Part shown: positions 1 through 64,000 of the stretch, in pieces
Layout of the letters: each line of letters begins with the position of its first letter
How positions within the stretch are numbered: the stretch's first letter is position 1
Assembly (NCBI GenBank): GCA_017525875.1
Contig: JAFXSG010000001.1
Location: 77,699 to 141,698 of the forward strand
Direction: 5' to 3'
From: Clostridia bacterium
Lineage (GTDB): Bacteria > Bacillota > Clostridia > Christensenellales > CAG-138
DNA length: 64,000 nucleotides
Program-made: the position numbers and the translations under genes
The notes under the pieces: generated by a model
Databases searched by the model: none
Seen by the model: only the letters and a program-made list of their open reading frames with translations
Told to the model about the DNA's origin: nothing

Positions 1-1419
1 GTTCATCAGAATGAGCAGCGCCGCCGAAACGGCAAAGGGGATCTGGTCGCGGATGCGCACGCGCGGCTTATCCTCAGCAGGGGAGGAATAGAGCACCACG
101 AGCACACGAATGAAATACATCGCGTTCAGTATCGTGCTTGCTGCAAGCACCACGAGCGTCGGAACGATCAGTTCGCTCTTCTCAAAGGCGGCGAGCGCGA
201 AACGGTATTTGCTCACAAAGCCCATCGTGAGCGGGATGCCGATCATCGAAAGCGTTCCAAAGCCGAACGCCGCACCTGCAGCCCGGTTGAAATGAGCAGC
301 ACCGAGCCAGTTTTCGCGTTTCTTCCCACCTGCCGCCTGCGAAAGCTGCGCCGAAGCGAGGAAAAGCATCGGCTTTGTAAGCGCGTGTGTCATGATGTGG
401 AACACGGCGGCGAGCATGCCGAGGTCCGGCGAAATGCCGATGCCCATAAAGATATAGCCGATCTGTGCCGCGGAGGAGTACGCCACCATGCGGAAAACGT
501 CCTTTTCCATCAGCGCACCGATGCTGCCGACGATGATGCCCGCAGCGCCGAGCACGTACAGCACGTTCGAAAGCCCGCTCTTGTAAAACACGTCCTCCGT
601 GAAAACGGAAAGGACCAGCTTGATAAGCAGGAAGATGTATCCCTTGGAAACGAGCCCAGAAAGGATGCCTCCCGAGGAAGGCGTCGCGTAGCCGTAGGTG
701 TCGGGCATCCAGAAATGGAAGGGGAACAAGCCGCTTTTGACGGCAAGGCCTATCGAAACGAGGCTGATGCCCGTGATGAGCACTGTGCGGTAACTGCCGT
801 TTGCCCAAAGCGAAACGATGGCGGCCTTAAGATCCGGCATCAGAAGCTGCCCTGTGACCGCATAGAGAAAGACTATGCCCAGCAGGAAAAGGCCGGAGCC
901 GATCAGCGAAAAGATCATATAGCGCGTTGCGGCAAGCGTCGTGCGCCCGATCTGGCGGATCATCAGCAGGCCGCACGCTGCGATCGTACAGATCTCCAGA
1001 AAAACGTAGCCGGTGAAGATATCGTTCGTGTATGAAAGGGCGATCAGCGAGGCGAGCACGAGATCGCACATCATATAGTACAAATTGCTCTTGCTCTTCT
1101 CAAGATCCAGCTCAAGCTGCTTCCTGCCGCCGAGCAGAGTGAGCAGCATCACGAGCGAAAACAGCAGCACCAGCAGCGGTTCAAGGATGCCGAAACGCAG
1201 CTCATTGCCCCACGGGCGGGGGAAATGCCCCATCAAATATTCGGTCGCAGCGCCGGTCCTGATCCCGAAGAACATCAGAATAAGCGCTCCTGCCGCCGTG
1301 AGAGCGCAGAGCGCAAGCGTCACCGCACGCGCAGCGCGGCCGGAGATCAGCGCCGCAAGCACCGCGCTCATGAAACAAAGCACTATTGAAAACAATGGGA
1401 AATTAACTGAGAAAGCCAT
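1..1419 (-). CDS. mnhD: Mrp/Mnh antiporter subunit D-like membrane protein (3' end outside window)
   Basis: Read manually from ATG at 1419: MAFSVNFPLFSIVLCF...GHFPRPWGNELRF..., with DIFTGYVFLEI, LKAACSPFHFWMPDTY and SMIGIP motifs. Very hydrophobic, follows subunit C, and is absent from the ORF track because it runs off the edge. Confidence 0.85.
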   Translation of the reverse strand, partial: MAFSVNFPLFSIVLCFMSAVLAALISGRAARAVTLALCALTAAGALILMFFGIRTGAATEYLMGHFPRPWGNELRFGILEPLLVLLFSLVMLLTLLGGRKQLELDLEKSKSNLYYMMCDLVLASLIALSYTNDIFTGYVFLEICTIAACGLLMIRQIGRTTLAATRYMIFSLIGSGLFLLGIVFLYAVTGQLLMPDLKAAIVSLWANGSYRTVLITGISLVSIGLAVKSGLFPFHFWMPDTYGYATPSSGGILSGLVSKGYIFLLIKLVLSVFTEDVFYKSGLSNVLYVLGAAGIIVGSIGALMEKDVFRMVAYSSAAQIGYIFMGIGISPDLGMLAAVFHIMTHALTKPMLFLASAQLSQAAGGKKRENWLGAAHFNRAAGAAFGFGTLSMIGIPLTMGFVSKYRFALAAFEKSELIVPTLVVLAASTILNAMYFIRVLVVLYSSPAEDKPRVRIRDQIPFAVSAALLILMN

Positions 1420-1808
1420 CAGTTCACTCCATGCTCCTTCATTGCCGTTGCGTAGATAACGTCCAGATCAAGGGTATGATAGCGCTTATACAGCCGCACC
1501 GTCAGCGCGAGCAGTACGGCCGTAACGGAAACGGAGACGACGATGCCCGTAAGCACGAGCCCGGCGGGGAGGGGATTGACGTACAGCAGCGGGTCGGTGT
1601 TTTCGCCGAGCACGATGGGCGAAAGCCTGCCCTCGATGAAGCCGAGCGCAGTAAGAAGCAGATACGCGGCGGTGTCCATGATGTTGAGCCCTATGATCTT
1701 CTTCATCAGGTTGCGGTGCAGAAGCAGCGTCACGAAACCCACCGCGAACAACACCACCGCAGCGAGAAAAACACGAACGTCCCATAGTTTTTGCAATACT
1801 TCCGTCAT
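1419..1808 (-). CDS. mnhC: Mrp/Mnh antiporter subunit C
   Basis: NLMKKIIGLNIM and NPLPAGLVLTGIVVSVSVTA motifs; likely start MTEVLQK at 1808. Confidence 0.9.
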   Translation of the reverse strand: MTEVLQKLWDVRVFLAAVVLFAVGFVTLLLHRNLMKKIIGLNIMDTAAYLLLTALGFIEGRLSPIVLGENTDPLLYVNPLPAGLVLTGIVVSVSVTAVLLALTVRLYKRYHTLDLDVIYATAMKEHGVN

Positions 1809-2710
1809 ATTCTGCCCCTCTGAAACAGCGAGTAAAGCCCATACATCGTGCACGCGACGACCACGCCGACGGCGATGTTGAGCGGTAGTATCAGCCCTGC
1901 GGAGAGAATGCGGCCGGGCGTTCCGGTCGTGAAGACCGTGTGCAGCCCGTTCGCCCCGCAGAAGAACGAATAGCATTTTGAAATACTGTAAAACCACAGC
2001 GCGGCAAGGCAGATGATCCTGAACGATCTGAAGTTCAAAAACCTTTCGAGCCCTTCATAGCCGAATGCTTCCGCATACAGGATAAGTCCCGCGCCGATGA
2101 TGGCTCCGCCCGAGAACCCGCCTCCAGGCCCGAGATGCCCGTTCAGGATCACGTAAATGCCGAACAAGACTATGATGGGTATGAGCAGCCGCGCGGCAGT
2201 GCCCAGTATGCTGTCCGCTTTCATACGGATAAGACCGAGATCGGGCTCTTCCTTTTTGCCGTCGAGTTCAAGCAGCAGGATCAGTACTGCGGCAAGCCCC
2301 GTGAACAGCACGTGCGATTCACCAAGCGTATCAAAAGCGCGGTAATCGAGGATAACGCCGGAAACGATATTCACGGCGCCGGTCTCGGAGAGCCCGCTTT
2401 CAACGTACCGCCTTACGACCTCGTTTTCAGATGGATTCCCGGCTTTCCCGAACGCGGGCAGATCGAGCACCGCAAGGAACAGGAAGACTATCATAATCGC
2501 GCCGAGCATGGCGGCAAGCAGGGGATAGACCGCCCTGTATGCCTTGACGTCGCGCCGGGGAAGGCTTTCTTCCGGGGTCGCTGTCCCTTCTGCGCTCTCG
2601 CCCTCGGGCGCGGCTGAATAAGGCTCCGCTGCTGCGGCGTCAAGATCGAACCTGCCCGCGTCCCAATCGCGGAGGAACGCTTTAATGCTCCTCTTCTTCC
2701 CGTTTTTCAT
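1805..2710 (-). CDS. mnhB: Mrp/Mnh antiporter subunit B
   Basis: NIVSGVILDYRAFDTLGE and GHLGPGGGFSGG motifs. Confidence 0.9.
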   Translation of the reverse strand: MKNGKKRSIKAFLRDWDAGRFDLDAAAAEPYSAAPEGESAEGTATPEESLPRRDVKAYRAVYPLLAAMLGAIMIVFLFLAVLDLPAFGKAGNPSENEVVRRYVESGLSETGAVNIVSGVILDYRAFDTLGESHVLFTGLAAVLILLLELDGKKEEPDLGLIRMKADSILGTAARLLIPIIVLFGIYVILNGHLGPGGGFSGGAIIGAGLILYAEAFGYEGLERFLNFRSFRIICLAALWFYSISKCYSFFCGANGLHTVFTTGTPGRILSAGLILPLNIAVGVVVACTMYGLYSLFQRGRI

Positions 2711-2957
2711 CTTCAGCCTTCTTTCGAATGTCCCTGAGCTTTTTCAGGGTCAAAAACATGAGGATGCTTGAAATACCGGCGCCGACGGCAGCCTCCGTCA
2801 CGGCAAGATCAGGCGCCTTGAGAAGCGCCCATATAACGGACATAATAACGCTGTACGCCATAAAAATGACGATGGAGGACAAAAGGTTTTTTGTAATGCA
2901 CGTGGCGATGCCGCAGATCACGAGCAGGCCGAGAAGCAGCAGTTCAAAGTAATCCAT
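2682..2957 (-). CDS. DUF4040-like small Mrp subunit (split MnhB/MrpA segment)
   Basis: LKAPDLAVTEAAVGAG motif; three TM segments. Confidence 0.85.
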   Translation of the reverse strand: MDYFELLLLGLLVICGIATCITKNLLSSIVIFMAYSVIMSVIWALLKAPDLAVTEAAVGAGISSILMFLTLKKLRDIRKKAEDEKREEEEH

Positions 2958-3291
2958 CCTCATCCTCCTTTACTTCGTCGTGCTCCATGTGCGAAGCGGC
3001 GTCGGGCTCGGTCGCAAGCACCATCCGGCTTAGAAGGTGCGAAGCGACGGGACTGCCGACCCAGAGAAACAGCAGCACGACGAGCAGCTTCCAGAAGAAG
3101 ACCGGAGCCTGCGCCGCAAAGAGCAGCCCCGCGATGATCAGCAGCGCTCCGAGCGTGTCGATGATGGCGGCGCAGTGCAGCCGGTTCATAACGAATTTAA
3201 AGCGGAACACGCCAAGCGTCGCAAGCAGGATCGAAACGAGCCCGAAGAGCGACAGCAGCGCGGCGATCACGAAACGGACGCTATCGATCAT
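2944..3291 (-). CDS. mnhG: Mrp/Mnh antiporter subunit G
   Basis: GVFRF..MNRLHCAAIIDTLG and SPVASHLL motifs. Confidence 0.9.
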   Translation of the reverse strand: MIDSVRFVIAALLSLFGLVSILLATLGVFRFKFVMNRLHCAAIIDTLGALLIIAGLLFAAQAPVFFWKLLVVLLFLWVGSPVASHLLSRMVLATEPDAASHMEHDEVKEDEDGLL

Positions 3292-3592
3292 AGTTGTCGT
3301 CCTCCATTCCCGCTTCACCGGGCTTGCGCCTGTTCATTAAGATCATCGCAAGCACTGCGACCGCAAGAAAACTGATCAGCGCGTAAATGAGGCATACGTC
3401 CAGCAGCCAGCTTTCGTTAAGATACAGTGCTATGACGGCGATCGCAAGCAAAGTCTGTGTGTTGATCATATTGATGCCCATCACGCGGTCGCCCGTCCTC
3501 GGCCCGCGGATAGCGCGGATGAGCGCGAAAAGGATGCCGACGCCGAGGCCGAACAGGATGCAGAGATACAGGATATGATAAGCTTTTTCCAT
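3281..3592 (-). CDS. mnhF: Mrp/Mnh antiporter subunit F
   Basis: RAIRGPRTGDRVMGINMI and LDVCLIYALISFLAV motifs. Confidence 0.9.
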   Translation of the reverse strand: MEKAYHILYLCILFGLGVGILFALIRAIRGPRTGDRVMGINMINTQTLLAIAVIALYLNESWLLDVCLIYALISFLAVAVLAMILMNRRKPGEAGMEDDNYDR

Positions 3593-3593
3593 G

Positions 3594-4052
3594 TCATTTC
3601 TCCATTTTCCGAAGGAGCTTAGCAAGCGTGCCGTTCTCGATGCCGTCAATCATTTCACGCCTGAGACAGTGCACGGTGAAGCGTTCGCCGTCCGTACGGA
3701 CGGTGATGGTGCCGGGTGTGAGCGTTATGGAGTTTGCAAAGAGAAAACGGGTGAAGCGCGAGCTGAGCCCGGTATCGACCACTGCGAGCGCCGGTTTTAC
3801 TGAAAGATCGCGCGAAAGAATGATCCGCAGCATGGTGAAGTTTGCCTTAATGATCCCGTAAAGCAGAACGGCGGTATATGCAAGAAAGAGCGGGATGCGG
3901 GTGAGAAGGCGCAGGTCGTCCTTCGGCGAGTAGCCAAACAGGGCATAGGCAGCGGCGGCGAGCAGCGCCGTAATGCCAATGCCGAACAGCACGATCTCAA
4001 ATGTCAATGCTCCGTTCAGAATGAGCCATAACCCGAAAAGGATGGGATACAT
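3594..4052 (-). CDS. mnhE: Mrp/Mnh antiporter subunit E
   Basis: FANSITLTPGTITV motif. Confidence 0.92.
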   Translation of the reverse strand: MYPILFGLWLILNGALTFEIVLFGIGITALLAAAAYALFGYSPKDDLRLLTRIPLFLAYTAVLLYGIIKANFTMLRIILSRDLSVKPALAVVDTGLSSRFTRFLFANSITLTPGTITVRTDGERFTVHCLRREMIDGIENGTLAKLLRKMEK

Positions 4053-4179
4053 TCCGCCCTCCGAAAAGATGGAATACCACTAAATATTATATATCGGATC
4101 CGGCGGGAAATCAAGTGAAAAGAGGGCACAGCAAATGCGTGAAAAGGCGAAAACCGAGCAGCCGAAAAGAACGGCGCCG

Positions 4180-4208
4180 TTGACAATAAGGCGCGTTTTT
4201 GCTATATT
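4180..4208 (+). promoter_or_regulatory. Sigma-A-type promoter of the PI-PLC gene
   Basis: TTGACA(4180)-17 bp-TATATT(4203) with TG extension, upstream of RBS AAGGAG and ATG at 4243. Confidence 0.7.
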
Positions 4209-4242
4209 CAGTTCAGCAAGACCATATCAAAGGAGAAAAGAA

Positions 4243-5343
4243 ATGAGCGCAAAACCCAAAAAGAGATTCAGCGGATGGAACCTTATATGGATAGTTCCGC
4301 TTATCGCAGTGCTCGCCCTTGCCGTGATGATGTACGTCATTCCGGCACTCGAAGGCGTTGACAGGACCGAAGCAGGCGGTTCATCGGACTGGATGTCTCA
4401 TCTAAGCGACGATACGCCCCTTTCGGACGTCATCCTGCCAGGCACGCACGACAGCGCAACGAAGTTCGTCCAGCTCGCTTATTTTTCAAAATGCCAGGCG
4501 CTTTCGATCGGCAAACAGCTTGAAGCCGGTTATCGTTATCTCGACATACGCCTCGGTGCGGACGGCGATAAGCTGAAGCTAATGCACGGCTTCACAAACT
4601 GTACCGAGGGCGGCTTCCCGTGGTCCAATGCGCTCTATCTTGATAATGTGCTTGCGGACTGCTACTCCTTCCTCAAAGCGCATCCGGGCGAGACCGTCAT
4701 TTTTGCGGTCAAGCAGGAGCATGGCGACGAGAGCGTCCTTCAGTTCGAAAGGCTCCTTGACGGTTATATTTCAAAGAATAAGGATATGTGGCTGCACACG
4801 TCCTCGGTGCCGACTGTCGGCGAGGCAAGAGGCAAGCTCGTTCTGATGCGCCGCTATCAGGACGAAGCCGCACTCGGCGACCGCGCGGGGATCCCGCTGA
4901 TCTGGCCGGACCAGGGCGGGCATGACGACGTCAGCCTTGCAGCCGCTGCGGCGGACAACGGCTCGTACACGCTTACCGTGCAGGATCGCTTTGAATACGG
5001 CGCGGCGGACAAATGGACGGCGTTCACAAAGGGCCTGACAGCCTGCGAGACCGGCGATAACTCGGTGCTTGTAAACTTCCTCTCCACCAAGGGCACGGCG
5101 ACCTACGGGCATCCCTACGCCTTTGCAAAACAGCTCAACGCCAAACTGCTTGATCTCAGCGAGGATCAGCTCCACGGTTGGGTGATCGTAGATTTCGCCT
5201 CTGCAAAGCTCGCACAGCATATCTATGAAGTGAATTTCAGACGATCGCAGCACGATAAGCAAAAGGCGCAGCCTCATCCGGGCCGCGCCTTTTCTGCGCT
5301 TTTTTATCAGAATCCGAGCTCGTCGTTCACAAGGATCACGTAG
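4243..5343 (+). CDS. Phosphatidylinositol-specific phospholipase C (X-domain), membrane-anchored
   Basis: ILPGTHDSA, QLEAGYRYLDIR, MHG and ETVIFAVKQE motifs; N-terminal TM segment. Confidence 0.85.
   Translation: MSAKPKKRFSGWNLIWIVPLIAVLALAVMMYVIPALEGVDRTEAGGSSDWMSHLSDDTPLSDVILPGTHDSATKFVQLAYFSKCQALSIGKQLEAGYRYLDIRLGADGDKLKLMHGFTNCTEGGFPWSNALYLDNVLADCYSFLKAHPGETVIFAVKQEHGDESVLQFERLLDGYISKNKDMWLHTSSVPTVGEARGKLVLMRRYQDEAALGDRAGIPLIWPDQGGHDDVSLAAAAADNGSYTLTVQDRFEYGAADKWTAFTKGLTACETGDNSVLVNFLSTKGTATYGHPYAFAKQLNAKLLDLSEDQLHGWVIVDFASAKLAQHIYEVNFRRSQHDKQKAQPHPGRAFSALFYQNPSSSFTRIT
5261..5294. terminator. Bidirectional hairpin terminator between convergent genes
   Basis: AAAAGGCGCaGCC-loop-GGCcGCGCCTTTT inverted repeat with A/T tails. 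Confidence 0.65.
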
Positions 5344-5936
5344 ATCCTGCCCGGATGGCGGGAATAGCGGGTGATCAGAAACTGGCAGCAGATCGTGTCA
5401 GGTGATTTGCAGTTCATGCAGGAGCCGGTCTTGGCGCAGGGCGTATTGAGGCCGAAGCGCTGGGCATTGATCGGCGCGGCAACGCTGCGCGCGCGTTTCA
5501 TAGCGCCGTCCACGTCCGAACAGACCTTGTTCATGCCCACGATGAAGATGACCTTGCGGGGTCCTTGCGCGATCGCGGAAACGCGGTTCGCGTTGCCGTC
5601 GATATTGATGAGCACGCCGTCCTCGGTGATCGCGTTGCAGCTTGAAAGGAACACGTCCGCATCATAGGCTGCAAGCATCGCGGCGCGCTTGTCCGGCGTC
5701 TCGTCGCGATCGATAAAGTTGTAGTTGCCGTTCTTGAGCGCGAAAACGAGCCCGATCTCGTGAACGCTCATGCCGCCGCCCATAGTTGCCGAACTGCCCT
5801 CGGGGATCAGTGAAAGCGCGGTCTCAAGCGCCTTCTCACGGCTTTCCGCGTAATAGCCGGTCATATTGCGGGAAGCAAGCCCCTTGATGACCTTTTCGGC
5901 AAGGAGCGCGTTGCGTTTTCTGATGTTTTCGTTCAT
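5307..5936 (-). CDS. LUD-domain (lactate utilization/YkgG-like) protein
   Basis: FLSSCNAITEDGVLINIDGNANRV, GPRKVIFIVGMNKV and a C-terminal Cys cluster. Confidence 0.85.
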   Translation of the reverse strand: MNENIRKRNALLAEKVIKGLASRNMTGYYAESREKALETALSLIPEGSSATMGGGMSVHEIGLVFALKNGNYNFIDRDETPDKRAAMLAAYDADVFLSSCNAITEDGVLINIDGNANRVSAIAQGPRKVIFIVGMNKVCSDVDGAMKRARSVAAPINAQRFGLNTPCAKTGSCMNCKSPDTICCQFLITRYSRHPGRIYVILVNDELGF

Positions 5937-6003
5937 AGTCAGACCTCTCATTCTGTTTACTTTATTGTGATTATACTATATGCGGCGGAGAAAGGCAAAT
6001 AAC

Positions 6004-6043
6004 AAAAAAGAGCCCCTTACTCAGGCTTGAGCAAGGGGCTCTG
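6004..6043 (-). terminator. Rho-independent terminator
   Basis: AGAGCCCCTT...AAGGGGCTCT stem with a poly-A run on the + strand (U tail on the - strand). Confidence 0.8.
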
Positions 6044-6049
6044 CGGTCT

Positions 6050-7546
6050 TTAATCGAAGCAGGAACGGATTAACTTAACGAGTTCTGCCCTGTCCACGTT
6101 CCCGGCGGTAATGTCTATACTGACCTCACCGCTGTAGACAACGGCGCGCCAGACAGGATACTCCGGATCGTCGGTCTGGCTGATAAAGGAATCTGCAGTC
6201 AGCTCCTCAAGCCTGACATCGTACCTGCGGACCGGGTCTTCGTATCCCTGCACGGCGTGGACCGCCTCAAGATCTCCGATATAGATATTGATATAGCCCG
6301 AGACCTTCGAACCCGGCGCGTATTCGTAGCTGAGGTTCAGGCGCTTGATACCGATCGTCCGCCCGGTTTTCCTTTCGACCTCGTATTCGCCGATGCAGTA
6401 CTCGAACCGGGCGTCTTCCGGGATGTAGTCAGGGATATACCTGCCGTATGTCGGCTCGAGAACAGCGTCTTCAAGCTTCATCCCGCGCAGCTGGGCGTTG
6501 TTTTCAACCGCTTCGCCTTCACCGCTTTCCATAGCGTCGAGGAAGGGGCGCACTTTCGCTTCGTCCAGCTCTATGAAGTAGCCGCCGAAGCTGCCAAGCA
6601 GCATGGCATATTTACCTTCAAGTATCCGCAGTCTTATCGAGAAGTCCCCAAGATCAAGCCAAACGAGCCAATGATCGCTGTTTGCAAGTGCCTCAAGCTC
6701 CTCCTCGGTCTCGTACGGGACGCACCAGGCGCCTTCGTCGATCGCCTGCATGAATGCCTTTGCCGCTTCGCTCTGCGCAGCAAGGGAATGCCTGATACCG
6801 TAAGCATGCTTTTCGGACTCCATATCCTCGTAGATTATCGACTCAAGCCTTTCGCCGACGTGGAAGCGCTCCTCGATGACGTCCGCGCCGTAGGCAACGG
6901 AGTACCCGTTATCGCAGATATAGACGACGAGCTCGCCTTCGTAGTAGGGGTTTTCCCTGCACAGCATGAACGAAGGATCGAAGCCGTTTACGGCATACAC
7001 CTCTCCTCTGAACACCCCTTCACCGTCATTGTACTCACTTGGCAGGCGATGATACACCTCTTTGACGGTCAGGACCCGTTCGCCGAGGTATGCAGCCTGA
7101 TCAAGCTCCCCGAAAGCGCTCCAGTACAGCCTTCCGTCATACTTGAAGAACGGCACCCATTCCACCAGCGTGTTTTCCGGAACGTCGAAATGATTTGTCA
7201 GATCCACCTTTTCACCTCTTGCTGCTGCCATATCACGCTTATAGGACAGCACGATATTGGAATCGAACCCGCCGCTTGAATGCAGCAGCGTAATGCGGGC
7301 GTGATCGCCGGGTACGTGAGTGTCGGCCGGCGCTTCTGTTTGTTCGCTCCCGTTAGCGGTCTGCTCTCCGCCCTTGTGCCCGATCTTGCCGATCGCAAGC
7401 GCAAGCACGAGCGCGAGAACAAACATTGCCGCTGCCGCGATCGCCAATCCAAAGCCTCTTCTGCGCACGGGGCGATAGTCCCCGGCCTGCTCCACAGCCC
7501 GATCGTCAACGGAATTCAGCGACTCCAGCAAATAATCGTTTTTCAT
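6050..7546 (-). CDS. Putative anti-sigma factor (single TM, large extracellular domain)
   Basis: LLESLNSVDDRAVEQA N-terminus followed by a TM; overlaps the ECF sigma stop codon. Confidence 0.65.
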   Translation of the reverse strand: MKNDYLLESLNSVDDRAVEQAGDYRPVRRRGFGLAIAAAAMFVLALVLALAIGKIGHKGGEQTANGSEQTEAPADTHVPGDHARITLLHSSGGFDSNIVLSYKRDMAAARGEKVDLTNHFDVPENTLVEWVPFFKYDGRLYWSAFGELDQAAYLGERVLTVKEVYHRLPSEYNDGEGVFRGEVYAVNGFDPSFMLCRENPYYEGELVVYICDNGYSVAYGADVIEERFHVGERLESIIYEDMESEKHAYGIRHSLAAQSEAAKAFMQAIDEGAWCVPYETEEELEALANSDHWLVWLDLGDFSIRLRILEGKYAMLLGSFGGYFIELDEAKVRPFLDAMESGEGEAVENNAQLRGMKLEDAVLEPTYGRYIPDYIPEDARFEYCIGEYEVERKTGRTIGIKRLNLSYEYAPGSKVSGYINIYIGDLEAVHAVQGYEDPVRRYDVRLEELTADSFISQTDDPEYPVWRAVVYSGEVSIDITAGNVDRAELVKLIRSCFD

Positions 7547-8103
7547 AAGGAATACCCTTCCTTTCTCAAATAATCGGCAAGCCTTCCGCGCATGCGAAAG
7601 AGTTCTGTCTTGACCTTGCTCTTTGAGAAACCGAACCGCTTTGAAAGCTCATCAACGGAATCGAAGAACCAATACCTCCTGATAAAGAGCATCCGTTTTT
7701 CCTCAGGCTGTGCCGCAAGAAATGCGTTTATCATTCGCCCCAGCTCCTTTGCTTCCGCTTCGGTATCAACGCTCATGTTCCCTGCAAGGCATTCCTCGAG
7801 CTCGTGCGTGAGCTCCGTGAATTCAGCGCTGCGCTTTCCGGCAGACGCTCTGCGAAGCCTGTCTATCGCAGCGGAGCGCAGCAGCTTTGCAAGAAACGCA
7901 AACAGGTATTCCCTCGGCTCATTCGGCGGGATCAGCTCCCAGGCACGCAGGTATACGTCGTTTTCGCACTCTTCGGCGGTCCCGGTGTCGCAGCCGAGCT
8001 TCAGTGCGGCCGACCTCAGCCTTGCGCCATACTTTAAGGACGTCTCCTTTACAGCATCCTCACTTCGCGCAAGATACAGATCAACGATCTTCGAATCGTT
8101 CAT
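7543..8103 (-). CDS. ECF RNA polymerase sigma factor
   Basis: MNDSKIVDLYLARSEDA, AEECENDVYLRAW and region 4 motif FIRRYWF..SKVKTELFRMR. Confidence 0.9.
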   Translation of the reverse strand: MNDSKIVDLYLARSEDAVKETSLKYGARLRSAALKLGCDTGTAEECENDVYLRAWELIPPNEPREYLFAFLAKLLRSAAIDRLRRASAGKRSAEFTELTHELEECLAGNMSVDTEAEAKELGRMINAFLAAQPEEKRMLFIRRYWFFDSVDELSKRFGFSKSKVKTELFRMRGRLADYLRKEGYSL

Positions 8104-8139
8104 CGGAGCCTCCTTTCGTGCGTTTCGGTTTCACCCTTA

Positions 8140-8168
8140 ATATCGCATTCCGCCGGGCTTTGGTTACA
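8140..8168 (-). promoter_or_regulatory. Possible autoregulatory ECF promoter
   Basis: Minus strand TGTAAC-N17-CGATAT upstream of the sigma gene; resembles AAC...CG ECF promoters. Confidence 0.3.
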
Positions 8169-8217
8169 GTGCTTAAACTGCAAAAAACGGCTTCGCATAT
8201 GCCAAGCCGTAATTCGG

Positions 8218-9447
8218 TCAACTATCGATTATTCCGTATTGCTGAAGCAGCGCGATCCGGTTTTTTCCTATCTTAAGGCTTTCTGCCGGGCTGACCGGAC
8301 CGTTTTCGCGCTTGATCATGTACCTCCATGCCCTCTGCACCCACGCTGCGGGAAGCAGCCAAGGCTTCCTGCGCAGGTATGCGTAGCGTGATTCGAGGGC
8401 AGCTGCCGAGGGAAACAGCGACTTCAGCGTACTGCGCGCCTTCCGGCCGTTTTTCTGTGCAGCCACGGCGTCGAGCGTCATATTGCTCGAATGCAGGCGG
8501 TTGATATCGTTCGTACCGTACAGACCGCCTGTGATGATATCCTCAAGCAGCGGTTCAACGTCAATTTCGTTATCCGCAAAACAGCTCGGCCGCTCCTCAA
8601 ACCCGAGGTATTCTCTGCCGATGCCGAACATAGCCGCGGTCATTCGGTCGATGCGCAGTTTTTTGCATTCGGTGCCAATGCGCTCCCAATCGATCTCAGC
8701 GCTGTAATGCTTTGCGAACATATTGATATCCGCGATCTGGCGGATGCCTACGCCGCTGTGCAGGAAATGCTTGTAGGCGTGCAGGATGAGATAGAGCAGG
8801 TGATCGGTCGGCGCAAGCGTGCGCATCGTGACGCCCCAGACGTTCACCTCAACGCTCCGCTCGGCGGCATGCTCGAGCGCGGCGTTGCAGTCGCCGTATG
8901 CCTCGCTGTCCGGCGGGAAAAAGCACTTGTGGACCTCGATATACATGTGGTTATCGGGGTGCTTGTAAGCGACCTCATGATCAACGTCAAGCCGCGAGTC
9001 CGGATCATACAGCTCAAATCCGTAATCCTCGAGCGCTTGATGATAACGCATGAAGTCATCCGGATCGACAAGCAGATCCTCATCCACGGATATGCGCTGA
9101 TCCGGGTGAGGATAAAGCTCACGGCACATGATGCCCTTTGTGACGATAGGGAGAAGCCCCTTTCCGGCAAGATATCGGTAGAACAGCGTGAATTCCGCCG
9201 TCTGTTTCGCCTGAGCAAGCGTTTCGCTTTTTGCCTTGCGGGTCAGATATTCCGCACGGCGGGCGGATGAGGTGACAGCAGGGGAGAGATATGTGGCCTG
9301 CGCGATCATCGGCAGGAGCCGGTTTTCGGATGCAAGCCGAAGAAGGCGAAGCCAATCGTCGTTTTGGATAGGCTCCGCCCACTGTACGTGCTCGTCATGC
9401 AGCGCGCAGCTGAATGCTTCTAAAAGTTTTGCTTCCGTATTGTTCAT
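8218..9447 (-). CDS. Nucleotidyltransferase family protein (NTP_transf_5-like)
   Basis: IVTKGIMCRELYP..RISVDEDLLV, IEVH and LILHAYKHFLHSGVGIRQIADI motifs. Confidence 0.88.
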   Translation of the reverse strand: MNNTEAKLLEAFSCALHDEHVQWAEPIQNDDWLRLLRLASENRLLPMIAQATYLSPAVTSSARRAEYLTRKAKSETLAQAKQTAEFTLFYRYLAGKGLLPIVTKGIMCRELYPHPDQRISVDEDLLVDPDDFMRYHQALEDYGFELYDPDSRLDVDHEVAYKHPDNHMYIEVHKCFFPPDSEAYGDCNAALEHAAERSVEVNVWGVTMRTLAPTDHLLYLILHAYKHFLHSGVGIRQIADINMFAKHYSAEIDWERIGTECKKLRIDRMTAAMFGIGREYLGFEERPSCFADNEIDVEPLLEDIITGGLYGTNDINRLHSSNMTLDAVAAQKNGRKARSTLKSLFPSAAALESRYAYLRRKPWLLPAAWVQRAWRYMIKRENGPVSPAESLKIGKNRIALLQQYGIIDS

Positions 9448-9455
9448 ACGGCGGA

Positions 9456-9788
9456 TCAAAGTCCTCCGGATCCCTGATCTGTTGGGACCTCAATGACTAT
9501 ATCCTCGCCATGAGTATCGATCCATGCGTCGGGGTCAAACGTCTCGGCGGGTTCACCGGTCTCAACAAGCTCGCCGGTTTCAGCGGGCTCCGCCGATTCG
9601 GCAGGTTCCGCGGTTGCGTCCCCGGGAGCGGGCGTAGCGGCGGCTTCAGTATCGGTCACGACAGGAGCCGCTGTGGGATCCGTGCCGGCCGGATCACCGT
9701 TCGGATTGCAGCACAACAGCTTTACGGCGATGAGAGCGCCGACGATAAGCACTGCCGCAATGATTATTGCAATGAGTCTTTTGTTCAT
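9456..9788 (-). CDS. Small membrane-anchored acidic Pro/Thr/Ala-rich protein
   Basis: Signal/TM segment, LLCC, low-complexity linker, C-terminus EDIVIEVPTDQGSGGL; tightly packed in the operon. Confidence 0.7.
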   Translation of the reverse strand: MNKRLIAIIIAAVLIVGALIAVKLLCCNPNGDPAGTDPTAAPVVTDTEAAATPAPGDATAEPAESAEPAETGELVETGEPAETFDPDAWIDTHGEDIVIEVPTDQGSGGL

Positions 9789-9792
9789 TCGA

Positions 9793-10086
9793 TCATCCTT
9801 TCTGCTCATCGGAGAGCAAATAGTTTAGTCCTGCCATCTGCTTGATGAAATCCTCGATCACGGTGCGCAGCGCTTCGCGGTCATCGACCTCGAACTCTGC
9901 TTCGACAGCGGCAATAAGCTGCTCCGTGTCCGCCCCTTTCTCAAGCTGTTTCCACAGGAACGCGGAGGGTTCGTTGATCTGTGTGACGTACGGGCAAAGG
10001 TTCGTCAGGGAGCTCGCCGCAACGAGTATATTCTCGCCGCAGATATCGGTCAGCACTATGCCGGGTCTTGTTCTGTACTTAACCAT
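9793..10086 (-). CDS. PqqD-family protein / RiPP recognition element
   Basis: 97 aa with DICGENILV, INEPSAFLWKQL and EFEVD..IEDFIKQM..LL pattern typical of PqqD. Confidence 0.85.
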   Translation of the reverse strand: MVKYRTRPGIVLTDICGENILVAASSLTNLCPYVTQINEPSAFLWKQLEKGADTEQLIAAVEAEFEVDDREALRTVIEDFIKQMAGLNYLLSDEQKG

Positions 10087-10819
10087 TCGCGCCTCCTTCT
10101 CGGTTCCCTATAATAAACGCACGAAGAATCTCCGTGGATGGATCATCGCCCTTGTTGATGAATTTCGCAAGCTTGCCGGCGCCGATCAAGCGGTCCATGA
10201 CCTTTGCAAGCGCACGGATCTCAGTCTCCGTCCCGGGCGTAACGATGGCCTGATTGAAAAACGGGATCACAGCTTCCCTCGGTTCAAGCGGTTCGAGCCT
10301 GTTTTCACCGCCCTGCTCAAGCAGTATGACGCCGCCGAGCGGAGCGCGAAGGTCCTTGTTTCCGAAGTTCTCCTTGCCGCACCACGGCGTGGAATGGATC
10401 ATCACCGTGCCGTCTTCCCGCGGTTCGATCACGGGCATATCGCCTGTGATCATTTCGATCTCACCGGGGTGCAGTTGGCACCAGTTCAAAAACTGAGTGG
10501 TCTTCCCCGTACCGCTCGGAGCGGCAAGCAGCCATGCCTTGCCTTTGCAAACGAACGCTGCGGAATGAAAAATGCAGCAGCCCCATTTGAGCAAATGTCT
10601 TGATGTCAGCTCGATCAGCAGGCGGTACTCAACGTAATCGTCCCTGTACTCCGGCAAAAGCTTCCGTCCGGTCTCCATCAGCTCGGGCGTGGCGCAAATG
10701 TCAAACTCCTCCCCGGCCACCGGGCGGATATAGGAGCGAAAATTCAGCCACGTCCTCCTGCAGAGGAACGAATACCGCACCTCATGCCCCGCATATTCAA
10801 CTGCAAAGACCCTTTTCAT
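10079..10819 (-). CDS. HPr-kinase-like P-loop kinase (RiPP-cassette type)
   Basis: FHSAAF, Walker A APSGTGKTT, ITGDMPVI and TPWCGKE motifs. Confidence 0.8.
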   Translation of the reverse strand: MKRVFAVEYAGHEVRYSFLCRRTWLNFRSYIRPVAGEEFDICATPELMETGRKLLPEYRDDYVEYRLLIELTSRHLLKWGCCIFHSAAFVCKGKAWLLAAPSGTGKTTQFLNWCQLHPGEIEMITGDMPVIEPREDGTVMIHSTPWCGKENFGNKDLRAPLGGVILLEQGGENRLEPLEPREAVIPFFNQAIVTPGTETEIRALAKVMDRLIGAGKLAKFINKGDDPSTEILRAFIIGNREGGANG

Positions 10820-10857
10820 CTATTTTATTATACACGGTGCGTTTACCTTGTCAAGAA

Positions 10858-10888
10858 GAAAAGCGCGGAGGCTTGCTCCGCGCTTTTG
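10858..10888 (-). terminator. Hairpin/terminator after the precursor-like gene
   Basis: AAAAGCGCGGAG-gcttg-CTCCGCGCTTTT perfect stem. Confidence 0.8.
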
Positions 10889-10906
10889 CTTGTTGGTTCA
10901 GATGAG

Positions 10907-11224
10907 TTACCACTGATAGGGCACAACGTAGATGCCAAAATCCTCTTCGCTGTAACCAAGGGCTTTCCACTGAGCGAGGCTGTAATCGCAGTCCGCAAAC
11001 CACATGCCGTAGTCGTACATATCGGGCTGGCCGGACGTACCCTTGTCGTTCTGTTGATCGTAGAACTGCCAAAGGTTATCCGGGTGAGTAGCCCAAGCGT
11101 TAAAGTTCATCGGCAGGTCGTTGTTACCCAGACCGTCCTGAGCAGTACCGCCGCCGATGACGCCGGTAGGCGAGGGACTGGCTTCGAATACGATACCGGG
11201 GATACCGAATTTATTCTTGCTCAT
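10907..11224 (-). CDS. 105-aa hypothetical protein, candidate RiPP-like precursor
   Basis: RBS AGAGGTGG; N-terminal MSKNKFGIPGIVF followed by SPSPTGVIGGGTAQ and an Asp/Trp/Tyr-rich C-terminal half; lies upstream of the kinase and RRE. Confidence 0.65.
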   Translation of the reverse strand: MSKNKFGIPGIVFEASPSPTGVIGGGTAQDGLGNNDLPMNFNAWATHPDNLWQFYDQQNDKGTSGQPDMYDYGMWFADCDYSLAQWKALGYSEEDFGIYVVPYQW

Positions 11225-11244
11225 GTATTTCCACCTCTTTCTGA

Positions 11245-14200
11245 TCAGTTCCACTTGGTAACTGAATAGTTGGCAACAGAGTCGGACTGGGACGCAATAC
11301 CAACGGAGTTGATGTTATCGAGGCCCTGATACGTCCTGATCGCATAACCGGTGACCCTGAGGCCGTCCGGCGTTACCCAGTACTGAGCAACGGTGTCGCC
11401 GTTATTCAGCAGATTCACAACGGGCTGGCCGTTGCTGCCGTGGTTGATAACGGTCAGATAGTTCAGATAGCCCCTCGTGCGGAACAGGCTCGTTGCGGTC
11501 AGCGTCTGAGAGCTGTCGCCGTGCGTGGTCGTCACCGTAAGGGATCTGACGATATGCTCTGCAGCGTCATTAGCGGACTTAACGACGTAACCGGTCTCCA
11601 GATAATCGGTGTAGGACAGGTCAACGTCGGAGATCAGCCACGCGGTGGAGATGCTGCCGCTGGCAAGGTAGTAGGTGTAGTGCAGGTAAGGCCTCAGGTA
11701 CTTGTCGGCCGGGACCTCCTTGATGTAGTAGGTCGTGCCGGCAACGGGATTCAGCTCGGTGCCGTAGTCGGCATTGTCAGCCTGCTTGTAAGGCACTGCG
11801 GTCCACTTGACGTTATAGCCGTTGTAGGCCTTTGCTGCGGTGCCGTTCACGGGAGCGTCCTGCTTCTGCTGTGCCCAGGAAGCGTCCTTAACGAGCTCGC
11901 CGTTGTTCCAGGAGACGTTAACGTCATCCCAGGTCATGACCTTTGCGCCGTCTTCCTGAGTGAACTGACCGCTGACGCCGTCATAGTACTTGTAGTAACC
12001 GGCGTAGAGGTAGTTCTCCGTGGTGCTGCCGGCGAGGTCGTAGGTGCCGTCCTTAGTGGTGCGGACGATCTTCTCGACCTGGTTGGTGCCGGAATGGTAG
12101 ACGTAGAACACGCTTGCCCAGACGGCGTACATGCCGTGGTAGGGCATGATCTCGTCCGCGGCGACTGCGGTGGCGGGCTTCCACTCGTCACCGAACTTCG
12201 CGAGGAAGTAGCCGTGGGTCTCGCCCTCAGTGGGGTAGACGTACTTAAGGAACAGGTCGTCCTCGTTCAGATCGCGGACCTTCGTATAATCCGGGTTCGC
12301 AACCTGCTGATGAGTATCGGGATCCTCGATAGTGGGCATAAACTCGGTGCCGATGTTGCCGTTCGTATCGCTGATCGGGATCCTTGCCCAGCCGAGGAAC
12401 ACGTGGTCTTCCCAAACGAGGTTGTCGTCGTCGCCCCAGATGAGCTCGTCGGCCTTGGCGCCGCCAGGGGTGGTGGTATCCGCCTCGGGATACTCGATAG
12501 CGATGGTCTCGTTCATGATGACGTCGGTGGAGTTCTTGTAATCACCGGTGTTGTTGTTCGCGTGCCAGGTGATGTGGGTCTTCTCCTGGATGACCCTCGG
12601 GCCGTAGGTCGCGCGGAGCGTTACGGTGTAAGTCTTGGTGACGGTCTTCGAATAGGTCGCGTAAACGACGAGGTTCGAAGTGATTTCGGAGAAGTCCTTA
12701 TCCCAACCGGTGAAGTTGTAGCCGGGACGGGTGGGATCGGCGGGCGCAGAAGCGCTTTCACCCTCGGCAACGGTCTGGGTGCTGAGCACGCGGCCGTTCC
12801 AATCCTTGAAGGTGACGAGGTAGTGACCGGCCTGCTGGAACTCATAATACGCGGTGAACGTCAGATCCTCGGTGACCGTGGTGTAGTTAGCGGGATCGGG
12901 ATTCCAGCGGACGAAGTAGTAGTTCTCGTTGCTGTGGTCGGGCGTGGCGGGAGTCGCGGGCATCGCGCCGCCGTCCTCGACTTCATAGGCATGAATGATG
13001 CTTTCGGTATAGCCGTCGACAAACGTCACGGTGTGCGGAACGGCAACCTGCTCCTCGACCCACTCCTTGTGGTAGAGCTGGACGTATTCACTGGAAGAAT
13101 GCTCCGTGAACACACCCATGTAGTTGCCGGTACCGCCGGCAGAAGCATACTCCGCGTACATCGTCGTTCCGTTGACGGAACGCGTCAGGGTCTTGTTGGC
13201 CGAATTCCAGACCCAGTTTGTAGCATAAGTGTTCGAAGTGTCGGGATACAGATCGTTATATCCCGTGCTGGAGTAAGTCCTGAGGTAATAGTTGGAGTTG
13301 CTGCCACTCGTGATAGTACCGCCTGTGGTCGTAGAGAAGGTCCAGGTGCAGTAATCAAGATTGGTCGCGTTGCCGGTAACGCCGGTAACGATCTCGCCGT
13401 CCCTGATCGCTACGCCGGTATAGCCGAGGTAATTACTACTGTTATTATAATAGTAGTGGTTGGTCGCTGTTTCGTTGTAGTTGACCGCAAGATAAACGGT
13501 ATCGCCTACGACAAAGCCGATCAGGTAATCGTCATCGGGAACGATAGTGGTGACGGGCTTCCACTCATAGTGACCTTCGCCCTGCGAGGAGTTCTGCTCA
13601 TACTGAGCGGTGACCGTGAGGTTGGAGGTGACGTTCGAGAAGTCGACGTCCCAACCGGTGAAGGTGTAGCCGGCGCGGGAGGGATCCGCGGGAGCGGTCG
13701 CAGCCTGGCCCTCGGTGACGGTCTGAGTCTTCAGAACGGTGCCGTCCCAATCCTGGAAGGTGACGGTGTAGGTGGCAGCAGCGTTCTTCGTGTAGGTGAC
13801 GGTGACCTCAACGTCCGAAGTGCCCATGGTGCCGGATACGGTCGTCTGGCTCGGCGTGTAGCCGGTGATGGACGGAACGGTTACGCTGTAGTCTTCGCCC
13901 TGAGCGACCTGCGAGTTATGCGCAGTGGGAGCGGTGGTGCCGTCTGCCATCACGTAGTTGACCGTGAGGTTATAAGCGCGGGCGTAGATGCTGATGGCGT
14001 CGGCAGAACTTGCCTTAGCAACAGAATAGTCATAATAATCGGTGCTGGATGTATCCAAGTACAGGTAGTAATAGCCACCCGCCTCCACCTGGTTATTAAA
14101 GCGACGGCTGCTGTCGTACAGCCATGCTAAAGCCGTCGACGATGTGGTAAGGTAACCGTCATCATAATCAGTAAGGTCAAGATATTCACTATTTGCAACA

Positions 14201-17200
14201 TTTCGCCACGTATAGCCATTGGCTGCATTGCCACCTGCGACCCAAGTTACATCGTTGACAGAATCTGCGGGAACGGCGATAGTATCGCCGGTTTTTGTTA
14301 CAACAACGGCAAGCAGCCAGCTCTTGCTTGCATTACCTGAATCAGACCCGTCTGCATTAAATGAATTAGGAGTATGATCCTTCGAAAGAGCGTAAGCATC
14401 GGCGGCATCCGAAACGATAACGTAGGGAACGCCGACAACGGGAGCGTCGACCTTCTTGTAGGTCACGGTCTCGTCAGAACCGGAGCCGCTGTCGTCCTGA
14501 ACGTAGAGCTTGACTGTAACGTCGTTGCCGGAGGTTGTTGTGACCGCACGCATATTATTACCGCCGTCGTAGCTGTAATATGAAGCGTACTTGTTGTTAT
14601 TGTACCTTAAAGTGTTAGCTGAGGCATTCCATGTCCAATTATAACTGGGTTCGGAACGATCGGGATACAAGTCAACGTAGCTGCCGGCAGAAGCATATAG
14701 ATACCTGCTGCCGTATACGCTGGTGATGTTGCCGCCGGTGGTGCTTGAGAAATTCCACTGGCAGTACTGCAGATCGGTCGCATTGCCGGATACGCCTACG
14801 ATCTTGCCGCCGTTGAATACAGCGGGAGCGGTATAGCCGTAATAGTTATAGTTGCTATCGGAAACATAGTATCTTGCATTGCCGGATTGAGACGCGTTAT
14901 AGCTGACCATCAGGTAAACCGTGCCGTCGACCTCAAAGCCGATCAGGTAGGTCTTGCTGGTATCGATGGTAGTATCGGTGTACTCGACCCAGGTCTCGCC
15001 GGCCTTGGTATCGACGGAGGTGCTCCTGGTGCCGTATACGGGGTTCAGCGTGATGGTGCCTTCCACCGCGTACTGAGCGTCGACCTCGAAATCCTGGCCG
15101 GGATGCTTGTAGATGCCGGTGCCATTGCCGTTCTTATCGAGGATCTCCCAATAGAGGAACTGCCAATCCTTGGGGATATCCGGAGTGGAGGCGGTGCGGG
15201 TATAGGCGGTCGCCTTGTCCATGTAGCGGAGCGGATCCTCCCAGTAGGTGGGGGTGCCGTCCAGCTCGGCGAAGGTGCCGGTATGGCCGGCCACGTTCTC
15301 CTGCTCAATGGCATTGTACCTGACGGTGATGCCGTTGGCGCCGGAAAGGACCTTACGCCACTTGGCGTAAATGACGACCTTCTTGGTGATCCAGGGACGG
15401 TTGATATCGCCATTGGTGCCGTTGGACTCGGTGGGTTCGGTCTTGGGATAGTTCACCGCGATTTCGTCATTCAGACGAGTGGCGAAGTTGTAGGGCTCCG
15501 TGCAGGCCTCGTCAATGTACCAGCCGACAAGGACGTAGTTGCCGTTCGCGTCGCTGGCTTCGATGGGCTGACCGTCGGAGATCTGGCCGAGGTAATCCAC
15601 GCGGAAGTTCATCGCCTGGCTCGATTCCGCCCACTGGACCTGGAAATTGGGATCGGAGGGGAGGTTGGGCTCAAGGAACACGCGGTACTGGCGCTTGATG
15701 AACTTGGCATAAACCGTTACGCCGTTAAGAGGCATGGTCTTGCCGGTGAAATCATAGGCGGTGGTGCAGCCGGGGTCGACGTACCAGCCGTCGAAGATGA
15801 AGCTTTCATCCGTGAAATCGCCCGCGGAGATCGGATCGTAGTAGTTGGCGCCGCCGACCTTGTAGGAATCGATGGAAGCCTCGTAGTAGATAGTCGGGGA
15901 CTGCTTGAGCTGACCGGCCATCGGGCCGTCTACGGCGTTGCCGTTGCCGTCCGCATATTTGCCGACCATGTAGTGGATGCGGTACTTGTTGCGGGTGTAA
16001 CGGAACTGGATACCGCCCTCTGTGGCGTTCCAACGTATAAGCTCATGACGGGTATTGCCTTCATACTCAACGCCGGTGCCATATTCAAACCAATCCGTCC
16101 AACCATCAACAGCAGTATGGGATTCGGGGTTTACAAGGTTGTCGCCGTTATACTCCGTACCGGTCGTATAAGTAGTAACACCGGAAGGAAGGTTGATCCT
16201 GAATACGGAACGTGTGAAGCCCTGGAAGCTCCTGAATACCATGCCGTTGCCAGTCTGAGTGGGGATCGTGTAGTTCGCGGACGCAGGCCAATTGCCATTT
16301 TCGTCCATCAGGAAATGGTAGACGTTGGTATTGAAGTTTTCAGAACGGCCGTAGAAGTCGGTATGGTAAACGTCTGCGGGATCCTCATTCGCACTCTGGC
16401 CGAAAGTATCTTCAATACTGGTAAAGGTGCTGCCTGAGGCCGAATTGAACCAACGGTAGTCGGTCGGCCAGGTATAACCCGCTGTTACCAAGCGCTGGCC
16501 GTAAAGACCCGAGAAGGTCGTTCTTTCGCCATAGTTCGGAACATAGATCGAGCTGCTCGAGGAAGATACACGCCTGTAGACCGTTAACGAGGAATTGTAT
16601 TCCATCCAGTACGTAGAGCCATTATACGTAAAGTAATAATCGTAATAACTCGAAGAATACGTCAGCGCGTAGAAAGTGTTGTCGATCAGCACGAAGTACG
16701 TATTGGAAGAAGTACTTGTCAGGCTGCCGGGCCATACATAGTATCCATAGGTACCGGCCGAATTGTGGTTGGTAATAGGATAGTATGTACCGTTCTCATA
16801 GTAATAATAGACGCCGGATGAAAAATTGACGCTGGTAGCTCTGGAGTAGCCGGTGGGGATGAGGAAGGTGTAAGTGACCAACTCACGATCCCAATAGAGG
16901 TTGACTACCGTGGAGCCGTTGGGAAGCACCGTGGTGTTGTTGGCAGTCACGCCGCCGCCAATGGTGACGTAGCCGCTGCCCGAAGCTGCCTGATGAGTGC
17001 TGTTGTATTTGAATCCGAAGAAGTTATTCCAAGTACCGGAACCGTCGGGCTTGGTATTGATGCCATATTCGCTGGTATCACTATCCACGGTGTAGGTGTG
17101 AGTGGTTTTGAAATAACTCAGATCGAGAGCGGAAACGTTCGTATTCGGCGCGGCGTTCAGCGTGGTGGAGAACGCATAGTCGTAGGTCTTGTTGGCTTCC

Positions 17201-18639
17201 GCCGCGTTCTTATCGTCGTTAACGCTCTGCTTCCAGACGATAAGGGTATAGGGAACGGAGGACTTCAGAGTCCACTTGGCGTAGACCGTGGTATCCTGGG
17301 AGATCGTTCCTGTGAAGCTGAACTGGTTGGACCAGGTGCCGTTGGCATAGGTGGTGTACCAGCCGCCGAAATCATAGCCCGCGAGCTCGGGATTGGGGGT
17401 GGGCCTTGCATTCGAGGGGATGTTGCCGTGCGGGCAGAAAATGGGAGCGTTATAGGTAGCGCCCTTGAAGTTTCCGCCGGGGTTCTCCTCGAAAGTCAGC
17501 CAATAGCCCTGCTGCACCTGCGCACGCAGCGTGGTGAGGGTATTGGTGATGGTGACTTCCGAATTGTTCTGGTAAACGGTATCGTCGCCGTCGTCCTTCT
17601 GCCAGCCGGTGAAGCGGTAGCCCTGCTCCTCGGGAGTGTACAGATGGTAAATGGTGTAGTTGATGGAGTTATCCTTGGAGAAGATGGTCTGGAAATCGAG
17701 GGTGGTCGCACCGTTCTCATCGACGTATGCAACGTTGAAATACTTGTAGACCATCGCGTATACGTCGAAGGTCTGTCCCTCGGTGACGGGGCTTGCAAGG
17801 CGAGTCCTTACCTGAGCGCGGATATAGTCGATGGTGTGCTGACCGTCGATATCGGCAGTGGTGTAGGCGTTGCCGACGGACCAGCCGCAGAACATCTCGC
17901 CCTCGTTGACTTCGGGAAGCTCGGGGTCTTCGATGATCGTGCCGAGGATGTCGATATCGCGCTGAGTGACGTTGACTACGTACGCGGGCTCGGTATCGTC
18001 GTCATGATAGAAGAAGCGAACCTGCAGACGGGCATTTTCGCCGGTGGCGTCGCCGATGACCGCGTAAACGGAGAAGTCCTCCGCGTCGAAGGTGATGGTC
18101 TGGCCGCTGACGTAGAACTGTTCGACGACCTCCATCTCGGCGGTATCGATCTCATCCGCGCCGCCCTTGAAGTGGACAAGGCGGATATTCTCGAGGTTGG
18201 CGATGACGCTGTTGTCGAGGATGACCGTGACCGGCTTTCTGGGGTCGACTTCTTCACCGTTGTTGATGAAGTTGATGTCGACCGCGGTGAAAACGTGGCC
18301 GCGCTCGTCGGACGCTGCGTTGAACGCGTCCTGAACCGCGTCGAGATCCGCAATGGTCACGACGTCGAGCTCGGTGTCGGCGGGCAGAGCGCCTCTGGGT
18401 GCGTCGACGTGCACTGAAGTGCCGCCAAGCACGTTGTCTTCCATTGACTGCGCAGGATAGGTGGGCTTGAACTGGTCGGCGATGGGCTTGGCGATCCAGT
18501 CAAGGAAATCCTTGGCAGCTCTGCGGTCATTGCCGTCGGCAGGATTCTGCGCTCCGGTATAAGCCGAAACGGGGAACGCCGTGACGATCATGATGACGGC
18601 GAGCGCCAGCGCGATGAACTTCGCAAAACGCTGTTTCAA
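11245..18639 (-). CDS. 2464-aa secreted surface protein with InlB-B/Listeria-Bacteroides-type repeats and a MucBP-like module
   Basis: TTG start after AAGGAGG; signal peptide; repeated YTVTF.D....P.DP.R.GY.FTGWD units; no LPXTG, SLH or C-terminal TM seen. Confidence 0.85.
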   Translation of the reverse strand: MKQRFAKFIALALAVIMIVTAFPVSAYTGAQNPADGNDRRAAKDFLDWIAKPIADQFKPTYPAQSMEDNVLGGTSVHVDAPRGALPADTELDVVTIADLDAVQDAFNAASDERGHVFTAVDINFINNGEEVDPRKPVTVILDNSVIANLENIRLVHFKGGADEIDTAEMEVVEQFYVSGQTITFDAEDFSVYAVIGDATGENARLQVRFFYHDDDTEPAYVVNVTQRDIDILGTIIEDPELPEVNEGEMFCGWSVGNAYTTADIDGQHTIDYIRAQVRTRLASPVTEGQTFDVYAMVYKYFNVAYVDENGATTLDFQTIFSKDNSINYTIYHLYTPEEQGYRFTGWQKDDGDDTVYQNNSEVTITNTLTTLRAQVQQGYWLTFEENPGGNFKGATYNAPIFCPHGNIPSNARPTPNPELAGYDFGGWYTTYANGTWSNQFSFTGTISQDTTVYAKWTLKSSVPYTLIVWKQSVNDDKNAAEANKTYDYAFSTTLNAAPNTNVSALDLSYFKTTHTYTVDSDTSEYGINTKPDGSGTWNNFFGFKYNSTHQAASGSGYVTIGGGVTANNTTVLPNGSTVVNLYWDRELVTYTFLIPTGYSRATSVNFSSGVYYYYENGTYYPITNHNSAGTYGYYVWPGSLTSTSSNTYFVLIDNTFYALTYSSSYYDYYFTYNGSTYWMEYNSSLTVYRRVSSSSSSIYVPNYGERTTFSGLYGQRLVTAGYTWPTDYRWFNSASGSTFTSIEDTFGQSANEDPADVYHTDFYGRSENFNTNVYHFLMDENGNWPASANYTIPTQTGNGMVFRSFQGFTRSVFRINLPSGVTTYTTGTEYNGDNLVNPESHTAVDGWTDWFEYGTGVEYEGNTRHELIRWNATEGGIQFRYTRNKYRIHYMVGKYADGNGNAVDGPMAGQLKQSPTIYYEASIDSYKVGGANYYDPISAGDFTDESFIFDGWYVDPGCTTAYDFTGKTMPLNGVTVYAKFIKRQYRVFLEPNLPSDPNFQVQWAESSQAMNFRVDYLGQISDGQPIEASDANGNYVLVGWYIDEACTEPYNFATRLNDEIAVNYPKTEPTESNGTNGDINRPWITKKVVIYAKWRKVLSGANGITVRYNAIEQENVAGHTGTFAELDGTPTYWEDPLRYMDKATAYTRTASTPDIPKDWQFLYWEILDKNGNGTGIYKHPGQDFEVDAQYAVEGTITLNPVYGTRSTSVDTKAGETWVEYTDTTIDTSKTYLIGFEVDGTVYLMVSYNASQSGNARYYVSDSNYNYYGYTAPAVFNGGKIVGVSGNATDLQYCQWNFSSTTGGNITSVYGSRYLYASAGSYVDLYPDRSEPSYNWTWNASANTLRYNNNKYASYYSYDGGNNMRAVTTTSGNDVTVKLYVQDDSGSGSDETVTYKKVDAPVVGVPYVIVSDAADAYALSKDHTPNSFNADGSDSGNASKSWLLAVVVTKTGDTIAVPADSVNDVTWVAGGNAANGYTWRNVANSEYLDLTDYDDGYLTTSSTALAWLYDSSRRFNNQVEAGGYYYLYLDTSSTDYYDYSVAKASSADAISIYARAYNLTVNYVMADGTTAPTAHNSQVAQGEDYSVTVPSITGYTPSQTTVSGTMGTSDVEVTVTYTKNAAATYTVTFQDWDGTVLKTQTVTEGQAATAPADPSRAGYTFTGWDVDFSNVTSNLTVTAQYEQNSSQGEGHYEWKPVTTIVPDDDYLIGFVVGDTVYLAVNYNETATNHYYYNNSSNYLGYTGVAIRDGEIVTGVTGNATNLDYCTWTFSTTTGGTITSGSNSNYYLRTYSSTGYNDLYPDTSNTYATNWVWNSANKTLTRSVNGTTMYAEYASAGGTGNYMGVFTEHSSSEYVQLYHKEWVEEQVAVPHTVTFVDGYTESIIHAYEVEDGGAMPATPATPDHSNENYYFVRWNPDPANYTTVTEDLTFTAYYEFQQAGHYLVTFKDWNGRVLSTQTVAEGESASAPADPTRPGYNFTGWDKDFSEITSNLVVYATYSKTVTKTYTVTLRATYGPRVIQEKTHITWHANNNTGDYKNSTDVIMNETIAIEYPEADTTTPGGAKADELIWGDDDNLVWEDHVFLGWARIPISDTNGNIGTEFMPTIEDPDTHQQVANPDYTKVRDLNEDDLFLKYVYPTEGETHGYFLAKFGDEWKPATAVAADEIMPYHGMYAVWASVFYVYHSGTNQVEKIVRTTKDGTYDLAGSTTENYLYAGYYKYYDGVSGQFTQEDGAKVMTWDDVNVSWNNGELVKDASWAQQKQDAPVNGTAAKAYNGYNVKWTAVPYKQADNADYGTELNPVAGTTYYIKEVPADKYLRPYLHYTYYLASGSISTAWLISDVDLSYTDYLETGYVVKSANDAAEHIVRSLTVTTTHGDSSQTLTATSLFRTRGYLNYLTVINHGSNGQPVVNLLNNGDTVAQYWVTPDGLRVTGYAIRTYQGLDNINSVGIASQSDSVANYSVTKWN
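13070..14990 (-). repeat. Two diverged copies of a roughly 160-aa module within the surface protein
   Basis: YLIGF.V..TVYL.V.YN...GNAT.L.YC.W.FS.TTGG.ITS...DLYPD...NW.WN at about 14500-14990 and 13070-13560. Confidence 0.75.
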
Positions 18640-19014
18640 AATATTCTTCCTCCTTGTGGAAAAATTTTTGTGTTTTACGGGTTTCAGAATGCCTTGTTTT
18701 CATCAATTGCCATAGCAAGGCATAGTAAACCTTATACCAATTCATTTTACTACACACGCATGGCAATGTCAACATTTCAGAGCCAATATATTGATTATAT
18801 TTTCAAAAAACAGGCGGCAGAAAAATCAAGGAAAATATAGAAAAAAAGGTTTACACCGCTTAGGTGCAGCTGCACTCTGAAAAAGCCATGGACAACAGCC
18901 CGGGATCCGCTCAAAACAGAATTACGAATTGTAATATATACCGACAAGACCCGTTTCGCGCAGCCCCGGTCCGGTTGTTGCTTTTTCAACCTGTGTGCTA
19001 TATAATAAGTTAAT

Positions 19015-20805
19015 ATGGAATCGGCTAATGACAATAAAACCGAAAAGGCGTTTTTCAGCTCACTGAAAACGCTCGCGAAAAGAAAGCGCGATGGCAGCCT
19101 TGGGGAGATAATCGACGACTGGCGATGGATCTTTACCTACACCAGGCGCCACAGGCTTGCCGTTGTGTTCTATACCGTCCTCGGCATACTCAGCACGACG
19201 ATGGGGCTCGTTGCGAGCGTTGCGGGCAAGTACATGATCGATATCATCACCGGCCGCCAGACCTCCAAGCTCGGTCTGATGATCGCGGTGATGCTCGGCA
19301 GCGCGGCGTTCAGCCTCCTGTTCTCGAACCTGATCAGCAGGCTTTCGGCGAAGATCAGCATCCGCATCAACAACGATATCCAGGCGGATATCTTCGACCA
19401 GATAATCGACGTGGACTGGAAGGCAATCAGCGAGTACTCGAGCGGCGACCTTATCAACCGCTTCAACGGCGACGTCAGCACGGTCAGCAAGAACGCGATC
19501 AGCTGGCTCCCTACCATTATAATAACTATCTACAGCTTCGTCGTTACCTTCGCCGTGATCTGGCATTACAACAAGGTGATGTCGCTGCTCGCCTTTGCCA
19601 GCGCTCCTGTGATGCTGGTCATGAGCAAGTATTTCATCAACAAGCAGCGGGAATACGCGAAAAAGGTCCGCGAGACCGGCAGCGAGATGATGGGCTTCGA
19701 AGTGGAGACCTTCTATAATTTCGATACTATCAAGTCCTTCGGCATCATGGAGAGCTACGGGCGAAAACTACGCCAATGGCAGGAGAAGCTCAAAACACTG
19801 AGCCTTGCCTACAACCTCTTTACGATCAAGACGAACGTCTTCATGTCCGTCCTCGGGATGATCGTTCAGTACGCGGCTTTCGGTTACTGCCTGTTCCTTC
19901 TCTGGACGGGGCAGATAACCTTCGGCACGATGCAGCTGTTCCTTGACCAGCGTGTGAAGCTCTCGTCCGCATTCAACAACGTGGTCGGCATCATACCGTC
20001 GTTCCTTGCAAGCTCCGTCTCCGCCCACCGCATCAGGGAACTGATCGATCTCCCGCGCGAAAAGCATATCCCGGAAAGCAGTAAACTCAGGGAGCTTGAA
20101 AACGACGGGTTCGAGGTCAGGATGGACGGTGTGAACTTCGCTTACGTGAAGGAAAAGCAGGTCATCATCGATTCCGCCTTCCGCGCAGCCCCTGGCGAGA
20201 TCGTTGCGATCATCGGCCCGTCCGGCGAGGGCAAGACCACGCTGATCCGCCTTATCCTCGGCCTGATCCATCCGGATTCCGGCACCTGCTTCCTGCGTGC
20301 TTCGGATGGGAGCGAGGTGGAGATGAATGCCGACAGCCGCTCGATGTTCTCATACGTTCCGCAGGGCAACACGATCCTCTCGGGCACCATCGCCGAGAAT
20401 ATGCGCCTCGTTCGCGAGGATGCGACGGATGAGGAGATCATAAACGCTCTTAAGGTCGCCTGCGCATGGGATTTCGTCTCGCGAAACCCCGCAGGGATAA
20501 ACGCAAAGGTCGGCGAGCGCGGCCGCGGTTTTTCGGAAGGCCAGGCTCAGCGCCTTGCAATAGCGCGCGCCGTGCTGCGCGACGCACCGATCCTGCTGCT
20601 CGACGAGGCCACCTCGGCTCTCGATGTCGAGACGGAACGTAACGTCCTGCGCAATATCATAAAGCAGCGGCCGAACAAGACCTGCATCGTCACGACCCAC
20701 CGCCCGACGGTGCTCAGCCTTTGCAAGCGCGTCTACCGCGTGGTGAAGGGCACGGTAACGGAGCTGGACGAAGACGAATCCGCAAAGAGCGTCATGGATT
20801 TCTGA
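19015..20805 (+). CDS. ABC exporter, fused permease/ATPase
   Basis: TM domain, Walker A GPSGEGKTT, FSEGQAQRLAIARA signature and LLLDEATSALD. Confidence 0.92.
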   Translation: MESANDNKTEKAFFSSLKTLAKRKRDGSLGEIIDDWRWIFTYTRRHRLAVVFYTVLGILSTTMGLVASVAGKYMIDIITGRQTSKLGLMIAVMLGSAAFSLLFSNLISRLSAKISIRINNDIQADIFDQIIDVDWKAISEYSSGDLINRFNGDVSTVSKNAISWLPTIIITIYSFVVTFAVIWHYNKVMSLLAFASAPVMLVMSKYFINKQREYAKKVRETGSEMMGFEVETFYNFDTIKSFGIMESYGRKLRQWQEKLKTLSLAYNLFTIKTNVFMSVLGMIVQYAAFGYCLFLLWTGQITFGTMQLFLDQRVKLSSAFNNVVGIIPSFLASSVSAHRIRELIDLPREKHIPESSKLRELENDGFEVRMDGVNFAYVKEKQVIIDSAFRAAPGEIVAIIGPSGEGKTTLIRLILGLIHPDSGTCFLRASDGSEVEMNADSRSMFSYVPQGNTILSGTIAENMRLVREDATDEEIINALKVACAWDFVSRNPAGINAKVGERGRGFSEGQAQRLAIARAVLRDAPILLLDEATSALDVETERNVLRNIIKQRPNKTCIVTTHRPTVLSLCKRVYRVVKGTVTELDEDESAKSVMDF

Positions 20806-20928
20806 CCCAACGGGCCGCGGATGCGGGGGTTCCGCCTACTGCAGCTTCTTTCACCCTTGAATAAATACATGGGAACGGGCATTCCCTTGAAAACGATCAC
20901 TCGGAAACGGCATACGGAGGTTTGCTGA

Positions 20929-21789
20929 ATGAAAAGACTTAGATTCGCGATAGTGATATTTTTCCTTGTGTCGGCAGTTCTGTTTGTTGCCGCCTATGTT
21001 CGCAGGAGGTATTTGACGGACAGAACGCCGCCGGTGATCACTGCGGACACGAACACACTCACCGTAAGTATCACCGCGACCGACGAGGACCTTATGAAAG
21101 GCATGACGGCGTTTGACAATATCGACGGGGATGTAACTTCAAAGCTCGTCGTGGTGTCAAGGAGCAAGTTCATTGAGAAAGGCGTCATCCACGTCAATTA
21201 TGCCGCGTTCGACAGCAGCCGCAACGTGGGCACTAAGGTCAGGACGGTGACTTTTGAGGACTACGTTTCGCCGAGGTTCCATCTTTACGCTCCGCTTCGC
21301 TTCCCGACGGGGAGCTCCGGCATCGATTATTTGGAAAATATCACCGCCGAGGACTGCATCGACGGCAATCTCAACTCGCAGATAAAGATCAGCCTGGGTC
21401 AGACGACGGCTGTCAGCGAAGCCGCTACAAAGCAGAAAATGGATATCCAGGTCACGAACAGCTGCGGAGACAACGCCGTGCTCGAGCTGACCGTCAGCAA
21501 TGAGAATTACGCGTCATACAGCACTCCCTCGCCGGCATTGCGCGAATACATCGCATACGTGGAAAAGGACGGGAGGATTAGCCTGACCTCCTATATTTCG
21601 GGCATCTGGACCGCGGGTACTGCGCGAGGCTTCGAGAATTCAGGCTTTGACCCGGCACGGGATATCAGCATCGATGAAAACGGTCTGGACGTCAGCACCC
21701 CGGGCGTTTACACCGTCACCTATCAGCTTTTCAACACCGCCAGAGAACCGCTCGGCACTGCTGAGCTGATCGTAATTGTGGAGGATTGA
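20929..21789 (+). CDS. Membrane-anchored protein with Ig-like repeats
   Basis: N-terminal TM; DRTPPVI, AFDNIDGDVTSKL, AEDCIDGNLN and TPGVYTVTY motifs. Confidence 0.7.
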   Translation: MKRLRFAIVIFFLVSAVLFVAAYVRRRYLTDRTPPVITADTNTLTVSITATDEDLMKGMTAFDNIDGDVTSKLVVVSRSKFIEKGVIHVNYAAFDSSRNVGTKVRTVTFEDYVSPRFHLYAPLRFPTGSSGIDYLENITAEDCIDGNLNSQIKISLGQTTAVSEAATKQKMDIQVTNSCGDNAVLELTVSNENYASYSTPSPALREYIAYVEKDGRISLTSYISGIWTAGTARGFENSGFDPARDISIDENGLDVSTPGVYTVTYQLFNTAREPLGTAELIVIVED

Positions 21790-21791
21790 AT

Positions 21792-23375
21792 ATGGAGACA
21801 AAAACCAGCCAGACTGCCGCTAATCCGTCCATAATCGAAGGGATCAACCTGTACAGCATCGTCAGGGACGTGATCCGCAACCTGTGGGCGATCGTGCTTG
21901 GGGCCATTGCTGTCGCAATGCTTGTCAACACCTATACTCACTCCAAAATAGACAATACATATACAACAAAAGCGCTTTTCGTCGTTACCTCAAGGACTTC
22001 GGGCAACTATGCGTACAGCAATCTGAACGCCGCAACGACCGCAGCGACGAGTTATTCCAACATCCTCAACAGCAGCCTGCTCAAGAAAAAAGTCTGCGAG
22101 GATCTCGGCGTCGAAAGCTTTGACGCGACCATGTCCGCAAGCGTCGTATCCAAAACCAATCTTATGACCATCCGCGTGACGGCGGATACGCCGTGGAATG
22201 CATACAGCATCATCCGATCCGTAATGAAAAACACTGCGGAGCTTAACCAATATGTCTCAAAAGATATGGTCATGGAAGTGCTGCAGGCGCCTGCGGTCCC
22301 CACCGGCGCAGATACCACTTCGAGGACCTCGCGCCGCCAAATGATCCGCGCAGCGCTGATTTCGGGAGTTGTATTGACAGCTGCGTTCATGTTCCTTTCA
22401 TATAAAAAAGACACGATCAAGGGCGAGAACGATATCGATGAAAAGCTCGACACAACTGCGCTTGGCGTCCTTTACAACTACAACGGCAGGAAGCTCAAGA
22501 ATCTCTTCCGCAAAAAGAAGAATAAACTGCTGGTAACGGAGGTCTCGGCAGGCTTCGAATTTGTAGAGCGTTTTAAGAAGATCGCAGCCCTGATCTCAAC
22601 AAAGGCGCAGAAGAGCGGGGCACAGGTAATACTCATAACCAGCGTCTGCGAGCATGAAGGCAAATCCACCGTCTCCGCAAACCTTGCGCTGTCGCTTGCG
22701 CAGCAGGCACATAAGGTACTGCTGATCGACGGCGACCTCAGAAGGCCGACGCTGAACAGCCTGCTCGACGAGAAAGGCGAGTTCAAAACCGCGAAGCCTT
22801 CCGAACTGCTCGAGAACCCGATCGACCTGATTAACAGCATCCAATATGATAAAAAACGTAAACTGTGGATCATGCTCAGCGATAAAAAGTATTCAAATTC
22901 CACGGATATAGTTTCCTCCGCAAACATGAGCCTGCTCATTGAGGAGGCAAGGAGCATTTTTGAGTTCGTGATCATTGACTCGCCGCCTATGTCGCTGATG
23001 GCGGATGCGGAAGTATTTGCGGACATTGCCGACATGAGCATTCTCGTAGTCAAATACGATATGGTGCTCGCGCAGGATCTTAACGACGCAATCGATTCGC
23101 TCCGCGGCTGCCATGCTCAGTTTATCGGCTGCATCCTTAATCAGGTGCGCTCGCTGCCCGGCGAACGCAAAGCGGTCGTCGGCTACGGCGGTTACAGCCG
23201 ATACGGGCGTTACGGAAGATACGGGCGCTACGGAAAATACGGGCGCTACGGCAACTACGGCAACTACGGTCATTACGGCCGCTACGGGAATTACGGTCAT
23301 TACGGCAACTACGGCTATTACGGTCATTACGGTGCGCAGGCCGAGCAGACCGAGAATGACGATACCGAAGAATGA
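21792..23375 (+). CDS. Wzc-like polysaccharide co-polymerase/BY tyrosine kinase 1
   Basis: Wzz-like N-terminus with 2 TM; ITSVCEHEGKST, LLIDGDLRRP, IIDSPP; Tyr-rich tail. Confidence 0.9.
   Translation: METKTSQTAANPSIIEGINLYSIVRDVIRNLWAIVLGAIAVAMLVNTYTHSKIDNTYTTKALFVVTSRTSGNYAYSNLNAATTAATSYSNILNSSLLKKKVCEDLGVESFDATMSASVVSKTNLMTIRVTADTPWNAYSIIRSVMKNTAELNQYVSKDMVMEVLQAPAVPTGADTTSRTSRRQMIRAALISGVVLTAAFMFLSYKKDTIKGENDIDEKLDTTALGVLYNYNGRKLKNLFRKKKNKLLVTEVSAGFEFVERFKKIAALISTKAQKSGAQVILITSVCEHEGKSTVSANLALSLAQQAHKVLLIDGDLRRPTLNSLLDEKGEFKTAKPSELLENPIDLINSIQYDKKRKLWIMLSDKKYSNSTDIVSSANMSLLIEEARSIFEFVIIDSPPMSLMADAEVFADIADMSILVVKYDMVLAQDLNDAIDSLRGCHAQFIGCILNQVRSLPGERKAVVGYGGYSRYGRYGRYGRYGKYGRYGNYGNYGHYGRYGNYGHYGNYGYYGHYGAQAEQTENDDTEE
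23184..23336 (+). repeat. 9-bp coding tandem repeat (TACGGNNNN x17) encoding a (YGx)n tail
   Basis: Read directly: YGGYSRYGRYGRYGRYGKYGRYGNYGNYGHYGRYGNYGHYGNYGYYGHYGA. Confidence 0.92.
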
Positions 23376-23384
23376 GGAACTGCT

Positions 23385-24878
23385 ATGAACGAACAGCAAA
23401 TAAATGAACAAGAACCGAAAAAGCTGGACGTCACCGTCCTCATCAAGGACTTCATTCACAGCTTCAAGAGGCTTTGGATCGCCGTTATCCTGATAATTGC
23501 GGCGTCAACTGCGCTGTTTTACTTCAGAACAACGCGCAGCTATTCGCCGCGTTATGTCGCAAACGCCACTGTTGCGATCAGTCTTGTCAACGGCGGCGCT
23601 TATGCAAGCCGCAGCACGGCGGAACAGATGAGCGCTATCTTCCCGTACATCGTTTCAAGCGGTGCGCTGACGGACGTAGTCGCACAGGATCTCGGCACAA
23701 ACGGGATCCCCGGCACCGTGACCGCATCGGATATCAAGGGAACGAATCTGCTAACGATAAACGTCAGTGCATGGCATCCGGAGACAGCGTACAAAGTCCT
23801 GAAATCCGTTTTAAAGACGATGCCGGACATCGCACAATCGATAATCGGTCAGATCGAGATCGACGTCGTTGATGAGAGCGGCGTCCCGAAGGACACCGGC
23901 AAGACAGCCGTTGTAAGAGGTTCGCTCAGAAAGGGACTATTGATAGGCATTGGCGCAGCGTTTCTGCTCGTAACCGTCCGTGCGCTCCTTTACCGCACGA
24001 TCCGCAGTGAGAGCGAGCTGAGATCCGTGCTGAACGTTCCGTATCTCGGCACGCTGCCTAACTGCAAGAAAAAACACCGCAACAAGAACACGCGAACTGA
24101 GATCAACATCCTGACCGACCATAACAGAGGCGAATACGTCGAGGCAATGCGCCTCATAAGAACGCGCCTTGAGAGAAAGCTGGACGGCAAAAAGATACTG
24201 ATGGTCACAAGCTCTGTTGCCGGCGAAGGTAAATCCACGGTCTCCGCCAACCTCGCTATTTCCATGGCGCTCAAGGGTAAGCGTGTCATACTTGTGGACT
24301 GCGACCTCAGAAATCCCTCAATCGGAAAAATATTCAACGTCATAGAAAGCTGCCCAGGCCTTGCCTCCGTGCTCAACGGGACCGCGGCTGTCGAGGATGC
24401 GCTTGTTGAAGTTATGAACAATGCCGAACCGATCGGCCTCAAGCTTATGCCGGGCTCGGACAAGGCGTCTAACTCCGTTGAGATACTCAGCAGCGACGCG
24501 ATGGCCGACCTGCTCGAAAAATTAAAGGACATGGCGGATCTCGTTATCCTCGACACACCGCCTTCCGCAGTGCTGGTCGACGCGGCAATGCTCGTCAGGC
24601 ACGTCGATGCGATCGCATACGTTATCATGAGCGATTATGCGCGCCGCCGCTATATCATCGACGGTATCGAAGAGCTCACGAGCGGCGGAGCGCCGCTTGC
24701 AGGCTGCATCCTGAACGGAGGTCAGTCCAATACGAGCAAAGGCTATTACGGCTACTATGGCCGCTACGGTCACTACGGTCATTACAGCGGCTATGGCTAC
24801 CGCGGCTACGGCTACGGTTACGGGTACGGCTACGGCAGTGACCGTAAATCCCGCGGCAAAAAGAACACGAACGAATAA
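23385..24878 (+). CDS. Wzc-like co-polymerase/BY tyrosine kinase 2
   Basis: VTSSVAGEGKST, LVDCDLRNP, ILDTPP motifs; GY-rich tail. Confidence 0.9.
   Translation: MNEQQINEQEPKKLDVTVLIKDFIHSFKRLWIAVILIIAASTALFYFRTTRSYSPRYVANATVAISLVNGGAYASRSTAEQMSAIFPYIVSSGALTDVVAQDLGTNGIPGTVTASDIKGTNLLTINVSAWHPETAYKVLKSVLKTMPDIAQSIIGQIEIDVVDESGVPKDTGKTAVVRGSLRKGLLIGIGAAFLLVTVRALLYRTIRSESELRSVLNVPYLGTLPNCKKKHRNKNTRTEINILTDHNRGEYVEAMRLIRTRLERKLDGKKILMVTSSVAGEGKSTVSANLAISMALKGKRVILVDCDLRNPSIGKIFNVIESCPGLASVLNGTAAVEDALVEVMNNAEPIGLKLMPGSDKASNSVEILSSDAMADLLEKLKDMADLVILDTPPSAVLVDAAMLVRHVDAIAYVIMSDYARRRYIIDGIEELTSGGAPLAGCILNGGQSNTSKGYYGYYGRYGHYGHYSGYGYRGYGYGYGYGYGSDRKSRGKKNTNE
24741..24837 (+). repeat. Coding (GY)n/(YGx)n repeat forming the second Tyr cluster
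   Basis: GYYGYYGRYGHYGHYSGYGYRGYGYGYGYGYG. Confidence 0.88.
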
Positions 24879-24938
24879 CACGGCAGCATAAGCCGCGGAG
24901 AACAGCCGGCGGCAATTCTGCGTAAATGGGTTAGCAGG

Positions 24939-26039
24939 ATGACTCTACATAACTTATGGTTGCTCTTGATATGGCCGTTATTGTTCGGCGGTGTCAGCGC
25001 AGTTCTGATCCCGAAGCGTGAGGAATACGTGCTCGGGCAGAAGAAAACGCGCTGGCACTGGATCCCTGCGCTCATTCTCGTTTTGCCGTTCATTATTTGG
25101 GCTGCATGGAGGTCAAATGCTTTCGGAGATACCGCGGCATACAGACAGCAGTTTTTGAATGCTCCCGCATCGTTCTCGAATCTGGTATCGTATGTTTCGG
25201 GCCGCACGAAGGACAGGGGCTACTCTTTGCTCGTGGTCGTGTTCAAAACCCTGGTCTCCCGCTCCGACGTTTTTTTCTTCTTATTTATCGCGGCGGTACA
25301 GATGATATGCCTTGCGGCGATGTATCGTAAGTATTCGGAGGATTACTGGCTGAGCATCTTCCTTTTCATCGCGTCCACGGACTATATCTCCTGGATGCAC
25401 AACGGCATGAGGCAGTTTATCGCCGCGGCCATACTTTTTGCCAGTATACCTTTGATTATCAAAGGGAAATACATTCCGATGCTGATAATTGCGGTTTTGG
25501 CGACACAGATACACTTGTCCGCGCTGATATTCCTTCCGTTTATTTTCGTTATCAATGGCAGAGCATGGAATTGGAGGACTGTCCTTTTCATAGTCGGCAT
25601 ACTGGTATCGGTCGTTTTTATCGACAGGATCACGGGCATTATCACAAATGCAATGAAGGATACCGCGTACAGCAGCGAGATCCAACAGCTCATCAACGAC
25701 GACGGAGTAAACCTGTTCCGCGCCCTGTTTTACTCCGTGCCGGCAGTGCTCTCATTCGCATTCCGGAGCAATCTTGACAAGGCGAACGATCCTATGATAA
25801 ACATGTGCGCGAATCTTTCCGTTATCGGAATGGGCTTCTATGTTTTCGCCTACTTTACGAGCGGCATACTTATCGGACGGCTTCCGATCTATTTTACGCT
25901 TGCGAACTATATCCTTATTCCGTGGCTGATAAAGAATGTATTCAATAAGGGCTCGGCATTCTTTATCCGGGCGTGCTTTATCGGAGTCTACAGTTTTTTC
26001 TTCTACTACCAGATGAGCATCAGCTGGGGACTCATGTAA
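24939..26039 (+). CDS. EpsG-family (Wzy-like) polysaccharide polymerase
   Basis: Multi-TM; GDTAAY, NGMRQFIA, IHLSALIF and GRLPIYF motifs. Confidence 0.85.
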   Translation: MTLHNLWLLLIWPLLFGGVSAVLIPKREEYVLGQKKTRWHWIPALILVLPFIIWAAWRSNAFGDTAAYRQQFLNAPASFSNLVSYVSGRTKDRGYSLLVVVFKTLVSRSDVFFFLFIAAVQMICLAAMYRKYSEDYWLSIFLFIASTDYISWMHNGMRQFIAAAILFASIPLIIKGKYIPMLIIAVLATQIHLSALIFLPFIFVINGRAWNWRTVLFIVGILVSVVFIDRITGIITNAMKDTAYSSEIQQLINDDGVNLFRALFYSVPAVLSFAFRSNLDKANDPMINMCANLSVIGMGFYVFAYFTSGILIGRLPIYFTLANYILIPWLIKNVFNKGSAFFIRACFIGVYSFFFYYQMSISWGLM

Positions 26040-26069
26040 CAGAATCTGACAGCTCCAAGGAGGATCTTT

Positions 26070-26468
26070 ATGAAAAGAGTTATAACTTACGGAACATTCG
26101 ACCTTATCCATTACGGGCATATCAATCTGCTTCGCAGGGCGAAAGCGCTGGGAGACTATTTGATAGTAGGCCTTTCCACCGACGAATTCAACTGGAACGA
26201 AAAGCATAAGGTCAGCTTTTTCAGCTATGAGCAGCGCAAAGAGCTGCTTGAGGCGATAAGGTACGTCGATCTTGTGATACCCGAGGAGAACTGGGATCAA
26301 AAATCGAAGGACGTAAAGGAGTACCATATCGATACTTTTGTTATCGGCGACGACTGGAAAGGGAAATTCGATTTTCTTAAGGAGGACTGTGAAGTGGTCT
26401 ATCTCCCGAGGACTCCCGAAATATCAACTTCCCAAATCAAAGCGGAACTGAAGGGATCGGATAATTGA
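26070..26468 (+). CDS. tagD: Glycerol-3-phosphate cytidylyltransferase
   Basis: TYGTFDLIHYGH and RTPEISTSQIK motifs. Confidence 0.95.
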   Translation: MKRVITYGTFDLIHYGHINLLRRAKALGDYLIVGLSTDEFNWNEKHKVSFFSYEQRKELLEAIRYVDLVIPEENWDQKSKDVKEYHIDTFVIGDDWKGKFDFLKEDCEVVYLPRTPEISTSQIKAELKGSDN

Positions 26469-27343
26469 TGGATACGGTATTAAGGCGTCTGCAGCTTACT
26501 CAATTGGAAATACTGAAAGTTGCGGATGAGTTCTGCAGAAAACACGGGATAAAGTATTCGTTGTATGCCGGGTCTCTTTTGGGGGCGGTGCGCCATCAGG
26601 GCTTCATTCCATGGGATGACGACCTTGATATTTGTATGGCCAGATCGGAATATGAGAGGTTTCTCAGCGCCTGGGCGTCCGACCCGCAGGATGGGTATGT
26701 ACTGCAGAACAAGGAGACCGAGCGCGGGTTCTCACAGTCGTTCACAAAGATAAGGAAGGAGCATACCTGCTTCCTTCAGGATATAGATGCCCCGGACAAG
26801 TATTATACGGGCATTTTCCTGGACGTTTTCCCGATAGACAGGCTTCCGGAAAAAGCATTGAAAAGGAAGCTCTTCAGGTGGGACTGCCTGCGCTATCAGC
26901 TGCTTACCCGGGAGTTTGTTCCGCCAAAGGGCAGCTTTGTTCAGAAAACGGTCGCAAGGGCGATCCTTATGACTACTCCGAAAAGGAAACGCCCCGAAAT
27001 AAGAAAAAAGTATTTGGCAAGGATCACAAGATACAAGGAGCTTACAAACACTCCGACGATCGCGATAGAGACTTTCAATACGATCCGCTGCGACCTTCCG
27101 AGTGATCTGCTGGATCGATACACGACGCTTCGTTTTGAAGACGGAGAATACATGTGTTTCGAAGCATGGGACGAGTATCTTACTCATAAATACGGGGACT
27201 ATATGCAGCTCCCTCCCGAAGAGGACAGAGCGTGGAAGCATCATCCCATATTGATAGACTTCGAGCGCGGGTATGACGAGATAGCAAAGGAAAACAGAAC
27301 GTCGGGCGCAGTGAACGCAGAGGGAACAAATTCGGTCGATTGA
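26468..27343 (+). CDS. LicD-family phosphotransferase
   Basis: GSLLGAVRHQGFIPWDDDLDI, IFLDVFPID and YGDYMQLPP motifs. Confidence 0.92.
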   Translation: MDTVLRRLQLTQLEILKVADEFCRKHGIKYSLYAGSLLGAVRHQGFIPWDDDLDICMARSEYERFLSAWASDPQDGYVLQNKETERGFSQSFTKIRKEHTCFLQDIDAPDKYYTGIFLDVFPIDRLPEKALKRKLFRWDCLRYQLLTREFVPPKGSFVQKTVARAILMTTPKRKRPEIRKKYLARITRYKELTNTPTIAIETFNTIRCDLPSDLLDRYTTLRFEDGEYMCFEAWDEYLTHKYGDYMQLPPEEDRAWKHHPILIDFERGYDEIAKENRTSGAVNAEGTNSVD

Positions 27344-27357
27344 GGGAGAAAACGGAG

Positions 27358-28482
27358 ATGAACGAACAGCCGATCAGGGTACTTCAGGTGATCGGTATCA
27401 TGAACAGGGGCGGGGCGGAAACGATGGTCCTGAATCTGTATCGCAATATCGACAGGAGCAGAGTGCAGTTCGATTTTGTTGAGAACGAGACCGAACAGCC
27501 CGCTGTATTCGATCAGGAGATCCTATCGCTCGGCGGGCGGATATACCACTGCCCGAAATTCGTCGGCAAAAATATCATCCGCTACAAAAAATGGTGGGAT
27601 GATTTCTTCCGCGAGCATTCCGGAGAGTATAAGGTCGTTCACGGGCACATCGGCAGTACAGCAGCCATTTATCTTAAAGCTGCAAAAAAACACGGGATGT
27701 ACACGATAGCTCACAGCCATGGAAAGAACGGCGTGAAGAGCTTCAGGACTTCCGCGTATCAGCTTATTTCATACAGAACGAGATTCATTGCCGATTTCTT
27801 TTTCGGTTGTTCTGCAATAGCCGGAGAGGACAGGTTCGGCAAAAAGGTCGTTGGATCAGACAGATACAGGATATTCAATAACGCAGTTGACGTGGAGAGA
27901 TTCAAATACGATCCGGATCTAAGAACCGCCGTGCGCGAAAAACTCGGAGTTCGCGAAGAAGAATACGTAATAGGCCATGTCGGCAGATTCGATTCGGCAA
28001 AAAACCAGATCTATTTGATAGAGATCTTTAACGAGATCAATAAAAAGCGTAAAGACGTCAGGCTGATACTTGTCGGCGACGGCTCCGCGAGGGAGAAGGT
28101 CCAGCTCAGAGCCGAAGAACTTGGGCTGACGGACCGGATCATGTTCCTCGGAATACGATCCGATGTTCCGGATCTGCTGCAGGCTATGGATATTATGGTA
28201 TTCCCGTCTAAAAACGAAGGCTTGCCGGTAACGCTCGTGGAGGCTCAGGCTTCGGGGCTGGCGTGCGTTATTTCGGATGGAGTGCCGGCAGATTCCATAA
28301 TTGCTAAGGATCTGGTTACCGTCTGCAGTTTGAAGGATTCTCCCGAGATATGGGCCGATCATGTTATATCCAAATTAGGAGAAGAAAGACGGGATCATAG
28401 CTGCGATGTTGCCGAAGCGGGATTCGATATCAAACAGACCGCAAAGTGGATCGAGGAGTTTTATATTGAAAAAAGCAAATGA
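27358..28482 (+). CDS. GT4 glycosyltransferase (EpsF-like)
   Basis: MNRGGAET, GHVGRF..KNQ and EGLPVTLVEAQ motifs. Confidence 0.9.
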   Translation: MNEQPIRVLQVIGIMNRGGAETMVLNLYRNIDRSRVQFDFVENETEQPAVFDQEILSLGGRIYHCPKFVGKNIIRYKKWWDDFFREHSGEYKVVHGHIGSTAAIYLKAAKKHGMYTIAHSHGKNGVKSFRTSAYQLISYRTRFIADFFFGCSAIAGEDRFGKKVVGSDRYRIFNNAVDVERFKYDPDLRTAVREKLGVREEEYVIGHVGRFDSAKNQIYLIEIFNEINKKRKDVRLILVGDGSAREKVQLRAEELGLTDRIMFLGIRSDVPDLLQAMDIMVFPSKNEGLPVTLVEAQASGLACVISDGVPADSIIAKDLVTVCSLKDSPEIWADHVISKLGEERRDHSCDVAEAGFDIKQTAKWIEEFYIEKSK

Positions 28483-29362
28483 GAATATAATACTGACGGT
28501 TTTTACTCCTGCGTACAACAGGGCGCATACGCTTCCCCGAACGTACGAATCGCTGCTTTCTCAGAAAAACAAGGGGTTTATTTGGCTGATAGTCGATGAC
28601 GGTTCGACTGACAGCACGAGCGAGCTTGTTCGGGACTGGCAGAGAAGAGAAAACGGATTCGAGATAAGATACATATATAAACAGAACGGCGGTATGCATA
28701 CCGCCCATAACACAGCGTACGAAAGCATCGATACTGAACTCAACGTATGCATTGATTCTGACGATGCGCTCGGGGAGGATGCGGTAGAGAAGATCCTGAA
28801 CAAATGGGAAGAGGTCAAGGATAAGGGCTATGCCGGAATAATCGGTCTTGACGCAGACTTTTCCGGAAAAATAATCGGGAAGGGTTTCCCGGAAGGCATG
28901 ACCGAAACCACTGTGATTGGCTACTACGCATCGGACGGTAGCGGCGACAAGAAGCTGGTGTACAGAACGGAAATAATCAACAAGTATCCGCCTTATCCGG
29001 TCTTCGAGGGGGAAAAATATGTGTCCCTGTCTTATAAATACCGGCTTATCGATCAGGAATATAAAATGGCCGTTCTTAACGAGATACTGTGCAATGTTGA
29101 ATATCAGGCCGACGGCTCATCAAAAAACATGTTAAAGCAGTATCTGCGCAATCCGAAGGGCTTTGCATTCTGGCGAAAGGTCTGCATGCAGTATCCGACG
29201 AGCACGAAAAGGATGATCATCGACTGCGTGCATTACGTTTCAAGCAGCATACTCGCAAAGAATAAAAGATTCATAGCCGAGTCTCCGAAGAAAATGCTTT
29301 CGGTACTTGCGATAATACCGGGTTTGCTGTTATCTGCTTATATAAGGATTAAGTGCAAATGA
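28466..29362 (+). CDS. GT2 glycosyltransferase
   Basis: VFTPAYNRA, IVDDGSTD and IDSDD motifs; TTG start after GAGGAG. Confidence 0.9.
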   Translation: MKKANENIILTVFTPAYNRAHTLPRTYESLLSQKNKGFIWLIVDDGSTDSTSELVRDWQRRENGFEIRYIYKQNGGMHTAHNTAYESIDTELNVCIDSDDALGEDAVEKILNKWEEVKDKGYAGIIGLDADFSGKIIGKGFPEGMTETTVIGYYASDGSGDKKLVYRTEIINKYPPYPVFEGEKYVSLSYKYRLIDQEYKMAVLNEILCNVEYQADGSSKNMLKQYLRNPKGFAFWRKVCMQYPTSTKRMIIDCVHYVSSSILAKNKRFIAESPKKMLSVLAIIPGLLLSAYIRIKCK

Positions 29363-30492
29363 ACAAGAAAAAGATCAAAGTGTTGTTTCTTATCCATGAT
29401 CTCGGAAAGGGCGGAGCCGAGAAGGTGCTCGTCAACCTTGTCAACAACATGGATCATTCAAAATTCGATATCACTGTAATGACTCTTTTCGACGGCGGGG
29501 TCAACCGGCAGTTTTTAAGCGAGCATGTCAGATACCTGTACTGGTGCAAACGAACGATACCCGGCAACTCCAAGCTGATGAAGCTCCTCTCTCCGGAGCG
29601 GCTGCACAAAATGATAGTTAAGGAACGATACGATATCGAAGTATCATACCTGGAGGGGCCGAGCGCAAGGGTCGTAAGCGGATGTCCCGATACGGGCACA
29701 AAACTGGTGAGTTGGGTGCATATTGAGATCCATACCGAAAAACGTGCTGCAAGAGCCTTCAGAAGCATTTCCGAAGCAAGAAAATGCTATGAGAGGTTTG
29801 ACATGCTTGCTTTCGTTTCGAATACCGTCAGGGAATGTTTTGCAAAGACTCTGAAGATACAAAAACAGGGTGAAGTATTATACAATACCAACGAGAGCAG
29901 CAAAATCCGCGAGCTGTCCATAGAAAACACGGATGAAATCGCTTTCCCCGAAGACAAGTTCAAAATGGTCGGGGTAGGCAAACTGCTGAAAAGCAAGGGA
30001 TTTGACAGAGTACTCCGAGTCCTGAAGCGCCTGAAGGACGAGGGCTGCCCGGTCATGCTTTATCTGCTCGGAGACGGCAGAGAAAAGGACGAGCTGATGA
30101 ACTTTGTCAAGGAGAACGAATTGGAAGAACAGGTGGTGTTTCTGGGCTATCGGGTAAATCCGTATAAATATGTCAGAAGATGCGACTTGTTTGTATGCGC
30201 AAGCCATGCAGAAGGGTTTTCGACAGCAGCGACCGAGGCACTCATCGTCGGCACGCCGGTCTGTACGGTGGAAGTTTCCGGCATGAAAGAGATGCTGGGG
30301 GAGAACAACGAGTACGGGATCGTTACCGAAAACAGCGAAGAAGGATTGTATCGGGGCATTAAGAGCCTTCTCGACGATCCCGAATTGCTTGCACATTACA
30401 CGAGAAAGGCTGAGGAAAGAGGCAGGAGCTTCAGCACGGAGACCACGGTCAAGGCGGTTGAAGACATGCTTCTTTCGCTGATCGAAAAATGA
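29359..30492 (+). CDS. GT4 glycosyltransferase
   Basis: GGAEKVL and EGFSTAATEA motifs. Confidence 0.9.
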   Translation: MNKKKIKVLFLIHDLGKGGAEKVLVNLVNNMDHSKFDITVMTLFDGGVNRQFLSEHVRYLYWCKRTIPGNSKLMKLLSPERLHKMIVKERYDIEVSYLEGPSARVVSGCPDTGTKLVSWVHIEIHTEKRAARAFRSISEARKCYERFDMLAFVSNTVRECFAKTLKIQKQGEVLYNTNESSKIRELSIENTDEIAFPEDKFKMVGVGKLLKSKGFDRVLRVLKRLKDEGCPVMLYLLGDGREKDELMNFVKENELEEQVVFLGYRVNPYKYVRRCDLFVCASHAEGFSTAATEALIVGTPVCTVEVSGMKEMLGENNEYGIVTENSEEGLYRGIKSLLDDPELLAHYTRKAEERGRSFSTETTVKAVEDMLLSLIEK

Positions 30493-31484
30493 GAACGGAG
30501 CGCAGGCCGAAGATATCAATAATAGTGCCCTGCTATAACGTGGCAAATGAGCTGGAACGCTGTGTAAACAGCATTCTTGCTCAAACATACTCCGAACTGG
30601 AAATAGTCCTGGTCGATGACGGCTCTTGTGATTCCACCGCTTGCATTATGCGGGACCTTGCCGAAAAAGACGAACGGATAGTCTGCGTTTATAAGCCAAA
30701 CGGCGGAGTCACTTCAGCCAGGCTGGCGGGGATAGAAAAGTCGACCGGCGCATGGTTGGGTTTCGTTGACGGCGACGATGAGATCGAGCCCGAAATGTAT
30801 GAGCGTTTGATCGGAAACGCGATCAGGCATAACGCGGATATTTCGCATTGCGGCTATAAGATGCTTTTTCCCGACGGAAGAGTAAACTGCTTCCATAACA
30901 CGGGCATGCTTTTCGAACAGGATACGGAACGCGGCATGGCCGACCTTCTGGACGGTTCGATAGTCGAACCGGGCTTATGCAATAAGCTGTATAGAAGAAA
31001 ACTGTTCGACGGATTGGCGGGCGAACTGGATGCCGGAATAAAGATCAACGAGGATCTGTTGATGAATTATCTCCTCTTCAAAAAGGCAGAACGATCTGTC
31101 TTTGAAGATTTTTGCCCATACCGCTATATAGTCCGCGGCGCTTCCGCATCAAGGCAAAAGCTGAATGAAAACAAGATATTCGATCCAATAAAAGTAAAAC
31201 GCATAATTCTCGATACAGCGCCCGAATGTGTCGCAAAAGCGGCGGAAAAGGCGTTTATCAGCACCTGCGTCAATGTTTTCAACTCGCTTGCGTTTACCGG
31301 CAAAAAGGAGTTTGTCAAAGAAAAAAAAGAAGTTAGAACACTCATCATTGACAATTGGGACAAAACGAGGCTTCTTTCAAAAAAACAACGCGCCGCTGCG
31401 CTGCTCATTAAAGCTCTGCCCGGAGCATACAGCGGCATCTACAGGATCTATTCCGACAAGTTCCGAACCAGCCCTTACAGATAG
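30489..31484 (+). CDS. GT2 glycosyltransferase
   Basis: IIVPCYN, VDDGS and FVDGDD motifs. Confidence 0.9.
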   Translation: MRTERRPKISIIVPCYNVANELERCVNSILAQTYSELEIVLVDDGSCDSTACIMRDLAEKDERIVCVYKPNGGVTSARLAGIEKSTGAWLGFVDGDDEIEPEMYERLIGNAIRHNADISHCGYKMLFPDGRVNCFHNTGMLFEQDTERGMADLLDGSIVEPGLCNKLYRRKLFDGLAGELDAGIKINEDLLMNYLLFKKAERSVFEDFCPYRYIVRGASASRQKLNENKIFDPIKVKRIILDTAPECVAKAAEKAFISTCVNVFNSLAFTGKKEFVKEKKEVRTLIIDNWDKTRLLSKKQRAAALLIKALPGAYSGIYRIYSDKFRTSPYR

Positions 31485-31493
31485 GAGAGAGCT

Positions 31494-32474
31494 ATGGCGA
31501 GCAAAAGTTTGATCAGTATAATCGTCCCCGTTTATAAGGTGGAACCATACCTTGACAAGTGCGTGCGCTCGATCGTTGAGCAGACCTATGCTGACCTCGA
31601 GATAATCCTCGTCGACGACGGGTCGCCGGATAACTGCCCCGCGATGTGCGACGCGTGGGCTGAAAAGGACAGCCGGATCAAGGTGATCCATAAGAAAAAC
31701 GGCGGTCTTTCCGACGCGCGAAACGCGGGGACGGAGGCCGCAAGCGGAGAATACATACTTTTCGTCGACAGCGACGATTGGATCGCTCCCGAAATGTGCG
31801 GATTTATGCTTGCGCGCATGAATGAAACAAACAGTGATATAGTTTCATGCGACGCGGTGCGGGTGTGGGACGACAGCACCCCTCAACGGAAAATGATGCG
31901 CGACAATGAGCCTCATGTGCTCGACAGGACCGAGGCCATGCGCGCGCTGATACAATCCACTTGCCTTATAATGACAGTGTGGAATAAACTGTACAAAGCG
32001 CAGATCGTGAAAAAGATCCCGTTTGAAAAGGGAAAGATCCATGAAGATGAGATCTGGAGCTGGCAGGCGATAGGGGCCGCCACGCGCGTAGCAACGGTCA
32101 GCGAAGCATTCTATTATTATCGTCAAAGAGCGGACGGCATTATGGGCGACGGGTATACCGGCTTTCCCATGATAGTCATTCGCGCGAAGCAGCAGAGACA
32201 TGATTATATCGTGAAAGAAATACCTGCGCTGTCGGATATCGATTCCGAAAACCTTTTGAACACGTGTTTTTATCAGGGCGTTCAGGTCATCAACCATGAA
32301 AAATGCGACAGACGCAGGGATTTTATAAAACAACTCAAACAAGCTGCTTCGGAGTGCGAATTCACTAAAGATTACTATTCCGGTTTGAGCTTTTCAAAAA
32401 AGATCAAGCTGACGATGATGAAGAGGTCTCTCGGCTTAGCCTGCAGATTGGCAGTTATGCGCGGAGTTAAATGA
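31494..32474 (+). CDS. GT2 glycosyltransferase
   Basis: IIVPVYKV, VDDGSPD, FVDSDD and IHED motifs. Confidence 0.9.
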   Translation: MASKSLISIIVPVYKVEPYLDKCVRSIVEQTYADLEIILVDDGSPDNCPAMCDAWAEKDSRIKVIHKKNGGLSDARNAGTEAASGEYILFVDSDDWIAPEMCGFMLARMNETNSDIVSCDAVRVWDDSTPQRKMMRDNEPHVLDRTEAMRALIQSTCLIMTVWNKLYKAQIVKKIPFEKGKIHEDEIWSWQAIGAATRVATVSEAFYYYRQRADGIMGDGYTGFPMIVIRAKQQRHDYIVKEIPALSDIDSENLLNTCFYQGVQVINHEKCDRRRDFIKQLKQAASECEFTKDYYSGLSFSKKIKLTMMKRSLGLACRLAVMRGVK

Positions 32475-32486
32475 ACGGAGGATGGC

Positions 32487-33035
32487 ATGATAAAAAGAGT
32501 CTTAAGGGGTCTGGGAAAAAAGTGGTACGCAATAACCGGAAATGAAGCCGGGTTTTTACGTCTTAAGATCCAACAGTTTGTCGAAGCCGGAGGCAAATGC
32601 GGCAAAAACTTCAAGTTTTACTGCGATATGCCGGGCGAGCCGTATTTTGTTGAGATAGGAGACGATGTTACCATTGCCGGCGGGACAGTGCTCCTGACAC
32701 ATGATAACTCCGTTATCAAATGCGGTATCGACGCGACGGATTATTTTGGAAGGATCAAAATTGGCAGCAATTGTTTTATCGGGATGAAGTGCATATTGCT
32801 GCCCGGTGTCGAACTCGGAGACCGCACAATAGTCGGAGCCGGAAGCGTCGTTACAAAGAGTTTCCCGGAAGGGAACGTGGTACTGGGAGGCAATCCGGCA
32901 AAGGTGCTGTGTACGGTAGACGACTTTCGGGAAAAGAAAAAACATCTATGCGTAAACCTTGACAAGGACGGACTGCGGGCAAAGAAGAGAGAGTATCTGA
33001 CTTCACTCCCGGAACAAATGCTTGAGAAAAAATGA
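32487..33035 (+). CDS. Hexapeptide-repeat (LbH) O-acyltransferase
   Basis: IGDDVTI..LLTHD and IVGAGSVVTK..GGNPAK motifs. Confidence 0.88.
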   Translation: MIKRVLRGLGKKWYAITGNEAGFLRLKIQQFVEAGGKCGKNFKFYCDMPGEPYFVEIGDDVTIAGGTVLLTHDNSVIKCGIDATDYFGRIKIGSNCFIGMKCILLPGVELGDRTIVGAGSVVTKSFPEGNVVLGGNPAKVLCTVDDFREKKKHLCVNLDKDGLRAKKREYLTSLPEQMLEKK

Positions 33036-33083
33036 CCGTTTCCCAAAAGACGGTTCATGCGGCGCAAACGTAAGGAGGCTGCA

Positions 33084-33635
33084 ATGATAAAATCAAAAAA
33101 GGACCTTAAGGAATACATAGAATCCGACAACGCTCCGTACAGGCCGAAAGGGAAAAAAGGAAGGTTTATAGCCGCATTTTCGCAGCAGCCCACGTATGCC
33201 GTCGGTAAGTATCTGAAAGCGCTCAGACGGCTCGAGTACCGCCTGAACACCTCAAACGGCAGCAGGCTGAGTCGAATAATGGCGCTGATCTGCGAAAGAA
33301 AAAAGAACCGCTTAGGCAATAAGCTGGGGATCGAGATATGCCCGAACTGCATCGGCAAAGGCGTTATTATCGATCATGGGCTCGTTCTGGTCAACTATGA
33401 GGCCAGGATCGGTGAAAACTGCAGGCTTCACGGCTCGAACTGTATTGGAAATTCCGGAAAGGCACTGGCGGCTCCAAGAATCGGCAATAACGTCGATATA
33501 GGCTATGGAGCAATGGTCATCGGAGACGTCGAGATAGCGGACAATGTTGTGATCGGAGCAAACGCGGTAGTGAATAAATCCGTCTTGATCCCGGGAAGCC
33601 TCGTTGCCGGGGTCCCGGCGCAGCGCAAAGGATGA
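33084..33635 (+). CDS. Serine-acetyltransferase-like LbH acyltransferase
   Basis: APRIGNNVDIGYGA..IGANAVVNK..AGVPA. Confidence 0.85.
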   Translation: MIKSKKDLKEYIESDNAPYRPKGKKGRFIAAFSQQPTYAVGKYLKALRRLEYRLNTSNGSRLSRIMALICERKKNRLGNKLGIEICPNCIGKGVIIDHGLVLVNYEARIGENCRLHGSNCIGNSGKALAAPRIGNNVDIGYGAMVIGDVEIADNVVIGANAVVNKSVLIPGSLVAGVPAQRKG

Positions 33636-33645
33636 GAGGAGCAGT

Positions 33646-34656
33646 ATGTTTTTTTCGATCGTGATCCCGGTGTATAATGCCGAAAAGTCTCTCAGACGCT
33701 GCCTTGAAAGCGTAAAGGCTCAGACGTTTATAGATTTTGAAGTCATAATAGTTGACGACGGTTCGGCAGACAGCAGCGGCGGGATCTGCAGGGAATTCAC
33801 CGATACCGACGGCAGGTTCCGTTATGTTTATCAGGAAAACAAAGGCGTATCCGCGGCGCGAAACCGCGGCGTTAGCGAGGCGGCCGCACAATTCATCGCC
33901 TTTATCGACTGCGACGACGAGTACACGGCGGATTACCTTCTGAAGTTTTATGAAGCAACAACCCAACATCCCACATGCGGCAGCTTCTGGTGCGGTTATG
34001 CTTCCATCGACTCCGAGCAGGGAACGAAAGCCGTGCTTTACGGCTCTGAAAAAAAGCTCGTGACCGAAGACAGGAGCTCAATAATGTCGCTTTACGACAG
34101 CTTCCTTGCCGCCGCAGTATGGAACAAGGTGTTCAGGCGGGAAATAATAATTGACAACTCTATAACCATGCCCGAGGACATTTCTCTCGGCGAGGATCTG
34201 CTGTTCAATTTCGAGTACCTCGATAATTGCCGGAATACGGAGATACAGCTGATCAATGAACCGCTCTATCGGTATCACTGCGGCGGAGGCGCTTCTCTGA
34301 ACACAAAATACAGGCCGGATCTGCTGCGGATTTATGAGCGCCTTTCGGACGGAATGGGAAAGTATGTTGACAAATGGGGCCTTGACGAGAACGAAAAGGG
34401 CAGATACTACAGTGCCGTTTACAGTATGCTATTCAGGGCGATGAAGAACAATTACAGCCCTGTGAATCCGATGAAGAAAAAGGAAAAGCTCGCAGTAAAC
34501 AATGGAGTATTGAAAAGCAAACGGTTCGTGGAAGCCGCGGCAAAAGCGTCCGACAGGATCCATCCGCTGTACAAAATGGCGTTTTCCATCGGAGATTACA
34601 GGCTGGTAAGGCTCGTTGATAAACTTGCTGAAGCAAAGGCCAAAATAAAACGATAA
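33646..34656 (+). CDS. GT2 glycosyltransferase
   Basis: IVIPVYNAE, VDDGS, FIDCDD and GEDLLFN motifs. Confidence 0.9.
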   Translation: MFFSIVIPVYNAEKSLRRCLESVKAQTFIDFEVIIVDDGSADSSGGICREFTDTDGRFRYVYQENKGVSAARNRGVSEAAAQFIAFIDCDDEYTADYLLKFYEATTQHPTCGSFWCGYASIDSEQGTKAVLYGSEKKLVTEDRSSIMSLYDSFLAAAVWNKVFRREIIIDNSITMPEDISLGEDLLFNFEYLDNCRNTEIQLINEPLYRYHCGGGASLNTKYRPDLLRIYERLSDGMGKYVDKWGLDENEKGRYYSAVYSMLFRAMKNNYSPVNPMKKKEKLAVNNGVLKSKRFVEAAAKASDRIHPLYKMAFSIGDYRLVRLVDKLAEAKAKIKR

Positions 34657-34695
34657 AAACCGGGACGATCGGTGTTTTGAAAAAACGAATTTGGA

Positions 34696-35985
34696 GTGAG
34701 TTTTATGAGAAGGATCCTGATTTGGAGAAAACCCTTAAAGGGAAGCGACATAGATATTTTCAACCGGACGGAGTACGACAGCATTTATTCGCTTGCATTC
34801 AGCGTTTCTAAGTGGAAAAACGTCAACTGGGGAAACAAGCTATGGTTCCAAGGGATTTGCTCCGCTGTCGACGTTCCGGAAAACAGCATCACTTACGGAA
34901 CGAACGAAACTGCAGATCAGATCAATGACAATTACGATCTGATAATATACCCCATGGCCAATTTCTTTAGCGAAGAATTCTGCAGCGATACTTCTGCGCT
35001 CGTCAAAGCTTTTTCCGGAATACGCATTCCGGTGTATGTTATCGCCTGCGGAGCTCAGGCAAAGGATTACGATCACCTTGAGGAGCTTGTGAAAAGGATC
35101 GGCGATCCCGCAAGCGCCTTTATCGAAAGCATCTACCGCACAGGCGGGGAATTTGCCCTCAGAGGCTTTTTTACAAAGGAGTTTTTCAACAGACTCGGTT
35201 TTACCGGCGCAGTAGTCACAGGCTGTCCGTCGCTGTTTCAGATGGGGCCGGAGCTTTCAGTTAACAAAAACAACGATGAGAAAAACATAAAACCGATCAT
35301 CAACGGCAGGATCGAAAGTGTGGAAGAGATTCTTGAAAGCATGCCCGAAAGCACTTATTTCAGCCAGGACGTGTTTTTCGATTGTTTGTACGACCCCGAC
35401 TACTTTAAACGCAAAGGCTTTAAGAATGACGTGAGATTCTTCAGAACTCACGGCATTGCGCAGGCCGACCTGCTTGCCAATGACAGGATCAAGATGATAA
35501 TAGATATGAACGAGTGGTTCAACTATATCAGATCTCACTCATTCAACTATTCATTCGGCACCAAGGTGCACGGCAGCATAATGCCTATCCTTGCCGGAAT
35601 ACCCGCTACAATGATAGCGACGGATTCCAGAACGAGGGAAATCGCGGAGTTCTTCGGCATCCCGATGCAGCTCGCAAAACTCGGACACAGGTATTCGAAA
35701 GAGGACCTGCTCGAGGCATATGAGGAAGCCGATTACTCTGAGTTCAATTCTCGCTTCAAAGGCTTGTATGAGAGATTTGAAACGTTCCTTAGGGAGCACG
35801 ATATCGTGGACAGCATCAACACGAGCAACAGATTCTTTTATGACACTGACCGGTTCCCGTCCGAAAGCTTTAAACCGAATAAAGAAGAGTTTGCAAAGTA
35901 TGCCAAAAAGCTGAGAATAGAGAGACCCATTTTGGCTGCGGCAAGTCTTGCTTTGGATCTCAGATCCGGCGGCAGAAAAAGGTGA
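34696..35985 (+). CDS. Polysaccharide pyruvyl transferase family protein
   Basis: NWGN, ALRG..T, TGCPSL, FGTKVHG and DSRTRE motifs. Confidence 0.75.
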   Translation: MSFMRRILIWRKPLKGSDIDIFNRTEYDSIYSLAFSVSKWKNVNWGNKLWFQGICSAVDVPENSITYGTNETADQINDNYDLIIYPMANFFSEEFCSDTSALVKAFSGIRIPVYVIACGAQAKDYDHLEELVKRIGDPASAFIESIYRTGGEFALRGFFTKEFFNRLGFTGAVVTGCPSLFQMGPELSVNKNNDEKNIKPIINGRIESVEEILESMPESTYFSQDVFFDCLYDPDYFKRKGFKNDVRFFRTHGIAQADLLANDRIKMIIDMNEWFNYIRSHSFNYSFGTKVHGSIMPILAGIPATMIATDSRTREIAEFFGIPMQLAKLGHRYSKEDLLEAYEEADYSEFNSRFKGLYERFETFLREHDIVDSINTSNRFFYDTDRFPSESFKPNKEEFAKYAKKLRIERPILAAASLALDLRSGGRKR

Positions 35986-35989
35986 TAAT

Positions 35990-36799
35990 ATGGATGATAT
36001 GATAAAAAACCGTTTCTTCAAACGGATTGCCGAGAGTTTTACCGCCCGTGTCATAAGGCCATGGCAGGTAAAGCATTTTGACCGCACCCGTTACGGCCGC
36101 CGCCTTCGCAGCCTTAAAGACGTCCACAAGGGAGAACGCTGCTTCATCGTTGCGAACGGCCCGAGCCTCCGGGCGGAGGACCTGGATCGCCTGCAGGCGG
36201 CGGGGGAGATCACCTTCGCGATGAACCGCATCTACAAGATCTTTCCGGAAACGAGCTGGAGGCCGACGTATTACGTCTGCGAGGATATCAACATCTTCCA
36301 CGAAAGCCAGCCGGAGATCAACGCGCTTCCCGCAAAGCTCAAGTTCATTCCCGTAAATCACAAGTGGTACAACGGAGTGGATATCAGGGACGCGGTGTAT
36401 TTCTACGCGAATTACAACCGTGAGAAGGACTTCCCGCTCAGCTTTTCGCCGGCGATCGACAAACAGATGGATTCCATGGGAACGGTCACCTTCACCTGCA
36501 TCGACATTGCCGCGTATATGGGCTTCAGTGAGATCTATCTCGTCGGAGTCGACCACAATTATCAGGTCACCATCAATGAGGACGGAAACACCGTTGTTGA
36601 CGAAAATGCGAAGGACTACTTCTGCAATGATTACGACAGCGATATCAAAAACGTTGTGGTGCATGACATGCGGCAGAACACGATCGCATACCGCAAGGCG
36701 AAACAGTACTGCGATGAGCACGGCATCCACGTGTATAACGCCACCCGCGGCGGCAAACTCGAAGTGTTTGACCGTGTGGACTTTGATACACTTTTATAG
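35990..36799 (+). CDS. DUF115/Maf-like protein, putative ulosonic-acid transferase
   Basis: CFIVANGPSL, YMGFSEIYLVGVDH and YNATRGGKLEVF motifs. Confidence 0.75.
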   Translation: MDDMIKNRFFKRIAESFTARVIRPWQVKHFDRTRYGRRLRSLKDVHKGERCFIVANGPSLRAEDLDRLQAAGEITFAMNRIYKIFPETSWRPTYYVCEDINIFHESQPEINALPAKLKFIPVNHKWYNGVDIRDAVYFYANYNREKDFPLSFSPAIDKQMDSMGTVTFTCIDIAAYMGFSEIYLVGVDHNYQVTINEDGNTVVDENAKDYFCNDYDSDIKNVVVHDMRQNTIAYRKAKQYCDEHGIHVYNATRGGKLEVFDRVDFDTLL

Positions 36800-36826
36800 T
36801 ATAATTTAAGTTTGAGGGGGGATGGC

Positions 36827-37687
36827 ATGATGACTGAGAATACCGCTCAACAATATCATACTCATATAACTGCCGAGAGAAGATGGTTCGACCTGAATCT
36901 CAAGGAGGTATGGCGCTATAAAGATCTGATCGTTCTGTTTACAAAGCGGTCTTTTCAGCTCACCTATAAGCAGACGGTCCTCGGCCCCGCATGGATCTTC
37001 CTCAGTCCGCTCATTACGTCCGTTATTTATGCTTTCGTTTTCGGAGGTATCGCCGGTATCGGAACGGACGGCGTACCCAGCATCCTCTTCTATATGTGCA
37101 GTAATGCGATCTGGACATTTTTCTCAAGCTGCGTAAACAAAAACGCCACCGCGTTTAAAGCGAATGCCAACGTTTTCGGCAAGGTCTATTTCCCGCGTCT
37201 GACCATTCCGATTTCAAACGTGTTATCGTCAATGGTCCAGTTCATAATCCAAATGCTGATGGTCATGGGTTTCCTCGTGTTTTTCGTTATCAAGGGCGAG
37301 GTCCATCCAAACTGGGCGATGTGGCCTCTTATCCCGCTGATCCTCATCCATCTTGGGGTCATGGGTCTTGGATTCGGTATTATAATCTCCAGCCTGACAA
37401 CGAAATACAGGGATCTTGCTATCCTTGTGACTTTCGGCGTCCAGCTTTGGATGTATATAACCCCGATCGTTTATCCGCTTTCGCAGCTTGGAAAAGGAAC
37501 GATGCGCACGATCCTGCTGATCAACCCCGTGACGGCGCCGGTAGAGCTTTTCCGACTTGCCGTGCTTGGGCAGGGAACGATAAACTGCCTGTTCCTCGGC
37601 ATCTCCGCAGCGGTAACGGTGCTCGTTGCTCTGATTGGCATAATGATCTTTAACCGCGTCGAGAAGACCTTTATGGATACCGTCTGA
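36827..37687 (+). CDS. wzm: ABC-2 polysaccharide permease
   Basis: YKQTVLGPAW, KVYFPR, KYRDL and YITPIVYP motifs. Confidence 0.9.
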   Translation: MMTENTAQQYHTHITAERRWFDLNLKEVWRYKDLIVLFTKRSFQLTYKQTVLGPAWIFLSPLITSVIYAFVFGGIAGIGTDGVPSILFYMCSNAIWTFFSSCVNKNATAFKANANVFGKVYFPRLTIPISNVLSSMVQFIIQMLMVMGFLVFFVIKGEVHPNWAMWPLIPLILIHLGVMGLGFGIIISSLTTKYRDLAILVTFGVQLWMYITPIVYPLSQLGKGTMRTILLINPVTAPVELFRLAVLGQGTINCLFLGISAAVTVLVALIGIMIFNRVEKTFMDTV

Positions 37688-37700
37688 GGAGGTTACCGCA

Positions 37701-38993
37701 ATGGAAATGGCAAACGAAAACCGCGAAGTTGCGGTACGACTCTCCGGTGTAAAGAAAATGTACAAGCTCGGTCAGATCGGAGGCGGAACGCTTCAGGGGG
37801 ATCTGCAGAGCTGGTGGGCGCGCGTCCGCGGCAGGGAAGACCCGAACACCAAGATAGGGCAGGGGCAGCGTCTTGTCGGTCAGACCTTCATGGCCCTTAA
37901 CGGTATTGACTTGACCATCTACCGGGGTGAAGCGCTCGGCATAATCGGCAGCAACGGCGCCGGAAAGAGCACTATGCTCAAACTGCTCTCCCGCGTTACG
38001 GCTCCTACCGAGGGCGAGATCGATATCTACGGCCGCATCGCTTCCATGCTGGAGGTCGGCACCGGCTTCAACGGCGAGATGACCGGCCGCGAAAACGTCT
38101 ATATGAACGGCGCGATCCTCGGCATGACCAAGGCCGAGATCGATGCCAAGATGGAGGACATCATCGAGTTTTCGGAGGTGCGCGATTTTATTGACACGCC
38201 CGTAAAGCGCTATTCGAGCGGTATGTACGTCAAGCTTGCGTTCTCCGTTGCCGCGCATCTCGATTCCGAGATCATGATCATGGACGAAGTCCTTGCCGTC
38301 GGCGATATGGCGTTCCAAAAGAAATGCCTCGATAAGATGCGCGAAGCCGCCAAAAAGGAAGGCCGTACCGTCCTTTATGTCAGCCATAATATGAACACCA
38401 TCCGCCAGCTCTGCGACCGCTGCATAGTTCTCGATAAGGGCAGGATCATCTTTGACGGCGACGTTGAAGAAGCGATCGAGGTGTATATGAGCTCCGCAAA
38501 ACAGTTGAACGCAGAGTATGAGCTTACAGGCAAGCGCAGCAGGAAGGATATGCTTTCCGATGAGCTCAGGTTCACCCGCATTCGATTCCTGAACAAAGAA
38601 AAACCGATCTATTTCTTCAAAGAGCCGGTCGATATACAGCTGATGATCACGGCAAAGAAGCGTATGGACAATATCGCGATAAGGATATCGGTCAAAGGCA
38701 GGGATATGTCCGTTATCGGCATGGCCAGTTCTGCGCCGGGCATTTCTTTAGCCGAGGGGGAGAACAAGGTGAAGATCCGACTGAACACCGAAGGGCTTGC
38801 ACCGGGATATTACGTACTCAAGCTTGTTGCTTTTGAAGTGGGCTCACTTGGCGCCAACAGGAATATGGATGTTGTCGATGAAGCCTGTGCCTTTGAAAAA
38901 GCCCAATCAGATGAGAACAATCAGATGGCGTGGAATACCAAATGGTGGGGCCATCTAATGCTTCCGGAGATTGAGATTATCGGAGACGAATGA
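37701..38993 (+). CDS. wzt: Polysaccharide ABC ATPase with C-terminal Wzt carbohydrate-binding domain
   Basis: GSNGAGKST, YSSGMYVKLAF and DEVLAVGD motifs plus a C-terminal extension. Confidence 0.92.
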   Translation: MEMANENREVAVRLSGVKKMYKLGQIGGGTLQGDLQSWWARVRGREDPNTKIGQGQRLVGQTFMALNGIDLTIYRGEALGIIGSNGAGKSTMLKLLSRVTAPTEGEIDIYGRIASMLEVGTGFNGEMTGRENVYMNGAILGMTKAEIDAKMEDIIEFSEVRDFIDTPVKRYSSGMYVKLAFSVAAHLDSEIMIMDEVLAVGDMAFQKKCLDKMREAAKKEGRTVLYVSHNMNTIRQLCDRCIVLDKGRIIFDGDVEEAIEVYMSSAKQLNAEYELTGKRSRKDMLSDELRFTRIRFLNKEKPIYFFKEPVDIQLMITAKKRMDNIAIRISVKGRDMSVIGMASSAPGISLAEGENKVKIRLNTEGLAPGYYVLKLVAFEVGSLGANRNMDVVDEACAFEKAQSDENNQMAWNTKWWGHLMLPEIEIIGDE

Positions 38994-40249
38994 TGAAGAA
39001 GATCGGTCTGCTGAATATTCAGCATATAGATAACTACGGAGCGAACCTGATCTCATATTCGATGGAGCAGGAAGCCGGACTTGCAACGGATCATACCGCA
39101 GAAGTGACCACGATCCGCTTTCTTCCCGATCGAAAAAAATCCTTAAAACAGGCAAACACGCTTTTAAACTCGATCAGAATGAACGGGATTGCCGGGATCG
39201 GGGGAAAGGTCTCAGCATCATTCAAAAGAATGAAATATAAGCTGCGTGCCGGCATAAGGAAAACCGCGCTGTTCAGATTGGCAAAAAGGCTCCTGAAAAA
39301 GGGCAGTCCGGAACAAGCGTGTGCTGATGATAAAACACTTGAGCTGAAGAGGCTCAGAGCGGAAAATTTCGAATCGTTCCACAGCAGGGTTCTGCATCTT
39401 TCCGAACCGATCAGCATTGAAAACATAGATAAACTCGATTACGACGTGATAATTGTCGGAAGCGACGTGGTATGGAAACCGCAAAGGCTGCTTGCTAAAG
39501 AAGAAAACTGCGCATACTTCCTGACCCGCGTCAAAAAGTCCGCCGGGATTGCTTATGCGGCAAGTATAGGGATTTCGGACGAGAAGATCCTCGGGCGGCT
39601 CAGCAAAAGATACAAGGCTGCGGTACGAAGGTTCTCTTTTGTTTCAATGCGCGAAAGGAATGCGCAGAAGTACATCGGCGAACTGCTCCCCGATACCGAA
39701 GTGGCAAACTGCATAGATCCGGTATTCCTGCGCACAGCGAACGAGTACGAACAGCTGATCGCGGGTATCGCGCCCAAGCATGATGCTTATGTGTATGTTT
39801 ACCTGATGGGGAATAACAAAGAGGCATGCCGTTATGCCCAAAAGCTTGCCGAGCAAAAGGGCTTGAAGATCGTATTCCATACCAACTACAGCGATATCGG
39901 CTTTGAGGGCGAATCCTCCCTTTCGGACGGTCCGCTGGAGTTCTTGAGCAGGATAAAAAATGCGGATTACATAGTTACCGATACGTTTCACGGAACTGCG
40001 TTCTCCATCATTTTCCACAAGAGATTCATCACCTTCACAAGAGGCAATATGAGCGTCCGGCTGGAAGACTTTTTGTCTCATATAGATTTAAAGGATCGAT
40101 TTGTCGAATCAACAGATGATATCGGCCGCATAGATGCCGCGATAGACTATTCAAGGGTCGACGAAGTGCTCGGCGAATGGATCTCGGCTTCCAAAGAATG
40201 GTTCAGCAACGCTGTAAACTCAGCATTAAACAATACGAGCGGAGAATAA
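38990..40249 (+). CDS. Polysaccharide pyruvyl transferase family protein
   Basis: NYGA, VGSDVVW, YAASIG, SMRE, DPVFL and TDTFHG motifs. Confidence 0.85.
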   Translation: MMKKIGLLNIQHIDNYGANLISYSMEQEAGLATDHTAEVTTIRFLPDRKKSLKQANTLLNSIRMNGIAGIGGKVSASFKRMKYKLRAGIRKTALFRLAKRLLKKGSPEQACADDKTLELKRLRAENFESFHSRVLHLSEPISIENIDKLDYDVIIVGSDVVWKPQRLLAKEENCAYFLTRVKKSAGIAYAASIGISDEKILGRLSKRYKAAVRRFSFVSMRERNAQKYIGELLPDTEVANCIDPVFLRTANEYEQLIAGIAPKHDAYVYVYLMGNNKEACRYAQKLAEQKGLKIVFHTNYSDIGFEGESSLSDGPLEFLSRIKNADYIVTDTFHGTAFSIIFHKRFITFTRGNMSVRLEDFLSHIDLKDRFVESTDDIGRIDAAIDYSRVDEVLGEWISASKEWFSNAVNSALNNTSGE

Positions 40250-40254
40250 CGAAT

Positions 40255-40899
40255 ATGAGTATTATCGCCATCATGCCCATAAAGCTGCAAAACGAGCGGC
40301 TGCCAGGCAAAAACACAAAGCTGCTTGGGGATAAACCCCTGCTTCAATACGAGCTGCTCTCCCTTGCGGAGACCGGCCTTTGCGACCGTATTTGCGTTTA
40401 TTGCAGCGATGAAGCCGTCTGCCCGTTTTTGCCGGAGGGCGTGGAGTTCATAAAGCGCCCCGCCTGCCTCGATCTGCCCACGGCTAATTTCTCACAGATC
40501 TTCGAGAGCTTCATGAATACCGTCGACGCGGATATCTACGTCTACGCGCATGCGACAGCGCCGTACATCACCGTCGACACGATGCGCCAGTGCATTGAAG
40601 CAGTCGTTTCCGGTGAATACGACTCCGCTTTCTGCGCGGTCAAGATCCAGGACTTCCTTTGGAAAGACGGCGAGCCGCTTAATTTCGACGCGGCGAACAT
40701 CCCGCGCAGCCAGGATCTCGACCCGATCTTCCGCGAGACCTCGGGCGTGTACGTCTTCACGAAGGCCGTGTTTGAAAAGCTCCACCGCCGCATCGGTTCA
40801 AAACCGTTTGTTAAGGAAGTTTCATTCAAGGAAGCGGTGGATATCAACAATCCGGAGGACTTTGCTCTTGCGGAAGCGCTGCTCGATATCGAGCTTTGA
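40255..40899 (+). CDS. NeuA/KdsB-like acylneuraminate cytidylyltransferase
   Basis: PIKLQNERLPGKN, HATAPY, PRSQDL and DINNPEDF motifs. Confidence 0.85.
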   Translation: MSIIAIMPIKLQNERLPGKNTKLLGDKPLLQYELLSLAETGLCDRICVYCSDEAVCPFLPEGVEFIKRPACLDLPTANFSQIFESFMNTVDADIYVYAHATAPYITVDTMRQCIEAVVSGEYDSAFCAVKIQDFLWKDGEPLNFDAANIPRSQDLDPIFRETSGVYVFTKAVFEKLHRRIGSKPFVKEVSFKEAVDINNPEDFALAEALLDIEL

Positions 40900-40914
40900 T
40901 ACGGAGGAAAACGC

Positions 40915-42510
40915 ATGAGATCGGTAAAAGTGCTTGACGTTACGCTGCGCGATGGCGGCTGCGTAAACGACTTTAACTTTGGGCAGTCATATATGGACCA
41001 GATCCTCGCTGCGCTCGAAGCTTCCGGCGTGGAGTGCATAGAGCTCGGCTACCTTGATAATAAAAAAGGCTCAGAGCAGGGAAGAACGCAATACGCAAAC
41101 GAGCAGGTCATCCCGCAGTATTTCCTGAAAGAGAAAAAGCCGGGCGTGACTTATCTTGCCATGATGGATTACGGCAAGTTCGACGTCGACGCCCTTCAAC
41201 CCTGCGACGGGAAGGGTATCGACGGCATCAGGCTGGCCTTCCACAAGAAAAACAGGAACGATATGTTTGCCCTCGGCAGGAAGATCATCGACAAAGGCTA
41301 TAAGTTCTTCATCCAGCCGATGATAACCCTGCGCTACAGCGACAAGGAGCTGCTCGAGCTCATCGACAACGTGAACAGTGAACTGCCCGACGCCAGCGGG
41401 TTCTACATTGTGGACAGTTTCGGCGAGATGCGCCCGAACGATATGGACCGCATCATGAATCTTGTGGATCACAACCTGATCCCGTCCATGCCGCTCGGCT
41501 TCCACAGCCACAACAACCTGCAGATGTCGTATTCAAACGCGGTATCGCTGCTCCGCTTCCCGACCAACAGGGATATAATGCTCGACTGCTCCATCATGGG
41601 TATGGGCAAAGGTGCCGGCAACCTCAGCACGGAGCTGCTCGTGGAGCACATGAACCTGTTCTTTGGAAAGAAGTACCGCACAGAGCCGCTGCTTTCGGTA
41701 ATCGACCGGGTGATCAACCAGATCCGCACCGAGTATACATGGGGCTATGCGATCGAATACTACCTTTCTTCGATCAACCACTGCACGCCAAGCTATGCCG
41801 GCCATTTCTACAACAAGCATATGCTGCCGATAGACCAGGTCGCGGAGCTGTTGAGCCTGATCCGCGAGGACAAGAAGATCTCATTCGATAAGGAATATGC
41901 CGAGCAGCTTTACCTGGAATACAACGCCAGACGCGAGCTGGACGACACCGCGGCTGTGAACGAGCTGCGCCGTGAATTCGAGGGCAAACGCATCCTGCTG
42001 ATCGCTCCCGGCCGCAGCATCACCGACGCAGGCGAAAGGATATTGAACGAGATCAATACCGAAAACACAGTCAGCATCAGCCTGAACCATTGGCAGCTGT
42101 TCCCGACCGATTTCGTCTTCGTAACAAGGCACGAAGCATTGCAGCCGGCGCTTGCGGCGGGCAGGAAGGTCATAACCGCAACGAGCGTCACCAACACTAA
42201 CGATCCGAGAGTAAAGGTCATCGACTATCAGAAATGGATCCTTGTTGACGGCGAAGTGCAGGATTCCTCAGGCGTAATGGCGCTGAATCTCATTAAGGAA
42301 TGCCGCGCCTCCGAGATCCTGCTTGCCGGCTTCGACGGTTTCCACGTCAATGTGAGCAAAAACTATTACGACAAAGGCATGAACCACCCGATCACTGCGG
42401 AGCAGGCGAAAGCCCGCAACCAATTCTTCAGAGAATACGTTCGCGAGCTTCGAAAGACCGTGCCGGTGAGTTTCATAACGGAGTCCGTTTACGAGGGCGA
42501 AGATGAGTAA
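40915..42510 (+). CDS. DRE-TIM/HMGL-like aldolase with an extra C-terminal Rossmann-like domain
   Basis: LDVTLRDGG, YIVDSFG, GFHSHNN and GMGKGAGNL motifs. Confidence 0.85.
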   Translation: MRSVKVLDVTLRDGGCVNDFNFGQSYMDQILAALEASGVECIELGYLDNKKGSEQGRTQYANEQVIPQYFLKEKKPGVTYLAMMDYGKFDVDALQPCDGKGIDGIRLAFHKKNRNDMFALGRKIIDKGYKFFIQPMITLRYSDKELLELIDNVNSELPDASGFYIVDSFGEMRPNDMDRIMNLVDHNLIPSMPLGFHSHNNLQMSYSNAVSLLRFPTNRDIMLDCSIMGMGKGAGNLSTELLVEHMNLFFGKKYRTEPLLSVIDRVINQIRTEYTWGYAIEYYLSSINHCTPSYAGHFYNKHMLPIDQVAELLSLIREDKKISFDKEYAEQLYLEYNARRELDDTAAVNELRREFEGKRILLIAPGRSITDAGERILNEINTENTVSISLNHWQLFPTDFVFVTRHEALQPALAAGRKVITATSVTNTNDPRVKVIDYQKWILVDGEVQDSSGVMALNLIKECRASEILLAGFDGFHVNVSKNYYDKGMNHPITAEQAKARNQFFREYVRELRKTVPVSFITESVYEGEDE

Positions 42511-42970
42511 GATAAAGCTTATTGCAATGGATGTGGACGGCACAATGACCGACGGGCATATATATATGGCGCCCACAGGAGAAGCTATGAAGGCTTTCAG
42601 CGCAAAGGACGGCTACGGCATTGCGCATCTGCTCCCGGAAAACGGCATTGTGCCCGTGATAATCACAGGCCGGACCTCGAAGATCGTCGAGAACCGCGCC
42701 CGCGAGATCGGCATCACGGAGCTTTATCAGGGCGTTTCCGACAAGCTCGCTGCGCTCAAATCCGTCGCCGAAAAATACGGCGCCGCCCCTTCCGAGATCG
42801 CCTTTATAGGCGATGACCTGAACGACCTTTCCTGCATTCTTTTTGCCGGTGTGTCAGGCGCGCCTGCCGACGCTGTGGAAAGTATAAAGCAAAAAGTCAG
42901 CTATGTTTGCAGCACTTGCGGCGGCAGAGGAGCGGTCAGGGAGTTCATAGAGTATTTGATCAAGCTGTGA
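42503..42970 (+). CDS. KdsC/YrbI-family HAD phosphatase
   Basis: MDVDGTMTDG, IITGR, FIGDDLND and GGRGAVREF motifs. Confidence 0.9.
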   Translation: MSKIKLIAMDVDGTMTDGHIYMAPTGEAMKAFSAKDGYGIAHLLPENGIVPVIITGRTSKIVENRAREIGITELYQGVSDKLAALKSVAEKYGAAPSEIAFIGDDLNDLSCILFAGVSGAPADAVESIKQKVSYVCSTCGGRGAVREFIEYLIKL

Positions 42971-42984
42971 ATCAGCCCCCGGGA

Positions 42985-43857
42985 GTGAAAAACAGAAAAA
43001 CGGTCAAATGGATATTGTTGATAGTAGGGCTGCTGTTGACGGCAGCCCTCTTTTCCTATATCCTGTCAAAAAAGGCGCTTATTGTATCGAGATTCAGCCT
43101 GCGGTCCGAAAAAACCGCTTCCGTGCTCCGCATCGTTCAGCTTTCCGATTTGCACAATGTCGAATTCGGTAATGACAATACTCGCTTGATAAAAAAGATC
43201 GCGGCGCAGCAGCCTCAGCTGATCCTCATAACGGGCGATCTGGTCGACCGGGATGACGCCGGCACGGAGAAAGCGGAAACGCTCATCCGGGGGCTTTGCG
43301 AGATAGCACCGGTTTATATTTCTCCCGGCAATCACGAAGCGGATCATGAAAAAAACTACGGCAGCGATTTGCGGGCGACGTTCACTGCCTGCGGCGCTGC
43401 AGTGTTCGACCGCGAATGGGTCGACCTCGAGCTTGACGGGCAGCTGATAAGGCTTGGCGGTATAAACGGCTACAGCGTCCCGCGCAGGTATTTGGATGGC
43501 AATGAAGCCCGAGAGTCGGAAGCTGACTTTATCGAAGCATTCAGCGATACCGATCGGTTGAAACTCCTTATGTGCCACATGCCGTATACCTGGCTCGTGT
43601 TGGACGGGCTTGAAGAATGGGATGCAGACTGTGTATTCTGCGGGCACGCTCACGGCGGGCAGATCAGGCTCCCGTTCATCGGAGGCCTGTGGGCGCCGGA
43701 TCAGGGCTGGTTCCCCGGCCGGGTCTCGGGCCTGTATCTTTCAAATGACGAAACAAGAGCAATGCTCCTCTCCCGCGGGCTCGGAAGCAGCAGGCGCCTG
43801 CCGCGTTTCAATAATATCCCGGAGATAACCGTGCTGGATATCGTTCCGGCAGGCTAA
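42985..43857 (+). CDS. Membrane-anchored metallophosphoesterase (YkuE-like)
   Basis: SDLH, TGDLVD, GNHE, GHAHGGQ and SRGLG motifs. Confidence 0.9.
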   Translation: MKNRKTVKWILLIVGLLLTAALFSYILSKKALIVSRFSLRSEKTASVLRIVQLSDLHNVEFGNDNTRLIKKIAAQQPQLILITGDLVDRDDAGTEKAETLIRGLCEIAPVYISPGNHEADHEKNYGSDLRATFTACGAAVFDREWVDLELDGQLIRLGGINGYSVPRRYLDGNEARESEADFIEAFSDTDRLKLLMCHMPYTWLVLDGLEEWDADCVFCGHAHGGQIRLPFIGGLWAPDQGWFPGRVSGLYLSNDETRAMLLSRGLGSSRRLPRFNNIPEITVLDIVPAG

Positions 43858-43903
43858 ACGAGCAGGGCCTTGATATAAAGCGCATGAAAAACGGATCAAT
43901 ACA

Positions 43904-43938
43904 AATTGCCGCTCCTTTCGGAACGGCAATACTTTTTT
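43904..43938. terminator. Rho-independent terminator
   Basis: ATTGCCG...CGGCAAT stem followed by a T run. Confidence 0.6.
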
Positions 43939-44090
43939 GCTCGAATGATCGTTTTGACGGATCCCGCTCATGCCATTTCACAACGCAAACGTGGCGGGAT
44001 CGATTTATAACAATGACGCGTGAGCTTCCAAAGGACTCACGATTTACCGTCCACGGCTTCACGCTCGGACGGCGCAATGGACTTATCGGT

Positions 44091-45038
44091 TCATTTCGCT
44101 GCGGCCTTCCGGATCCTTTCTTTGATATCCTCGGGGATATCAACAGCCAAGGCGTCAACGTTCTTTTGCAAATGATCAAAACTGCAGGTGCCTACTGCTG
44201 CGGAGGCAACGTATGGATTGTCTATAACATATTTCAGCGCGACCTGCGAGCCGTCATAGCCCTTCAGTCTGTTCATAAACGATAGTTTTCTCGCCTCAAA
44301 AAACAGTTCCCGCGAGGCTTTGCGTCCCAATGTCCTTGCCAAATACCAAAGATCCTTTTTCCCGCGGATCTTAAAGAGGTCGGAAAGGAACAGGCCCTCT
44401 GCCAGCGCCTGGCCGGCAACAACGCCTATCCCGTTATCATACAAAGCCTTGATCTGAGGCTCCCGGTTTTGCTTCACGACGTTGTAGTCCAGCATAACCA
44501 CGTCCAAACACTTTGTTTTAATGATGTAATTTATGACATCATCATCAAATGTGTTTGCACCGCAGGCGCGTATTTTCCCCGCTTGTTTGAGCTCGGCGAA
44601 GCATTCGAGAACGTCGTCCGTCAGGTCCTGAATACCGGATCCGTGCAAATACAATACGTCTATGTAATCGATACCCATTCGTTTTAAACTGGTATCAACG
44701 TTTTCTTTGATGCTTTTGGGATTGATATCCTGCATCCATTTGCCGTCAACGAACTTTTTGCCGCCTTTGGTCGAGATCACGATCTCATCTCTGTCGATGT
44801 TATGCTTTTTCAGAGATAGACCGATCCTATCCTCTGCTTTTCCGTAATTGATCGCCGTATCAAAAAAACGGATCCCCAGGTCATAAGCCTTCTTAAAGAG
44901 CTCGACCGCGGTATCATCGCTTATCAGATCTCTGGCGTAAGCGGAGGCACAGCCATAACACAGCGGCGTGACCTGAATACCGGTATTCCCAAGGGGCCTG
45001 AGTTCCCAAGATCCGTTATTGTTCACTTCGTTATTCAT
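44091..45038 (-). CDS. Aldo/keto reductase
   Basis: GIRFFDTAINYG, VISTKGG, SLKRMGIDYIDVLYLH and GKIRACG motifs. Confidence 0.9.
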   Translation of the reverse strand: MNNEVNNNGSWELRPLGNTGIQVTPLCYGCASAYARDLISDDTAVELFKKAYDLGIRFFDTAINYGKAEDRIGLSLKKHNIDRDEIVISTKGGKKFVDGKWMQDINPKSIKENVDTSLKRMGIDYIDVLYLHGSGIQDLTDDVLECFAELKQAGKIRACGANTFDDDVINYIIKTKCLDVVMLDYNVVKQNREPQIKALYDNGIGVVAGQALAEGLFLSDLFKIRGKKDLWYLARTLGRKASRELFFEARKLSFMNRLKGYDGSQVALKYVIDNPYVASAAVGTCSFDHLQKNVDALAVDIPEDIKERIRKAAAK

Positions 45039-45337
45039 CCTGATGCTCCAATCCTTCCTGTGTACTATATCATACCGACCGTTGTCAGCGCTCAAACAGT
45101 ATCAGTCCCGGTTTCCCAAACAGCATAGCGCCGTCAAGCAAGACTGCGGAGTACAAATTTATTATAACATAAAGTATAAACTGCAAAGGTGCTTTTTGCA
45201 ATACTTTATAAAAAATACCTGGCCCAACCTTGTGAAACAACGAAACCCCTTTTTTGTTCCGGCGGATAAACGAGGTTTATTTGATGTGAAAGACCGCGCA
45301 AAAGACATTGACGATTGACGTGACAAACAGCAACCGA

Positions 45338-45859
45338 TCACGCTCCGGAATAACGATACTCTAGGCTGAAATCATGCTCGTCTGCTTCACCGTGCAGGTA
45401 GTCATACCCTTCTTCTGATACGATCCGAAAACCGCATTTCTCATGCGTCCTCAAAGAAGCGATATTCTTTTTGCTTACGCAGCTGCAAAGCCGAAACGAG
45501 CCGTTTTTCTTCATGGAAGCTGCCGCACTTGAAAGAAGTTGGGCTCCATATCCTTTCCTTCTGTAATCCGGACGCGTTTCAAGTGCTTCCATGTAGTATA
45601 GACCGTCCTGGATCTTACACGTTCTTAATGCGCTGACCCAAACGCCATCTATCTCAAGGACCCAGTAGGTTGCATCGTTTTTATTGAAAAAGTCGTTCTT
45701 CAAAAATTCCAAGAAGCCCGCTTCGACCTTCCGAACAGCAGCTTCTTTGTCCGAATCGTCCGGATAAAAATAATCTGTGTTTTCAAAATTGCTTTCGGAA
45801 TACACGTCCATCAGCTTTCTTGTATCCACCTTCTGATACTCCGATATTATTTTCAGCAT
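45338..45859 (-). CDS. GNAT acetyltransferase
   Basis: LETRPDYRRKGYG and NIASLRTHEKCGF motifs. Confidence 0.88.
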   Translation of the reverse strand: MLKIISEYQKVDTRKLMDVYSESNFENTDYFYPDDSDKEAAVRKVEAGFLEFLKNDFFNKNDATYWVLEIDGVWVSALRTCKIQDGLYYMEALETRPDYRRKGYGAQLLSSAAASMKKNGSFRLCSCVSKKNIASLRTHEKCGFRIVSEEGYDYLHGEADEHDFSLEYRYSGA

Positions 45860-45876
45860 ATACGTCTCCATAAATG

Positions 45877-46179
45877 TTTATTAAGATGATTATACCATCG
45901 CTGCCCAAGTCATTCAACAAGAAAACCTCAGCGGCATGATATGTACCGCTTTGATAGATGTCTCTTCGTAGATTTCTCTTGCTGCGGCTGCTATCGGCTT
46001 TTCGTCATCTTCGCCACCGCCGGCCACAAACTGATATTGATCAATGTCTGAACGATGTAAAACACAGTATTGAAGATTCGGCTTCAGTCTATATGGAATT
46101 GCCAGTATCTGAAACGGTGCCCGCATAATAATGCTCCTCATAATCCCGATTTGTTGAAATGATTATACCACAGCTGCTC
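45877..46179. repeat. Pair of imperfect 30-bp direct repeats (45877-45906 and 46150-46179), each containing an extended -10 (TGGTATAAT on the minus strand)
   Basis: tttattaagATGATTATACCAtcGCTGCcc versus tttgttgaaATGATTATACCAcaGCTGCtc; 24/30 identical by manual alignment. Confidence 0.7.
45914..46126 (-). pseudogene. Truncated NUDIX hydrolase
   Basis: Intact Nudix box GGGEDDEKPIAAAAREIYEETS, but the ORF ends after about 70 aa, 7 bp from the repeat. Confidence 0.75.
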
Positions 46180-46195
46180 CGATTATACAACAAAT

Positions 46196-46229
46196 AAACC
46201 TCTCTTGCCTTGGCAGACAAAAGAGGTTT
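46196..46229 (-). terminator. Hairpin downstream of the recombinase
   Basis: AAACCTCT(c)TTG...CAAAAGAGGTTT inverted repeat. Confidence 0.6.
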
Positions 46230-46232
46230 CTT

Positions 46233-47738
46233 CTATGGTGGAACAGTATCATTCAACGCTGAACATGTGCCGCAGTCAGCCTCTTCACTGTTTTCAAAAG
46301 CTTTTTCGATGTCGTCAAGGGGGATATCCTTTTCCCTCTGCGGTGAAGTACTCGCATTGACGATCAGCGTGAAATGATCGTCGTACAGGTAAACCGCATG
46401 AACGAAAATGTTGATTATCGCCCTGCGCTTCTCAATGTCCAGCAGCGGCATGGTGCGGATGTAATCAAGGTATGCCATGACCTGCGGCTCCGAAAGATAC
46501 ACCTTGCGATTGAGCTCAGCCGCGAGCTGTTTTTCGAGCTCCGCTTTTTCCGCTCTGCGCTGTTCAAGGCGCTCGGTAAGCATATCGACCGATTGACCGG
46601 TTTCGATCATCCTCCAAAGGTTGTCGATCGCGGTTTCTGCTTCGCGTATCGCCTTACGCAGGGATTTTACCGTAAGGCTGTCGGGATCCCTACCGCATTC
46701 CTCGGCGACTCGCTTTGCAATGAACGCGATGTTTTCATCCGTCAGCAGGCTGAGGCATGCGTCGATAACTCGGTCCTCGATCTTCTGTTTGCCGATAAGC
46801 TTCTTATCGCATTTCCCGCGGCGGGCTTTCTTGCAAACATAATACGGGTAGTATGCACCGGAACGGCTCGTACCGCCGTAACCCGTCATCATTTCCCTGC
46901 AGTGACCACAGAATAGTTTTGTCGTGAGCAGATACTCACCTTCGCCCCGCTTGCGTGCGGGAACATGCAGATTTTTGTCAAGCATAACCTGTACCCTTTC
47001 AAAAAGATCGTCGTTCAGAATCCGGGGCATACCGCCCGGCGTTTCCTTACCGTCATAGATGTAGATGCCGAGATAACGACGGTTTCGGAGCATCTTGCTG
47101 AGGCTGTTATAAGTAAAATCCTTCCCGAGGGAGGTCTTGACCTTGCGCCTCTGCAGGTCCTTTATTATCTCGGCCTTTGTCTGGCCTTGAGCGTATCGCT
47201 CGAATATCTCACGGACGATCGCAGCTTCCTCCTCATCGACGCGAAAGGTCTTATCGGGATTGACCTTGAAGCCCAACCCGGGGTTGGATCCGTTCGAGAT
47301 GCATTTCTGCGCGTTAATGCCCATACCCCTTCGGATCTTCAATGAGAGCTCGGCGGAGTAGTACTCCGCCATGCTCTCCAACACGCCTTCAACGAGTATT
47401 CCGGAGGGATCGTCGGCAATGTTCTCCTTCGCGGATATCACGCGAACGCCGTTTTTCTTCAGCTTTGCCTTGTTGATGGCACTGTCATAACGGTTCCTAG
47501 CAAAACGGTCGAGCTGATAGACGAGTATCGCCTCAAACGTATGCCTCTCCGAATCGGCGATCATACGCTGAAACTCTGCACGGTTGTCGGTGGTACCCGA
47601 AACTGCGCGGTCGATGTACTCGCCGATGACGGTATAGCCGTTGGCCTCTGCATACTCATAGCAGACCTTAAGCTGACCTTCGATCGACTGCTCCGTCTGG
47701 CTGTAGCTCGAAAAGCGGGCGTAGATGACTATGTTCAT
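46233..47738 (-). CDS. Large serine recombinase (resolvase + recombinase + Zn ribbon)
   Basis: YARFSS catalytic Ser, QLDRFARN, CGHC..YYVC Zn ribbon and coiled coil. Confidence 0.95.
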   Translation of the reverse strand: MNIVIYARFSSYSQTEQSIEGQLKVCYEYAEANGYTVIGEYIDRAVSGTTDNRAEFQRMIADSERHTFEAILVYQLDRFARNRYDSAINKAKLKKNGVRVISAKENIADDPSGILVEGVLESMAEYYSAELSLKIRRGMGINAQKCISNGSNPGLGFKVNPDKTFRVDEEEAAIVREIFERYAQGQTKAEIIKDLQRRKVKTSLGKDFTYNSLSKMLRNRRYLGIYIYDGKETPGGMPRILNDDLFERVQVMLDKNLHVPARKRGEGEYLLTTKLFCGHCREMMTGYGGTSRSGAYYPYYVCKKARRGKCDKKLIGKQKIEDRVIDACLSLLTDENIAFIAKRVAEECGRDPDSLTVKSLRKAIREAETAIDNLWRMIETGQSVDMLTERLEQRRAEKAELEKQLAAELNRKVYLSEPQVMAYLDYIRTMPLLDIEKRRAIINIFVHAVYLYDDHFTLIVNASTSPQREKDIPLDDIEKAFENSEEADCGTCSALNDTVPP

Positions 47739-47810
47739 ACGCGGCTCCTTTCTCTCGCTTTGCCGTTATGATAGCAGACGCCCGCAGCATAGTCGAATGT
47801 GCGGGCAGAA

Positions 47811-47969
47811 CTATTTTTGATATTCGGGATGTTCACGCAGCCATTCCTCATACCACAGCCTCCCTTCGTCGCTTTGAAAGAAAGCTTTGATATCCGGCGC
47901 TATGGCCTTGGCGAATTCTTCAAGCAGATTTTCTTCATACTCTATCTTTGTTTCTTCGTTTTCGGGCAT
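47811..47969 (-). CDS. 52-aa hypothetical protein (possible recombination directionality factor)
   Basis: Manual translation MPENEETKIEYEENLLEEFAKAIAPDIKAFFQSDEGRLWYEEWLREHPEYQK; lies between parB and the recombinase. Confidence 0.55.
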   Translation of the reverse strand: MPENEETKIEYEENLLEEFAKAIAPDIKAFFQSDEGRLWYEEWLREHPEYQK

Positions 47970-47971
47970 AT

Positions 47972-48834
47972 CTATCTCTCTTCATCTCTGATCCTCTGTA
48001 AGTGCTTTTTGTAAAACGCGCAAGCCTTGATTATGAATTCCTGTACCCGCTGAGGCTCGGCGTCGGGCAGGTATTTGCCTATGCTGCTCATGGGGATACT
48101 GACCTTCTCGCGCTGATTGGGCTTTTCTTCCGCCATGATCGCGGCGATCGTCTCCTCGTTGAGCTTCCCTTCGCCGCTGAGCTTCTTCAACCGGCAGGCC
48201 TGGGAAAGCGAAGGCGTCGCCAGCGTAACGCCGATCTCAGTGAAGAGCATTTCCTGTTCCTCCTGTGAAAGGAAGGAAAGCTCCACCGCGGGAGTGAACG
48301 CGATGCGCTCCTCGTCTACCATGCGGAGAAGCGGCGGGATGAGGTGCGTCAGGCGGATGTAGCGCTGGATCTGCGTATTGCTCTCGTTGACACTTTCAGC
48401 AACGATTGCCCGCGACAACTTCTGTCCAACTTGGACAGAAGTTAAATCGGTGCGTTCGCCTTGGTTTTTCAGCGCCTCAAGCTTCAACTTGTACGCAAAT
48501 GCTTTTTCGCTCGGGAGCAGACGTTCCCTGTGAAGATTGCTGTCCACGAGCATGATAACCGCTTCATCGCGGGTGACCGCTTTGATAACTGCCGGGAGCT
48601 CTGTCAGCCCCGCAAGCTTCGCCGCATGCAGACGGCGATGACCGGAGATCAGTTCATATTCACCCGGGCGGCCTTCAATGGGTCTTACGATGAGCGGGGA
48701 CATAATCCCATGCTCACCGATGCTTTCTACAAGAGCGCTCATCTCATTGTTATCGAGCACCTTGTAAGGGTGTCCCTTAAGGGACGGATATTGTTTGCCG
48801 GTATCATGACCGGCGTACTAATTGTGTATTGCAT
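47972..48834 (-). pseudogene. ParB/Spo0J-like protein with a 1-bp frameshift near the 5' end
   Basis: YELISGHRR and VDSNLHRE motifs plus HTH. The ATG at 48834 is out of frame by one base with the conserved (F)KGHPYKV segment. Confidence 0.75.
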
Positions 48835-48867
48835 ATTTGTTTCCTTTCAGTTTTTTTGATGAATAAT

Positions 48868-48891
48868 AGGAGCGCCCTTTCGGACGCTCCC
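48868..48891 (-). terminator. Hairpin between the relaxase and parB genes
   Basis: GGAGCG-ccctttcgga-CGCTCC. Confidence 0.5.
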
Positions 48892-48903
48892 GGTGAAATT
48901 GTG

Positions 48904-50190
48904 TTATCGTTCTTCTTCATAATACATCGGCTTACCGTCGATCATAGGTTCATCCTCGAACGCCGCCCGCATCTTCGGGATATCGGCCTTGATATCCTCG
49001 CAGATACGCAGCTCCCGGCGGACGAAGCGCAGCTGCTCTGTCAGCGCGGCGATCTCGGGGATCGGTCCGCCCGTGCGCCGCTGTTCCTTACGGAGCGCAT
49101 CGCGCCTTGCTTTCAGCTCGCTGTATTCTTTACTGCGCATTGCGGCGTGCGCGTCAAGCTGATCCTCATTGTCGATGCCGTATTTATCGAGCAGATCATG
49201 CTGTCTGATGTACCGTTTGAGCTTCCGTACCTCTTCGCGGTTCACCCGGTACACGACCTTTTTGCCCTTGCCGAGCCATCCCAGCACGTACATCCACGAA
49301 AGCACCAGCGCCCTGAAGCCGTGCTGCTTCTGATATGGCACGAAAGGCTTTTCAGCCTTCGGAACAAGTATCTCCGTCTGCCGCTCAAAGCTGTCCCAAA
49401 GCATTTCCTCGATATCGTCTTCGGTCATGCTCTGACCATCCTTTTTCAGACGCAGAGGACGTTTTCCTCCGGGAGGCAGGAAAGAAGGATACTTGCATCG
49501 ATGATCGACCGTATAGCCGATCTCCTGCATGAGGCGGTAAAAGTGCTGTACATCGATCGCCCTGTCAATACACTCCCTCATATCGAGCTCGAGCATATCC
49601 TTCATGGTGAGCTGACCGTCCTTGTGAGCCCGCCACTCCGCAAAGCTCAAGCCATGACTTCGGGGGTTCTCGATAACGTAAAGCCCGTGTTCGCGGCAGA
49701 GCTCATCCGATACTTCCCTTAATCGCTGATGATCCTTTTTATGGTTCTCGTACTTTCTTCCCGTTCGGAAGGAAACGGAATTGACCACAAAATGATTATG
49801 TACGTTCTTGGTATTGAGATGGGTGGTAACGAGCACTTCGTATTCATCACCCCACATGCGCCGTGCCGTTTCCATACCCAGTGCGTGAGCTTCCTCGGGA
49901 GAGACCTCTTTACCATAGAAGCTTTGAAACCCGTGATAACAGGTATTCCCTCCGAGCTTTCCGTATCGTTTCTTCGTCGCCGTCATCCATTCATACGTCT
50001 GCTGCCATGGGCAGTTGAGAGCGGATACGTACATGAGCTTATCCGTCTTGCCGGGATCGGAAGTATAGCGCAAGACCTTTTTGAGGTCATCGGTCATATC
50101 CTCGGGAGCTATGGTCTTCTCGGGATTGACGGCGTAATCGATGACCCTTGAGATACTGTCCTTTATCGGCCAGAAGCCGGTTATTGCCAT
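48904..50190 (-). CDS. MOBP-type relaxase/mobilization nuclease
   Basis: VIDYAVNPEKT, YHGFQSF and the 3H motif THLNTKNVHNHFVVNSVS. Confidence 0.9.
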   Translation of the reverse strand: MAITGFWPIKDSISRVIDYAVNPEKTIAPEDMTDDLKKVLRYTSDPGKTDKLMYVSALNCPWQQTYEWMTATKKRYGKLGGNTCYHGFQSFYGKEVSPEEAHALGMETARRMWGDEYEVLVTTHLNTKNVHNHFVVNSVSFRTGRKYENHKKDHQRLREVSDELCREHGLYVIENPRSHGLSFAEWRAHKDGQLTMKDMLELDMRECIDRAIDVQHFYRLMQEIGYTVDHRCKYPSFLPPGGKRPLRLKKDGQSMTEDDIEEMLWDSFERQTEILVPKAEKPFVPYQKQHGFRALVLSWMYVLGWLGKGKKVVYRVNREEVRKLKRYIRQHDLLDKYGIDNEDQLDAHAAMRSKEYSELKARRDALRKEQRRTGGPIPEIAALTEQLRFVRRELRICEDIKADIPKMRAAFEDEPMIDGKPMYYEEER

Positions 50191-50191
50191 A

Positions 50192-50470
50192 TCACATCCC
50201 CTCGCTTTCAAAGAAGGCGCGGCGGATATCCGTCAGCAGATCCAATACCGCTTTTTCCGCCTCAGGTGATAACCCTCCGTTTGTCAGCTCGGAGAGCCTT
50301 CCCGTGATATCGAAAATAGCATCGGTCGGAGCCCATCGCGGCTCGTATCCCAATGCTCTCTTTCTCACGTATTCGCTTATCGTCAGCCCGCACTTTGCGG
50401 CTTTCCGGCATATGGCGGTCTTCTCTGACTTTGTTACCCTCAGCTCCAGACGTTCCTTTTTCTCTTTCAT
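50192..50470 (-). CDS. MobC-like ribbon-helix-helix relaxosome protein
   Basis: LELRVTKSEK..KAAKCGLTISEYVRKRALGYEP; immediately upstream of the relaxase. Confidence 0.85.
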   Translation of the reverse strand: MKEKKERLELRVTKSEKTAICRKAAKCGLTISEYVRKRALGYEPRWAPTDAIFDITGRLSELTNGGLSPEAEKAVLDLLTDIRRAFFESEGM

Positions 50471-50494
50471 GGCGCCACCGCCTTTGCCGGGGTA

Positions 50495-50562
50495 TTAGGG
50501 GCATCCCCTAAAAAGACCGCCGTTCCCCGAATCGGCGGAGCGGAACTTGCCGTACAAGTTCC
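50495..50562. other. Putative oriT
   Basis: Inverted repeats TTAGGGG-cat-CCCCTAA (50495-50511) and GGAACTTG-ccgta-CAAGTTCC (50542-50562) just upstream of mobC. Confidence 0.6.
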
Positions 50563-50710
50563 CTGCTGGCTATCGTTTTTTACATGGATACCCGGTATGC
50601 CGACCGGCGGGGATAGGTGCTTCCGCCGGGCGTGGTTATTCGTGCTTCCATGTGGCGCCATCGGTCTATCGGACGCAGGCCTGATGGCGCCAAATATGGG
50701 CGGTTTGGCG

Positions 50711-51049
50711 TCACGTGAACATATCGAGCGTTTCAAGTACATTTCGATCATTCTCCTGTCTCTCCTCATCGGTCATTTCCGCGGTAGGCGTGAATGTGGG
50801 TGCGGCCTCACGCGGGGCGAGATCGAGCTCCCGTATTTCCTCGCGGAACAATGCCCTAACGTCTTCAAGACTGAAATCGAATCTTCCCGGATACGAAAGG
50901 CGATCGAGATATTCCCCGATCGCCTTTATCGCAAACGCGCTCATCGATCCGTGCTCTTGTCGGTCGATCTCATGCAGTGCTTCGTACACCTTCCGCTGAT
51001 TAGGATCCGAAAGGTCGAACCTTACGCTGATCCTGTGAGAGTCCTTCAT
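50711..51049 (-). CDS. ParR/StbB-like DNA-binding adaptor
   Basis: MKDSHRISVRFDL..SMSAFAIKAI; coupled to parM; acidic helical C-terminus. Confidence 0.6.
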   Translation of the reverse strand: MKDSHRISVRFDLSDPNQRKVYEALHEIDRQEHGSMSAFAIKAIGEYLDRLSYPGRFDFSLEDVRALFREEIRELDLAPREAAPTFTPTAEMTDEERQENDRNVLETLDMFT

Positions 51050-51969
51050 ACGCCCTGCTCCGCTTTCAGCTGCAGCCCAGCGAGGTATTCGTAACCCTTT
51101 GCCGCAGCGCGGATATCGTCTATGAACCGCACGCGGCTGCCCTTCGTGCGATAGAAGTTTTTCACAAGACACCCGCCGCCTCCCGTGACTATGAGGTCCA
51201 TCGTGCTCTCGTCGTACCCATACTCGCGCAGCCTGCGGAATATGCCGCCGACGTATTCCTCCGCGACCGAGCGGATGAGCATCAGATCGTCCTTTGGCAT
51301 ATCCGCCGTTCCGTTTATCAGCACACTGTCGATTATCGAGTCGTCGATCTCAGCACCGCGCGCACTCATCAGGGCCTCATGCACGGCAAGCGTGCATTGG
51401 TGGGTGCCGAACTTCTCCGTGAACATTCGCCCGAGCTGCGGTCTGCCGTCGATGATGCACAGAGTGTTCATTGTCCCGTTGCCGATGTCGACTACGACGT
51501 TCATGTCCTTCATCGACGGCGCGTACTCCGCGACGGCGGCATACCCCTGCGGGTAGATCCTCGCCCCGAGTATGCGGATGTGATAATCGACCTTGCGGAA
51601 GGTGAAGCTTACCTCCGCGTTCCGCGTGAGGTATGCGGCGAATTCCGCCTTCTGTCCCGTGGTCCATGTGAGCGGGAGCCCGGCGGCGATGATAACGTCC
51701 GCTTCGGTCAGCCCTTCGTCCGCAAGCTCCATCGCGATCCCCGCCAGCGTGAGCAGGTAATAATCCTCGTCGCTCTGCTTTTTCGGCACGAATTCCTTGT
51801 GCCCCTCGCCGATGACGTAGTACCTCCCGCCGTACACGAGCATGTCGCCCGTGAACAGCGGCTCGTGATCGTACCCCGCGATACCCGCCTTGAAGATGTG
51901 GTTCGCGGTCTTGATGTTCCCGTAACCGTGGTCGACGCCGATGATGACGGCGTCATTGATTCTTTTCAT
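51046..51969 (-). CDS. ParM/StbA actin-like partition ATPase
   Basis: GVDHGYGNIK, AGLP, YPQGYAA, VDIGNGT and TGGG motifs. Confidence 0.9.
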   Translation of the reverse strand: MKRINDAVIIGVDHGYGNIKTANHIFKAGIAGYDHEPLFTGDMLVYGGRYYVIGEGHKEFVPKKQSDEDYYLLTLAGIAMELADEGLTEADVIIAAGLPLTWTTGQKAEFAAYLTRNAEVSFTFRKVDYHIRILGARIYPQGYAAVAEYAPSMKDMNVVVDIGNGTMNTLCIIDGRPQLGRMFTEKFGTHQCTLAVHEALMSARGAEIDDSIIDSVLINGTADMPKDDLMLIRSVAEEYVGGIFRRLREYGYDESTMDLIVTGGGGCLVKNFYRTKGSRVRFIDDIRAAAKGYEYLAGLQLKAEQGV

Positions 51970-52080
51970 TTTCTGCTACTTTCTCCTTATAGTTTATTTC
52001 CCCATTACGCCTGGGATGGGCGGTCCTTTGAGTTCTCTTCCCGCATTACTGCGGTGCGAAACGTTTTTCGGATCACACTG

Positions 52081-52239
52081 TCACTTCCCTTCCGCGTTTG
52101 CCGCGATCGGTTCGACCGGCTCATTCAGGATACGGTCCATGTCCCATTTATCAGCCAGATAATTGATGACGTCATGCACGTACTTCGCGCGCAGGCATTC
52201 CGATCGCATGATCTCTTTTGTCAGCTTCGGCTTCTTCAT
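52081..52239 (-). CDS. 52-aa hypothetical protein
   Basis: Manual translation MKKPKLTKEIMRSECLRAKYVHDVINYLADKWDMDRILNEPVEPIAANAEGK; strong RBS GGAAAGGAG. Confidence 0.55.
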   Translation of the reverse strand: MKKPKLTKEIMRSECLRAKYVHDVINYLADKWDMDRILNEPVEPIAANAEGK

Positions 52240-52313
52240 TTTTGCTCCTTTCCGCCTCTACGGAGGCATGTTATTTGATAAAAACTGGGGGTAGTTATTA
52301 AATAACAAAACAG

Positions 52314-52342
52314 TTGATTCCGTAGCCTTAAAGTGGTACAAT
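52314..52342 (+). promoter_or_regulatory. Sigma-A-type promoter of the polymerase-like gene
   Basis: TTGATT(52314)-17 bp-TACAAT(52337) with TG extension. This implies the real start is ATG 52360 or GTG 52372. Confidence 0.6.
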
Positions 52343-52359
52343 TATTCGAAAACCGAACG

Positions 52360-55300
52360 ATGGAGAAGACCGTGAAGCTCGAAAGATTCAAGATATTCCA
52401 AATACCGGCGAGAAACATAATTGCCGCTGCCCGCAAAAAAGGCGAGGGGTACAGTTTCGAATTCGATCCGTATGATGATTCAAGTGAATACCTTGTAGAG
52501 AAAACATATCAGGATGACTGCCCGATGTTTTATCAGGCAAAGGCCGTTCTGCAGGAGCTTGGGATAGATATGCCCTTTGGTGAAGACTGCCTTTCCGAAA
52601 CGTTTATCTATATAGACTTCTCAGGCATATTCGACAGGAAGCCCGTTGGAAGAGTAAAGGAACAGCAGGAGATCGCCGCACACATGTTCCGTGAAGAAGG
52701 CATTGAGATCTATAAGCGTCAGGGCTCCTGCAGATATGTCGCTTTCGAACGGTCGGCGAGCATGAGCCGCAATAACGTGCTTGCGTTCGTGCGCGAGGAA
52801 GTGTTCGAACCGCTCCGCAAGCGGATGATGCTGGGAATGGATATAGGTCTGTGTCAGCTTTCGAAGCTGTATGCATATAACGGTCTCATGTTCACTAACG
52901 GCTTCCGCTGTCTTGACTGCAGCAGCCTTTCGGATGACAGCATCATAGTGATCGACAACCCGAAGAGCATAGTCAGGGATGCGGATATCATCACCGTTGA
53001 GGATGACGGCACGGATGCTCCGGTGCGCAAATACAGCCGAGTCGAAAAGACCGCCGATATCGAAGTGCTCGAATTCGACGGCGAGGGTATAGTGTCAAAA
53101 GAGTTTGCTTCAAGGCTTGCATGGAGCGGCGAGCATCATTCGTTCCAGATACGTCTGCCTTACATCAAGGGAGTCGTGCATGAGGTGGATATCAAAAAGC
53201 TGTTTGCCGAATTGAAGGTCCCCGTCATTCGCGATATCTGGGGAAAAGAGCATGACGTACGCAAGGTGGATCTTATAATAACGAAGAGCATGTTCAAGGG
53301 GTTCGGATGGATGACGGAGAACGGGCTTTCATGGCGCGAGTATCTGGCAAGATGCGGAGAATACGGCCACGGGCTGTATGTATCCGGTATGGATAAGAGC
53401 AGTATGCAGGATACGACGGAGCTGAATTATCAGTTCCTGAACACACTTGCGATAGATCGCGAGCTGTTCCGCCCGGCCGATCTTCCTTCGGGCTGGGAAA
53501 GCTCTCCCGCGAACGACGAAAGGCAGTGGCTCACCAAGACCACCGAGGAACGGTACTGGTCCTATATTGCCGATACCGATTTCCGCAGGAAGCACTGTAT
53601 CGATGAATTGGAGGATGCCGAAGGTGCGCCGTCGCAAAGACGGAAAACGCTCCTGCAGGCAGCGATAAAGAACCCGCTCCTGCTCGAAGAACCGATCCTT
53701 GCAAGGGAGTTTGAGAAAAAGGCGGAAAGCATCCGCAACGACTATGCGTTGGGGATGCTTCTTGTCGCGGGAGACAGCCGCTATCTTTCCGACGATCTCA
53801 TGCGGCTCCTGGGCTATATCGTGAAAAGCTCTGTCGGGGAAGGCAAAGCCTTTAGCCTGCTGGAACAGGAGTTCCTGCAGGGAAACGAGATGTACGCACC
53901 TCTCCCCGGGTATAAGGAACAGGATATCTATACGCTCCTTCGCAGCCCGCATATCGCAAGAAACGAAGAAGCGCTTGCCGTGCCGCTCTCCGACGTCGGC
54001 AGGCTGCGGAAGAAATACCTGTCGCATCTGTCGTATGTGCTGATGGTAGATTCACGTTCGCTCATTCCGGAGCGCCTGGGCGGTGCGGATTACGACGGCG
54101 ATATGATAAAGACGATAGCCGATCCCATAGTCAACGGCTGCGTATTCCACGGCTATGAGGCCTCCGGCTCTCTGCCCGTATTGAAGATACCCGCCGCCGA
54201 ACCGCTTATCTCCGATGCCAACGACTGGCAGGCAAGGCTCGATTGCGTCAGGAGCACCTTTTCTTCCCGCGTAGGGCAGATAAGCAACGCTGCGCTGCGA
54301 AGGGGCATCGTCGCATATGACGAGAACAGCGACAGCGAAGAGCGTGAATTCGCGCGCATGGACACGGAAGTGCTCGCTATCCTGACCGGGCTTGAGATCG
54401 ACTCCGCCAAGAGCGGCATTAAGCCGGATCTTTCCGAATACCTCGAAAATCGCAAGGGAAAGAAAAGTCTTTTCCTCCGATACAAAAACATCGTTGACGA
54501 CGCCGAGGATCGTAAATGGTATGAGGCCACAACGCTTGAGCGCATCAAGAACTATATCGGTTCCGTGAAATGGGATAAGGTCAGTTCCGATCTTGAGCGT
54601 CTGCCGTACTACGCGTATATGCTCGAAAAGGGAACGCCAAAGCACGAGACCAAACCCGCTCCTGCGGATAAGCTTTTCGTTTTCGCCCGGGATCCGGATT
54701 GGAGGGATACCGTCGATCCTCACACAATGGAGCGAACCGAGGCTATCATATCGGCATATCGCGAAGCGCTGAGCCGTATCCGCTACATAAAACACCTTCC
54801 CAAAGACAGGGGGCGCAGGTCCGATATCGAGCAAATACTGTATTCCCGCGGGCAGGAGAACGAATACAGCGTTGACGAGCTGTACGCGCTGTTCGACTTC
54901 ACCGCACCGGCCACTGTGCGAAAAGCGAGGGCGAAGCTTTCCGAAATGAAATGGCATCTGCTCCCAAAGGAAGAAAGAGAGCCTGCGCTTTATGACTTTA
55001 ACATACATGCACTGCTCCGGAAGGCCGAGCTGTTCTGTGATTTCAGCTGCAGCGGCTACAGGGTGCTCGGCGATCTGATCTGTGACGTGGATGATATTAA
55101 CCGCAAAAACGATATTGCAAAACACATCGTCCGCAAGGGCGACGGCAGCGATATCAGGAGCCTGCTTATCGGAGTCAAACTGCACGGGAATTATGAAGAA
55201 AGGATAACCCTGAACTGTGTAAACCTCATAGCTCCTCCATATAGAGACGCGGAGACGCTTGATCAGGACAAAGTGCTCAAATGTGTCGAAGCCTTGGGCG

Positions 55301-55392
55301 AAAGGGAATTCGCGCTAAAGGTCCTTCCGGCAGCGGTCATGCGGAACATATCGGAACCCGTTCCCGAGAAACGCGGGAGGAGAAGGAAATGA
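52360..55392 (+). CDS. Single-subunit double-psi-barrel RNA polymerase-like protein (eukaryotic RdRP/phage YonO-like)
   Basis: Ordered motifs FDGEGIVS, FQIRLPYIKG, LLRSPHI, LGGADYDGD (54088-54102), VGQISN and IDSAKSG. Confidence 0.85.
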   Translation: MEKTVKLERFKIFQIPARNIIAAARKKGEGYSFEFDPYDDSSEYLVEKTYQDDCPMFYQAKAVLQELGIDMPFGEDCLSETFIYIDFSGIFDRKPVGRVKEQQEIAAHMFREEGIEIYKRQGSCRYVAFERSASMSRNNVLAFVREEVFEPLRKRMMLGMDIGLCQLSKLYAYNGLMFTNGFRCLDCSSLSDDSIIVIDNPKSIVRDADIITVEDDGTDAPVRKYSRVEKTADIEVLEFDGEGIVSKEFASRLAWSGEHHSFQIRLPYIKGVVHEVDIKKLFAELKVPVIRDIWGKEHDVRKVDLIITKSMFKGFGWMTENGLSWREYLARCGEYGHGLYVSGMDKSSMQDTTELNYQFLNTLAIDRELFRPADLPSGWESSPANDERQWLTKTTEERYWSYIADTDFRRKHCIDELEDAEGAPSQRRKTLLQAAIKNPLLLEEPILAREFEKKAESIRNDYALGMLLVAGDSRYLSDDLMRLLGYIVKSSVGEGKAFSLLEQEFLQGNEMYAPLPGYKEQDIYTLLRSPHIARNEEALAVPLSDVGRLRKKYLSHLSYVLMVDSRSLIPERLGGADYDGDMIKTIADPIVNGCVFHGYEASGSLPVLKIPAAEPLISDANDWQARLDCVRSTFSSRVGQISNAALRRGIVAYDENSDSEEREFARMDTEVLAILTGLEIDSAKSGIKPDLSEYLENRKGKKSLFLRYKNIVDDAEDRKWYEATTLERIKNYIGSVKWDKVSSDLERLPYYAYMLEKGTPKHETKPAPADKLFVFARDPDWRDTVDPHTMERTEAIISAYREALSRIRYIKHLPKDRGRRSDIEQILYSRGQENEYSVDELYALFDFTAPATVRKARAKLSEMKWHLLPKEEREPALYDFNIHALLRKAELFCDFSCSGYRVLGDLICDVDDINRKNDIAKHIVRKGDGSDIRSLLIGVKLHGNYEERITLNCVNLIAPPYRDAETLDQDKVLKCVEALGEREFALKVLPAAVMRNISEPVPEKRGRRRK

Positions 55393-56240
55393 CGAACGAA
55401 TGGAAGGAATTCAAAGCCTACACCGGCAAGCCGGTCTATAGGTCGTCCTCGAAAAAGGACAGGACTTTTCTCGGCAGATTCACTATCGAAATGATGTGTG
55501 AGTTTACCGGCTTCAAGCGTATCCTCACGACAATCGCCCGAGGCTATCTTTTCCATGCGAAGGACGGGAGCCTTCTGCCGGTAGATCCGCGCGATAGGCT
55601 TGACTATGCGCTGAACGCTATTAAGGCATGGTGCAGTGTACCGGAAAGAAGCAAAAGCTTCGTCCCGCCCGTGGACTTTCGGGAGCTGGCCGATATCTTT
55701 CCGGAGCTTGTGGATAAGAACGGTAACGGCTGGTATTACCGCCATGCAAAGAAGGTAATGGACTATGCGAAAAAGAACCCCGGCATAGTGCACAGCTCCA
55801 TCGTGAAAAAGTGCGAGGGCATGCGCCGGGGGTTCACAAAGAAATGGCAGAAGGAAGTCCGCGGTCTTCAGGTGCCGATATTCGCGCTCAACACCAAAGC
55901 CGGCTGGAAACTGCGCTTTGACGATATCCTCGCCGATGCGCTTGAGGCAGGACCGCTGCGCATGGAGGAATACGAGCTTCCGCAGCACGTTTCCGATATG
56001 CTTTCCATACTCTGCCCGGAGGATGTGCCCATGGACGTCCTAAAGGACATTGCCGCATTCTATCTTGCCAACCGCCGCGAGGATACCGATTGGGTCGTCC
56101 TTCCTGTCGCCAATTTCGAAGCCTACTATGGCGCCACGAACTTCAGCAAGCTTTACCTAAAAAAGATCCCCGAAACGATACTCGTTCGGGAATCTCGGGG
56201 GCATGTGTGCAGGGTGAAGATGAAGTTGTTCTGCAAGTAA
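55389..56240 (+). CDS. 283-aa hypothetical protein translationally coupled to the polymerase-like gene
   Basis: ATGA overlap at 55389-55392; basic protein; no recognised motif. Confidence 0.75.
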   Translation: MTNEWKEFKAYTGKPVYRSSSKKDRTFLGRFTIEMMCEFTGFKRILTTIARGYLFHAKDGSLLPVDPRDRLDYALNAIKAWCSVPERSKSFVPPVDFRELADIFPELVDKNGNGWYYRHAKKVMDYAKKNPGIVHSSIVKKCEGMRRGFTKKWQKEVRGLQVPIFALNTKAGWKLRFDDILADALEAGPLRMEEYELPQHVSDMLSILCPEDVPMDVLKDIAAFYLANRREDTDWVVLPVANFEAYYGATNFSKLYLKKIPETILVRESRGHVCRVKMKLFCK

Positions 56241-56285
56241 CTGAAGCATGAATCGGTTTATTGTATCGTTTTTCATCTTTTTATG

Positions 56286-56314
56286 TTGATATTTGACCGG
56301 GTTTCCTGTATAAT
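56286..56314 (+). promoter_or_regulatory. Sigma-A-type promoter of the Xre gene and defence cargo
   Basis: TTGATA-17 bp-TATAAT. Confidence 0.65.
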
Positions 56315-56350
56315 GTCAGCAAGAATATACTCGCACAAGGGAGAATCCGC

Positions 56351-56563
56351 ATGGCAGTCAGCTATAAAAAGCTATGGAAGCTTTTGATCGATAAGGATAT
56401 GAAGAAATGCGATCTCGAGCGCAAAGCCGGGATCACGCACTATGCCCTTGGCAAGCTTTCCAAAGGTAAGGACGTCTCAACGGAAGTCCTCGGGAAGATA
56501 TGCGAAACGCTGAATTGCACGATCGACGATATCATGGAATTCGTGCCGGAGGAAGAAAAATAA
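56351..56563 (+). CDS. Cro/C1 (Xre) HTH regulator
   Basis: MAVSYKKLWKLLIDK..KICETLNCTIDDIMEF pattern. Confidence 0.9.
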   Translation: MAVSYKKLWKLLIDKDMKKCDLERKAGITHYALGKLSKGKDVSTEVLGKICETLNCTIDDIMEFVPEEEK

Positions 56564-56666
56564 CGGCTTTCCGAGAGAAGAAAGCCGATCAGTCAGACTG
56601 AAATCGAACGGACAACATTTCCTTAGGAGGAAATTGTTGCTTCCATCTGTAAACGGAGGAAGCCCT

Positions 56667-59621
56667 ATGAGCAAAATTAGTGAAGAAACCACAAAAGGTT
56701 TAGTCGCAGATAAACTGAAAAACACTTTGGGATATCCGACTTCACAAAATGTGACAGTTTCCGGAATCACATGGTTTAAGGAAGATAGTTATAAGGGGAC
56801 AAGCTATAACTGGCTGGATAGTGTGTTTTCAAAAGCCACGAAGAAACAGACTCTTCAAAGCAAAGGCACCCCTGACTTCATTGTAACTAAAGAAGACTCA
56901 AGTGTAATTGTTGTTATAGAGTGCAAGGGAGACATTACCCATCATTCGAGTCTATCTGATTCTAATGCATTTAAGTATTCTGGATATGGAACTCCTGCAG
57001 AAACAGAAGCCTATGCTATTAACGGGGCCTTATGGTATGCAACGTTTTTAAATGACAGATATGATGTTATTGCAGTAGGGGTTTCCGGACAGATTGAGGT
57101 AGCATGTAGAGTTACATCTTTCGTTTTGCCACGCGGTGGGAAAATCGAAGACATTGAGCTGCTGGAAGATGATTATCTCTCTGGCGCACTCGTATCTATT
57201 TCGCAATACGAAAAAGATGTGGATGTAGTATTAGATCGATTTGCAGGAACAGAAGCAGCGATAAAGAAGGAACTAAGACGCTATACATTAACATGTGCGA
57301 ATTTCTTGCGTTCAAATGGTATTGAAGATAATTCAAAAGCTGGGTTTATCTCGGCTGTTATCCTTGGATTAACGAATCACGAATCAAAACTATATAAGGA
57401 TACAAAAGCGGCTATTGATGCCAAAAGAGCCTCAAAGAGTAAAAAACTGTTGTCTGATCCCCTCGGAAGGAATGCGGTCAAACTGCTTAAGGCATCACTC
57501 TATGGCGACGGAAATGAATATGACGAAGACTTTATTAAGGGAATATGGGACATTGACAGAATTCCCCGTGGCAAAAGAACTTCATTAAAAAAGTTTTATG
57601 ACAATCTTTTGTCAAAGGATGAACTATTGCATGCTCCAAAAGGCGATTATAAAGACTTTCCTGACGGCGTAACGGTCTTGTCTCGTTGCGTGTTTTCTCT
57701 ATACGAAAATGTAATCGAAGTTTTGGAGAAATACACAGGAATCGATGTTATGGGAGAATTCTACACAACATTTTTGCGCTTTACTAAAGGAAACGCAAAA
57801 GAGAAAGGGATTGTTTTAACTCCCAAACACATTACTGAGTTGTTCTGTGATATTGCCGAGTATTATTCTGACACAAAGTTTAATGAAAATACAAAAGTCA
57901 TTGATATATGCTGTGGAACGGGTGCGTTCCTTATTGCTGCACTTGCTCGCATGAAGAAAAACATATCTGGGCTGAAAATTAGTGAAGGCGCTAAGGCAGC
58001 AAAATATGAAGTGGCACAGAAAAGCAGCTTGATCGGTGTGGAAAAAGATCCGTCTATGTACGCCTTAGCATATGCCAATATGCGGTTTCATGGAGACGGA
58101 AAAGCCAATCTATTTAACTGCTCGTCACTTCTGATTGATTCTTATGCACCTGTTGATGATAGTGGGAAGACATATTTAGAGGATACTAAAGTGCCCCTGC
58201 ACGAGGCCTTAAAGAGCTTTGGCGATATAGATATTGCTATGATTAATCCGCCATACTCTCTAGATAAAAAAGATAACTCAGCTTCTCGTGAGTATCCAAT
58301 AATCCAGAAGAAAACGGAATTAGAAGACAAATTAAAAAGACTTAAGCAACTTCAAAGAGCATTGAAAAAGAAGGATCAAACGGAAGCTACACAGCAGGAA
58401 CTGATGAGGCTGGAGAAAGACATCCGGCTCATAGAAGCGGCGATAGTTAAACAGGACAACGAATTGGATGATAGTGGTTTCCGTGAAATCGTCATTTCAA
58501 AAGGACAAGATGAGCTGGATTTTGTTGCTTCGATGCTCCATTATCTCAAAAAGGGTGGCATTGGTATAGCTATTGTACCTATGTCATGTGCTGGGAGCAG
58601 TGGCACCTCGTTAAGAACATCTTTGTTAGAGCACCATACTTTACTAGCATGCATGACTATGCCCAGCAATCTTTTCTTTGATAGCCATGTAGGAGCAAAT
58701 ACATGCATCATGGTATTTAAAGCCCACGTACCGCACGATGAACAAAAATCAGTCTTTTTTGGTGTTTGGAATGATGATGGGTTTTCGGTTATACCGCATA
58801 ATGGACGGAAGGATACCGGAAAATGGTCTGCCATTCGTCAAGGGTGGATTGATCAACTTGATGGAATAGCTGAGCCAAACGAGACAATGTGGCTAAAGCA
58901 CAAAATGAACAGTAACGGCGAAGCACTTCCCGAAGCATATGTCAAAACTGACAACAAGAAAATAACGGAAGAACTATTCAAAAATGTAGTTCGCAATTAT
59001 GCATTATATAAGTATATGGATTCAAAATCAGCGTTAGATATAAAAGATTCGCAGAAAATGCTTTGGCTACTTGATAACTATACTGATTTTGAAAAACGGT
59101 ATTCTCCATCATTAATTGAAAAACAACTTGCCTTAACAGATAGGCCGTGGTCAGTATTTAAGTTTCAACGCATTATTGATGATATTCATAATGGAAAGTC
59201 TTATAATAACGTAGATCTAGTTGCGGCTGACATCGACGATTATATCCTATATATTACTCGTACAGAGCAAAACAATGGAGTATCGATGTGTGTCCAGGCA
59301 ATGGATTACTCCGGATTAGAGAAGGCAAATGCCATTACGATTGGCGATACTACTGCCACCATTTTCTTTCAAGATCATGATTTTCTTACTGGTCCACACA
59401 TGATAGTTGTTCGAGCCAATTGGATAAATGTGTATTCTGCCCTTTTCGTAATCACGCTACTAAATCAGGAAAAGTATAGATACCCTGTTTTTGGACGTGC
59501 ATTCACCAAGGACCTAATCGCTGAAACACAACTTTATTTGCCTGTCGACGCAGATGGGCATCCAGATTATGCATTTATGGAGGAATACATTAAGTCATTA
59601 CCTTTCAGCGTAAGAATTTGA
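56667..59621 (+). CDS. Fused restriction-modification enzyme (endonuclease + N6-adenine MTase + TRD; type IIG/BcgI-like)
   Basis: GTPDFIV..IECK nuclease motif, GEFY..LTPKHI, DICCGTGAFL (motif I), NPPY (motif IV) and a C-terminal S-subunit-like region; AT-rich. Confidence 0.85.
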   Translation: MSKISEETTKGLVADKLKNTLGYPTSQNVTVSGITWFKEDSYKGTSYNWLDSVFSKATKKQTLQSKGTPDFIVTKEDSSVIVVIECKGDITHHSSLSDSNAFKYSGYGTPAETEAYAINGALWYATFLNDRYDVIAVGVSGQIEVACRVTSFVLPRGGKIEDIELLEDDYLSGALVSISQYEKDVDVVLDRFAGTEAAIKKELRRYTLTCANFLRSNGIEDNSKAGFISAVILGLTNHESKLYKDTKAAIDAKRASKSKKLLSDPLGRNAVKLLKASLYGDGNEYDEDFIKGIWDIDRIPRGKRTSLKKFYDNLLSKDELLHAPKGDYKDFPDGVTVLSRCVFSLYENVIEVLEKYTGIDVMGEFYTTFLRFTKGNAKEKGIVLTPKHITELFCDIAEYYSDTKFNENTKVIDICCGTGAFLIAALARMKKNISGLKISEGAKAAKYEVAQKSSLIGVEKDPSMYALAYANMRFHGDGKANLFNCSSLLIDSYAPVDDSGKTYLEDTKVPLHEALKSFGDIDIAMINPPYSLDKKDNSASREYPIIQKKTELEDKLKRLKQLQRALKKKDQTEATQQELMRLEKDIRLIEAAIVKQDNELDDSGFREIVISKGQDELDFVASMLHYLKKGGIGIAIVPMSCAGSSGTSLRTSLLEHHTLLACMTMPSNLFFDSHVGANTCIMVFKAHVPHDEQKSVFFGVWNDDGFSVIPHNGRKDTGKWSAIRQGWIDQLDGIAEPNETMWLKHKMNSNGEALPEAYVKTDNKKITEELFKNVVRNYALYKYMDSKSALDIKDSQKMLWLLDNYTDFEKRYSPSLIEKQLALTDRPWSVFKFQRIIDDIHNGKSYNNVDLVAADIDDYILYITRTEQNNGVSMCVQAMDYSGLEKANAITIGDTTATIFFQDHDFLTGPHMIVVRANWINVYSALFVITLLNQEKYRYPVFGRAFTKDLIAETQLYLPVDADGHPDYAFMEEYIKSLPFSVRI

Positions 59622-59652
59622 GAAAGAAGCAAATCAGGAAGGGACTCAGATT

Positions 59653-60729
59653 ATGAACAATACCAAACTCCAATCTGCCATATCAGCGTTCGTCAAAAAC
59701 AAAAAGGCCAACGCTGCCTACTATGATGATAACTGGACCGAACGCAAAGAACGCAAAGCCTATTATCAGTCGTTTACGCGGGACAAGCTCCTTGCTATGA
59801 CCGAGGAGGACTTCTTCGAGTACATGAGCAGGCTTTGGTCCATGGTCATGTGGGGCAACAAACGTTTTGTTGTGGACAAGCTGATTGCCGACAACGGCTT
59901 TGAAGCGCTGAAAAAGCATCTCGCGGAATTGCTGTATGGTTCGGCTTCGTTTGAAAAGCGGTGGAATACCTTCTTGAAAGAAGTGAAGGGCATGGGGCCG
60001 TCCACGATCAGCGAGCTTCTTACCTATACCAACCCGAACGAATACATCCTTTTCAACAAGACGACGATCCTCTGCTATACATACCTCGATATTCCGGATA
60101 TGCCCAAATACAACTATCAGTACACGGGGAAGAAGTATCTGGAGGCTTGTGCGATCGCGAAGGATATTTCGGCTGCGCTCAAGGCTGCCGGGGTGGATGA
60201 CTGCGATCTGCTGGCGGTCGATTACTTCCTGTGGGATGAGGTTCTGCCGCTTGCCGAAAAGAAGGAACCCGGAGATCAGGTCCCCGTGACCGGCACGCCG
60301 AAAACAGCCAGTGATTCCAAATCGCTGCACGAAGAGATAAAGGAAAAACTCGTTGCCATAGGTGAGCTGCTGGGGTTTGAAAGCCGATCAGAGGTGAAGA
60401 TCACCACCGGTGCGGTCGTCGATGCCGTCTGGGAAGCAAAGATAGGCAATATGGGAAAGGCGATATATGTGTTTGAAGTCCAGTCCAAGGGCTCCATCGA
60501 CAGCCTGATTCTGAATCTCAAAAAGGCACAGAGCAACGCCGCCGTTCAGGCCGTTGTCGCCGTGGCAGACGAAGAACAGCTTGCGAAGATCATTCGCGAG
60601 AGCGCCGGCGTCATCGACGAGAAATCCCTTCGCACATGGAATAGCGAAGACGTCCTCGCCGTTTATGACGCCCTGGTGCGCGCACATGAGTCGATCAATA
60701 AACTGGCACTTGTGCCGGAGAGTTTTTAA
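59653..60729 (+). CDS. Hypothetical protein with a putative C-terminal PD-(D/E)XK nuclease domain
   Basis: HEEIKEKL..G..LGF, VDAVW..VFEVQ motifs; N-terminal KGMGPSTISELL HhH-like segment. Confidence 0.55.
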   Translation: MNNTKLQSAISAFVKNKKANAAYYDDNWTERKERKAYYQSFTRDKLLAMTEEDFFEYMSRLWSMVMWGNKRFVVDKLIADNGFEALKKHLAELLYGSASFEKRWNTFLKEVKGMGPSTISELLTYTNPNEYILFNKTTILCYTYLDIPDMPKYNYQYTGKKYLEACAIAKDISAALKAAGVDDCDLLAVDYFLWDEVLPLAEKKEPGDQVPVTGTPKTASDSKSLHEEIKEKLVAIGELLGFESRSEVKITTGAVVDAVWEAKIGNMGKAIYVFEVQSKGSIDSLILNLKKAQSNAAVQAVVAVADEEQLAKIIRESAGVIDEKSLRTWNSEDVLAVYDALVRAHESINKLALVPESF

Positions 60730-60757
60730 TAGTATTCTCAATTGGAAAAGAAGACAT

Positions 60758-61711
60758 ATGAGCAGCTTATTCATCGCAGGAAATGGGTTTGATATAGCAC
60801 ATGGTATTCCTTCAAAATATAGCGATTTTAGAGCACGTTTAATTGATGCATATCCCGAAGCGCTTAAGCTGCGAGACGAAAAAGTGTTTTTAGAAGACTT
60901 CAATGATATTGATCCTTATGAGTTTGCTGCGGAAATCTTGTTAAATACAATGGATAAAGCTGCAGGAGAAAACTGGTGGAATTTTGAAGAAGCATTGGCT
61001 TATGTTAGCTTCGACAACAAATTGCCAAGGCCCAATCACAAAGAAAACGAAACAGAAGACGAAGACCGAGAGCTAATGACCCATTACCTTCTTTACATGG
61101 ATAAGCTCACCAATGGTTTTATTAACTGCTCAAAGATATGGCAAGTTTTTTTTCGCCTTTGGATTAAAGAACTGCAAAGACGCATCGATAATAACGAATT
61201 CAGAAAGAGAGATGCATTAAACACTATTATTTCTGACAATGATATTCAGTTCTTAACCTTCAACTATACAAAAACCCTGCAAAAGCTTTATGGAGTGAAA
61301 AAAGTTATTCATATTCATAATCGAGTGGGGCAGAACTTGATTTTTGGTCATGGAAAAGAGAACGCAATGTATTCTCCGCTTGTTGACAGTATAGAAGATG
61401 GACCTTGCATCGGTTCTTCCTTCCTTGACGATATGATAATGTCGTTTAAAAAAGATACCTCATCAGCACTAAATAAATACTATGATTTCTTTAAAAAGCT
61501 TAATGATAATGTTGACAACGTCTATTCGTATGGATTTGGTTACGGAAGTGTTGACAGTGTATATATAAAGAGAATTCTGAAGATGATTTCACCTGATGCC
61601 ACTTGGTTCTTTACAAAATATGAATCGCTAGATGCAAGAGCGCTGAAAATAAAAAAGATCAAGCTGAGACGGTATGGCTTTAAGGGCAAATTTGACTTGT
61701 TCGAGGGATAA
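60758..61711 (+). CDS. AbiH-family (SIR2-like) abortive infection protein
   Basis: LFIAGNGFDIAHG..SKYSDF, TFNYT, HIH, IFGHG and YGFGYGSVD motifs. Confidence 0.85.
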   Translation: MSSLFIAGNGFDIAHGIPSKYSDFRARLIDAYPEALKLRDEKVFLEDFNDIDPYEFAAEILLNTMDKAAGENWWNFEEALAYVSFDNKLPRPNHKENETEDEDRELMTHYLLYMDKLTNGFINCSKIWQVFFRLWIKELQRRIDNNEFRKRDALNTIISDNDIQFLTFNYTKTLQKLYGVKKVIHIHNRVGQNLIFGHGKENAMYSPLVDSIEDGPCIGSSFLDDMIMSFKKDTSSALNKYYDFFKKLNDNVDNVYSYGFGYGSVDSVYIKRILKMISPDATWFFTKYESLDARALKIKKIKLRRYGFKGKFDLFEG

Positions 61712-61874
61712 TAATAGTTTTACAGTAAAGATAATCGCCGATAGGAATCTTTGAGATGTTGTGTCTTTTGTTAACTATTTCTGCGATCAATTGCCTGTTG
61801 AGACATCACTAATAACCTGCACTATTCACAGTGTTGCAATGCCAAAGTGATAATAGAGAGCAAGACTACAATAA

Positions 61875-63377
61875 TCACGACCAGAGCTTCGATCGCTTTA
61901 CTGGTTTAAGTACTGCACACATAGCTACACTTATCGGCGATTTGCCTGCTTTGATCTTGCAAGCAGGCAAATAAATCTTCTCTGCTTTAAATGTGTAGTT
62001 GTGGATCTTTAGTGTGGGTATACTAATATTACCGCTTTCAACTAGTTCAGGAGTATCAATAATAAGGTCTTCTTCCAAATCTATATCCGGAATAATACGA
62101 TGGCAATTGGGAAGCATAGCAATACCTCTGTAAACATAATCTACATTGGTATATAAATCCATGGTTTTCTCCGGATCAACTGGGCCAAGATTGAATTCAA
62201 TATTATAGTGTTCTTCTATTAGCTTCATTTTCGTAAGACCATTAATCCAGAAATCGGTCTCTAATTGAAGCTGCGGGTTGCCTTTTAAGTATTTTTTAAT
62301 GGGGAAAACGGTCTTTTGTGGGTTGTGTTCAGCATCAACATAACTGATGGTTATAGTTTCCGCATCATGGATCCTTTTCATGCGTTCGAAATTGTTAAGT
62401 CGTGCGGAAACAGAATGATCCATAATATGGTATGGCAATAATGCTGCCTGAATAGTGGAGCGTTTGTAGAGCAAATCCAAAGCTAATGAAGAGTTATTAA
62501 ATACAATTCTCTTGTACTCATTGTATCGGTATATACTGACCATGCCGCTCATAAAAGGGAATATGGTGTTATCTATGTATAGGGTGGCTTGGTATTCGCC
62601 TTGTGGATTACTTAATAAGCTCTTGCTCGCTTTTTTATCAAATTGACCAGGCAGTAAAGGCCCTACTTTACTAAAATACTGATCAAGCACTTGCCGTTTA
62701 GATAATTTGCGCGCCGATTTACCCAGAATCTTTTTCATATCGTTAATCATTGCATCAGGCACTAGCTCGCTATAATCGAAAAACGCAGTATTGCAGGTAT
62801 CCGTGGCTTTTGATTTATTAATTATTTCATCCACTTTCGCTTCCGCTTGCTTTGCATACTGCTTTTTTAATTCAAGCGTACTTTGATACGAAAATACGGA
62901 TAATTCACCCATTTGTGGTAATGAATTAACATCACAGTTTACAATGGTGGTATCACTGCGCGAATGATTATAAATGCGTCCAAGTATCTTTTTTCCGTCA
63001 GATATTAAGTATGCTGTAGCTTTGCTAAATATCGTATAATACTCTGGTTGGCTAAATACGTCAGGCATTTCGCCCTCTTTCTTAGCTTCAAACACTAGCA
63101 AGCTATGATCATGAACCCATTGTATGTCCTTATCAGTTTTACCGCGATGCACAGCGAAGTTTTTATCATCAAATAAAAGAAAGTCAATATTTCTCGTCGG
63201 CATACGTTTATCGGAATCATATGGGTAAATGGGGAATTCCTCAGCCCTGTTTTCGATAGGATACCCAAGCCATTCAATTAATGGAACAATAAACTTTGAT
63301 CTTACTTCGGCTTCGGACTGTGTAATTGAGCAATTGTATTGATTAATTAGGTCTTCAAGTTTATTATAATCAAGCAT
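61875..63377 (-). CDS. HsdR-N-like restriction endonuclease domain fused to an unknown C-terminus
   Basis: SEAEVRSKFIVPLIEWLGY, IDFLL, FEAKK and ISDG motifs; no helicase motifs seen. Confidence 0.7.
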   Translation of the reverse strand: MLDYNKLEDLINQYNCSITQSEAEVRSKFIVPLIEWLGYPIENRAEEFPIYPYDSDKRMPTRNIDFLLFDDKNFAVHRGKTDKDIQWVHDHSLLVFEAKKEGEMPDVFSQPEYYTIFSKATAYLISDGKKILGRIYNHSRSDTTIVNCDVNSLPQMGELSVFSYQSTLELKKQYAKQAEAKVDEIINKSKATDTCNTAFFDYSELVPDAMINDMKKILGKSARKLSKRQVLDQYFSKVGPLLPGQFDKKASKSLLSNPQGEYQATLYIDNTIFPFMSGMVSIYRYNEYKRIVFNNSSLALDLLYKRSTIQAALLPYHIMDHSVSARLNNFERMKRIHDAETITISYVDAEHNPQKTVFPIKKYLKGNPQLQLETDFWINGLTKMKLIEEHYNIEFNLGPVDPEKTMDLYTNVDYVYRGIAMLPNCHRIIPDIDLEEDLIIDTPELVESGNISIPTLKIHNYTFKAEKIYLPACKIKAGKSPISVAMCAVLKPVKRSKLWS

Positions 63378-63420
63378 TTTCAGCCCCCAATCTCTTCTTG
63401 CAACCTGCCAGAAAAAACTA

Positions 63421-63648
63421 TTAAATAGCACCGTACTTGTTGTGATTGATTCTGCCTACCAAATAATCCAGCGACACTCCATAAAGATCCGCAATACGGA
63501 TCAGGATCTCCAGTTTGGGTTCTCGCGTCATAAGTTCATAGTTTTGATAGGCCTTCTCGGTTATGTCGCAATATACTGCGACCTGCATCTGAGTAAGGCC
63601 CTTTTCTTTTCTGCACGTCTTAAGGCGCTCGGCTAAGATCTCTCGCAT
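63421..63648 (-). CDS. Xre-family HTH regulator
   Basis: RKEKGLTQ..YQNYE..REP..IADLYGVSLDYLVG. Confidence 0.9.
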   Translation of the reverse strand: MREILAERLKTCRKEKGLTQMQVAVYCDITEKAYQNYELMTREPKLEILIRIADLYGVSLDYLVGRINHNKYGAI

Positions 63649-63665
63649 AAATACACCACCTGCGT

Positions 63666-63726
63666 TTGTTCTTGACAGAACAATTGTAGGTGATTATCAT
63701 TGGCTATATACCAACGAATGTTGGTA
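63666..63726 (+). promoter_or_regulatory. Promoter with two inverted-repeat operators
   Basis: TTGACA(63672)-17-TATCAT(63695); IRs TTGTTCT-tgac-AGAACAA over the -35 and TACCAAC-gaat-GTTGGTA (63709-63726). Confidence 0.7.
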
Positions 63727-63745
63727 CAAGAAGGAGAGAACGATT

Positions 63746-64000
63746 ATGATCGTAACTTTTTGCGGACACAGGGAAGTGCATGAGCCGGAAATGGTCAAAG
63801 CGTGGCTGGAAGAGGTCGTTGAAGGGCTGATCCACAAAGGAGCCGTCACCTTTTATCTAGGCGGGTATGGGCAATTTGATATGCTGGCAGCGGCAGTCGT
63901 GCGCGAGAAAAAGGAGCGGTATCCGCAGATCCGCTCCGTGTTGGTGTTGCCGTATTTGGATAGGAATTATGATGCTTCCGCTTATGATGAAACGCTCTAT
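63746..64000 (+). CDS. DUF1273/YpsA SLOG-like protein (partial)
   Basis: MIVTFCGHR..FYLGGYGQFD..LVLPY after RBS AAGGAG; runs off the window. Confidence 0.75.
   Translation, partial: MIVTFCGHREVHEPEMVKAWLEEVVEGLIHKGAVTFYLGGYGQFDMLAAAVVREKKERYPQIRSVLVLPYLDRNYDASAYDETLY

Follow-up and report, generated by a model that had tools for sequence, protein, structure and literature searches.

A candidate LPP-like, RRE-guided phosphorylation cassette linked to a giant surface adhesin in Clostridia

[quoted passage not shown] As reported there, the clusters lie within capsule loci, phosphorylation was demonstrated by mass spectrometry, core Ser3 carries one to four phosphates, and LppK is required, while LppN deletion was reported to have no effect, which counts against the role that we assign below to a nucleotidyltransferase (PMC13381572). 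Because SpI homologs were the starting point for assembling the LPP data set, loci without an SpI gene could not enter it (PMC13381572). In the related pseudomycoidin-type tailoring of lasso peptides, a kinase is reported to polyphosphorylate Ser and a DxD nucleotidyltransferase to add 162-Da units to the phosphate (PMC6993621, PMC8498205). A further relative is the ScmC family (PF27840; TIGR04249, SynChlorMet), which pairs with PqqD-type proteins.

We analyzed a 64,000-nucleotide stretch of a Clostridia bacterium contig (JAFXSG010000001.1; hereafter, the window). An earlier note on this DNA had described a co-oriented, tightly packed run of six elements at 8218–11224: a 105-aa ORF, a hairpin, a P-loop kinase, a PqqD protein, an anchored acidic protein and a nucleotidyltransferase. 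All six were found there on the minus strand, with the four cassette genes overlapping one another by 4–17 nt, and the gene run is real. The arrangement is far above chance and recurs in dozens of genomes. The cassette makes up the 3′ portion of a longer conserved unit, in which a giant secreted protein with a C-terminal module is followed by the small protein, the hairpin, an ScmC/HprK-fold P-loop protein, a lasso-B1-type RRE, a tethered acidic protein (in type A loci) and a PF14907 nucleotidyltransferase. We interpret the locus, with a probability of about 55%, as an LPP-like system in which an RRE guides the phosphorylation of a peptide or protein and which is dedicated to the giant surface adhesin; judging from its gene content, it is an LPP-like variant without an SpI-type leader peptidase. 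The earlier note had called the system uncharacterised, a description overtaken by the LPP report (PMC13381572).

The locus shares with LPP clusters a discrete lasso-B1-type RRE, an HprK-like kinase (here by fold only), an NTP-transferase and the lack of a macrolactam cyclase (PMC13381572). LPP precursors are reported to span 35–200 aa; their N-terminus carries a motif of the type [Y/W]xxPx[L/V/I/F/A], and their C-terminus varies. A G-[S/T]-[G/A]-Q loop in the small protein is similar to the T|AQS junction of LppA, and capsule/EPS genes adjoin both systems, a polysaccharide cluster occupying 20.9–43.9 kb of the window. In contrast, the locus has no counterpart of LppS, the SpI-like (archaeal-type, SipW-like) leader peptidase whose gene guided LPP discovery; Phe predominates at the aromatic position of the motif (24 F, 7 Y, 4 W), and the rest of the reported leader consensus, VLxHQxIxFETxxS, is missing. 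For the precursor here, a folded helical domain is also predicted. The cassette is closely linked to a giant surface protein, with a tethered acidic protein as a second linked partner in type A loci, and the nucleotidyltransferase gene is present in 20/22 type A but 2/10 type B loci. A term search of the main text of the LPP paper gave no occurrence of adhesin, surface, Clostridia, dockerin or radical SAM (PMC13381572).

The same three kinds of protein (the HprK homologs PadeK/PsmK, a B1 RRE and the nucleotidyltransferase PsmN) and the same type of leader motif are known from paeninodin and pseudomycoidin clusters. The present locus differs from these in that no cyclase or B2 protein is encoded in it or in the assembled genome, that the substrate would be 57–108 aa long, that the cassette is adhesin-linked, and that the small proteins, unlike the paeninodin type, share no conserved C-terminal Ser. 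With both the macrolactam synthetase and the B2 peptidase missing, assignment as a paeninodin-type lasso cluster was rejected. The P-loop protein probably falls in the ScmC family, but the ScmE/F-type radical SAM/SPASM partner of the SynChlorMet cassette is missing here.

The giant secreted surface protein (2464 aa; 11245..18639, minus strand) contains Listeria–Bacteroides repeats (Pfam Flg_new, E 3.6e-38) and MucBP, with no recognizable wall anchor. Its C-terminal module (CTD; about 290 aa, 11248..12192, minus strand) is the best-conserved region across 61 giants and has 16 invariant columns in its alignment (A5); it belongs to no known family, as it gave no match to PDB sequences and no recurrent match to Pfam. 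In 57 of the 64 related loci, such a giant ends a short distance upstream of the cassette. The earlier note had overlooked this upstream link. Among 201 family genomes, 14 CTD-bearing giants were found; 12 were assessable, and all 12 have a kinase-like gene within about 1.1 kb, while the other two run to contig ends, yet a type-A small ORF comes next. The association spans several families, each giant gene has its own cassette, and two contigs each carry two complete giant–cassette units (L038 with L044, and L042 with L074). Carriers of the giant-linked cassette are Clostridia and Erysipelotrichaceae of gut and rumen, and the CTD, the small ORF and the tether are each single-copy in the present genome.

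In the related loci, the small ORF is invariably found between the giant gene and the kinase-like gene. Giant and PqqD genes are present in 23/23 and 25/26 type A loci and in 12/12 and 12/12 type B loci, respectively; the smallest conserved set consists of the giant, the small ORF, the kinase-like protein and the RRE. The sets of 78 related loci and 20 family loci cited below overlap, and their related genomes are non-independent samples. A metatranscriptome contig spanning 10896–11401 covers the small ORF and the 3′ end of the giant gene, and other RNA-library contigs match the cassette; since RNA libraries can contain DNA, we regard these contigs as weak evidence for the reading proposed here.

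The 105-aa small protein (type A; 10907–11224, minus strand) starts at an ATG 20 nt past the stop codon of the giant gene and is preceded by a GAGGTGG Shine–Dalgarno sequence. A search with its profile (A3) retrieved 268 cluster representatives at E<=1e-3, mostly of 75–120 aa. Residues 6–12, FGIPGIV (11189..11209, minus strand), form an RRE-binding-type motif, [F/Y/W]xxPx[I/V/L/F/M]; in the 35 sequences of A3, position 6 is aromatic, position 9 is Pro and position 11 is hydrophobic without exception, whereas 61 of the 4457 mechanical ORFs of the genome (1.4%) carry such a motif. N-terminal motifs of the [F/Y/W]xxPx[I/V/L] type are reported to be what lasso and LPP RREs bind (PMC6784204, PMC13381572). 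The small ORF alone bears an RRE-type motif, and the Pro motif is missing from some of the small ORFs of type B. The earlier description of the ORF as precursor-like is thus borne out by a conserved gene with such an N-terminus. Downstream, residues 24–29, GGGTAQ (11138..11155, minus strand), form a Gly-rich loop with a conserved Ser/Thr (G24 in 30/35, G26 in 28/35, S/T27 in 31/35 and Q29 in 24/35), which is a candidate processing or phospho-acceptor site. Position 30, the equivalent of LppA Ser3, is Ser/Thr in just nine of the 35 sequences.

In an AF2 model, residues 1–35 of the small protein are disordered and residues 36–105 are helical (pLDDT 82–95). Such a predicted folded domain of 70 aa would be unusual as a RiPP core, which counts against the precursor reading. 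Profile positions 38–78 align with repeats in proteins assigned to Dockerin_1/EF-hand by Pfam, an indirect likeness; the small protein has a single repeat-like segment versus the paired F-hand Ca-binding repeats of dockerins. Pfam searches of the small ORFs themselves gave no match, including none to Dockerin_1, and with the paired repeats also missing, the assignment of the small protein as a dockerin was rejected.

A 12-bp GC-rich, terminator/attenuator-like hairpin lies 3′ of the small ORF (10859–10887, minus strand) and is followed by TTTTCTTCTT on the minus strand; a similar hairpin with a T-run is found at this position in 20 of 30 type-A loci. Hairpins after precursor genes are typical of bacteriocin operons. 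This feature, the GG(G) that closes the leader in many type A members and the nearby ABC exporter in the window would fit an exported bacteriocin-like or signaling peptide, whose N-terminal 26 residues ending in ..VIGGG would be a double-glycine-type leader cut by an ABC transporter and whose position next to the giant would be incidental. We consider this very improbable: the 596-aa ABC protein has no peptidase domain, its transmembrane region beginning at residue 51, such a protein is near only 11 of 78 loci, and the recurrent adjacency of giant and cassette across families is not what an incidental neighbor would give. A sigma-70-type promoter-like site (TTGACA-16-TATAAT, 12/12 hexamer matches; 10827..10854, minus strand) stops 7 nt ahead of the ATG of the kinase-like gene, whose mRNA is possibly leaderless; the site is common to the nearest relatives only, with at least 10/12 matches in 3 of 76 loci.

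The product of that gene (10079..10819, minus strand) is a probable ScmC-family P-loop protein with a predicted PEPCK/HprK-P fold and a putative peptide kinase. It matched the NCBIfam ScmC model (TIGR04249) with an E-value of 2.7e-4 and 20.4 bits against a cut-off of 125, and its homologs, including one 98% identical, bear precomputed PF27840 (named ScmC). Its AF2 model (pLDDT 94.9) was matched by Foldseek to PEPCK (E 1e-6) and HprK/P (4.8e-6). Neither Pfam Hpr_kinase_C nor any NCBIfam kinase model above cut-off was detected, and the sequence profile retrieved only P-loops from the PDB; the protein is thus HprK-like by its modeled fold and not by a sequence-level match to the HprK family. Gly-105, Lys-106, Thr-108 and Asp-127, corresponding to a P-loop and a catalytic-type Asp, are invariant among the kinase-like proteins.

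These features also bear on a different function, in which the ScmC-like protein would use ATP to drive assembly or export, passing the small protein to a secretion route by means of the RRE as an adapter and adding no covalent phosphate. Sequence similarity to HprK is nil, the fold match to PEPCK extends over the full length and is no worse than that to HprK/P, and the literature searched for SynChlorMet yielded neither a paper on this cassette nor a studied ScmC-family member. We nevertheless judge a non-kinase role to be quite unlikely, as the P-loop with a downstream invariant Asp is the arrangement reportedly mutated in PsmK (D158/D159), abolishing phosphorylation (PMC6993621), and the same gene set is reported to yield phosphopeptides in LPP and lasso systems (PMC13381572, PMC8498205).

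The discrete PqqD-family RRE (9793–10086, minus strand; PF05402, E 1.9e-9) is of the lasso-B1 type: the top PDB matches of its profile (A4) were TbiB1 (5v1u, 2.7e-7), two PqqD-family chaperones and TfuB1 (6jx3, 9.5e-5), whereas PqqD proper (3g2b) scored just 0.64. The nucleotidyltransferase (8218–9459, minus strand) belongs to NTP_transf_5 (PF14907, E 4e-47) and has an intact DxD...E site, with Asp-126, Asp-128, Glu-175 and His-177 invariant in 44 sequences; a D134A/D136A mutant of PsmN is reported to be inactive (PMC6993621). The naming of the kinase, RRE and nucleotidyltransferase in the earlier note was correct. Between the latter two genes lies that of an acidic, Pro/Thr-rich protein of 117 aa, signal-anchored or lipoprotein-like (9456–9809, minus strand), which has no known family in Pfam or NCBIfam. 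Its counterparts, many with a lipobox Cys, occur in this position in 22 of the 43 loci having both genes. The conserved C-terminus reads ..GEDIVIEVPTDQGSGGL (9459..9509, minus strand), with the consensus E[DN]GG[DE][IL][VI]I.[IV]P.[DG][QM][EG]SGG[LF] across loci.

The strong conservation of this C-terminus, in which a Ser stands in a Gly-rich context like that of the small-ORF loop, raises the alternative that the true substrate is the tethered acidic protein (..[IV]P.[DG]Q[GE]SGG[LF]) or the giant adhesin before export, the small protein serving the giant only as a chaperone or an accessory subunit. The nucleotidyltransferase and the tether occur together in type A loci, and the small ORF is seemingly co-transcribed with the giant gene and separated by the hairpin from the cassette. 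We consider this arrangement unlikely. The tether is found in none of 10 type B loci and, like the nucleotidyltransferase, falls outside the minimal set; its signal anchor or lipobox would export it away from cytoplasmic enzymes; and the sole RRE-type motif, invariant in A3, sits on the small ORF.

The earlier note had also recorded a divergent ABC exporter at 19015 and the lack of a cyclase, B2 protease, radical SAM enzyme or YcaO protein. The exporter is present (19015–20805, plus strand; Pfam ABC_membrane and ABC_tran), divergent from the giant gene and 7.8 kb from the cassette, but an ABC exporter lies within 7 kb in only 11 of the 78 loci, and orthologs 75–80% identical occur in 5 of the 20 family loci. 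It is MsbA-like, although its best NCBIfam match, MsbA_rel (253 bits), is under the cut-off of 780; it may pump out the product, a connection that is uncertain. The small protein itself carries no signal for export, which counts against the favored reading. None of the four missing enzymes was found in the locus or the 78 related loci, where no extra family recurs either. Across the 92%-complete genome, neither lasso B2 (PF13471) nor YcaO was matched, macrolactam synthetase (PF00733) gave two partial matches only (61 and 36 of 354 positions), neither in the window, and all 17 radical SAM matches lie outside the contig of the locus (C21). The possibility raised in the note that lasso enzymes are encoded elsewhere thus found no support in this assembly. 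An SpI-type leader peptidase was likewise absent among window ORFs at 5–22 kb, the 78 loci contained no homolog of the SpI-like protein of contig C34 at E<=1e-5, and the two SipW-type genes of the genome (TIGR02228) are on another contig, C35.

Contig C34 carries a complete paralogous cluster (L006) with ScmC-like, PqqD, PF14907, radical SAM and SpI-like proteins, an ABC exporter and a 52-aa ORF. Such clusters of the same bacterial family (for example, L006 and L110–L129) resemble the present locus in their ScmC-like and PqqD proteins, in part in PF14907, and in a small ORF beside the kinase-like gene; they differ in having a radical SAM maturase (7/20 loci) and/or an SpI-like peptidase (6/20), plus the ABC exporter. 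The cassette might accordingly be left over from, or assist, a different RiPP pathway, either the C34 radical SAM/SPASM cluster or a lasso pathway, acting on the precursor of that pathway. To this we give the lowest probability of the readings considered, since the C34 cluster is self-sufficient, the paralogs of the same genome are just 25–29% identical, the giant-linked cassette recurs without radical SAM or SpI genes in the 78 loci, and the 92%-complete genome yielded neither a lasso B2 match nor a full cyclase match. In a quick tree, the giant-linked kinase-like proteins group in one clade (SH-aLRT 99), where they account for 43 of 46 rows, separate from the radical SAM/SpI-linked paralogs.

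In the favored reading, an LPP-like system serving the giant adhesin, phosphorylation and any further decoration are inferred by analogy with the known systems. The RRE would bind residues 6–12 of the small protein and offer its flexible Gly-rich segment, with the conserved G-[S/T]-[G/A]-Q of residues 24–29, to the kinase-like enzyme, which would place at least one phosphate on Ser/Thr, as do LppK, PadeK and PsmK. In type A loci, the nucleotidyltransferase may then extend the phosphate with a hexose or NMP, like PsmN. The hairpin 3′ of the small ORF would hold precursor transcripts in excess over enzyme transcripts. The modified small protein, whose helical domain may contain one dockerin-like Ca-binding repeat, would act at the cell surface in concert with the membrane-tethered acidic protein and the CTD of the giant. 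If so, this recurrent unit of many gut and rumen Clostridia would connect adhesins of the cell surface with phosphorylated peptides of a recently described kind.

From 8218 to 11224, the ORFs found on the minus strand agreed, item by item, with the elements listed there by the earlier note. A 105-aa small ORF (10907–11224, −), preceded by a GAGGTGG ribosome-binding site, starts with an ATG 20 nt past the stop codon of the gene for a 2464-aa giant surface protein (11245–18639, −). Behind it lie a 12-bp GC-rich hairpin (10859–10887), followed by a T-run on the minus strand, and a sigma-70-type promoter-like site (10854–10827, −; 12/12 match), which stops 7 nt short of the start codon of a P-loop kinase-like gene (10079–10819, −). 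The remaining genes encode the RRE, a PqqD protein (9793–10086, −; PF05402, E 1.9e-9), an acidic 117-aa protein with a signal anchor, hereafter the tether (9456–9809, −), and an NTP_transf_5 nucleotidyltransferase (NTase; 8218–9459, −; PF14907, E 4e-47), and overlaps among these four genes amount to 4–17 nt. The reported lack of a cyclase, peptidase, rSAM or YcaO was upheld, as none of these is present at the cassette. No radical SAM gene was found anywhere on the window's contig, neither YcaO nor the lasso B2 protein had a match in the same genome (92% complete), and PF00733 (cyclase-type) gave just two short partial matches in that genome, both outside the window. The ABC exporter at 19015, described as divergent, does exist, as confirmed by a Pfam match; the gene points away from the giant gene and not from the cassette.

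The cassette belongs to a larger unit with the upstream giant. Among 20 loci of the same family, 19 had a 57–108-aa ORF immediately preceding the kinase-like gene, and a long same-strand ORF ended before the small-ORF position in 20/20, as far as the contigs reach. A wider scan with one genome per species yielded 78 loci, several on the same contigs as the 20 family loci, from Oscillospiraceae, Lachnospiraceae, Erysipelotrichaceae, Anaerovoracaceae, Christensenella and others, mostly rumen or gut MAGs; loci L082 and L086 come from isolates of Dysosmobacter and Faecousia. In 57 of the 64 loci having at least 3 kb of upstream sequence, a long ORF (500 aa or more) ended no more than 1.2 kb upstream; at least one of the seven misses, L048, results from the distance threshold, its giant ending 1255 nt upstream. 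The recurrent families in the 78 loci were the giant (63), the kinase-like protein with PqqD (63), the NTase (38), the small ORF, an ABC exporter (11) and a 290-aa protein (11), with no others; neither rSAM nor SpI-like peptidase homologs occurred in any of them. Directly downstream of the window cassette, on the same strand (6050–8103, −), are genes for a 186-aa ECF sigma factor and for a protein of 498 aa without a known family, possibly an anti-sigma factor. We rejected this pair as a member of the unit, since a homologous sigma factor lies 3′ of the cassette in only one other locus (L022) and no recurrent cluster was found for the pair in the 78 loci.

The giants have in common a ~290-aa C-terminal module (CTD) with 16 invariant alignment columns. 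The CTD had no match at E ≤ 1 among PDB sequences and no Pfam family in more than one of 20 members; its best ESM Atlas match (0.88) was a Ricin-type lectin cluster, a lead only. In a reverse test, searching 201 family genomes with the CTD gave 14 giants in 13 genomes, and in all 12 assessable cases a kinase-like gene was located within ~1.1 kb downstream. The remaining two giants run to contig ends, with a type A small ORF (the class found in the window) 20 nt after each. Every adhesin gene comes with its own cassette. Two contigs bear two complete giant-plus-cassette units apiece, and in the window's own genome the CTD, the small ORF and the tether are each single copy. In genome G005, a type A small ORF comes after each of two different giants (L108:1844–2092 and L109:1364–1633); these ORFs are identical in their 3′ halves, where both contigs break, which looks like assembly collapse at a repeated cassette.

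We compared two classes of small ORF. Type A loci (27) contained the giant in 23/23, PqqD in 25/26 and the NTase in 20/22 cases, and type B loci (13), in which the small ORF has 57–65 aa and ends in ..LPDG.x[VI]..D..GN[IV], contained the giant in 12/12, PqqD in 12/12, the NTase in 2/10 and the tether in 0/10. The invariant core therefore comprises the giant, small ORF, kinase-like protein and RRE. Since this core lacks the tether, the comparison argues that the small ORF rather than the tether would be the client of the RRE and kinase-like protein. That the true substrate is instead the tether or the giant protein could draw on the conserved C-terminus of the tether and on its co-occurrence with the NTase in type A loci; given the tether-free type B loci and the leader-like start of the small ORF described below, we consider it rather unlikely. 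The tether is encoded between PqqD and the NTase in 22 of the 43 loci having both genes. It combines a signal anchor or lipobox with an acidic spacer rich in Pro and Thr, its C-terminus is conserved (..[IV]P.[DG][QM][EG]SGG[LF]), and it probably participates in type A loci as a partner protein. In a further layout ("type C"; L014:5144–6448 and L022:8863–9471), the tether gene lies upstream of a small ORF of 87–88 aa, which has ..STQG[IL]G.. at its end and no N-terminal Pro motif.

The alignment shows that the gene of the small ORF is conserved and that its product begins like a leader. The 35 type A homologs align over their full length, with P9 as the sole invariant column, an aromatic residue at position 6 in 35/35 (24 F, 7 Y, 4 W) and a hydrophobic residue at position 11 in 35/35. 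A Gly-rich loop (G24 in 30/35, G26 in 28/35, S/T27 in 31/35 and Q29 in 24/35) precedes a C-terminal domain marked by W44, Y72 and W75. The pattern [FYW]xxPx[ILVFM] occurs within the first 18 residues of just 61 of 4457 mechanical ORFs of the genome and equals the leader motif of lasso precursors and of linear polyphosphorylated peptide (LPP) precursors, whose RREs are described as binding YxxPxL or [Y/W]xxPx[L/V/I/F/A] (PMC6784204, PMC13381572). An exhaustive profile search retrieved 268 cluster representatives at E ≤ 1e-3 (125 at E ≤ 1e-10), versus nine proteins from a word-index search constrained by index limits; the matches were mostly 75–120 aa long and started at residue 1. Since profile positions 38–78 also matched repeatedly in a few long proteins, which Pfam scores as Dockerin_1/EF-hand repeat proteins, the domain may, by this indirect inference, hold one dockerin-like Ca-binding repeat. 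AlphaFold predicted residues 1–35 to be disordered and residues 36–105 to form a compact helical domain (pLDDT 82–95). Foldseek found nothing in the PDB at E ≤ 0.001 and the best Z in a wide VIA-align search was 3.5, an absence of structural matches that is not proof of a new fold. The Gly-rich loop and the nearby exporter might recall a double-glycine bacteriocin-like peptide, an explanation that we regard as very unlikely, given that such an exporter recurs in just 11 of the 78 loci and that the giant adjoins the cassette in 57 of 64.

The kinase-like protein had no match in the local Pfam library and a weak one to ScmC in NCBIfam (20.4 bits vs a cut-off of 125). Its 283 homologs at E ≤ 1e-3 come from Oscillospiraceae and Clostridia MAGs, every named one being "hypothetical", and many carry a precomputed PF27840 assignment, which the ESM Atlas names ScmC. 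An AlphaFold model built with 33 sequences (pLDDT 94.9) matched PEP carboxykinases (E 1e-6, TM about 0.53–0.61 on the query) and HprK/P (1kkl_B, 4.8e-6; 1jb1, 3.1e-5). G105, K106, T108 and D127 are invariant among the homologs, the same arrangement of a P-loop and a downstream acidic residue as in the pseudomycoidin kinase PsmK, which is reported to lose activity when this arrangement is mutated (PMC6993621). A profile search of PDB sequences returned P-loop matches only, with PezT best at 0.011, which could speak for the ScmC-like protein as an ATPase in a non-kinase role; in view of the PsmK-like residues and of the phosphopeptides made by LPP and lasso systems with this gene set, we judge this unlikely. 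For the RRE, solved lasso B1 RREs were nearest in the PDB (TbiB1, 2.7e-7; TfuB1, 9.5e-5), with PqqD proper at 0.64. Complex prediction with the RRE alignment and residues 1–40 of the small ORF, for which controls were not folded, scored 0.21 vs a mark of 0.32 and is given no weight for or against binding. In the NTase, D126, D128, E175 and H177 do not vary across 44 sequences, and the DxD residues parallel the D134/D136 pair of the pseudomycoidin nucleotidyltransferase PsmN (PMC6993621). Literature searches found no papers on SynChlorMet, nothing on HPr kinase, radical SAM, RiPP and PqqD combined, and a phosphonate inventory alone for PF14907.

A strong hairpin with a T-run separates the small ORF from the kinase-like gene in 20/30 type A loci, as counted in a scan of even lengths only, and also in the window, where it was identified separately. 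A consensus promoter behind the hairpin is confined to the nearest relatives, with at least 10/12 matches in 3/76 loci; the enzymes in most loci are therefore probably transcribed by read-through of an attenuating hairpin, a layout that would place the precursor in excess of the enzymes. In the window, as in L029, the kinase-like gene has a perfect −35/−10 pair (10817–10854, −) and no Shine-Dalgarno sequence. Together with the 7-nt distance between this pair and the ATG, the arrangement suggests a leaderless mRNA. A 538-nt contig from a bovine metatranscriptome spans 10896–11401 (the small ORF and the giant 3′ end) with nine differences, and another RNA library contains short contigs on the NTase, the PqqD/tether junction and the giant gene. 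These short contigs provide weak evidence that the cassette and the giant are expressed, and stretches of the locus that they leave uncovered carry no information.

A second, self-contained cluster on another contig of the genome (C34; L006:6800–13053) encodes an ABC exporter, an SpI-like peptidase (TIGR02228, E 1.8e-9), a PqqD protein, an rSAM/SPASM maturase (best match TIGR04463 at 2.7e-38, below cut-off), a 52-aa ORF, and ScmC-like and PF14907 proteins. It adjoins a large surface protein ending in a dockerin-like repeat pair. Among 20 lower-scoring ScmC-like family loci with a C34-like context, seven had an rSAM homolog and six an SpI-like peptidase. A quick maximum-likelihood tree of 67 rows, restricted to loci with at least 3 kb upstream and to proteins of 200–300 aa, contained a clade of 46 rows, 43 of them giant-linked (SH-aLRT 99), and grouped 16/18 rSAM/SpI-linked paralogs apart from it. 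The C34 enzymes might be taken to complement the window cassette; with merely 25–29% identity between the C34 proteins and their window counterparts and this separate grouping, action of the cassette in trans with another pathway is highly improbable.

A third PqqD-family gene, encoding 86 aa (C8; L007:8378–8638), is solitary among polysaccharide-type genes, with no kinase-like or PF14907 neighbour seen. The window itself carries a long surface-polysaccharide cluster (20929–43857, +) with a surface Ig-like protein, two Wzz/BY-kinase-type P-loop proteins, EpsG, LicD, GT1/GT2/GT4 glycosyltransferases, a pyruvyl transferase and a Wzt-type ABC ATPase; the first P-loop protein (21786–23375) ends in a long Tyr-rich YG[RKNH] tail. 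Further on are a large serine recombinase (46233–47738), a 1019-aa protein (52333–55392, +) with a weak match to PF05183 (eukaryote-type RNA-dependent RNA polymerase; E 1.4e-7) and, after it, a 995-aa N6 DNA methylase (56634–59621) and an AbiH protein (60554–61711), at a low GC of 0.40–0.43. This region looks like a defence or mobile island.

The lasso precedents cited in the earlier note were correct: HprK homologs are described as polyphosphorylating the C-terminal Ser of paeninodin-type precursors (PMC8498205), and PsmN as attaching hexoses to the Ser phosphate (PMC6993621). The closest known system is that of the LPP clusters, which sit inside capsule loci (Popov et al., Nat Commun 2026, PMC13381572). 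According to that report, these cyclase-less RRE/kinase clusters yield polyphosphorylated peptides from precursors of 35–200 aa with a YxxPxVL.. motif at the start; in B. subtilis, one to four phosphates are placed on core Ser3, the leader is cleaved off behind Thr-1 (T↓AQS), and NTase deletion has no visible effect. The window shares with them the RRE, kinase fold, NTase, motif and capsule-locus setting (polysaccharide cluster at 20.9–43.9 kb). An MsbA-like pump is also nearby, 7.8 kb from the cassette, though such an exporter accompanies just 11 of the 78 loci. It differs in having no SpI-like leader peptidase at the cassette, in its precursor, which has a predicted folded domain, and in its tie to an adhesin. 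Because SpI homologs served as seeds for the LPP data set, loci without SpI could not be collected; the supplement contains a small number of SpI-linked entries from Lachnospiraceae and Ruminococcus. The words adhesin, surface, Clostridia, dockerin and radical SAM are all missing from the main text of PMC13381572, and an adhesin link of LPP-type cassettes was found neither there nor in the literature searched on PqqD, surface proteins or Listeria-Bacteroides repeats.

From the anatomy, conservation, folds and synteny of the unit, we infer, with a probability of roughly 0.55, the following pathway. The RRE would bind residues 6–12 of the small protein, the kinase-like enzyme would phosphorylate a hydroxyl group within the G-[S/T]-[G/A]-Q loop or close to it, and the NTase, where present, would extend that phosphate. 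After export, the modified small protein would act with the adhesin CTD and the tether at the cell surface. More tentatively, the six-gene unit might be a previously unrecognised maturation or anchoring pathway for giant adhesins of Clostridia without sortase-type signals. An RRE-guided kinase, with the NTase in type A, would then turn a mini-protein that bears a single dockerin-like repeat into a phospho-(glyco/nucleotidyl) adaptor that couples the CTD to the cell envelope via the lipid-tethered acidic protein or the neighbouring polysaccharide.

The LPP kind itself is already known (PMC13381572), and the family is extended here in two ways, by loci in which the peptidase used to find LPP clusters is absent and by a substrate with a predicted folded domain. 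Two uncharacterised conserved modules also come into view, the CTD shared by the giants (~290 aa) and the small protein's helical domain (~70 aa). The interest centres on the adhesin link: an LPP-like enzyme logic is tied gene-for-gene to giant surface proteins across many Clostridia and Erysipelotrichaceae from gut and rumen, raising the testable hypothesis that phosphopeptide modification serves adhesin display. Were the anchoring pathway real, RiPP-style leader recognition would serve to assemble the architecture of the cell surface and not to make a diffusible natural product, and LPP-type phosphopeptides, whose biological role is stated as unknown in PMC13381572, with biofilm only speculated, would gain a first biological role.

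Follow-up and report, generated by a model that had tools for sequence, protein, structure and literature searches.

A two-barrel RNA polymerase and its partner protein as the constant core of a family of integrative mobilizable elements in Clostridia

The island described here is mobile DNA in the genome of a gut bacterium, Clostridia bacterium (assembly GCA_017525875.1, contig JAFXSG010000001.1), and it is an integrative mobilizable element (IME). It belongs to a large and apparently undescribed family from gut and rumen Clostridia, the constant core of which is a two-barrel RNA polymerase together with a partner protein, usually accompanied by a ParM/ParR partition system (ParMR). The first-pass annotation had proposed a new IME class that is maintained as a plasmid-like form and possibly primed by the polymerase, the operon of which would take the position of a rep gene; a distinct, widespread IME family has indeed emerged, while the plasmid-like state, its priming by the polymerase and a 'Rep position' are hypothetical. 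In the reading that we put forward, with a probability of roughly 0.35, the relaxase would start rolling-circle copying of the excised circle, ParMR would segregate the copies, and the polymerase and its partner would act as a site-specific maker of primers. Positions refer to the window, i.e., the whole stretch of 64,000 nucleotides that was analysed.

Insertion site and gene content of the island

The insertion site of the island has the terminator of a NUDIX gene on one side and, on another contig (C5), a tRNA-Ala gene on the other. The left junction lies at about 46231/46232: the homology to a relative (G021; 81% over 304 nt), in which a tRNA comes directly after, stops at 46231, identity to a related element (L005) begins at 46236, and the stop codon of the serine recombinase is only 1-2 nt away from the end of the chromosomal homology. 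Contigs from three runs (X1-X3) span this junction and represent the integrated form. On C5, the right end adjoins the tRNA-Ala gene and falls within 8.8-9.8 kb. A search for an att repeat was negative, and none of 24 whole-contig loci had a circular overlap. The island is divided between contigs C21 and C5, with two alternative paths past 60730, and the run contigs show alternative continuations at 56267, 56553 and 60730. The left edge and the leftward genes are:

46196..46232, minus strand: chromosomal terminator-like hairpin 3' of the NUDIX-gene fragment (hairpin scored)
46233..47738, minus strand: large serine recombinase (integrase), 501 aa (Pfam Resolvase, Recombinase and Zn_ribbon_recom; E 8e-28, 4e-19 and 2e-9)
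47811..47969, minus strand: conserved 52-aa ORF between the ParB and recombinase genes (tblastn)
47972..48760, minus strand: ParB-like protein (Pfam ParB_N and HTH_ParB)
48904..50211, minus strand: relaxase with a MobA/VirD2-like nuclease domain (Pfam PF03432, E 7e-38)
50192..50470, minus strand: NikA-like relaxosome accessory protein (Pfam PF21983, E 2.5e-14)
50471..50710, no strand: putative oriT, the non-coding gap 5' of the nikA-like gene (inverted repeats 50650-50662 / 50683-50695 and shorter hairpins)
50711..51049, minus strand: ParR-like adaptor candidate, about 112 aa from Met42 (translation; position after ParM)
51046..51969, minus strand: ParM-type actin-like ATPase (Pfam ALP_N, E 1.6e-11, and MreB-like_C)
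52081..52239, minus strand: 52-aa ORF, first gene of the leftward array (matches in the four closest loci only, L002-L005)

This array, which is divergent from the operon of the polymerase and its partner, is real and lies where the first-pass annotation had placed it (Pfam), and because dozens of species share this gene order, it is more than chance. Two of the earlier labels have to be amended. The gene called mobC is an accessory gene, but of the NikA-like type instead of Pfam MobC, with NCBIfam MbpA/MobA matches below the cut-off. The 240-nt gap with inverted repeats called oriT is present, but its identity is putative: repeat analysis and reading of the sequence revealed no nick site, and a 100-aa ORF across the gap matches only four near-identical loci.

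The recombinase is 97-98% identical in L003 and L005 and has weak, sub-threshold NCBIfam matches to CcrB/XisF types. The ORF next to it has matches in five related loci (L003, L005, L021, L034 and L041; tblastn, 50-97%) and none to families of Pfam, NCBIfam or PHROG. The ParB-like protein scores above the cut-off with the NCBIfam parB_part domain (87.6 bits). Among the 21 loci with 9.5 kb of upstream sequence, homologues of the relaxase and of ParB are found upstream of the polymerase in 18 and 15, respectively. In other members these modules are exchanged, with a tyrosine integrase in place of the serine recombinase (L049, L050, L067, L076) or a MobA_MobL relaxase in place of the PF03432 relaxase (L011, L021, L045, L055), and in eight loci other than L002-L005 a Cys_rich_VLP protein takes the place of the 52-aa ORF at 52081-52239.

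ParM is supported by 45 bits for ALP_N (cut-off 26.3), MreB-like_C being below its cut-off, and its presence implies a segregating extrachromosomal stage. The conserved part of the ParR-like ORF begins at Met42 (51049) and overlaps the ParM stop; homologues (cluster c6) follow ParM in 24 of 52 sources. It matches no family of Pfam, PHROG or NCBIfam, and its N-terminus may form a ribbon-helix-helix. No tandem or direct repeat array of the kind expected for a parC-type centromere is present in 44-64 kb; a centromere, if there is one, might be non-repetitive. ParM is divergent from the polymerase and within 4.5 kb of it in 26 of 33 loci, and the other seven, in which it is not nearby, still have polymerase and partner.

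To the right of the operon, the identity to relatives stops (at 56223-56553), GC drops to 0.40-0.43, and variable cargo begins:

56351..64000, no strand: variable cargo (Pfam, PADLOC, GC, loss of identity to relatives), comprising the features below
within 56351..64000: HTH_26 regulator (Pfam)
56634-59621: type IIG restriction-modification enzyme (PADLOC REase_MTase_IIG)
59653-60729: 358-aa ORF (assembly branch point at 60730)
within 56351..64000: AbiH (PADLOC)
within 56351..64000: 518-aa ORF and HTH_3 regulator (Pfam)
right end of 56351..64000: beginning of a YpsA-like gene (Pfam)

Defence genes abound in the cargo (type IIG restriction-modification, AbiH, AbiE; PADLOC). The unannotated ORFs of the island, those without a family being of 358, 518, 299, 267 and 199 aa, are cargo and are not conserved among related elements.

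The classification as an IME follows from the site-specific recombinase at the left edge and from the lack of a conjugation pore of its own among the ORFs scanned (window, L001 and L088, with the C21-C5 gap outside the scan); two VirD4/TraG-like genes are located elsewhere in the genome, on contigs C8 and C37. Clostridial mobilizable transposons of the Tn4451/Tn4453 type have a Mob_Pre (MobV) relaxase and are not known to carry ParM, ParB or a polymerase. The island resembles them in having a large serine recombinase at one end, a TnpV-family small protein and mobilizability without a type IV secretion system (T4SS), and its relatives carry TnpW-family small proteins; unlike in these transposons, its Mob_Pre (MobV)/AAA_25/TnpV genes are set apart as a module of their own, at 67.4-70.9 kb.

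The polymerase, its partner and the upstream motif

The rightward operon and its control region comprise four features:

52269..52307, plus strand: family-wide cis-element (motif AAAAACTGGGGGTAGTTAT at 52280-52298, in the loop of a 13-bp inverted repeat)
52314..52342, plus strand: sigma-A-type promoter of the polymerase operon (TTGATT-17-TACAAT, TG before the -10)
52360..55392 (alternative start 52333), plus strand: single-subunit two-barrel RNA polymerase, QDE-1/YonO-like, 1010 aa (Pfam RdRP PF05183, fold, motif)
55389..56240 (alternative start 55281), plus strand: partner protein, 283 aa (no family; conserved start MTNEW)

The polymerase scores 31 bits against Pfam RdRP PF05183 (cut-off 23.8). 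It carries ADYDGD at residues 576-581 and, with R528-S-P530, the R-x-P element of the second barrel; both elements belong to the superfamily residues (DxDGD loop, R-x-P) listed in PMC2919709. The top Foldseek matches of its AlphaFold model (pLDDT 79.4) are QDE-1 and RDR2 (E 8e-13 to 1e-8, probability 1.0), and its whole length folds like QDE-1, with about 1000 aligned columns and 12-14% identity. Because D577, D579, D581, R528 and P530 are invariant in 31 aligned polymerase sequences and the QDE-1 fold extends over the whole length, the enzyme looks active, as far as sequence and model can predict. For QDE-1, there are crystal structures with DNA templates and an RNA primer, according to the titles of PDB entries 7y7s, 7y7r and 7y7t. 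The resemblance to QDE-1 and RDR2 (Pfam RdRP, DYDGD motif, best structural matches at E 8e-13) contrasts with their biology, in that they are eukaryotic silencing enzymes, whereas the island polymerase belongs to a bacterial mobile element.

The polymerases of SPbeta-type phages are related at about 24% identity over residues 134-543, and the island polymerase matches PHROG 8308 (E 2e-43). YonO of the Bacillus prophage SPbeta, likewise a single-chain two-barrel RNA polymerase and the only characterised bacterial relative, is described as a DNA-dependent transcriptase of phage late genes (Forrest et al. 2017, PMC5467207). YonO is phage-borne, whereas the island polymerase is about 150-200 aa longer, is encoded in a mobilizable element beside ParMR and has a dedicated partner, which was not found beside the homologue of phage TR-TP1. 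The phage relatives adjoin lysis and packaging genes.

The start of the partner gene overlaps the polymerase stop, i.e., the two are translationally coupled, and the partner follows the polymerase directly in 54 of 55 loci; in L112, a remote partner homologue adjoins a polymerase of 26% identity. The predicted model (pLDDT 90.9) has an N-terminal helical domain without known fold and a C-terminal winged helix (residues 196-283) with structural matches of Z 5-6. Those to RepA, RepE and RctB (Z 4.7-5.1) are no better than those to unrelated winged helices. No PDB sequence match below E 0.01 was found, and neither the partner nor the polymerase matches a Rep family in Pfam, NCBIfam or PHROG.

It is unlikely, in our view, that the element lacks useful autonomous replication, with ParM/ParR and ParB being relics or acting on a short-lived circle and the polymerase and partner making, for example, a regulatory or conflict-related RNA. 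An argument for selection on function is that many species have ParM, the ParR-like gene and the polymerase in intact form, with conservation down to 45% identity; moreover, neither the polymerase nor the partner has a match among the PADLOC defence families, and both are part of the constant core instead of the variable defence cargo. The integrated form in the contigs of three runs, the seven loci without ParM, the richness of the cargo in defence genes and the silencing role of the eukaryotic polymerase relatives are the points in favour of this reading.

The motif is a property of the polymerase family. Its 10-nt core is found on the polymerase strand at -150..-11 in 57 of 59 loci (0.3% of shuffles), it was not found in ten ParM loci without polymerase, and thus it tracks the polymerase, not ParM. 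In the window it is present in a single copy. The cis-element has a DNA fold of -6.8 kcal/mol (z -3.4), and 24% of the motif copies form an inverted-repeat pair, versus 4.7% of shuffles. The sigma-A-type promoter with its 17-nt spacer is present at the same place in 52 of 56 distinct upstream regions.

Nearly as likely as the priming role is that polymerase and partner constitute a YonO-like, element-specific transcription system: host RNA polymerase would make the pair from the sigma-A promoter, and the partner would aim the polymerase at the motif for transcription either of the leftward excision, partition and mobilisation array or of the operon and cargo to the right, with any replication being left to the relaxase and host enzymes alone. 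The neighbourhood of the phage relatives is consistent with this, as are the C-terminal winged helix of the partner, a domain of many transcription factors, and the position of the motif at promoters; it also stands before plus-strand operons in L010, L046, L049-L051 and L055 and heads cargo operons in some relatives. In addition, no sigma-A-like promoter of the leftward array was detected in the divergent region of the window or in the closest relatives, and those detected in 30 of 56 regions are weak and variable. However, a single copy in the window would serve one or two transcription units at most. The exact extra copies in relatives are all on the same strand, and in four of the eight loci with a copy behind the partner gene (L009, L014, L018, L021) it faces convergent genes and therefore is not simply the promoter of a downstream gene there. 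Furthermore, it is not obvious why a small element should need a dedicated transcriptase when it does not shut off its host, and it is maintenance genes that remain linked to the pair, whereas the transfer and integration modules are swapped.

Search for a replication initiator

As the first-pass annotation had reported, the window encodes no canonical Rep, DnaA/DnaC, primase or T4SS family (59 ORFs scanned, with those below 100 aa left of 46 kb excluded), and Rep and primase families are likewise absent from the conserved backbone and from the 32 ORFs of the remaining island. Beyond the window, the next 6.9 kb and the island's 9.9 kb on contig C5 contain no canonical Rep either, with one exception: an AAA_25 gene (RepA/DnaB-like ATPase; 69.7-70.9 kb) at the end of contig C21 is the only replication-like gene found.

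This gene, one of the cargo ORFs or a gene in the C21-C5 gap could be a conventional initiator that has been missed, in which case the polymerase would be unrelated to maintenance. That part of the island may be unseen, given the two contigs and the two paths after 60730, and that several ORFs have no family leaves some room for this, and AAA_25 adjoins ParM in L110, L111 and L070. Nevertheless, we consider it very improbable, in view of the following points: AAA_25 is non-conserved (2 of 52 sources) and in this genome belongs to the second, separate MobV/TnpV module; the unannotated ORFs are cargo that the family does not conserve; and no Rep family was detected in the gene-cluster representatives of L004, which shares sequence with L003 through to the DUF6034 gene, or in the homologous region on C5.

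The first-pass annotation had asked whether related elements have a canonical rep gene in place of the polymerase operon. Ten ParM-bearing integrative loci of the same order lack the polymerase, and the neighbours of ParM in them include AAA_25 (L110, L111), DUF3854 (L109) and DUF3991/Toprim_2 with SSB (L105, L106), which are helicase- or primase-type functions.

A possible priming role in maintenance

In the proposed mechanism, the serine recombinase would excise the element as a circle, the relaxase would start rolling-circle replication at oriT, as in SXT/R391 and ICEBs1, ParM and ParR would segregate the copies, and helper T4SSs encoded elsewhere would carry the nicked strand into recipient cells. 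The partner would aim the polymerase at a specific site, and the RNA made there would prime DNA synthesis on the element, most plausibly that of the complementary strand on the displaced or transferred single strand and less plausibly that of a transcription-primed theta origin. The pair would thus be the element's own, host-independent priming module, replacing the function of a primase or single-strand origin, not that of a Rep homologue.

Several observations argue for this priming role. Polymerase and partner stay constant while integrase and relaxase are exchanged, the pattern that is expected of a maintenance core; no other replication gene was found; the polymerase looks active; helicase- or primase-type genes adjoin ParM where the polymerase is missing; and a strand-specific conserved site accompanies the polymerase family. 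ParM implies an extrachromosomal stage, and relaxase-driven replication with ParM-type partition and without Rep has an established precedent in R391, the excised form of which is reported to need relaxase and oriT for replication and to be stabilised by ParM/ParR (Carraro et al. 2015, PMC4489591). Like SXT/R391 elements with their srpMRC genes, as presented in that report, the island is integrated and has a relaxase, an oriT (putative here) and a ParM-type system, but no plasmid Rep. SXT/R391 elements are self-transmissible, occur in Gammaproteobacteria and have a tyrosine integrase and a T4SS, whereas the island is mobilizable, is clostridial, has a serine recombinase and no T4SS, and, unlike them, has the polymerase and partner as its constant core. 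That RdRP-like enzymes of selfish elements might serve as primases is a generic proposal of Iyer and Aravind (cited in PMC3417536).

Other points speak against priming. YonO transcribes and the phage relatives have lysis and packaging genes as neighbours, replication that is driven by the relaxase and primed by the host can do without a dedicated polymerase, and a search of 44-64 kb gave neither iterons nor tandem repeats nor a clear AT-rich unwinding region. The motif just 5' of a host-type promoter, also heading some cargo operons, would fit a role in regulation or as a promoter element no less than one in priming, and Rep proteins do not stand out among the winged-helix matches of the partner. 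The seven loci without ParM nearby and the missing circular overlaps also count against it, as does the result that 72,556 plasmids of PLSDB contain no close homologue (best match 26% identity).

RNA polymerase instead of primase makes the primer at a specific site in several systems, namely ColE1 (RNA II), the primary origin of phage T7, M13 and the sso of rolling-circle plasmids. Such transcription-primed and single-strand origins could serve as a working analogy, with the difference that they use the host polymerase or one of the phage T7 type; no single-chain two-barrel polymerase with its own specificity protein is known to act in this way. It is doubtful, though conceivable, that polymerase, partner and motif form a self-contained, host-independent priming system or origin that, together with relaxase and ParMR, would make up a type of replicon without Rep and without primase. 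If true, it would reveal what the 'enigmatic' YonO-like polymerases on Firmicutes chromosomes do, a function long sought, and bacteria would have a counterpart to transcription-primed replication. The family is a good test case for the role of eukaryote-like RNA polymerases in bacteria.

Gene content and limits of the island

The first-pass annotation had described an array at 46.2-56.2 kb that combines an integrase with relaxase and partition genes, and Pfam scans bore this out.

Features of the island, from left to right
46233-47738, minus strand: large serine recombinase, 501 aa (Pfam)
Between the serine recombinase and the ParB-like gene, minus strand: 52-aa ORF
47972-48760, minus strand: ParB-like protein, ParB_N/HTH_ParB (Pfam)
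48904-50211, minus strand: relaxase PF03432 (Pfam)
50192-50470, minus strand: NikA-like accessory protein (Pfam)
240-nt gap after the NikA-like gene and before the ParR-like ORF: putative oriT (inverted repeats)
Conserved part from 51049, minus strand: ParR-like ORF, overlapping the ParM stop (translation)
51046-51969, minus strand: ParM, ALP_N (Pfam)
Beyond ParM, minus strand: second 52-aa ORF
52360-55392, divergent from the minus-strand array: RNA polymerase, 1010 aa, above the Pfam RdRP threshold
55389-56240, divergent from the minus-strand array: partner, 283 aa, no family, its start overlapping the polymerase stop

The gene originally named mobC is indeed an accessory gene beside the relaxase, and its product is NikA-like and not MobC; the 240-nt gap with its inverted repeats may be an oriT. 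The first 46 kb of the window are ordinary chromosome, with polysaccharide synthesis genes and genes for an Mnh antiporter and a surface protein of 2464 aa. The surface protein ORF (11245-18639, minus strand) has Listeria-Bacteroides repeat domains, adjoins an ECF sigma factor gene and is unrelated to the island.

Homology with the NUDIX region of a relative stops at 46231, in a terminator-like hairpin directly next to which the relative has a tRNA, and identity with a 91%-identical element of another species starts at 46236; the left junction is therefore placed at 46231/46232. The last 37-90 nt before the island, which contain this hairpin (46142-46232), have matches at many sites across 16 of 40 related genomes and on several contigs of the source genome itself (C37, C11, C15 and C40); they may represent either a dispersed repeat or a terminator of a common type. 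A 75-aa ORF at the island edge (45914-46141, minus strand), with a GNAT gene next to it, covers no more than positions 18-66 of the NUDIX profile (134 positions) and resembles a NUDIX gene that has been truncated or frameshifted. No empty site was found among the relatives, in which synteny is not kept and the NUDIX flank is common only to the genome G021. A search for attachment sites gave no inverted match of at least 18/24 nt to the left end within 52-70.9 kb, and loose contig ends at 46177 and 46196 have no match anywhere in the genome.

The source genome is a 53-contig draft, 92% complete, in which the island is divided between two contigs and exists in two versions. The window's contig ends 6.9 kb beyond the window, after genes for YpsA-like, Metallophos and two GNAT proteins, AbiEii/AbiEi, TnpV, a Mob_Pre (MobV) relaxase and a cut AAA_25 protein. 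The part from AbiEii/AbiEi through a 110-aa ORF, TnpV and Mob_Pre to the AAA_25 ATPase gene cut by the contig end (L001:9865-14871, equivalent to 65.9-70.9 kb in window numbering) resembles an Int-NikA-AAA_25-ParM-MobV element at locus L110 of another genome. AAA_25 is present in 2 of 52 sources and is read as part of a second mobilizable module because it has its own relaxase and TnpV beside it.

The other version lies on contig C5, whose first 343 nt (L088:1-343) are 97% identical to 60388-60730, the end of a 358-aa ORF, and divergent thereafter. Since a contig of sequencing run X2 passes from 60730 exactly into C5:344, two cargo versions after the 358-aa ORF coexist in the sample or the genome. 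The C5 version encodes DUF6119, an anti-sigma/ECF sigma pair, ABC transporter components, DUF6034, TnpV and small ORFs, and ends in tRNA-Ala and housekeeping genes. The right end of the closest related loci, L003 and L004, matches C5:7701-8161 at 92%, and that of the island is bracketed on C5, at about 8.9-9.8 kb, not mapped to the base.

The absence of recognisable Rep, DnaA/DnaC, primase and T4SS genes from the window was upheld, none of these families being detected by profile scans of 59 ORFs in it. A canonical Rep beyond 64 kb had been named as a possible refutation of the original proposal; no Rep family is present in either cargo version (the 6.9 kb past the window and the C5 version), and the qualification to be made is the cut AAA_25 gene, attributed to the second module. 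That a conventional Rep has been missed is, in our judgement, very improbable.

The polymerase, its partner and their family

The ADYDGD and R-x-P motifs of the polymerase are invariant across 31 sequences; a passage of PMC2919709 gives them as two-barrel polymerase signature residues, and the catalytic centre is apparently intact. The structural model (pLDDT 79) matches the eukaryotic RNA-dependent RNA polymerases QDE-1 and plant RDR2 over its full length (E 8e-13 to 1e-8), followed by Thermus phage and crAss-like phage polymerases. Phage relatives by sequence, including that of an SPbeta-type phage, are 21-26% identical. The PDB contains structures of a QDE-1-type polymerase on DNA templates together with an RNA primer.

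The partner model (pLDDT 90.9) contains a predicted winged helix at residues 196-283, which many DNA-binding proteins match equally well (Z 5-6), among them transcription factors, DnaD, ORC and RepA/RepE; none of these model-based matches is proof of a particular role. The first 190 residues, at the N-terminus, had no match in PDB sequence, Foldseek or wide structural searches, the last of which barely covered this domain. The partner gave no PDB sequence match below E 0.016 and no Foldseek match below E 0.18, and its Atlas hits were all under 0.85. A profile search recovered 726 cluster representatives, with no fusion proteins among the best 150. Gp4 of phage TR-TP1, considered as a counterpart, was rejected for want of any likeness. 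Neither polymerase nor partner matched PADLOC or defence families. Binding between the two proteins is putative, on the grounds of gene overlap and co-occurrence.

More than 1,700 polymerase homologues were scored; among the 120 listed, 119 have PF05183. Relatives are encoded in 178 stretches of a one-genome-per-species collection, and the 80 best stretches yielded 78 loci, mostly from rumen and gut Clostridia MAGs, with genes called simply as longest ORFs. Where the flank sufficed, the partner directly follows the polymerase in 54 of 55 loci and ParM lies divergent within 4.5 kb in 26 of 33; upstream there is a PF03432 relaxase homologue in 18 of 21, a serine recombinase in 16 of 21 and ParB in 15 of 21. 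The partner is missing only at L075, where the polymerase is truncated. This gene order is kept at protein identities as low as 45% in the polymerase and 38% in the partner, while a tyrosine integrase replaces the serine recombinase, and a MobA_MobL relaxase the PF03432 relaxase, in four loci each. The cargo begins directly behind the partner and differs even among 90%-identical elements; TnpV is on the far side in 13 sources. Among plasmids, the 11 PLSDB records matching the polymerase were all below 27% identity and 50% coverage. In L053 (~2000-3950), L057 and L058, genes for a 600-aa serine recombinase and a TnpW-family protein lie between ParM and polymerase, in what looks like a small nested element in the divergent region that has not displaced the motif discussed below.

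In the fecal contig L112, the gene after a 26%-identical polymerase encodes a remote homologue of the partner (hhalign probability 96.8%); judged from sequence, the pairing is old. This contig (MT835651.1, filed as an unverified bacteriophage contig) encodes, besides the 1158-aa RdRP-like polymerase, a Mutator-family transposase, a PARG-like enzyme and a PD-(D/E)XK AAA-ATPase, with no phage structural gene among 15 scanned ORFs of at least 90 aa.

Of 150 other genomes of the order, 9 encode ParM homologues (28-54% identity), and the polymerase is missing from all 10 of the loci inspected; ParM is thus common in integrative elements of the order. Its neighbours there include AAA_25 (two loci), DUF3854, DUF6674, ParB and DUF4314, the last with SSB and a DUF3991/Toprim_2 protein nearby; at the closest locus, L102, they are limited to small unknown ORFs, a DUF4368-type serine recombinase and a MobA_MobL relaxase. 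The first-pass annotation had asked whether related elements exchange the polymerase operon for a canonical rep gene; such genes are generally missing here, and helicase- or primase-type genes are often near ParM.

A conserved motif at the polymerase promoter

A 10-nt core lies upstream of the polymerase gene, on the polymerase strand, in 57 of 59 loci (0.3% of shuffles). The fuller consensus is AAAAAGTGGGGGCAGTTAT, and the window copy, AAAAACTGGGGGTAGTTAT at 52280-52298, is the only one in the window and sits in the loop of a 13-bp inverted repeat. Stems of at least 7 bp accompany only 24% of 63 distinct motif copies (4.7% of shuffles), so a universal hairpin was rejected. In 52 of 56 distinct regions the core is followed, after a few bases, by a sigma-A-type promoter whose spacer is 17 nt long. 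The motif was not found in the 10 ParM loci without polymerase, in two distant polymerase loci or in the rest of the island; its absence from the former indicates that it goes with the polymerase-partner pair and not with ParM.

Additional exact copies, always in the same orientation, occur in some relatives ~90 nt beyond the partner or before inserted genes; in four loci such a copy faces convergent genes. At L010:5680, L046:8109 and L055:16129 an extra copy stands at the start of a cargo operon whose products are a 126-aa protein, a response regulator, a histidine kinase and an ABC/FtsX transporter, which suggests that cargo can come under the same control element as the polymerase.

That the motif sits at promoters, and that the leftward array has no clear host promoter, would fit a transcriptase for the element's genes, with YonO, the SPbeta prophage RNA polymerase, as a precedent (treated in part of PMC5467207). 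We regard this rival reading as nearly as likely as the priming role proposed below.

Maintenance of the excised element and implications

Gene content, its conservation, host-type expression signals and one family-specific DNA site are observed; beyond these and the catalytic centre, we infer the mechanism. ICEBs1 undergoes rolling-circle replication started by its relaxase. By analogy with it and with the ICE R391, relaxase-started rolling circle with ParM-type partition would be the default upkeep of the excised element, and would need no Rep. For R391, both processes are described together in PMC4489591. Rolling-circle copying and conjugative entry would each leave a single strand in need of a primer, and the polymerase, with a site-recognising partner, might prime that strand independently of the host. 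To this role, combined with relaxase-started rolling circle, we assign a probability of roughly 35%. It fits the pair's position as a constant core beside the partition genes while other modules are swapped, and also the older suggestion, cited in PMC3417536, that such enzymes act as primases.

It is improbable, in our judgement, that the element is non-replicative and the pair serves another use. No circular form was seen as terminal overlap in 24 whole-contig loci. Twenty runs were represented as contigs only, and three of the four compared may be the source sample. Contig depths, which are not copy numbers, were 24.8 (polymerase) versus 24.7 (flank) in X1, 7.81 versus 5.97 in X2 and 6.5-7.1 versus 7.32 in X3. 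Elsewhere in the source genome there are two VirD4/TraG-type coupling protein genes (C8:157320-158516, 190 bits; C37:140336-141412, 140 bits) and, on C19, a borderline VirB4-like match, possibly belonging to helper conjugative elements that mobilise the island.

In the full-text literature on YonO, two-barrel polymerases and mobile elements, chromosomal YonO-like proteins appeared only as enigmatic or as possible specific transcriptases, and no link of PF05183/YonO-like/two-barrel polymerases to integrative mobilizable elements was found; literature on ICEs with ParM, relaxase and replication yielded SXT/R391 work and none with such a polymerase. Iyer and Aravind 2012, outside that search, reportedly described 'novel selfish elements' with these polymerases; it may overlap the present finding and perhaps already shows such gene neighbourhoods. 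The chromosomal YonO-like polymerases of Firmicutes have been regarded as enigmatic from 2010 onwards (in a passage of PMC2919709), and parts of PMC5467207 state that their role outside phages is not known and consider the chromosomal proteins possible specific transcriptases. They are now given a defined and very common genetic home, and because it comes with a partner protein and a DNA motif that are both fixed, their function is directly testable. If the pair transcribes the element, this would be the first non-phage mobile element known with its own transcriptase. If it primes replication, it would represent a new way of maintaining integrative elements and of crossing host barriers in gut and rumen communities, where such elements bear defence and transporter cargo.

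Follow-up and report, generated by a model that had tools for sequence, protein, structure and literature searches.

A long-form RdRP/YonO-like polymerase and its coupled partner in a probable integrative mobilizable element of a Clostridia bacterium

A mobile element of a gut Clostridium bears a polymerase whose architecture resembles that of the enzymes that copy RNA in eukaryotic RNAi. The gene lies in a stretch of 64,000 nucleotides from a Clostridia bacterium, hereafter the window. With high confidence, we assign its product to the cellular-RdRP/YonO family, as a two-barrel nucleotide polymerase that consists of a single chain and has an intact catalytic site, with predicted activity. It is translationally coupled to a second gene, here called the partner, and our results support the view that the two constitute a fixed backbone module of integrative mobilizable elements in gut and rumen Clostridia. 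As the most likely role of the pair, we tentatively propose RNA synthesis on element DNA for the priming of replication. The features of the element are listed in Table 1.

Table 1. Coordinates of the polymerase-partner operon and of its surroundings in the window
Feature	Position	Strand	Evidence or remark
Large serine recombinase, at the left limit of the backbone in common with L009	46233..47738	-	Resolvase 8.1e-28, Recombinase 3.8e-19, Zn ribbon 2.1e-9
ParB_N-domain protein	47972..48760	-	Pfam; 27/45 loci
MobA/VirD2-type relaxase	48904..50211	-	7.2e-38; 37/50 loci with enough flank
NikA-like relaxase accessory protein	50192..50470	-	2.5e-14
Candidate oriT, non-coding, about 30 nt	50536..50572	.	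Upstream of nikA; kept in 12 loci
ParR-like small protein	50711..51049	-	Recurrent 109-aa cluster downstream of parM; E 1e-17 to member
ParM/ALP actin-like partition ATPase	51046..51969	-	ALP_N 1.6e-11; 42/64 loci with enough flank
52-aa ORF, first gene of leftward operon	52081..52239	-	Good ribosome-binding site
Conserved non-coding motif, approximately AAAAAGTGGGGGCAGTTATCAAATAAC	52279..52309	.	Abuts -35
Host-type promoter-like site TTGATT-17-TACAAT, extended TG	52314..52342	+	18 nt upstream of ATG
Long-form RdRP/YonO-like two-barrel polymerase, 1010 aa	52360..55392	+	ORF, Pfam, alignment, model
FDGEG codons	53074-53088	+	
FQIR..KG codons	53143-53172	+	
LRSPH codons	53938-53952	+	
Catalytic DYDGD codons	54088-54102	+	
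Predicted partner docking surface (polymerase residues 825-912)	54832..55095	+	
Partner gene, 283 aa, translationally coupled to polymerase	55389..56240	+	
Non-coding backbone tail	56241..56553	.	96% identical, in L009 only
Variable low-GC (0.41) cargo	56634..61711	+	
Cargo: fusion of an N6 methylase with a type I S domain	56634-59621	+	
Cargo: gene without assigned family	59653-60729	+	
Cargo: AbiH	60554-61711	+	

The polymerase and its family

The reading frame was called at 52333..55392 (+), corresponding to 1019 aa if an alternative GTG start is used, while the ATG at 52360 gives the protein of 1010 aa to which our numbering refers. The initial annotation had described an ORF of about this length with a series of ordered motifs, and all of these were present in the order claimed: FDGEG (residues 239-243), FQIR..KG (262-271), LRSPH (527-531), GGADYDGD (574-581), VGQISN (638-643) and EIDSAKSG (679-686). 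In an alignment of 73 sequences with identities to the query down to 22%, the residues D240, G241, G243, Q263, R265, P267, K270, G271, R528, P530, H531, D577, D579, G580, D581, G639, D681, K684 and G686 were invariant. The Pfam RdRP family PF05183, for which the curated cutoff is 23.8 bits, matched residues 554-709 with a score of 31 bits (E 1.4e-7). As 1789 database clusters (E<=1e-3) and 1323 50%-identity representatives also match the polymerase, the motif set is not a product of chance. PF05183 was annotated in 119 of the 120 homologues listed, the sole exception being a 566-aa fragment.

Eight residues have been reported as invariant in two-barrel RNAPs, namely D709, R738, K743, R962, P964, D1007, D1009 and D1011 in QDE-1 numbering (Ruprich-Robert & Thuriaux 2010, PMC2919709). 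Their counterparts in the polymerase are D240, R265, K270, R528, P530, D577, D579 and D581, and all eight were invariant among the 73 sequences. HMMER alignments paired the catalytic motifs with NDGIG, QGRM..AKGM and GGDYDGD of QDE-1, and a profile search of PDB sequences ranked QDE-1 first, with both catalytic motifs aligned. Concerning YonO, tblastn against SPbeta-family phages gave E-values of 2e-8 to 5e-4 with 23-24% identity over residues 125-534, and a profile of the polymerase family matched the yonO frame (locus L085) at 1.1e-31.

The AlphaFold model of the polymerase displayed a pLDDT of 90.3 and a pTM of 0.86. Each of the best 16 Foldseek matches listed was a structure of RDR2 or of QDE-1, with E-values from 1e-13 to 3e-11, and the Foldseek probability was 1.0. 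VIA aligned 629 residues with maize RDR2 (Z 25.6, rmsd 4.9) and 654 residues with QDE-1 (Z 23.2), both alignments covering model residues 6-1002, and identity over the aligned residues was just 12-17%. Phage two-barrel RNAPs scored below RDR2 and QDE-1, with Z<=17. The model suggests a complete RDR2/QDE-1-like architecture that includes a C-terminal region absent from the phage enzymes. Taking into account that it aligns to the RdRP catalytic domains and is rich in beta structure at residues 195-345 and 467-586, we infer that two double-psi beta-barrels form the catalytic cleft. The matches included QDE-1 structures holding a DNA template and an RNA primer (7y7r, 7y7s and 7y7t), indicating that enzymes of this fold do synthesize RNA on a DNA template. 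The family assignment is thus supported by PF05183, the similarity to YonO, the QDE-1 profile match and the match of the model to RDR2 and QDE-1. These four independent lines agree with the initial proposal of a two-barrel enzyme related to QDE-1 and YonO, and the comparison by AlphaFold and Foldseek bore it out with a confident model that matched both RDR2 and QDE-1 from end to end.

The short forms found in phages are about 850 aa, compared with the 1010 aa of the polymerase in the window. A quick tree, built from hand-picked rows (27 long, 17 short) and midpoint-rooted without an outgroup, separated long from short forms by one branch (SH-aLRT 100). On this sequence comparison, the polymerase appears to belong to a long-form clade distinct from the phage forms.

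The partner and the predicted complex

The ATGA overlap with a 283-aa gene, pointed out in the initial annotation, was seen in the sequence: within AAATGA at 55387-55392, the ATG of the partner begins at 55389 and the TGA of the polymerase occupies 55390-55392. A GGAGG lies 8 nt upstream of the partner start. A Pfam scan of the partner found no family, its profile gave no meaningful match against PDB sequences, and Foldseek with its model returned no match at E<=0.001. In the model, residues 1-195 form a helical domain, for which no structural match was obtained. Residues 196-283 resemble a winged helix, with VIA Z-scores of 4.7-6.7, below the level of 8 at which the tool is trusted. Nearly all of the 50 VIA matches listed were winged-helix domains aligned at approximately 196-283, among them that of TFE/TFIIE-alpha (Z 5.8) and, with a Z of 6.7, one chain from the N4 RNAPII-DNA complex.

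Among the 65 loci whose downstream flank extended for 900 nt or more, the partner adjoined the polymerase in 64. It was adjacent in all complete long forms (62/62), as against one of 26 short forms. A 26%-identical polymerase homologue on another scaffold was also accompanied by a partner homologue (hhalign 96.7%, E 3.2e-10). When the polymerase and the partner were co-folded, the ipSAE was 0.84, while the best of three controls reached 0.00. That mark was attained in 58 of 80 solved complexes and in 2 of 110 mismatched pairs, counts that hold only roughly for our co-fold since the alignments were our own. At least 62% of the contacts were common to the runs, and the partner had a pLDDT of 84 or more. 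The co-fold thus passed against its controls, and together with the conservation of the pair in 64/65 loci it supports, as a prediction, the functional tie between the polymerase and its downstream gene that had been suggested initially.

The partner is predicted to bind the C-terminal region of the polymerase, and the predicted docking segment falls in the part of that region absent from the short phage forms. Near-invariant residues lie in or abut the predicted interface on both sides, W865 and G899 in the polymerase and F177-G188, W235-P239, G272 and R275 in the partner. The wing of the winged helix (residues 230-237 and 270-275) touches the polymerase in the co-fold, raising the possibility that this domain serves protein rather than DNA binding.

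The element carrying the pair

The pair lies inside a 10.3-kb backbone (46236-56553) that the window has in common with one relative, L009, at 91% identity. Homology to relatives ends at 56553, where variable cargo starts. The polymerase-partner operon is divergent from the relaxase and partition genes. The non-coding stretch upstream of nikA is, from its position, a probable oriT. A Pfam scan of the ParR-like protein gave no match, and its ribbon-helix-helix appearance was judged from sequence alone. In 11 relatives, the place corresponding to the 52-aa ORF is taken by a Cys_rich_VLP gene. AbiEii/AbiEi are found farther to the right of the AbiH cargo.

The non-phage, integrative mobilizable nature of the element, as originally proposed, was supported by the recombinase, relaxase, NikA and partition genes, and no virion genes were seen from position 44 kb of the window to the contig end. 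Among the ORFs from 44 kb to the contig end, which lies 6.9 kb past the window, no T4SS or coupling-protein families were found. An unbiased census of the ORFs in 81 loci counted ParM in 34, MobA relaxase in 32, serine recombinase in 31, ParB in 27, ParR-like protein in 26, NikA in 23, tyrosine integrase in 15, TnpV in 12 and MobL relaxase in 6. As the query served to retrieve the surveyed loci, and these are related to one another, such counts do not amount to independent observations. The parM, relaxase and serine recombinase genes that the initial annotation had singled out were therefore all recurrent in this survey, and the homologues, rather than being confined to prophages, recur beside integrases, relaxases and partition genes. 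Divergent relatives exchange recombinase and relaxase types and retain the layout of integrase, relaxase and divergent polymerase-partner pair. No Rep or primase could be recognized among the recurrent neighbour families scanned in the census.

The ParM/ParR partition system, present in 42 of 64 loci and with ParM undetected in the other 22, implies that the element replicates autonomously at some stage. None of the 28 whole-contig loci was circular and most copies sit in long chromosomal contigs, so the autonomous form of the element is one that we infer rather than one that was seen. Immediately upstream in the MobL-type relatives, there is a gene for a small HTH_36 protein that matches RP-C (replication protein C) below the threshold and might act as an initiator in its own right.

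The promoter-like site preceding the polymerase gene was recognized by consensus match alone, and comparable -35/-10 pairs are visible in relatives; the operon is apparently driven by a host-type promoter. The adjacent conserved motif contains the palindrome GTTAT-N3-ATAAC, occurs once per element and was found in 26 of 73 loci at up to 5 mismatches. Proteins probably bind to it, as an operator or otherwise, within a divergent control region. Iterons or origin-like repeats were not found near the operon.

Possible roles and relation to known systems

In the role that we favour, the excised or conjugatively transferred element would exist as circular and single-stranded DNA, on which the polymerase-partner complex would make RNA. 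This RNA would serve primarily as primers for complementary-strand or lagging-strand synthesis, and the partner would recruit or position the polymerase through its winged-helix domain. The pair would thereby substitute for the Rep/primase module otherwise missing from these elements. By functional analogy with the primases and replication modules of ICEs, IMEs and conjugative plasmids, it seems to sit where a module for replication or priming would be expected, next to mobilization and partition genes, although it displays no sequence or fold relationship to the DnaG, AEP/PrimPol or Rep families (no Pfam match). Against replication priming, such elements could make do with rolling-circle replication driven by the relaxase and primed by the host, and YonO, the sole characterized homologue on the bacterial side, is a late-gene transcriptase. 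The loci in which ParM was undetected, the absence of origin-like repeats near the operon and of circular loci, the HTH_36 protein of the MobL-type relatives and the contacts of the wing with the polymerase also count against it.

A possible but less probable role is that of an element-specific transcriptase, with the partner as a sigma- or TFE-like subunit conferring promoter specificity through its winged helix. The homology to YonO, shown to be a DNA-dependent RNAP of SPbeta late genes, would fit such an enzyme, but the long form is a clade separate from the phage transcriptase forms (SH-aLRT 100), and its structure is nearer to RdRPs, which use single-stranded templates, than to phage RNAPs. 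The C-terminal domain of the partner matches winged helices of transcription factors (TFE/TFIIE-alpha, N4 RNAPII complex), albeit with Z-scores under the trust level of the tool. The conserved single-copy motif beside the operon could be the promoter of a dedicated transcriptase; however, no motif was repeated before several operons, and host-type -35/-10 pairs precede both the operon and the cargo. The predicted complex suits a holoenzyme equally well. On the other hand, 10 relatives possess an ECF sigma factor of their own, which is another route to element-specific transcription, and a backbone of approximately 10 kb is a slim justification for a dedicated transcription machine of 1293 aa.

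We consider it unlikely, taking both variants jointly, that the pair makes RNA, possibly RNA-templated, against phages or competing mobile elements, or antisense or double-stranded RNA controlling the copy number of the element itself. The nearest structural relatives are indeed RNAi RdRPs, but genes of Dicer, Argonaute or nuclease type are not among the recurrent neighbours of the pair in the census, in which its constant companions are integrases and relaxases. The cargo directly downstream comprises R-M and AbiH here and AIPR with Z1/ResIII in L080, and a distant pair on L084 lies among genes of conflict type, namely PARG, HAD_SAK_2 and a PD-(D/E)XK nuclease; the pair itself, however, is in the conserved backbone, with variable cargo beginning only at 56553, and neither protein matched any family of PADLOC-DB at E<=1. 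Finally, a DNA polymerase or a non-catalytic structural or regulatory protein is very improbable: sugar selectivity is not settled by sequence alone, and the two-barrel fold also occurs in archaeal replicative PolD, to which two-barrel RNAPs are homologous (PMC7281927), so that dNTPs could be used directly, but no PolD chain was among the Foldseek or VIA matches listed, the characterized close relatives all make RNA, and all catalytic residues are strictly invariant, which speaks against a non-catalytic role.

Among known systems, YonO is the DNA-dependent RNAP responsible for the transcription of SPbeta late genes, and the factor by which it recognizes promoters was given as unknown (Forrest et al. 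2017, PMC5467207). Like the polymerase described here, it is a single-chain two-barrel enzyme with identical catalytic motifs, and the two share about 23% identity over residues 125-534 (tblastn). YonO, however, is phage-borne, has about 840 aa and falls on the short-form side of the 100%-supported split, whereas our polymerase has additional N- and C-terminal regions, resides in a non-phage element and falls on the long-form side. Downstream of yonO come a terminator and an HU-like gene, and a homologue of the partner is missing, in contrast to the obligate partner here. QDE-1 and RDR2 share PF05183 and the eight catalytic residues with the polymerase and are its best full-length structural matches in the PDB, but act in small-RNA pathways, and the profile search of PDB sequences detected no homologue of the 283-aa partner for them. 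The Thermus phage RNAPs P32 gp64, P74 gp62 and P23-45 gp96 (Z 17.0, 16.7 and 11.4 against the model) and the RNAP of the crAss-like phage phi14:2 (Z 9.9) belong to the same superfamily, but only the core was matched (model residues ~50-802). These virion or early phage transcriptases are far less similar than the cellular RdRPs.

Approximately 50 YonO-like proteins had been noted in firmicute genomes by 2010 (PMC2919709), and RdRP-like enzymes in bacterial selfish elements, along with the idea that they might be primases, were published in 2011-2012. RdRP cognates in bacterial non-phage selfish elements were proposed to act 'as primases enabling their replication' by Aravind et al. (2012, PMC3417536), who cite Iyer & Aravind (2011) for these enzymes. 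The neighbours named for that group are REase and URI DNases, with RNase H fusions in cyanobacteria (PMC3417536); in the passages of that article dealing with the group, a relaxase/ParM/recombinase backbone and a coupled partner are not among them, while the polymerase-partner module may already have been drawn elsewhere in the 2011-2012 literature. The pair in the window very probably belongs to this same broad group of selfish-element RdRP cognates.

Family assignment and predicted fold of the polymerase

Sequences of bacterial RdRP/YonO-like proteins have been on record since 2003-2012, and to our knowledge, YonO of phage SPbeta is the only characterised enzyme among them. The polymerase examined here consists of 1010 aa when counted from the first ATG of its frame, at 52360. 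The genome (2.49 Mb, 92% complete) contains one copy of its gene, located within a 148.6-kb contig. The RdRP/YonO motifs listed in the initial annotation were all found in the protein, in the order claimed. In an alignment of 73 family members, with identities down to 22%, residues D240, G241, G243, Q263, R265, P267, K270, G271, R528, P530, H531, D577, D579, G580, D581, G639, D681, K684 and G686 were invariant. The eight residues that Ruprich-Robert & Thuriaux (PMC2919709) give as invariant in all two-barrel RNAPs were all present, and were likewise invariant across the family.

Pfam RdRP (PF05183) recognized the polymerase with 31 bits (curated cutoff 23.8). NCBIfam and PADLOC gave no match for the polymerase or its downstream partner, and the PHROGs matches of the polymerase were limited to families of unknown function (phrog_8308 at 1.7e-43), the 'RdRP' family phrog_4291 reaching merely 0.058. 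Against PDB sequences, phmmer with the single sequence gave 0 matches and did not reach QDE-1, the RNAi RdRP of Neurospora. The family profile ranked QDE-1 first at a marginal E value of 0.0075, with an alignment covering the DxDGD stretch and the FDGxG..FQxR..KG stretch. Of 50,697 phage records searched with tblastn, 39 matched, none covering 80% of the query; among them are yonO of SPbeta-family phages (E 2e-8 to 5e-4, at 23-24% identity across residues 125-534) and genes named 'RNA-dependent RNA polymerase' in Thomasclavelia and Enterocloster phages. The family comprises 1789 clusters (E≤1e-3) in a 90%-clustered database and 1323 representatives at 50% clustering.

A confident AlphaFold2 model built on the 73-row alignment (pLDDT 90.3, pTM 0.86) was compared with solved structures, QDE-1 and the crAss phage RNAP among them, as the initial annotation had proposed. 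The top 16 Foldseek matches listed were all QDE-1 or RDR2, a plant RNAi RdRP (E 1.2e-13 to 3.1e-11, probability 1.0), followed by P74 gp62 (3e-6), P32 gp64 (1e-5), crAss phi14:2 RNAP (1e-3) and bacterial beta-prime (~1e-2). With VIA-align, maize RDR2 scored Z 25.6 (629 residues aligned, rmsd 4.9, model residues 8-1002) and QDE-1 23.2 (654 aligned, 6-1002), compared with 17.0 for P32 gp64 (50-802), 11.4 for P23-45 gp96 and 9.9 for crAss RNAP. The phage enzymes do not cover the C-terminal region of the polymerase, whereas the RDR2 and QDE-1 alignments extend through residue 1002. These structural matches identify the modelled protein as a two-barrel polymerase with the full architecture of cellular RdRPs.

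The partner protein and its association with long polymerases

The ATG of the partner gene overlaps the stop codon of the polymerase gene, confirming the claimed ATGA overlap with a 283-aa gene, and GGAGG is found 8 nt upstream. The partner family contains 1695 clusters, and a Pfam domain was present in 0 of the 120 members listed. Across the class the distribution of the partner is sporadic (5 of 399 scored genomes sampled). The partner gene at one locus (L064, 12876-13685) has a masked run, seen as X in the translation, and its row in alignment A2 is incomplete.

Scanning one genome per prokaryotic species led to 177 relatives, and 80 loci were kept. All 80 belong to rumen or gut Clostridia, mostly as metagenome-assembled genomes (MAGs), including two cultured isolates, Hominenteromicrobium mulieris CLA-AA-H250 (L072) and Faecousia intestinalis CLA-AA-H192 (L080). 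Where at least 900 nt of flank was available, the partner was directly downstream in 64 of 65 kept loci. A viral-contig search with the polymerase alignment gave a further set of 39 loci, in which the partner HMM produced one match only, at a long-form locus (L086, 43% identity); polymerases of ~820-940 aa on viral contigs of 80-170 kb had no partner detectable by HMM. Among loci where the polymerase frame was complete and 1000 nt or more of downstream sequence was available (19 incomplete loci were skipped, and loci with a polymerase E>1e-20 and two own-genome loci were left out), an adjacent partner accompanied 62 of 62 long forms (at least 950 aa) versus 1 of 26 short forms. The single short form with a partner, L052 (893 aa), has the appearance of a long form that was truncated. 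In a quick maximum-likelihood tree of 27 long and 17 short rows, hand-chosen for spread and midpoint-rooted with no outgroup, one branch with an SH-aLRT of 100 separated the two forms; L084 and L085, the latter holding yonO, were on long branches. Downstream of yonO in SPbeta lie a terminator and an HU-like gene. The gene downstream of the RdRP-like gene of Thomasclavelia phage TR-TP1 was considered as a partner homolog and rejected (hhalign probability 0.2%).

The polymerase homolog of L084 is 1158 aa long and 26% identical, and the overlapping downstream ORF is a homolog of the partner (hhalign 96.7%, E 3.2e-10). This locus is positions 1-14896 of GenBank MT835651.1, labelled 'UNVERIFIED: Bacteriophage sp.'; no virion gene was present in the stretch scanned, and the neighbours were an Exo_endo_phos protein, HAD_SAK_2, Mutator transposase, a metallophosphoesterase, microbial PARG and a PD-(D/E)XK nuclease. 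The record may be non-phage. We also observed near-identical polymerases under different family labels (L003, L004, L007, L081 and others in the tree), such as the pairs of the window genome with a Christensenella MAG and of a Clostridia MAG with an Erysipelotrichaceae MAG, which fits recent horizontal transfer or possibly reflects binning errors.

The partner model, likewise confident (pLDDT 89.3, pTM 0.87), had no Foldseek match at E≤0.001. An exhaustive VIA search gave matches confined to residues ~196-283, almost all of them winged-helix domains, with Z values under the trust level of the tool: the N4 RNAPII-DNA complex chain (6.7), TFE/TFIIE-alpha (5.8) and, also at low Z, Fur, CtsR, CodY, ORC subunits and the DnaD N-domain. 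The N-terminal 195 residues found no structural match in this search. The partner profile gave only chance-level rows against PDB sequences (best, aldehyde dehydrogenase, 0.0053). We rejected the ESM Atlas term 'translation repressor' (score 0.84), a score that shuffled proteins reach one-third of the time, and, as a chance match, Pfam Herpes_heli_pri (E 0.098, below cutoff).

As the partner tracks the long form, polymerase residues 590-1010 were chosen for co-folding with the partner, an experiment suggested in the initial annotation. The score was 0.84 against 0.00 for the best of three controls; 58 of 80 solved complexes attained this mark, as did 2 of 110 mismatched pairs, counts that are only rough with custom alignments. 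Between runs, 62% or more of the contacts agreed, and the partner pLDDT was at least 84. The model supports, and does not demonstrate, binding of the partner to the polymerase. The predicted interface comprises polymerase residues 825-912 and partner residues 68, 71, 163-186, 230-237 and 270-275, which include or adjoin near-invariant positions of both proteins. The wing of the putative winged helix contributes to the predicted contact, and the domain may therefore have protein, DNA or both as its target.

Element backbone, cargo and candidate control sites

Leftward of the polymerase, divergently oriented genes encode a 52-aa ORF, ParM/ALP, ParR-like and NikA-like proteins, a MobA/VirD2 relaxase, a ParB_N protein and a large serine recombinase. 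Rightward lies low-GC cargo, a stack of defence/addiction genes beginning with a fusion of an N6 methylase and a type I S domain, an uncharacterised gene, AbiH and an HTH_3 gene. The sequence beyond the window carries a phosphoesterase, two GNATs, AbiEii/AbiEi and, near the contig end, a second small mobilizable unit (TnpV and a Mob_Pre relaxase). No virion gene was seen from 44 kb of the window to the contig end, and with relaxase, ParM and serine recombinase adjoining, the non-phage mobile setting claimed in the initial annotation is supported. The cargo of the closest relative, L009, differs beyond the shared segment (table), which places the polymerase pair in the backbone, outside the cargo.

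Features of the window and their coordinates
Feature	Coordinates	Strand	Remarks
Giant ORF	11245-18639	-	2464 aa; well outside the element
Polysaccharide-type gene run	~26000-43900	+	Long same-strand run beside the insertion; probably a capsule or cell-wall glycopolymer locus
Wzt-type ABC ATPase	37701-38993	+	
Pyruvyl transferase	38990-40249	+	
Cytidylyltransferase	40177-40899	+	
HMGL-like	40915-42510	+	
HAD	42503-42970	+	
Metallophosphoesterase	42907-43857	+	
Segment shared with L009	46236-56553		91% identity
Candidate oriT	50536-50572		~30 nt non-coding upstream of nikA; conserved in 12 loci, some of them distant
Conserved motif	52279-52309		GTGGGGGCAGTTATCAAATAAC-like; palindrome GTTAT-N3-ATAAC; abuts the -35 of a putative host-type promoter in front of the polymerase gene
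Polymerase ORF (P0001)	52333-55392	+	
Partner ORF (P0002)	55389-56240	+	283 aa
Cargo stack	56634-63648		GC 0.41; continues in L082, 1-5398
358-aa uncharacterised gene	59653-60729		Recurs in L009 at 96% identity; surrounding genes differ

The neighbourhood survey proposed for homologs, carried out by unbiased clustering of ORFs from 81 loci, revealed recurrence of ParM (34 loci), MobA-type relaxase (32), serine recombinase (31), ParB (27), ParR-like protein (26), NikA (23), tyrosine integrase (15), TnpV (12), Cys_rich_VLP (11), ECF sigma (10), DUF6809 (8) and MobL relaxase (6). The most divergent loci follow the order tyrosine or serine recombinase, MobL relaxase with small HTH genes, the divergent polymerase-partner pair, and cargo that is often defensive. 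In the Faecousia intestinalis isolate (L080, 14517-20405), an AIPR abortive-infection gene and a Z1/ResIII helicase-like gene adjoin the pair, a further case of such elements carrying defence genes.

The segment upstream of nikA is probably an oriT/nic region. Allowing ≤5 mismatches, 26 of 73 loci carry the palindromic motif, some of them with a polymerase of only 52-62% identity; the motif occurs once per element, and its conservation exceeds that of the flanking proteins. Rfam gave 0 matches in 46000-57000 at E≤1. Small shares of the stretch were present in 13 sequencing runs, and four runs recorded as RNA, all stored as contigs, were compared with it (X1 covering 30 of 30 bins and X2 28 of 30, both from one study; X6 and X9 8 of 30 each). 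Their contigs are mostly 90-95% identical and derive from relatives, not the window strain. Strand, transcript ends and expression level cannot be read from contigs, and such libraries may contain DNA, so we rejected them as evidence of transcription.

Possible roles and relation to known systems

The polymerase combines an intact two-barrel active site and a full RdRP-like fold with a translationally coupled, constantly co-inherited partner that is predicted to bind its C-terminal region. It occupies a backbone position beside the genes for relaxase and partition, and the recurrent neighbour families scanned in the 81 loci included no Rep or primase that could be recognised. We tentatively favour a role in which the polymerase makes RNA on element DNA, priming replication or second-strand synthesis. 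The elements would pass through circular and single-stranded forms, plasmid-type ParMR in many of them would provide autonomous maintenance, and the nearest structural relatives of the polymerase work on single-stranded templates. The structural matches also include QDE-1 entries with a DNA template and RNA primer (7y7r, 7y7s, 7y7t), and it is these points together that lead us to this preference. Aravind and colleagues proposed, in a general way, that RdRP-like enzymes carried by selfish elements act as primases (PMC3417536). On the other hand, no iterons or origin-like repeats were present around the operon apart from short two- or three-copy matches expected by chance, terminal overlaps marking a free circular form were found in 0 of 28 whole-contig loci, ParM was not detected in 22 of 64 loci, and an HTH_36 protein with a sub-threshold RP-C match is a possible alternative initiator.

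YonO is known as a transcriptase (PMC5467207), which also speaks against priming. The main rival, in our estimation somewhat less likely, is that the polymerase is an element-specific transcriptase of the YonO kind, to which the partner would lend specificity. A conflict or RNA-copying role of the pair seems unlikely. We regard it as quite improbable that the long form is a true RNA-dependent RNA polymerase in bacteria, copying or amplifying element RNA with its putative winged-helix partner. In such a case, antisense or double-stranded RNA, for example, would set copy number or silence rival elements and phages, and the mobilizable elements of gut Clostridia would preserve, with the complete RDR2/QDE-1 architecture, a prokaryotic precursor of the step that RdRPs perform in eukaryotic RNAi. 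Other roles are very improbable. The computed evidence gives no firm discrimination among these readings. Should the pair prime or initiate replication, integrative elements would have a replication module of a type not recognised before; a transcriptase would amount to a minimal RNA polymerase of two subunits that brings its specificity factor along, and an RNA-copying enzyme would have direct implications for how RNAi arose.

Work published in 2011-2012 already described RdRP cognates in 'novel selfish elements' and proposed that they act as primases (PMC3417536), and therefore neither the family assignment nor the non-phage setting is new. In the literature covered, to which Iyer & Aravind 2011 and supplements do not belong, we found no description of a separate long-form clade with full RdRP architecture, of an obligate partner with a predicted docking site, or of a fixed place in relaxase-bearing integrative elements. 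The terms 'RNA polymerase', 'RdRP' and 'ParM' are absent from the main text of two recent IME surveys (PMC12904643, PMC12084326), though element gene tables in supplementary files may list the gene.

Defence genes and other cargo travel between gut and rumen Clostridia on the mobilizable elements that carry the pair, and the two cultured carriers make experiments feasible. The polymerase family is large, uncharacterised and linked to the origin of the RNAi polymerases, and can be tested through these carriers and a defined predicted interface. With at least 1323 representative clusters for the whole polymerase family and 1695 for the partner, our results point to a large clade set apart from YonO by three testable differences: the full architecture of RNAi polymerases, a constant partner of no known family with a specific predicted docking surface, and a mobilizable-element backbone.
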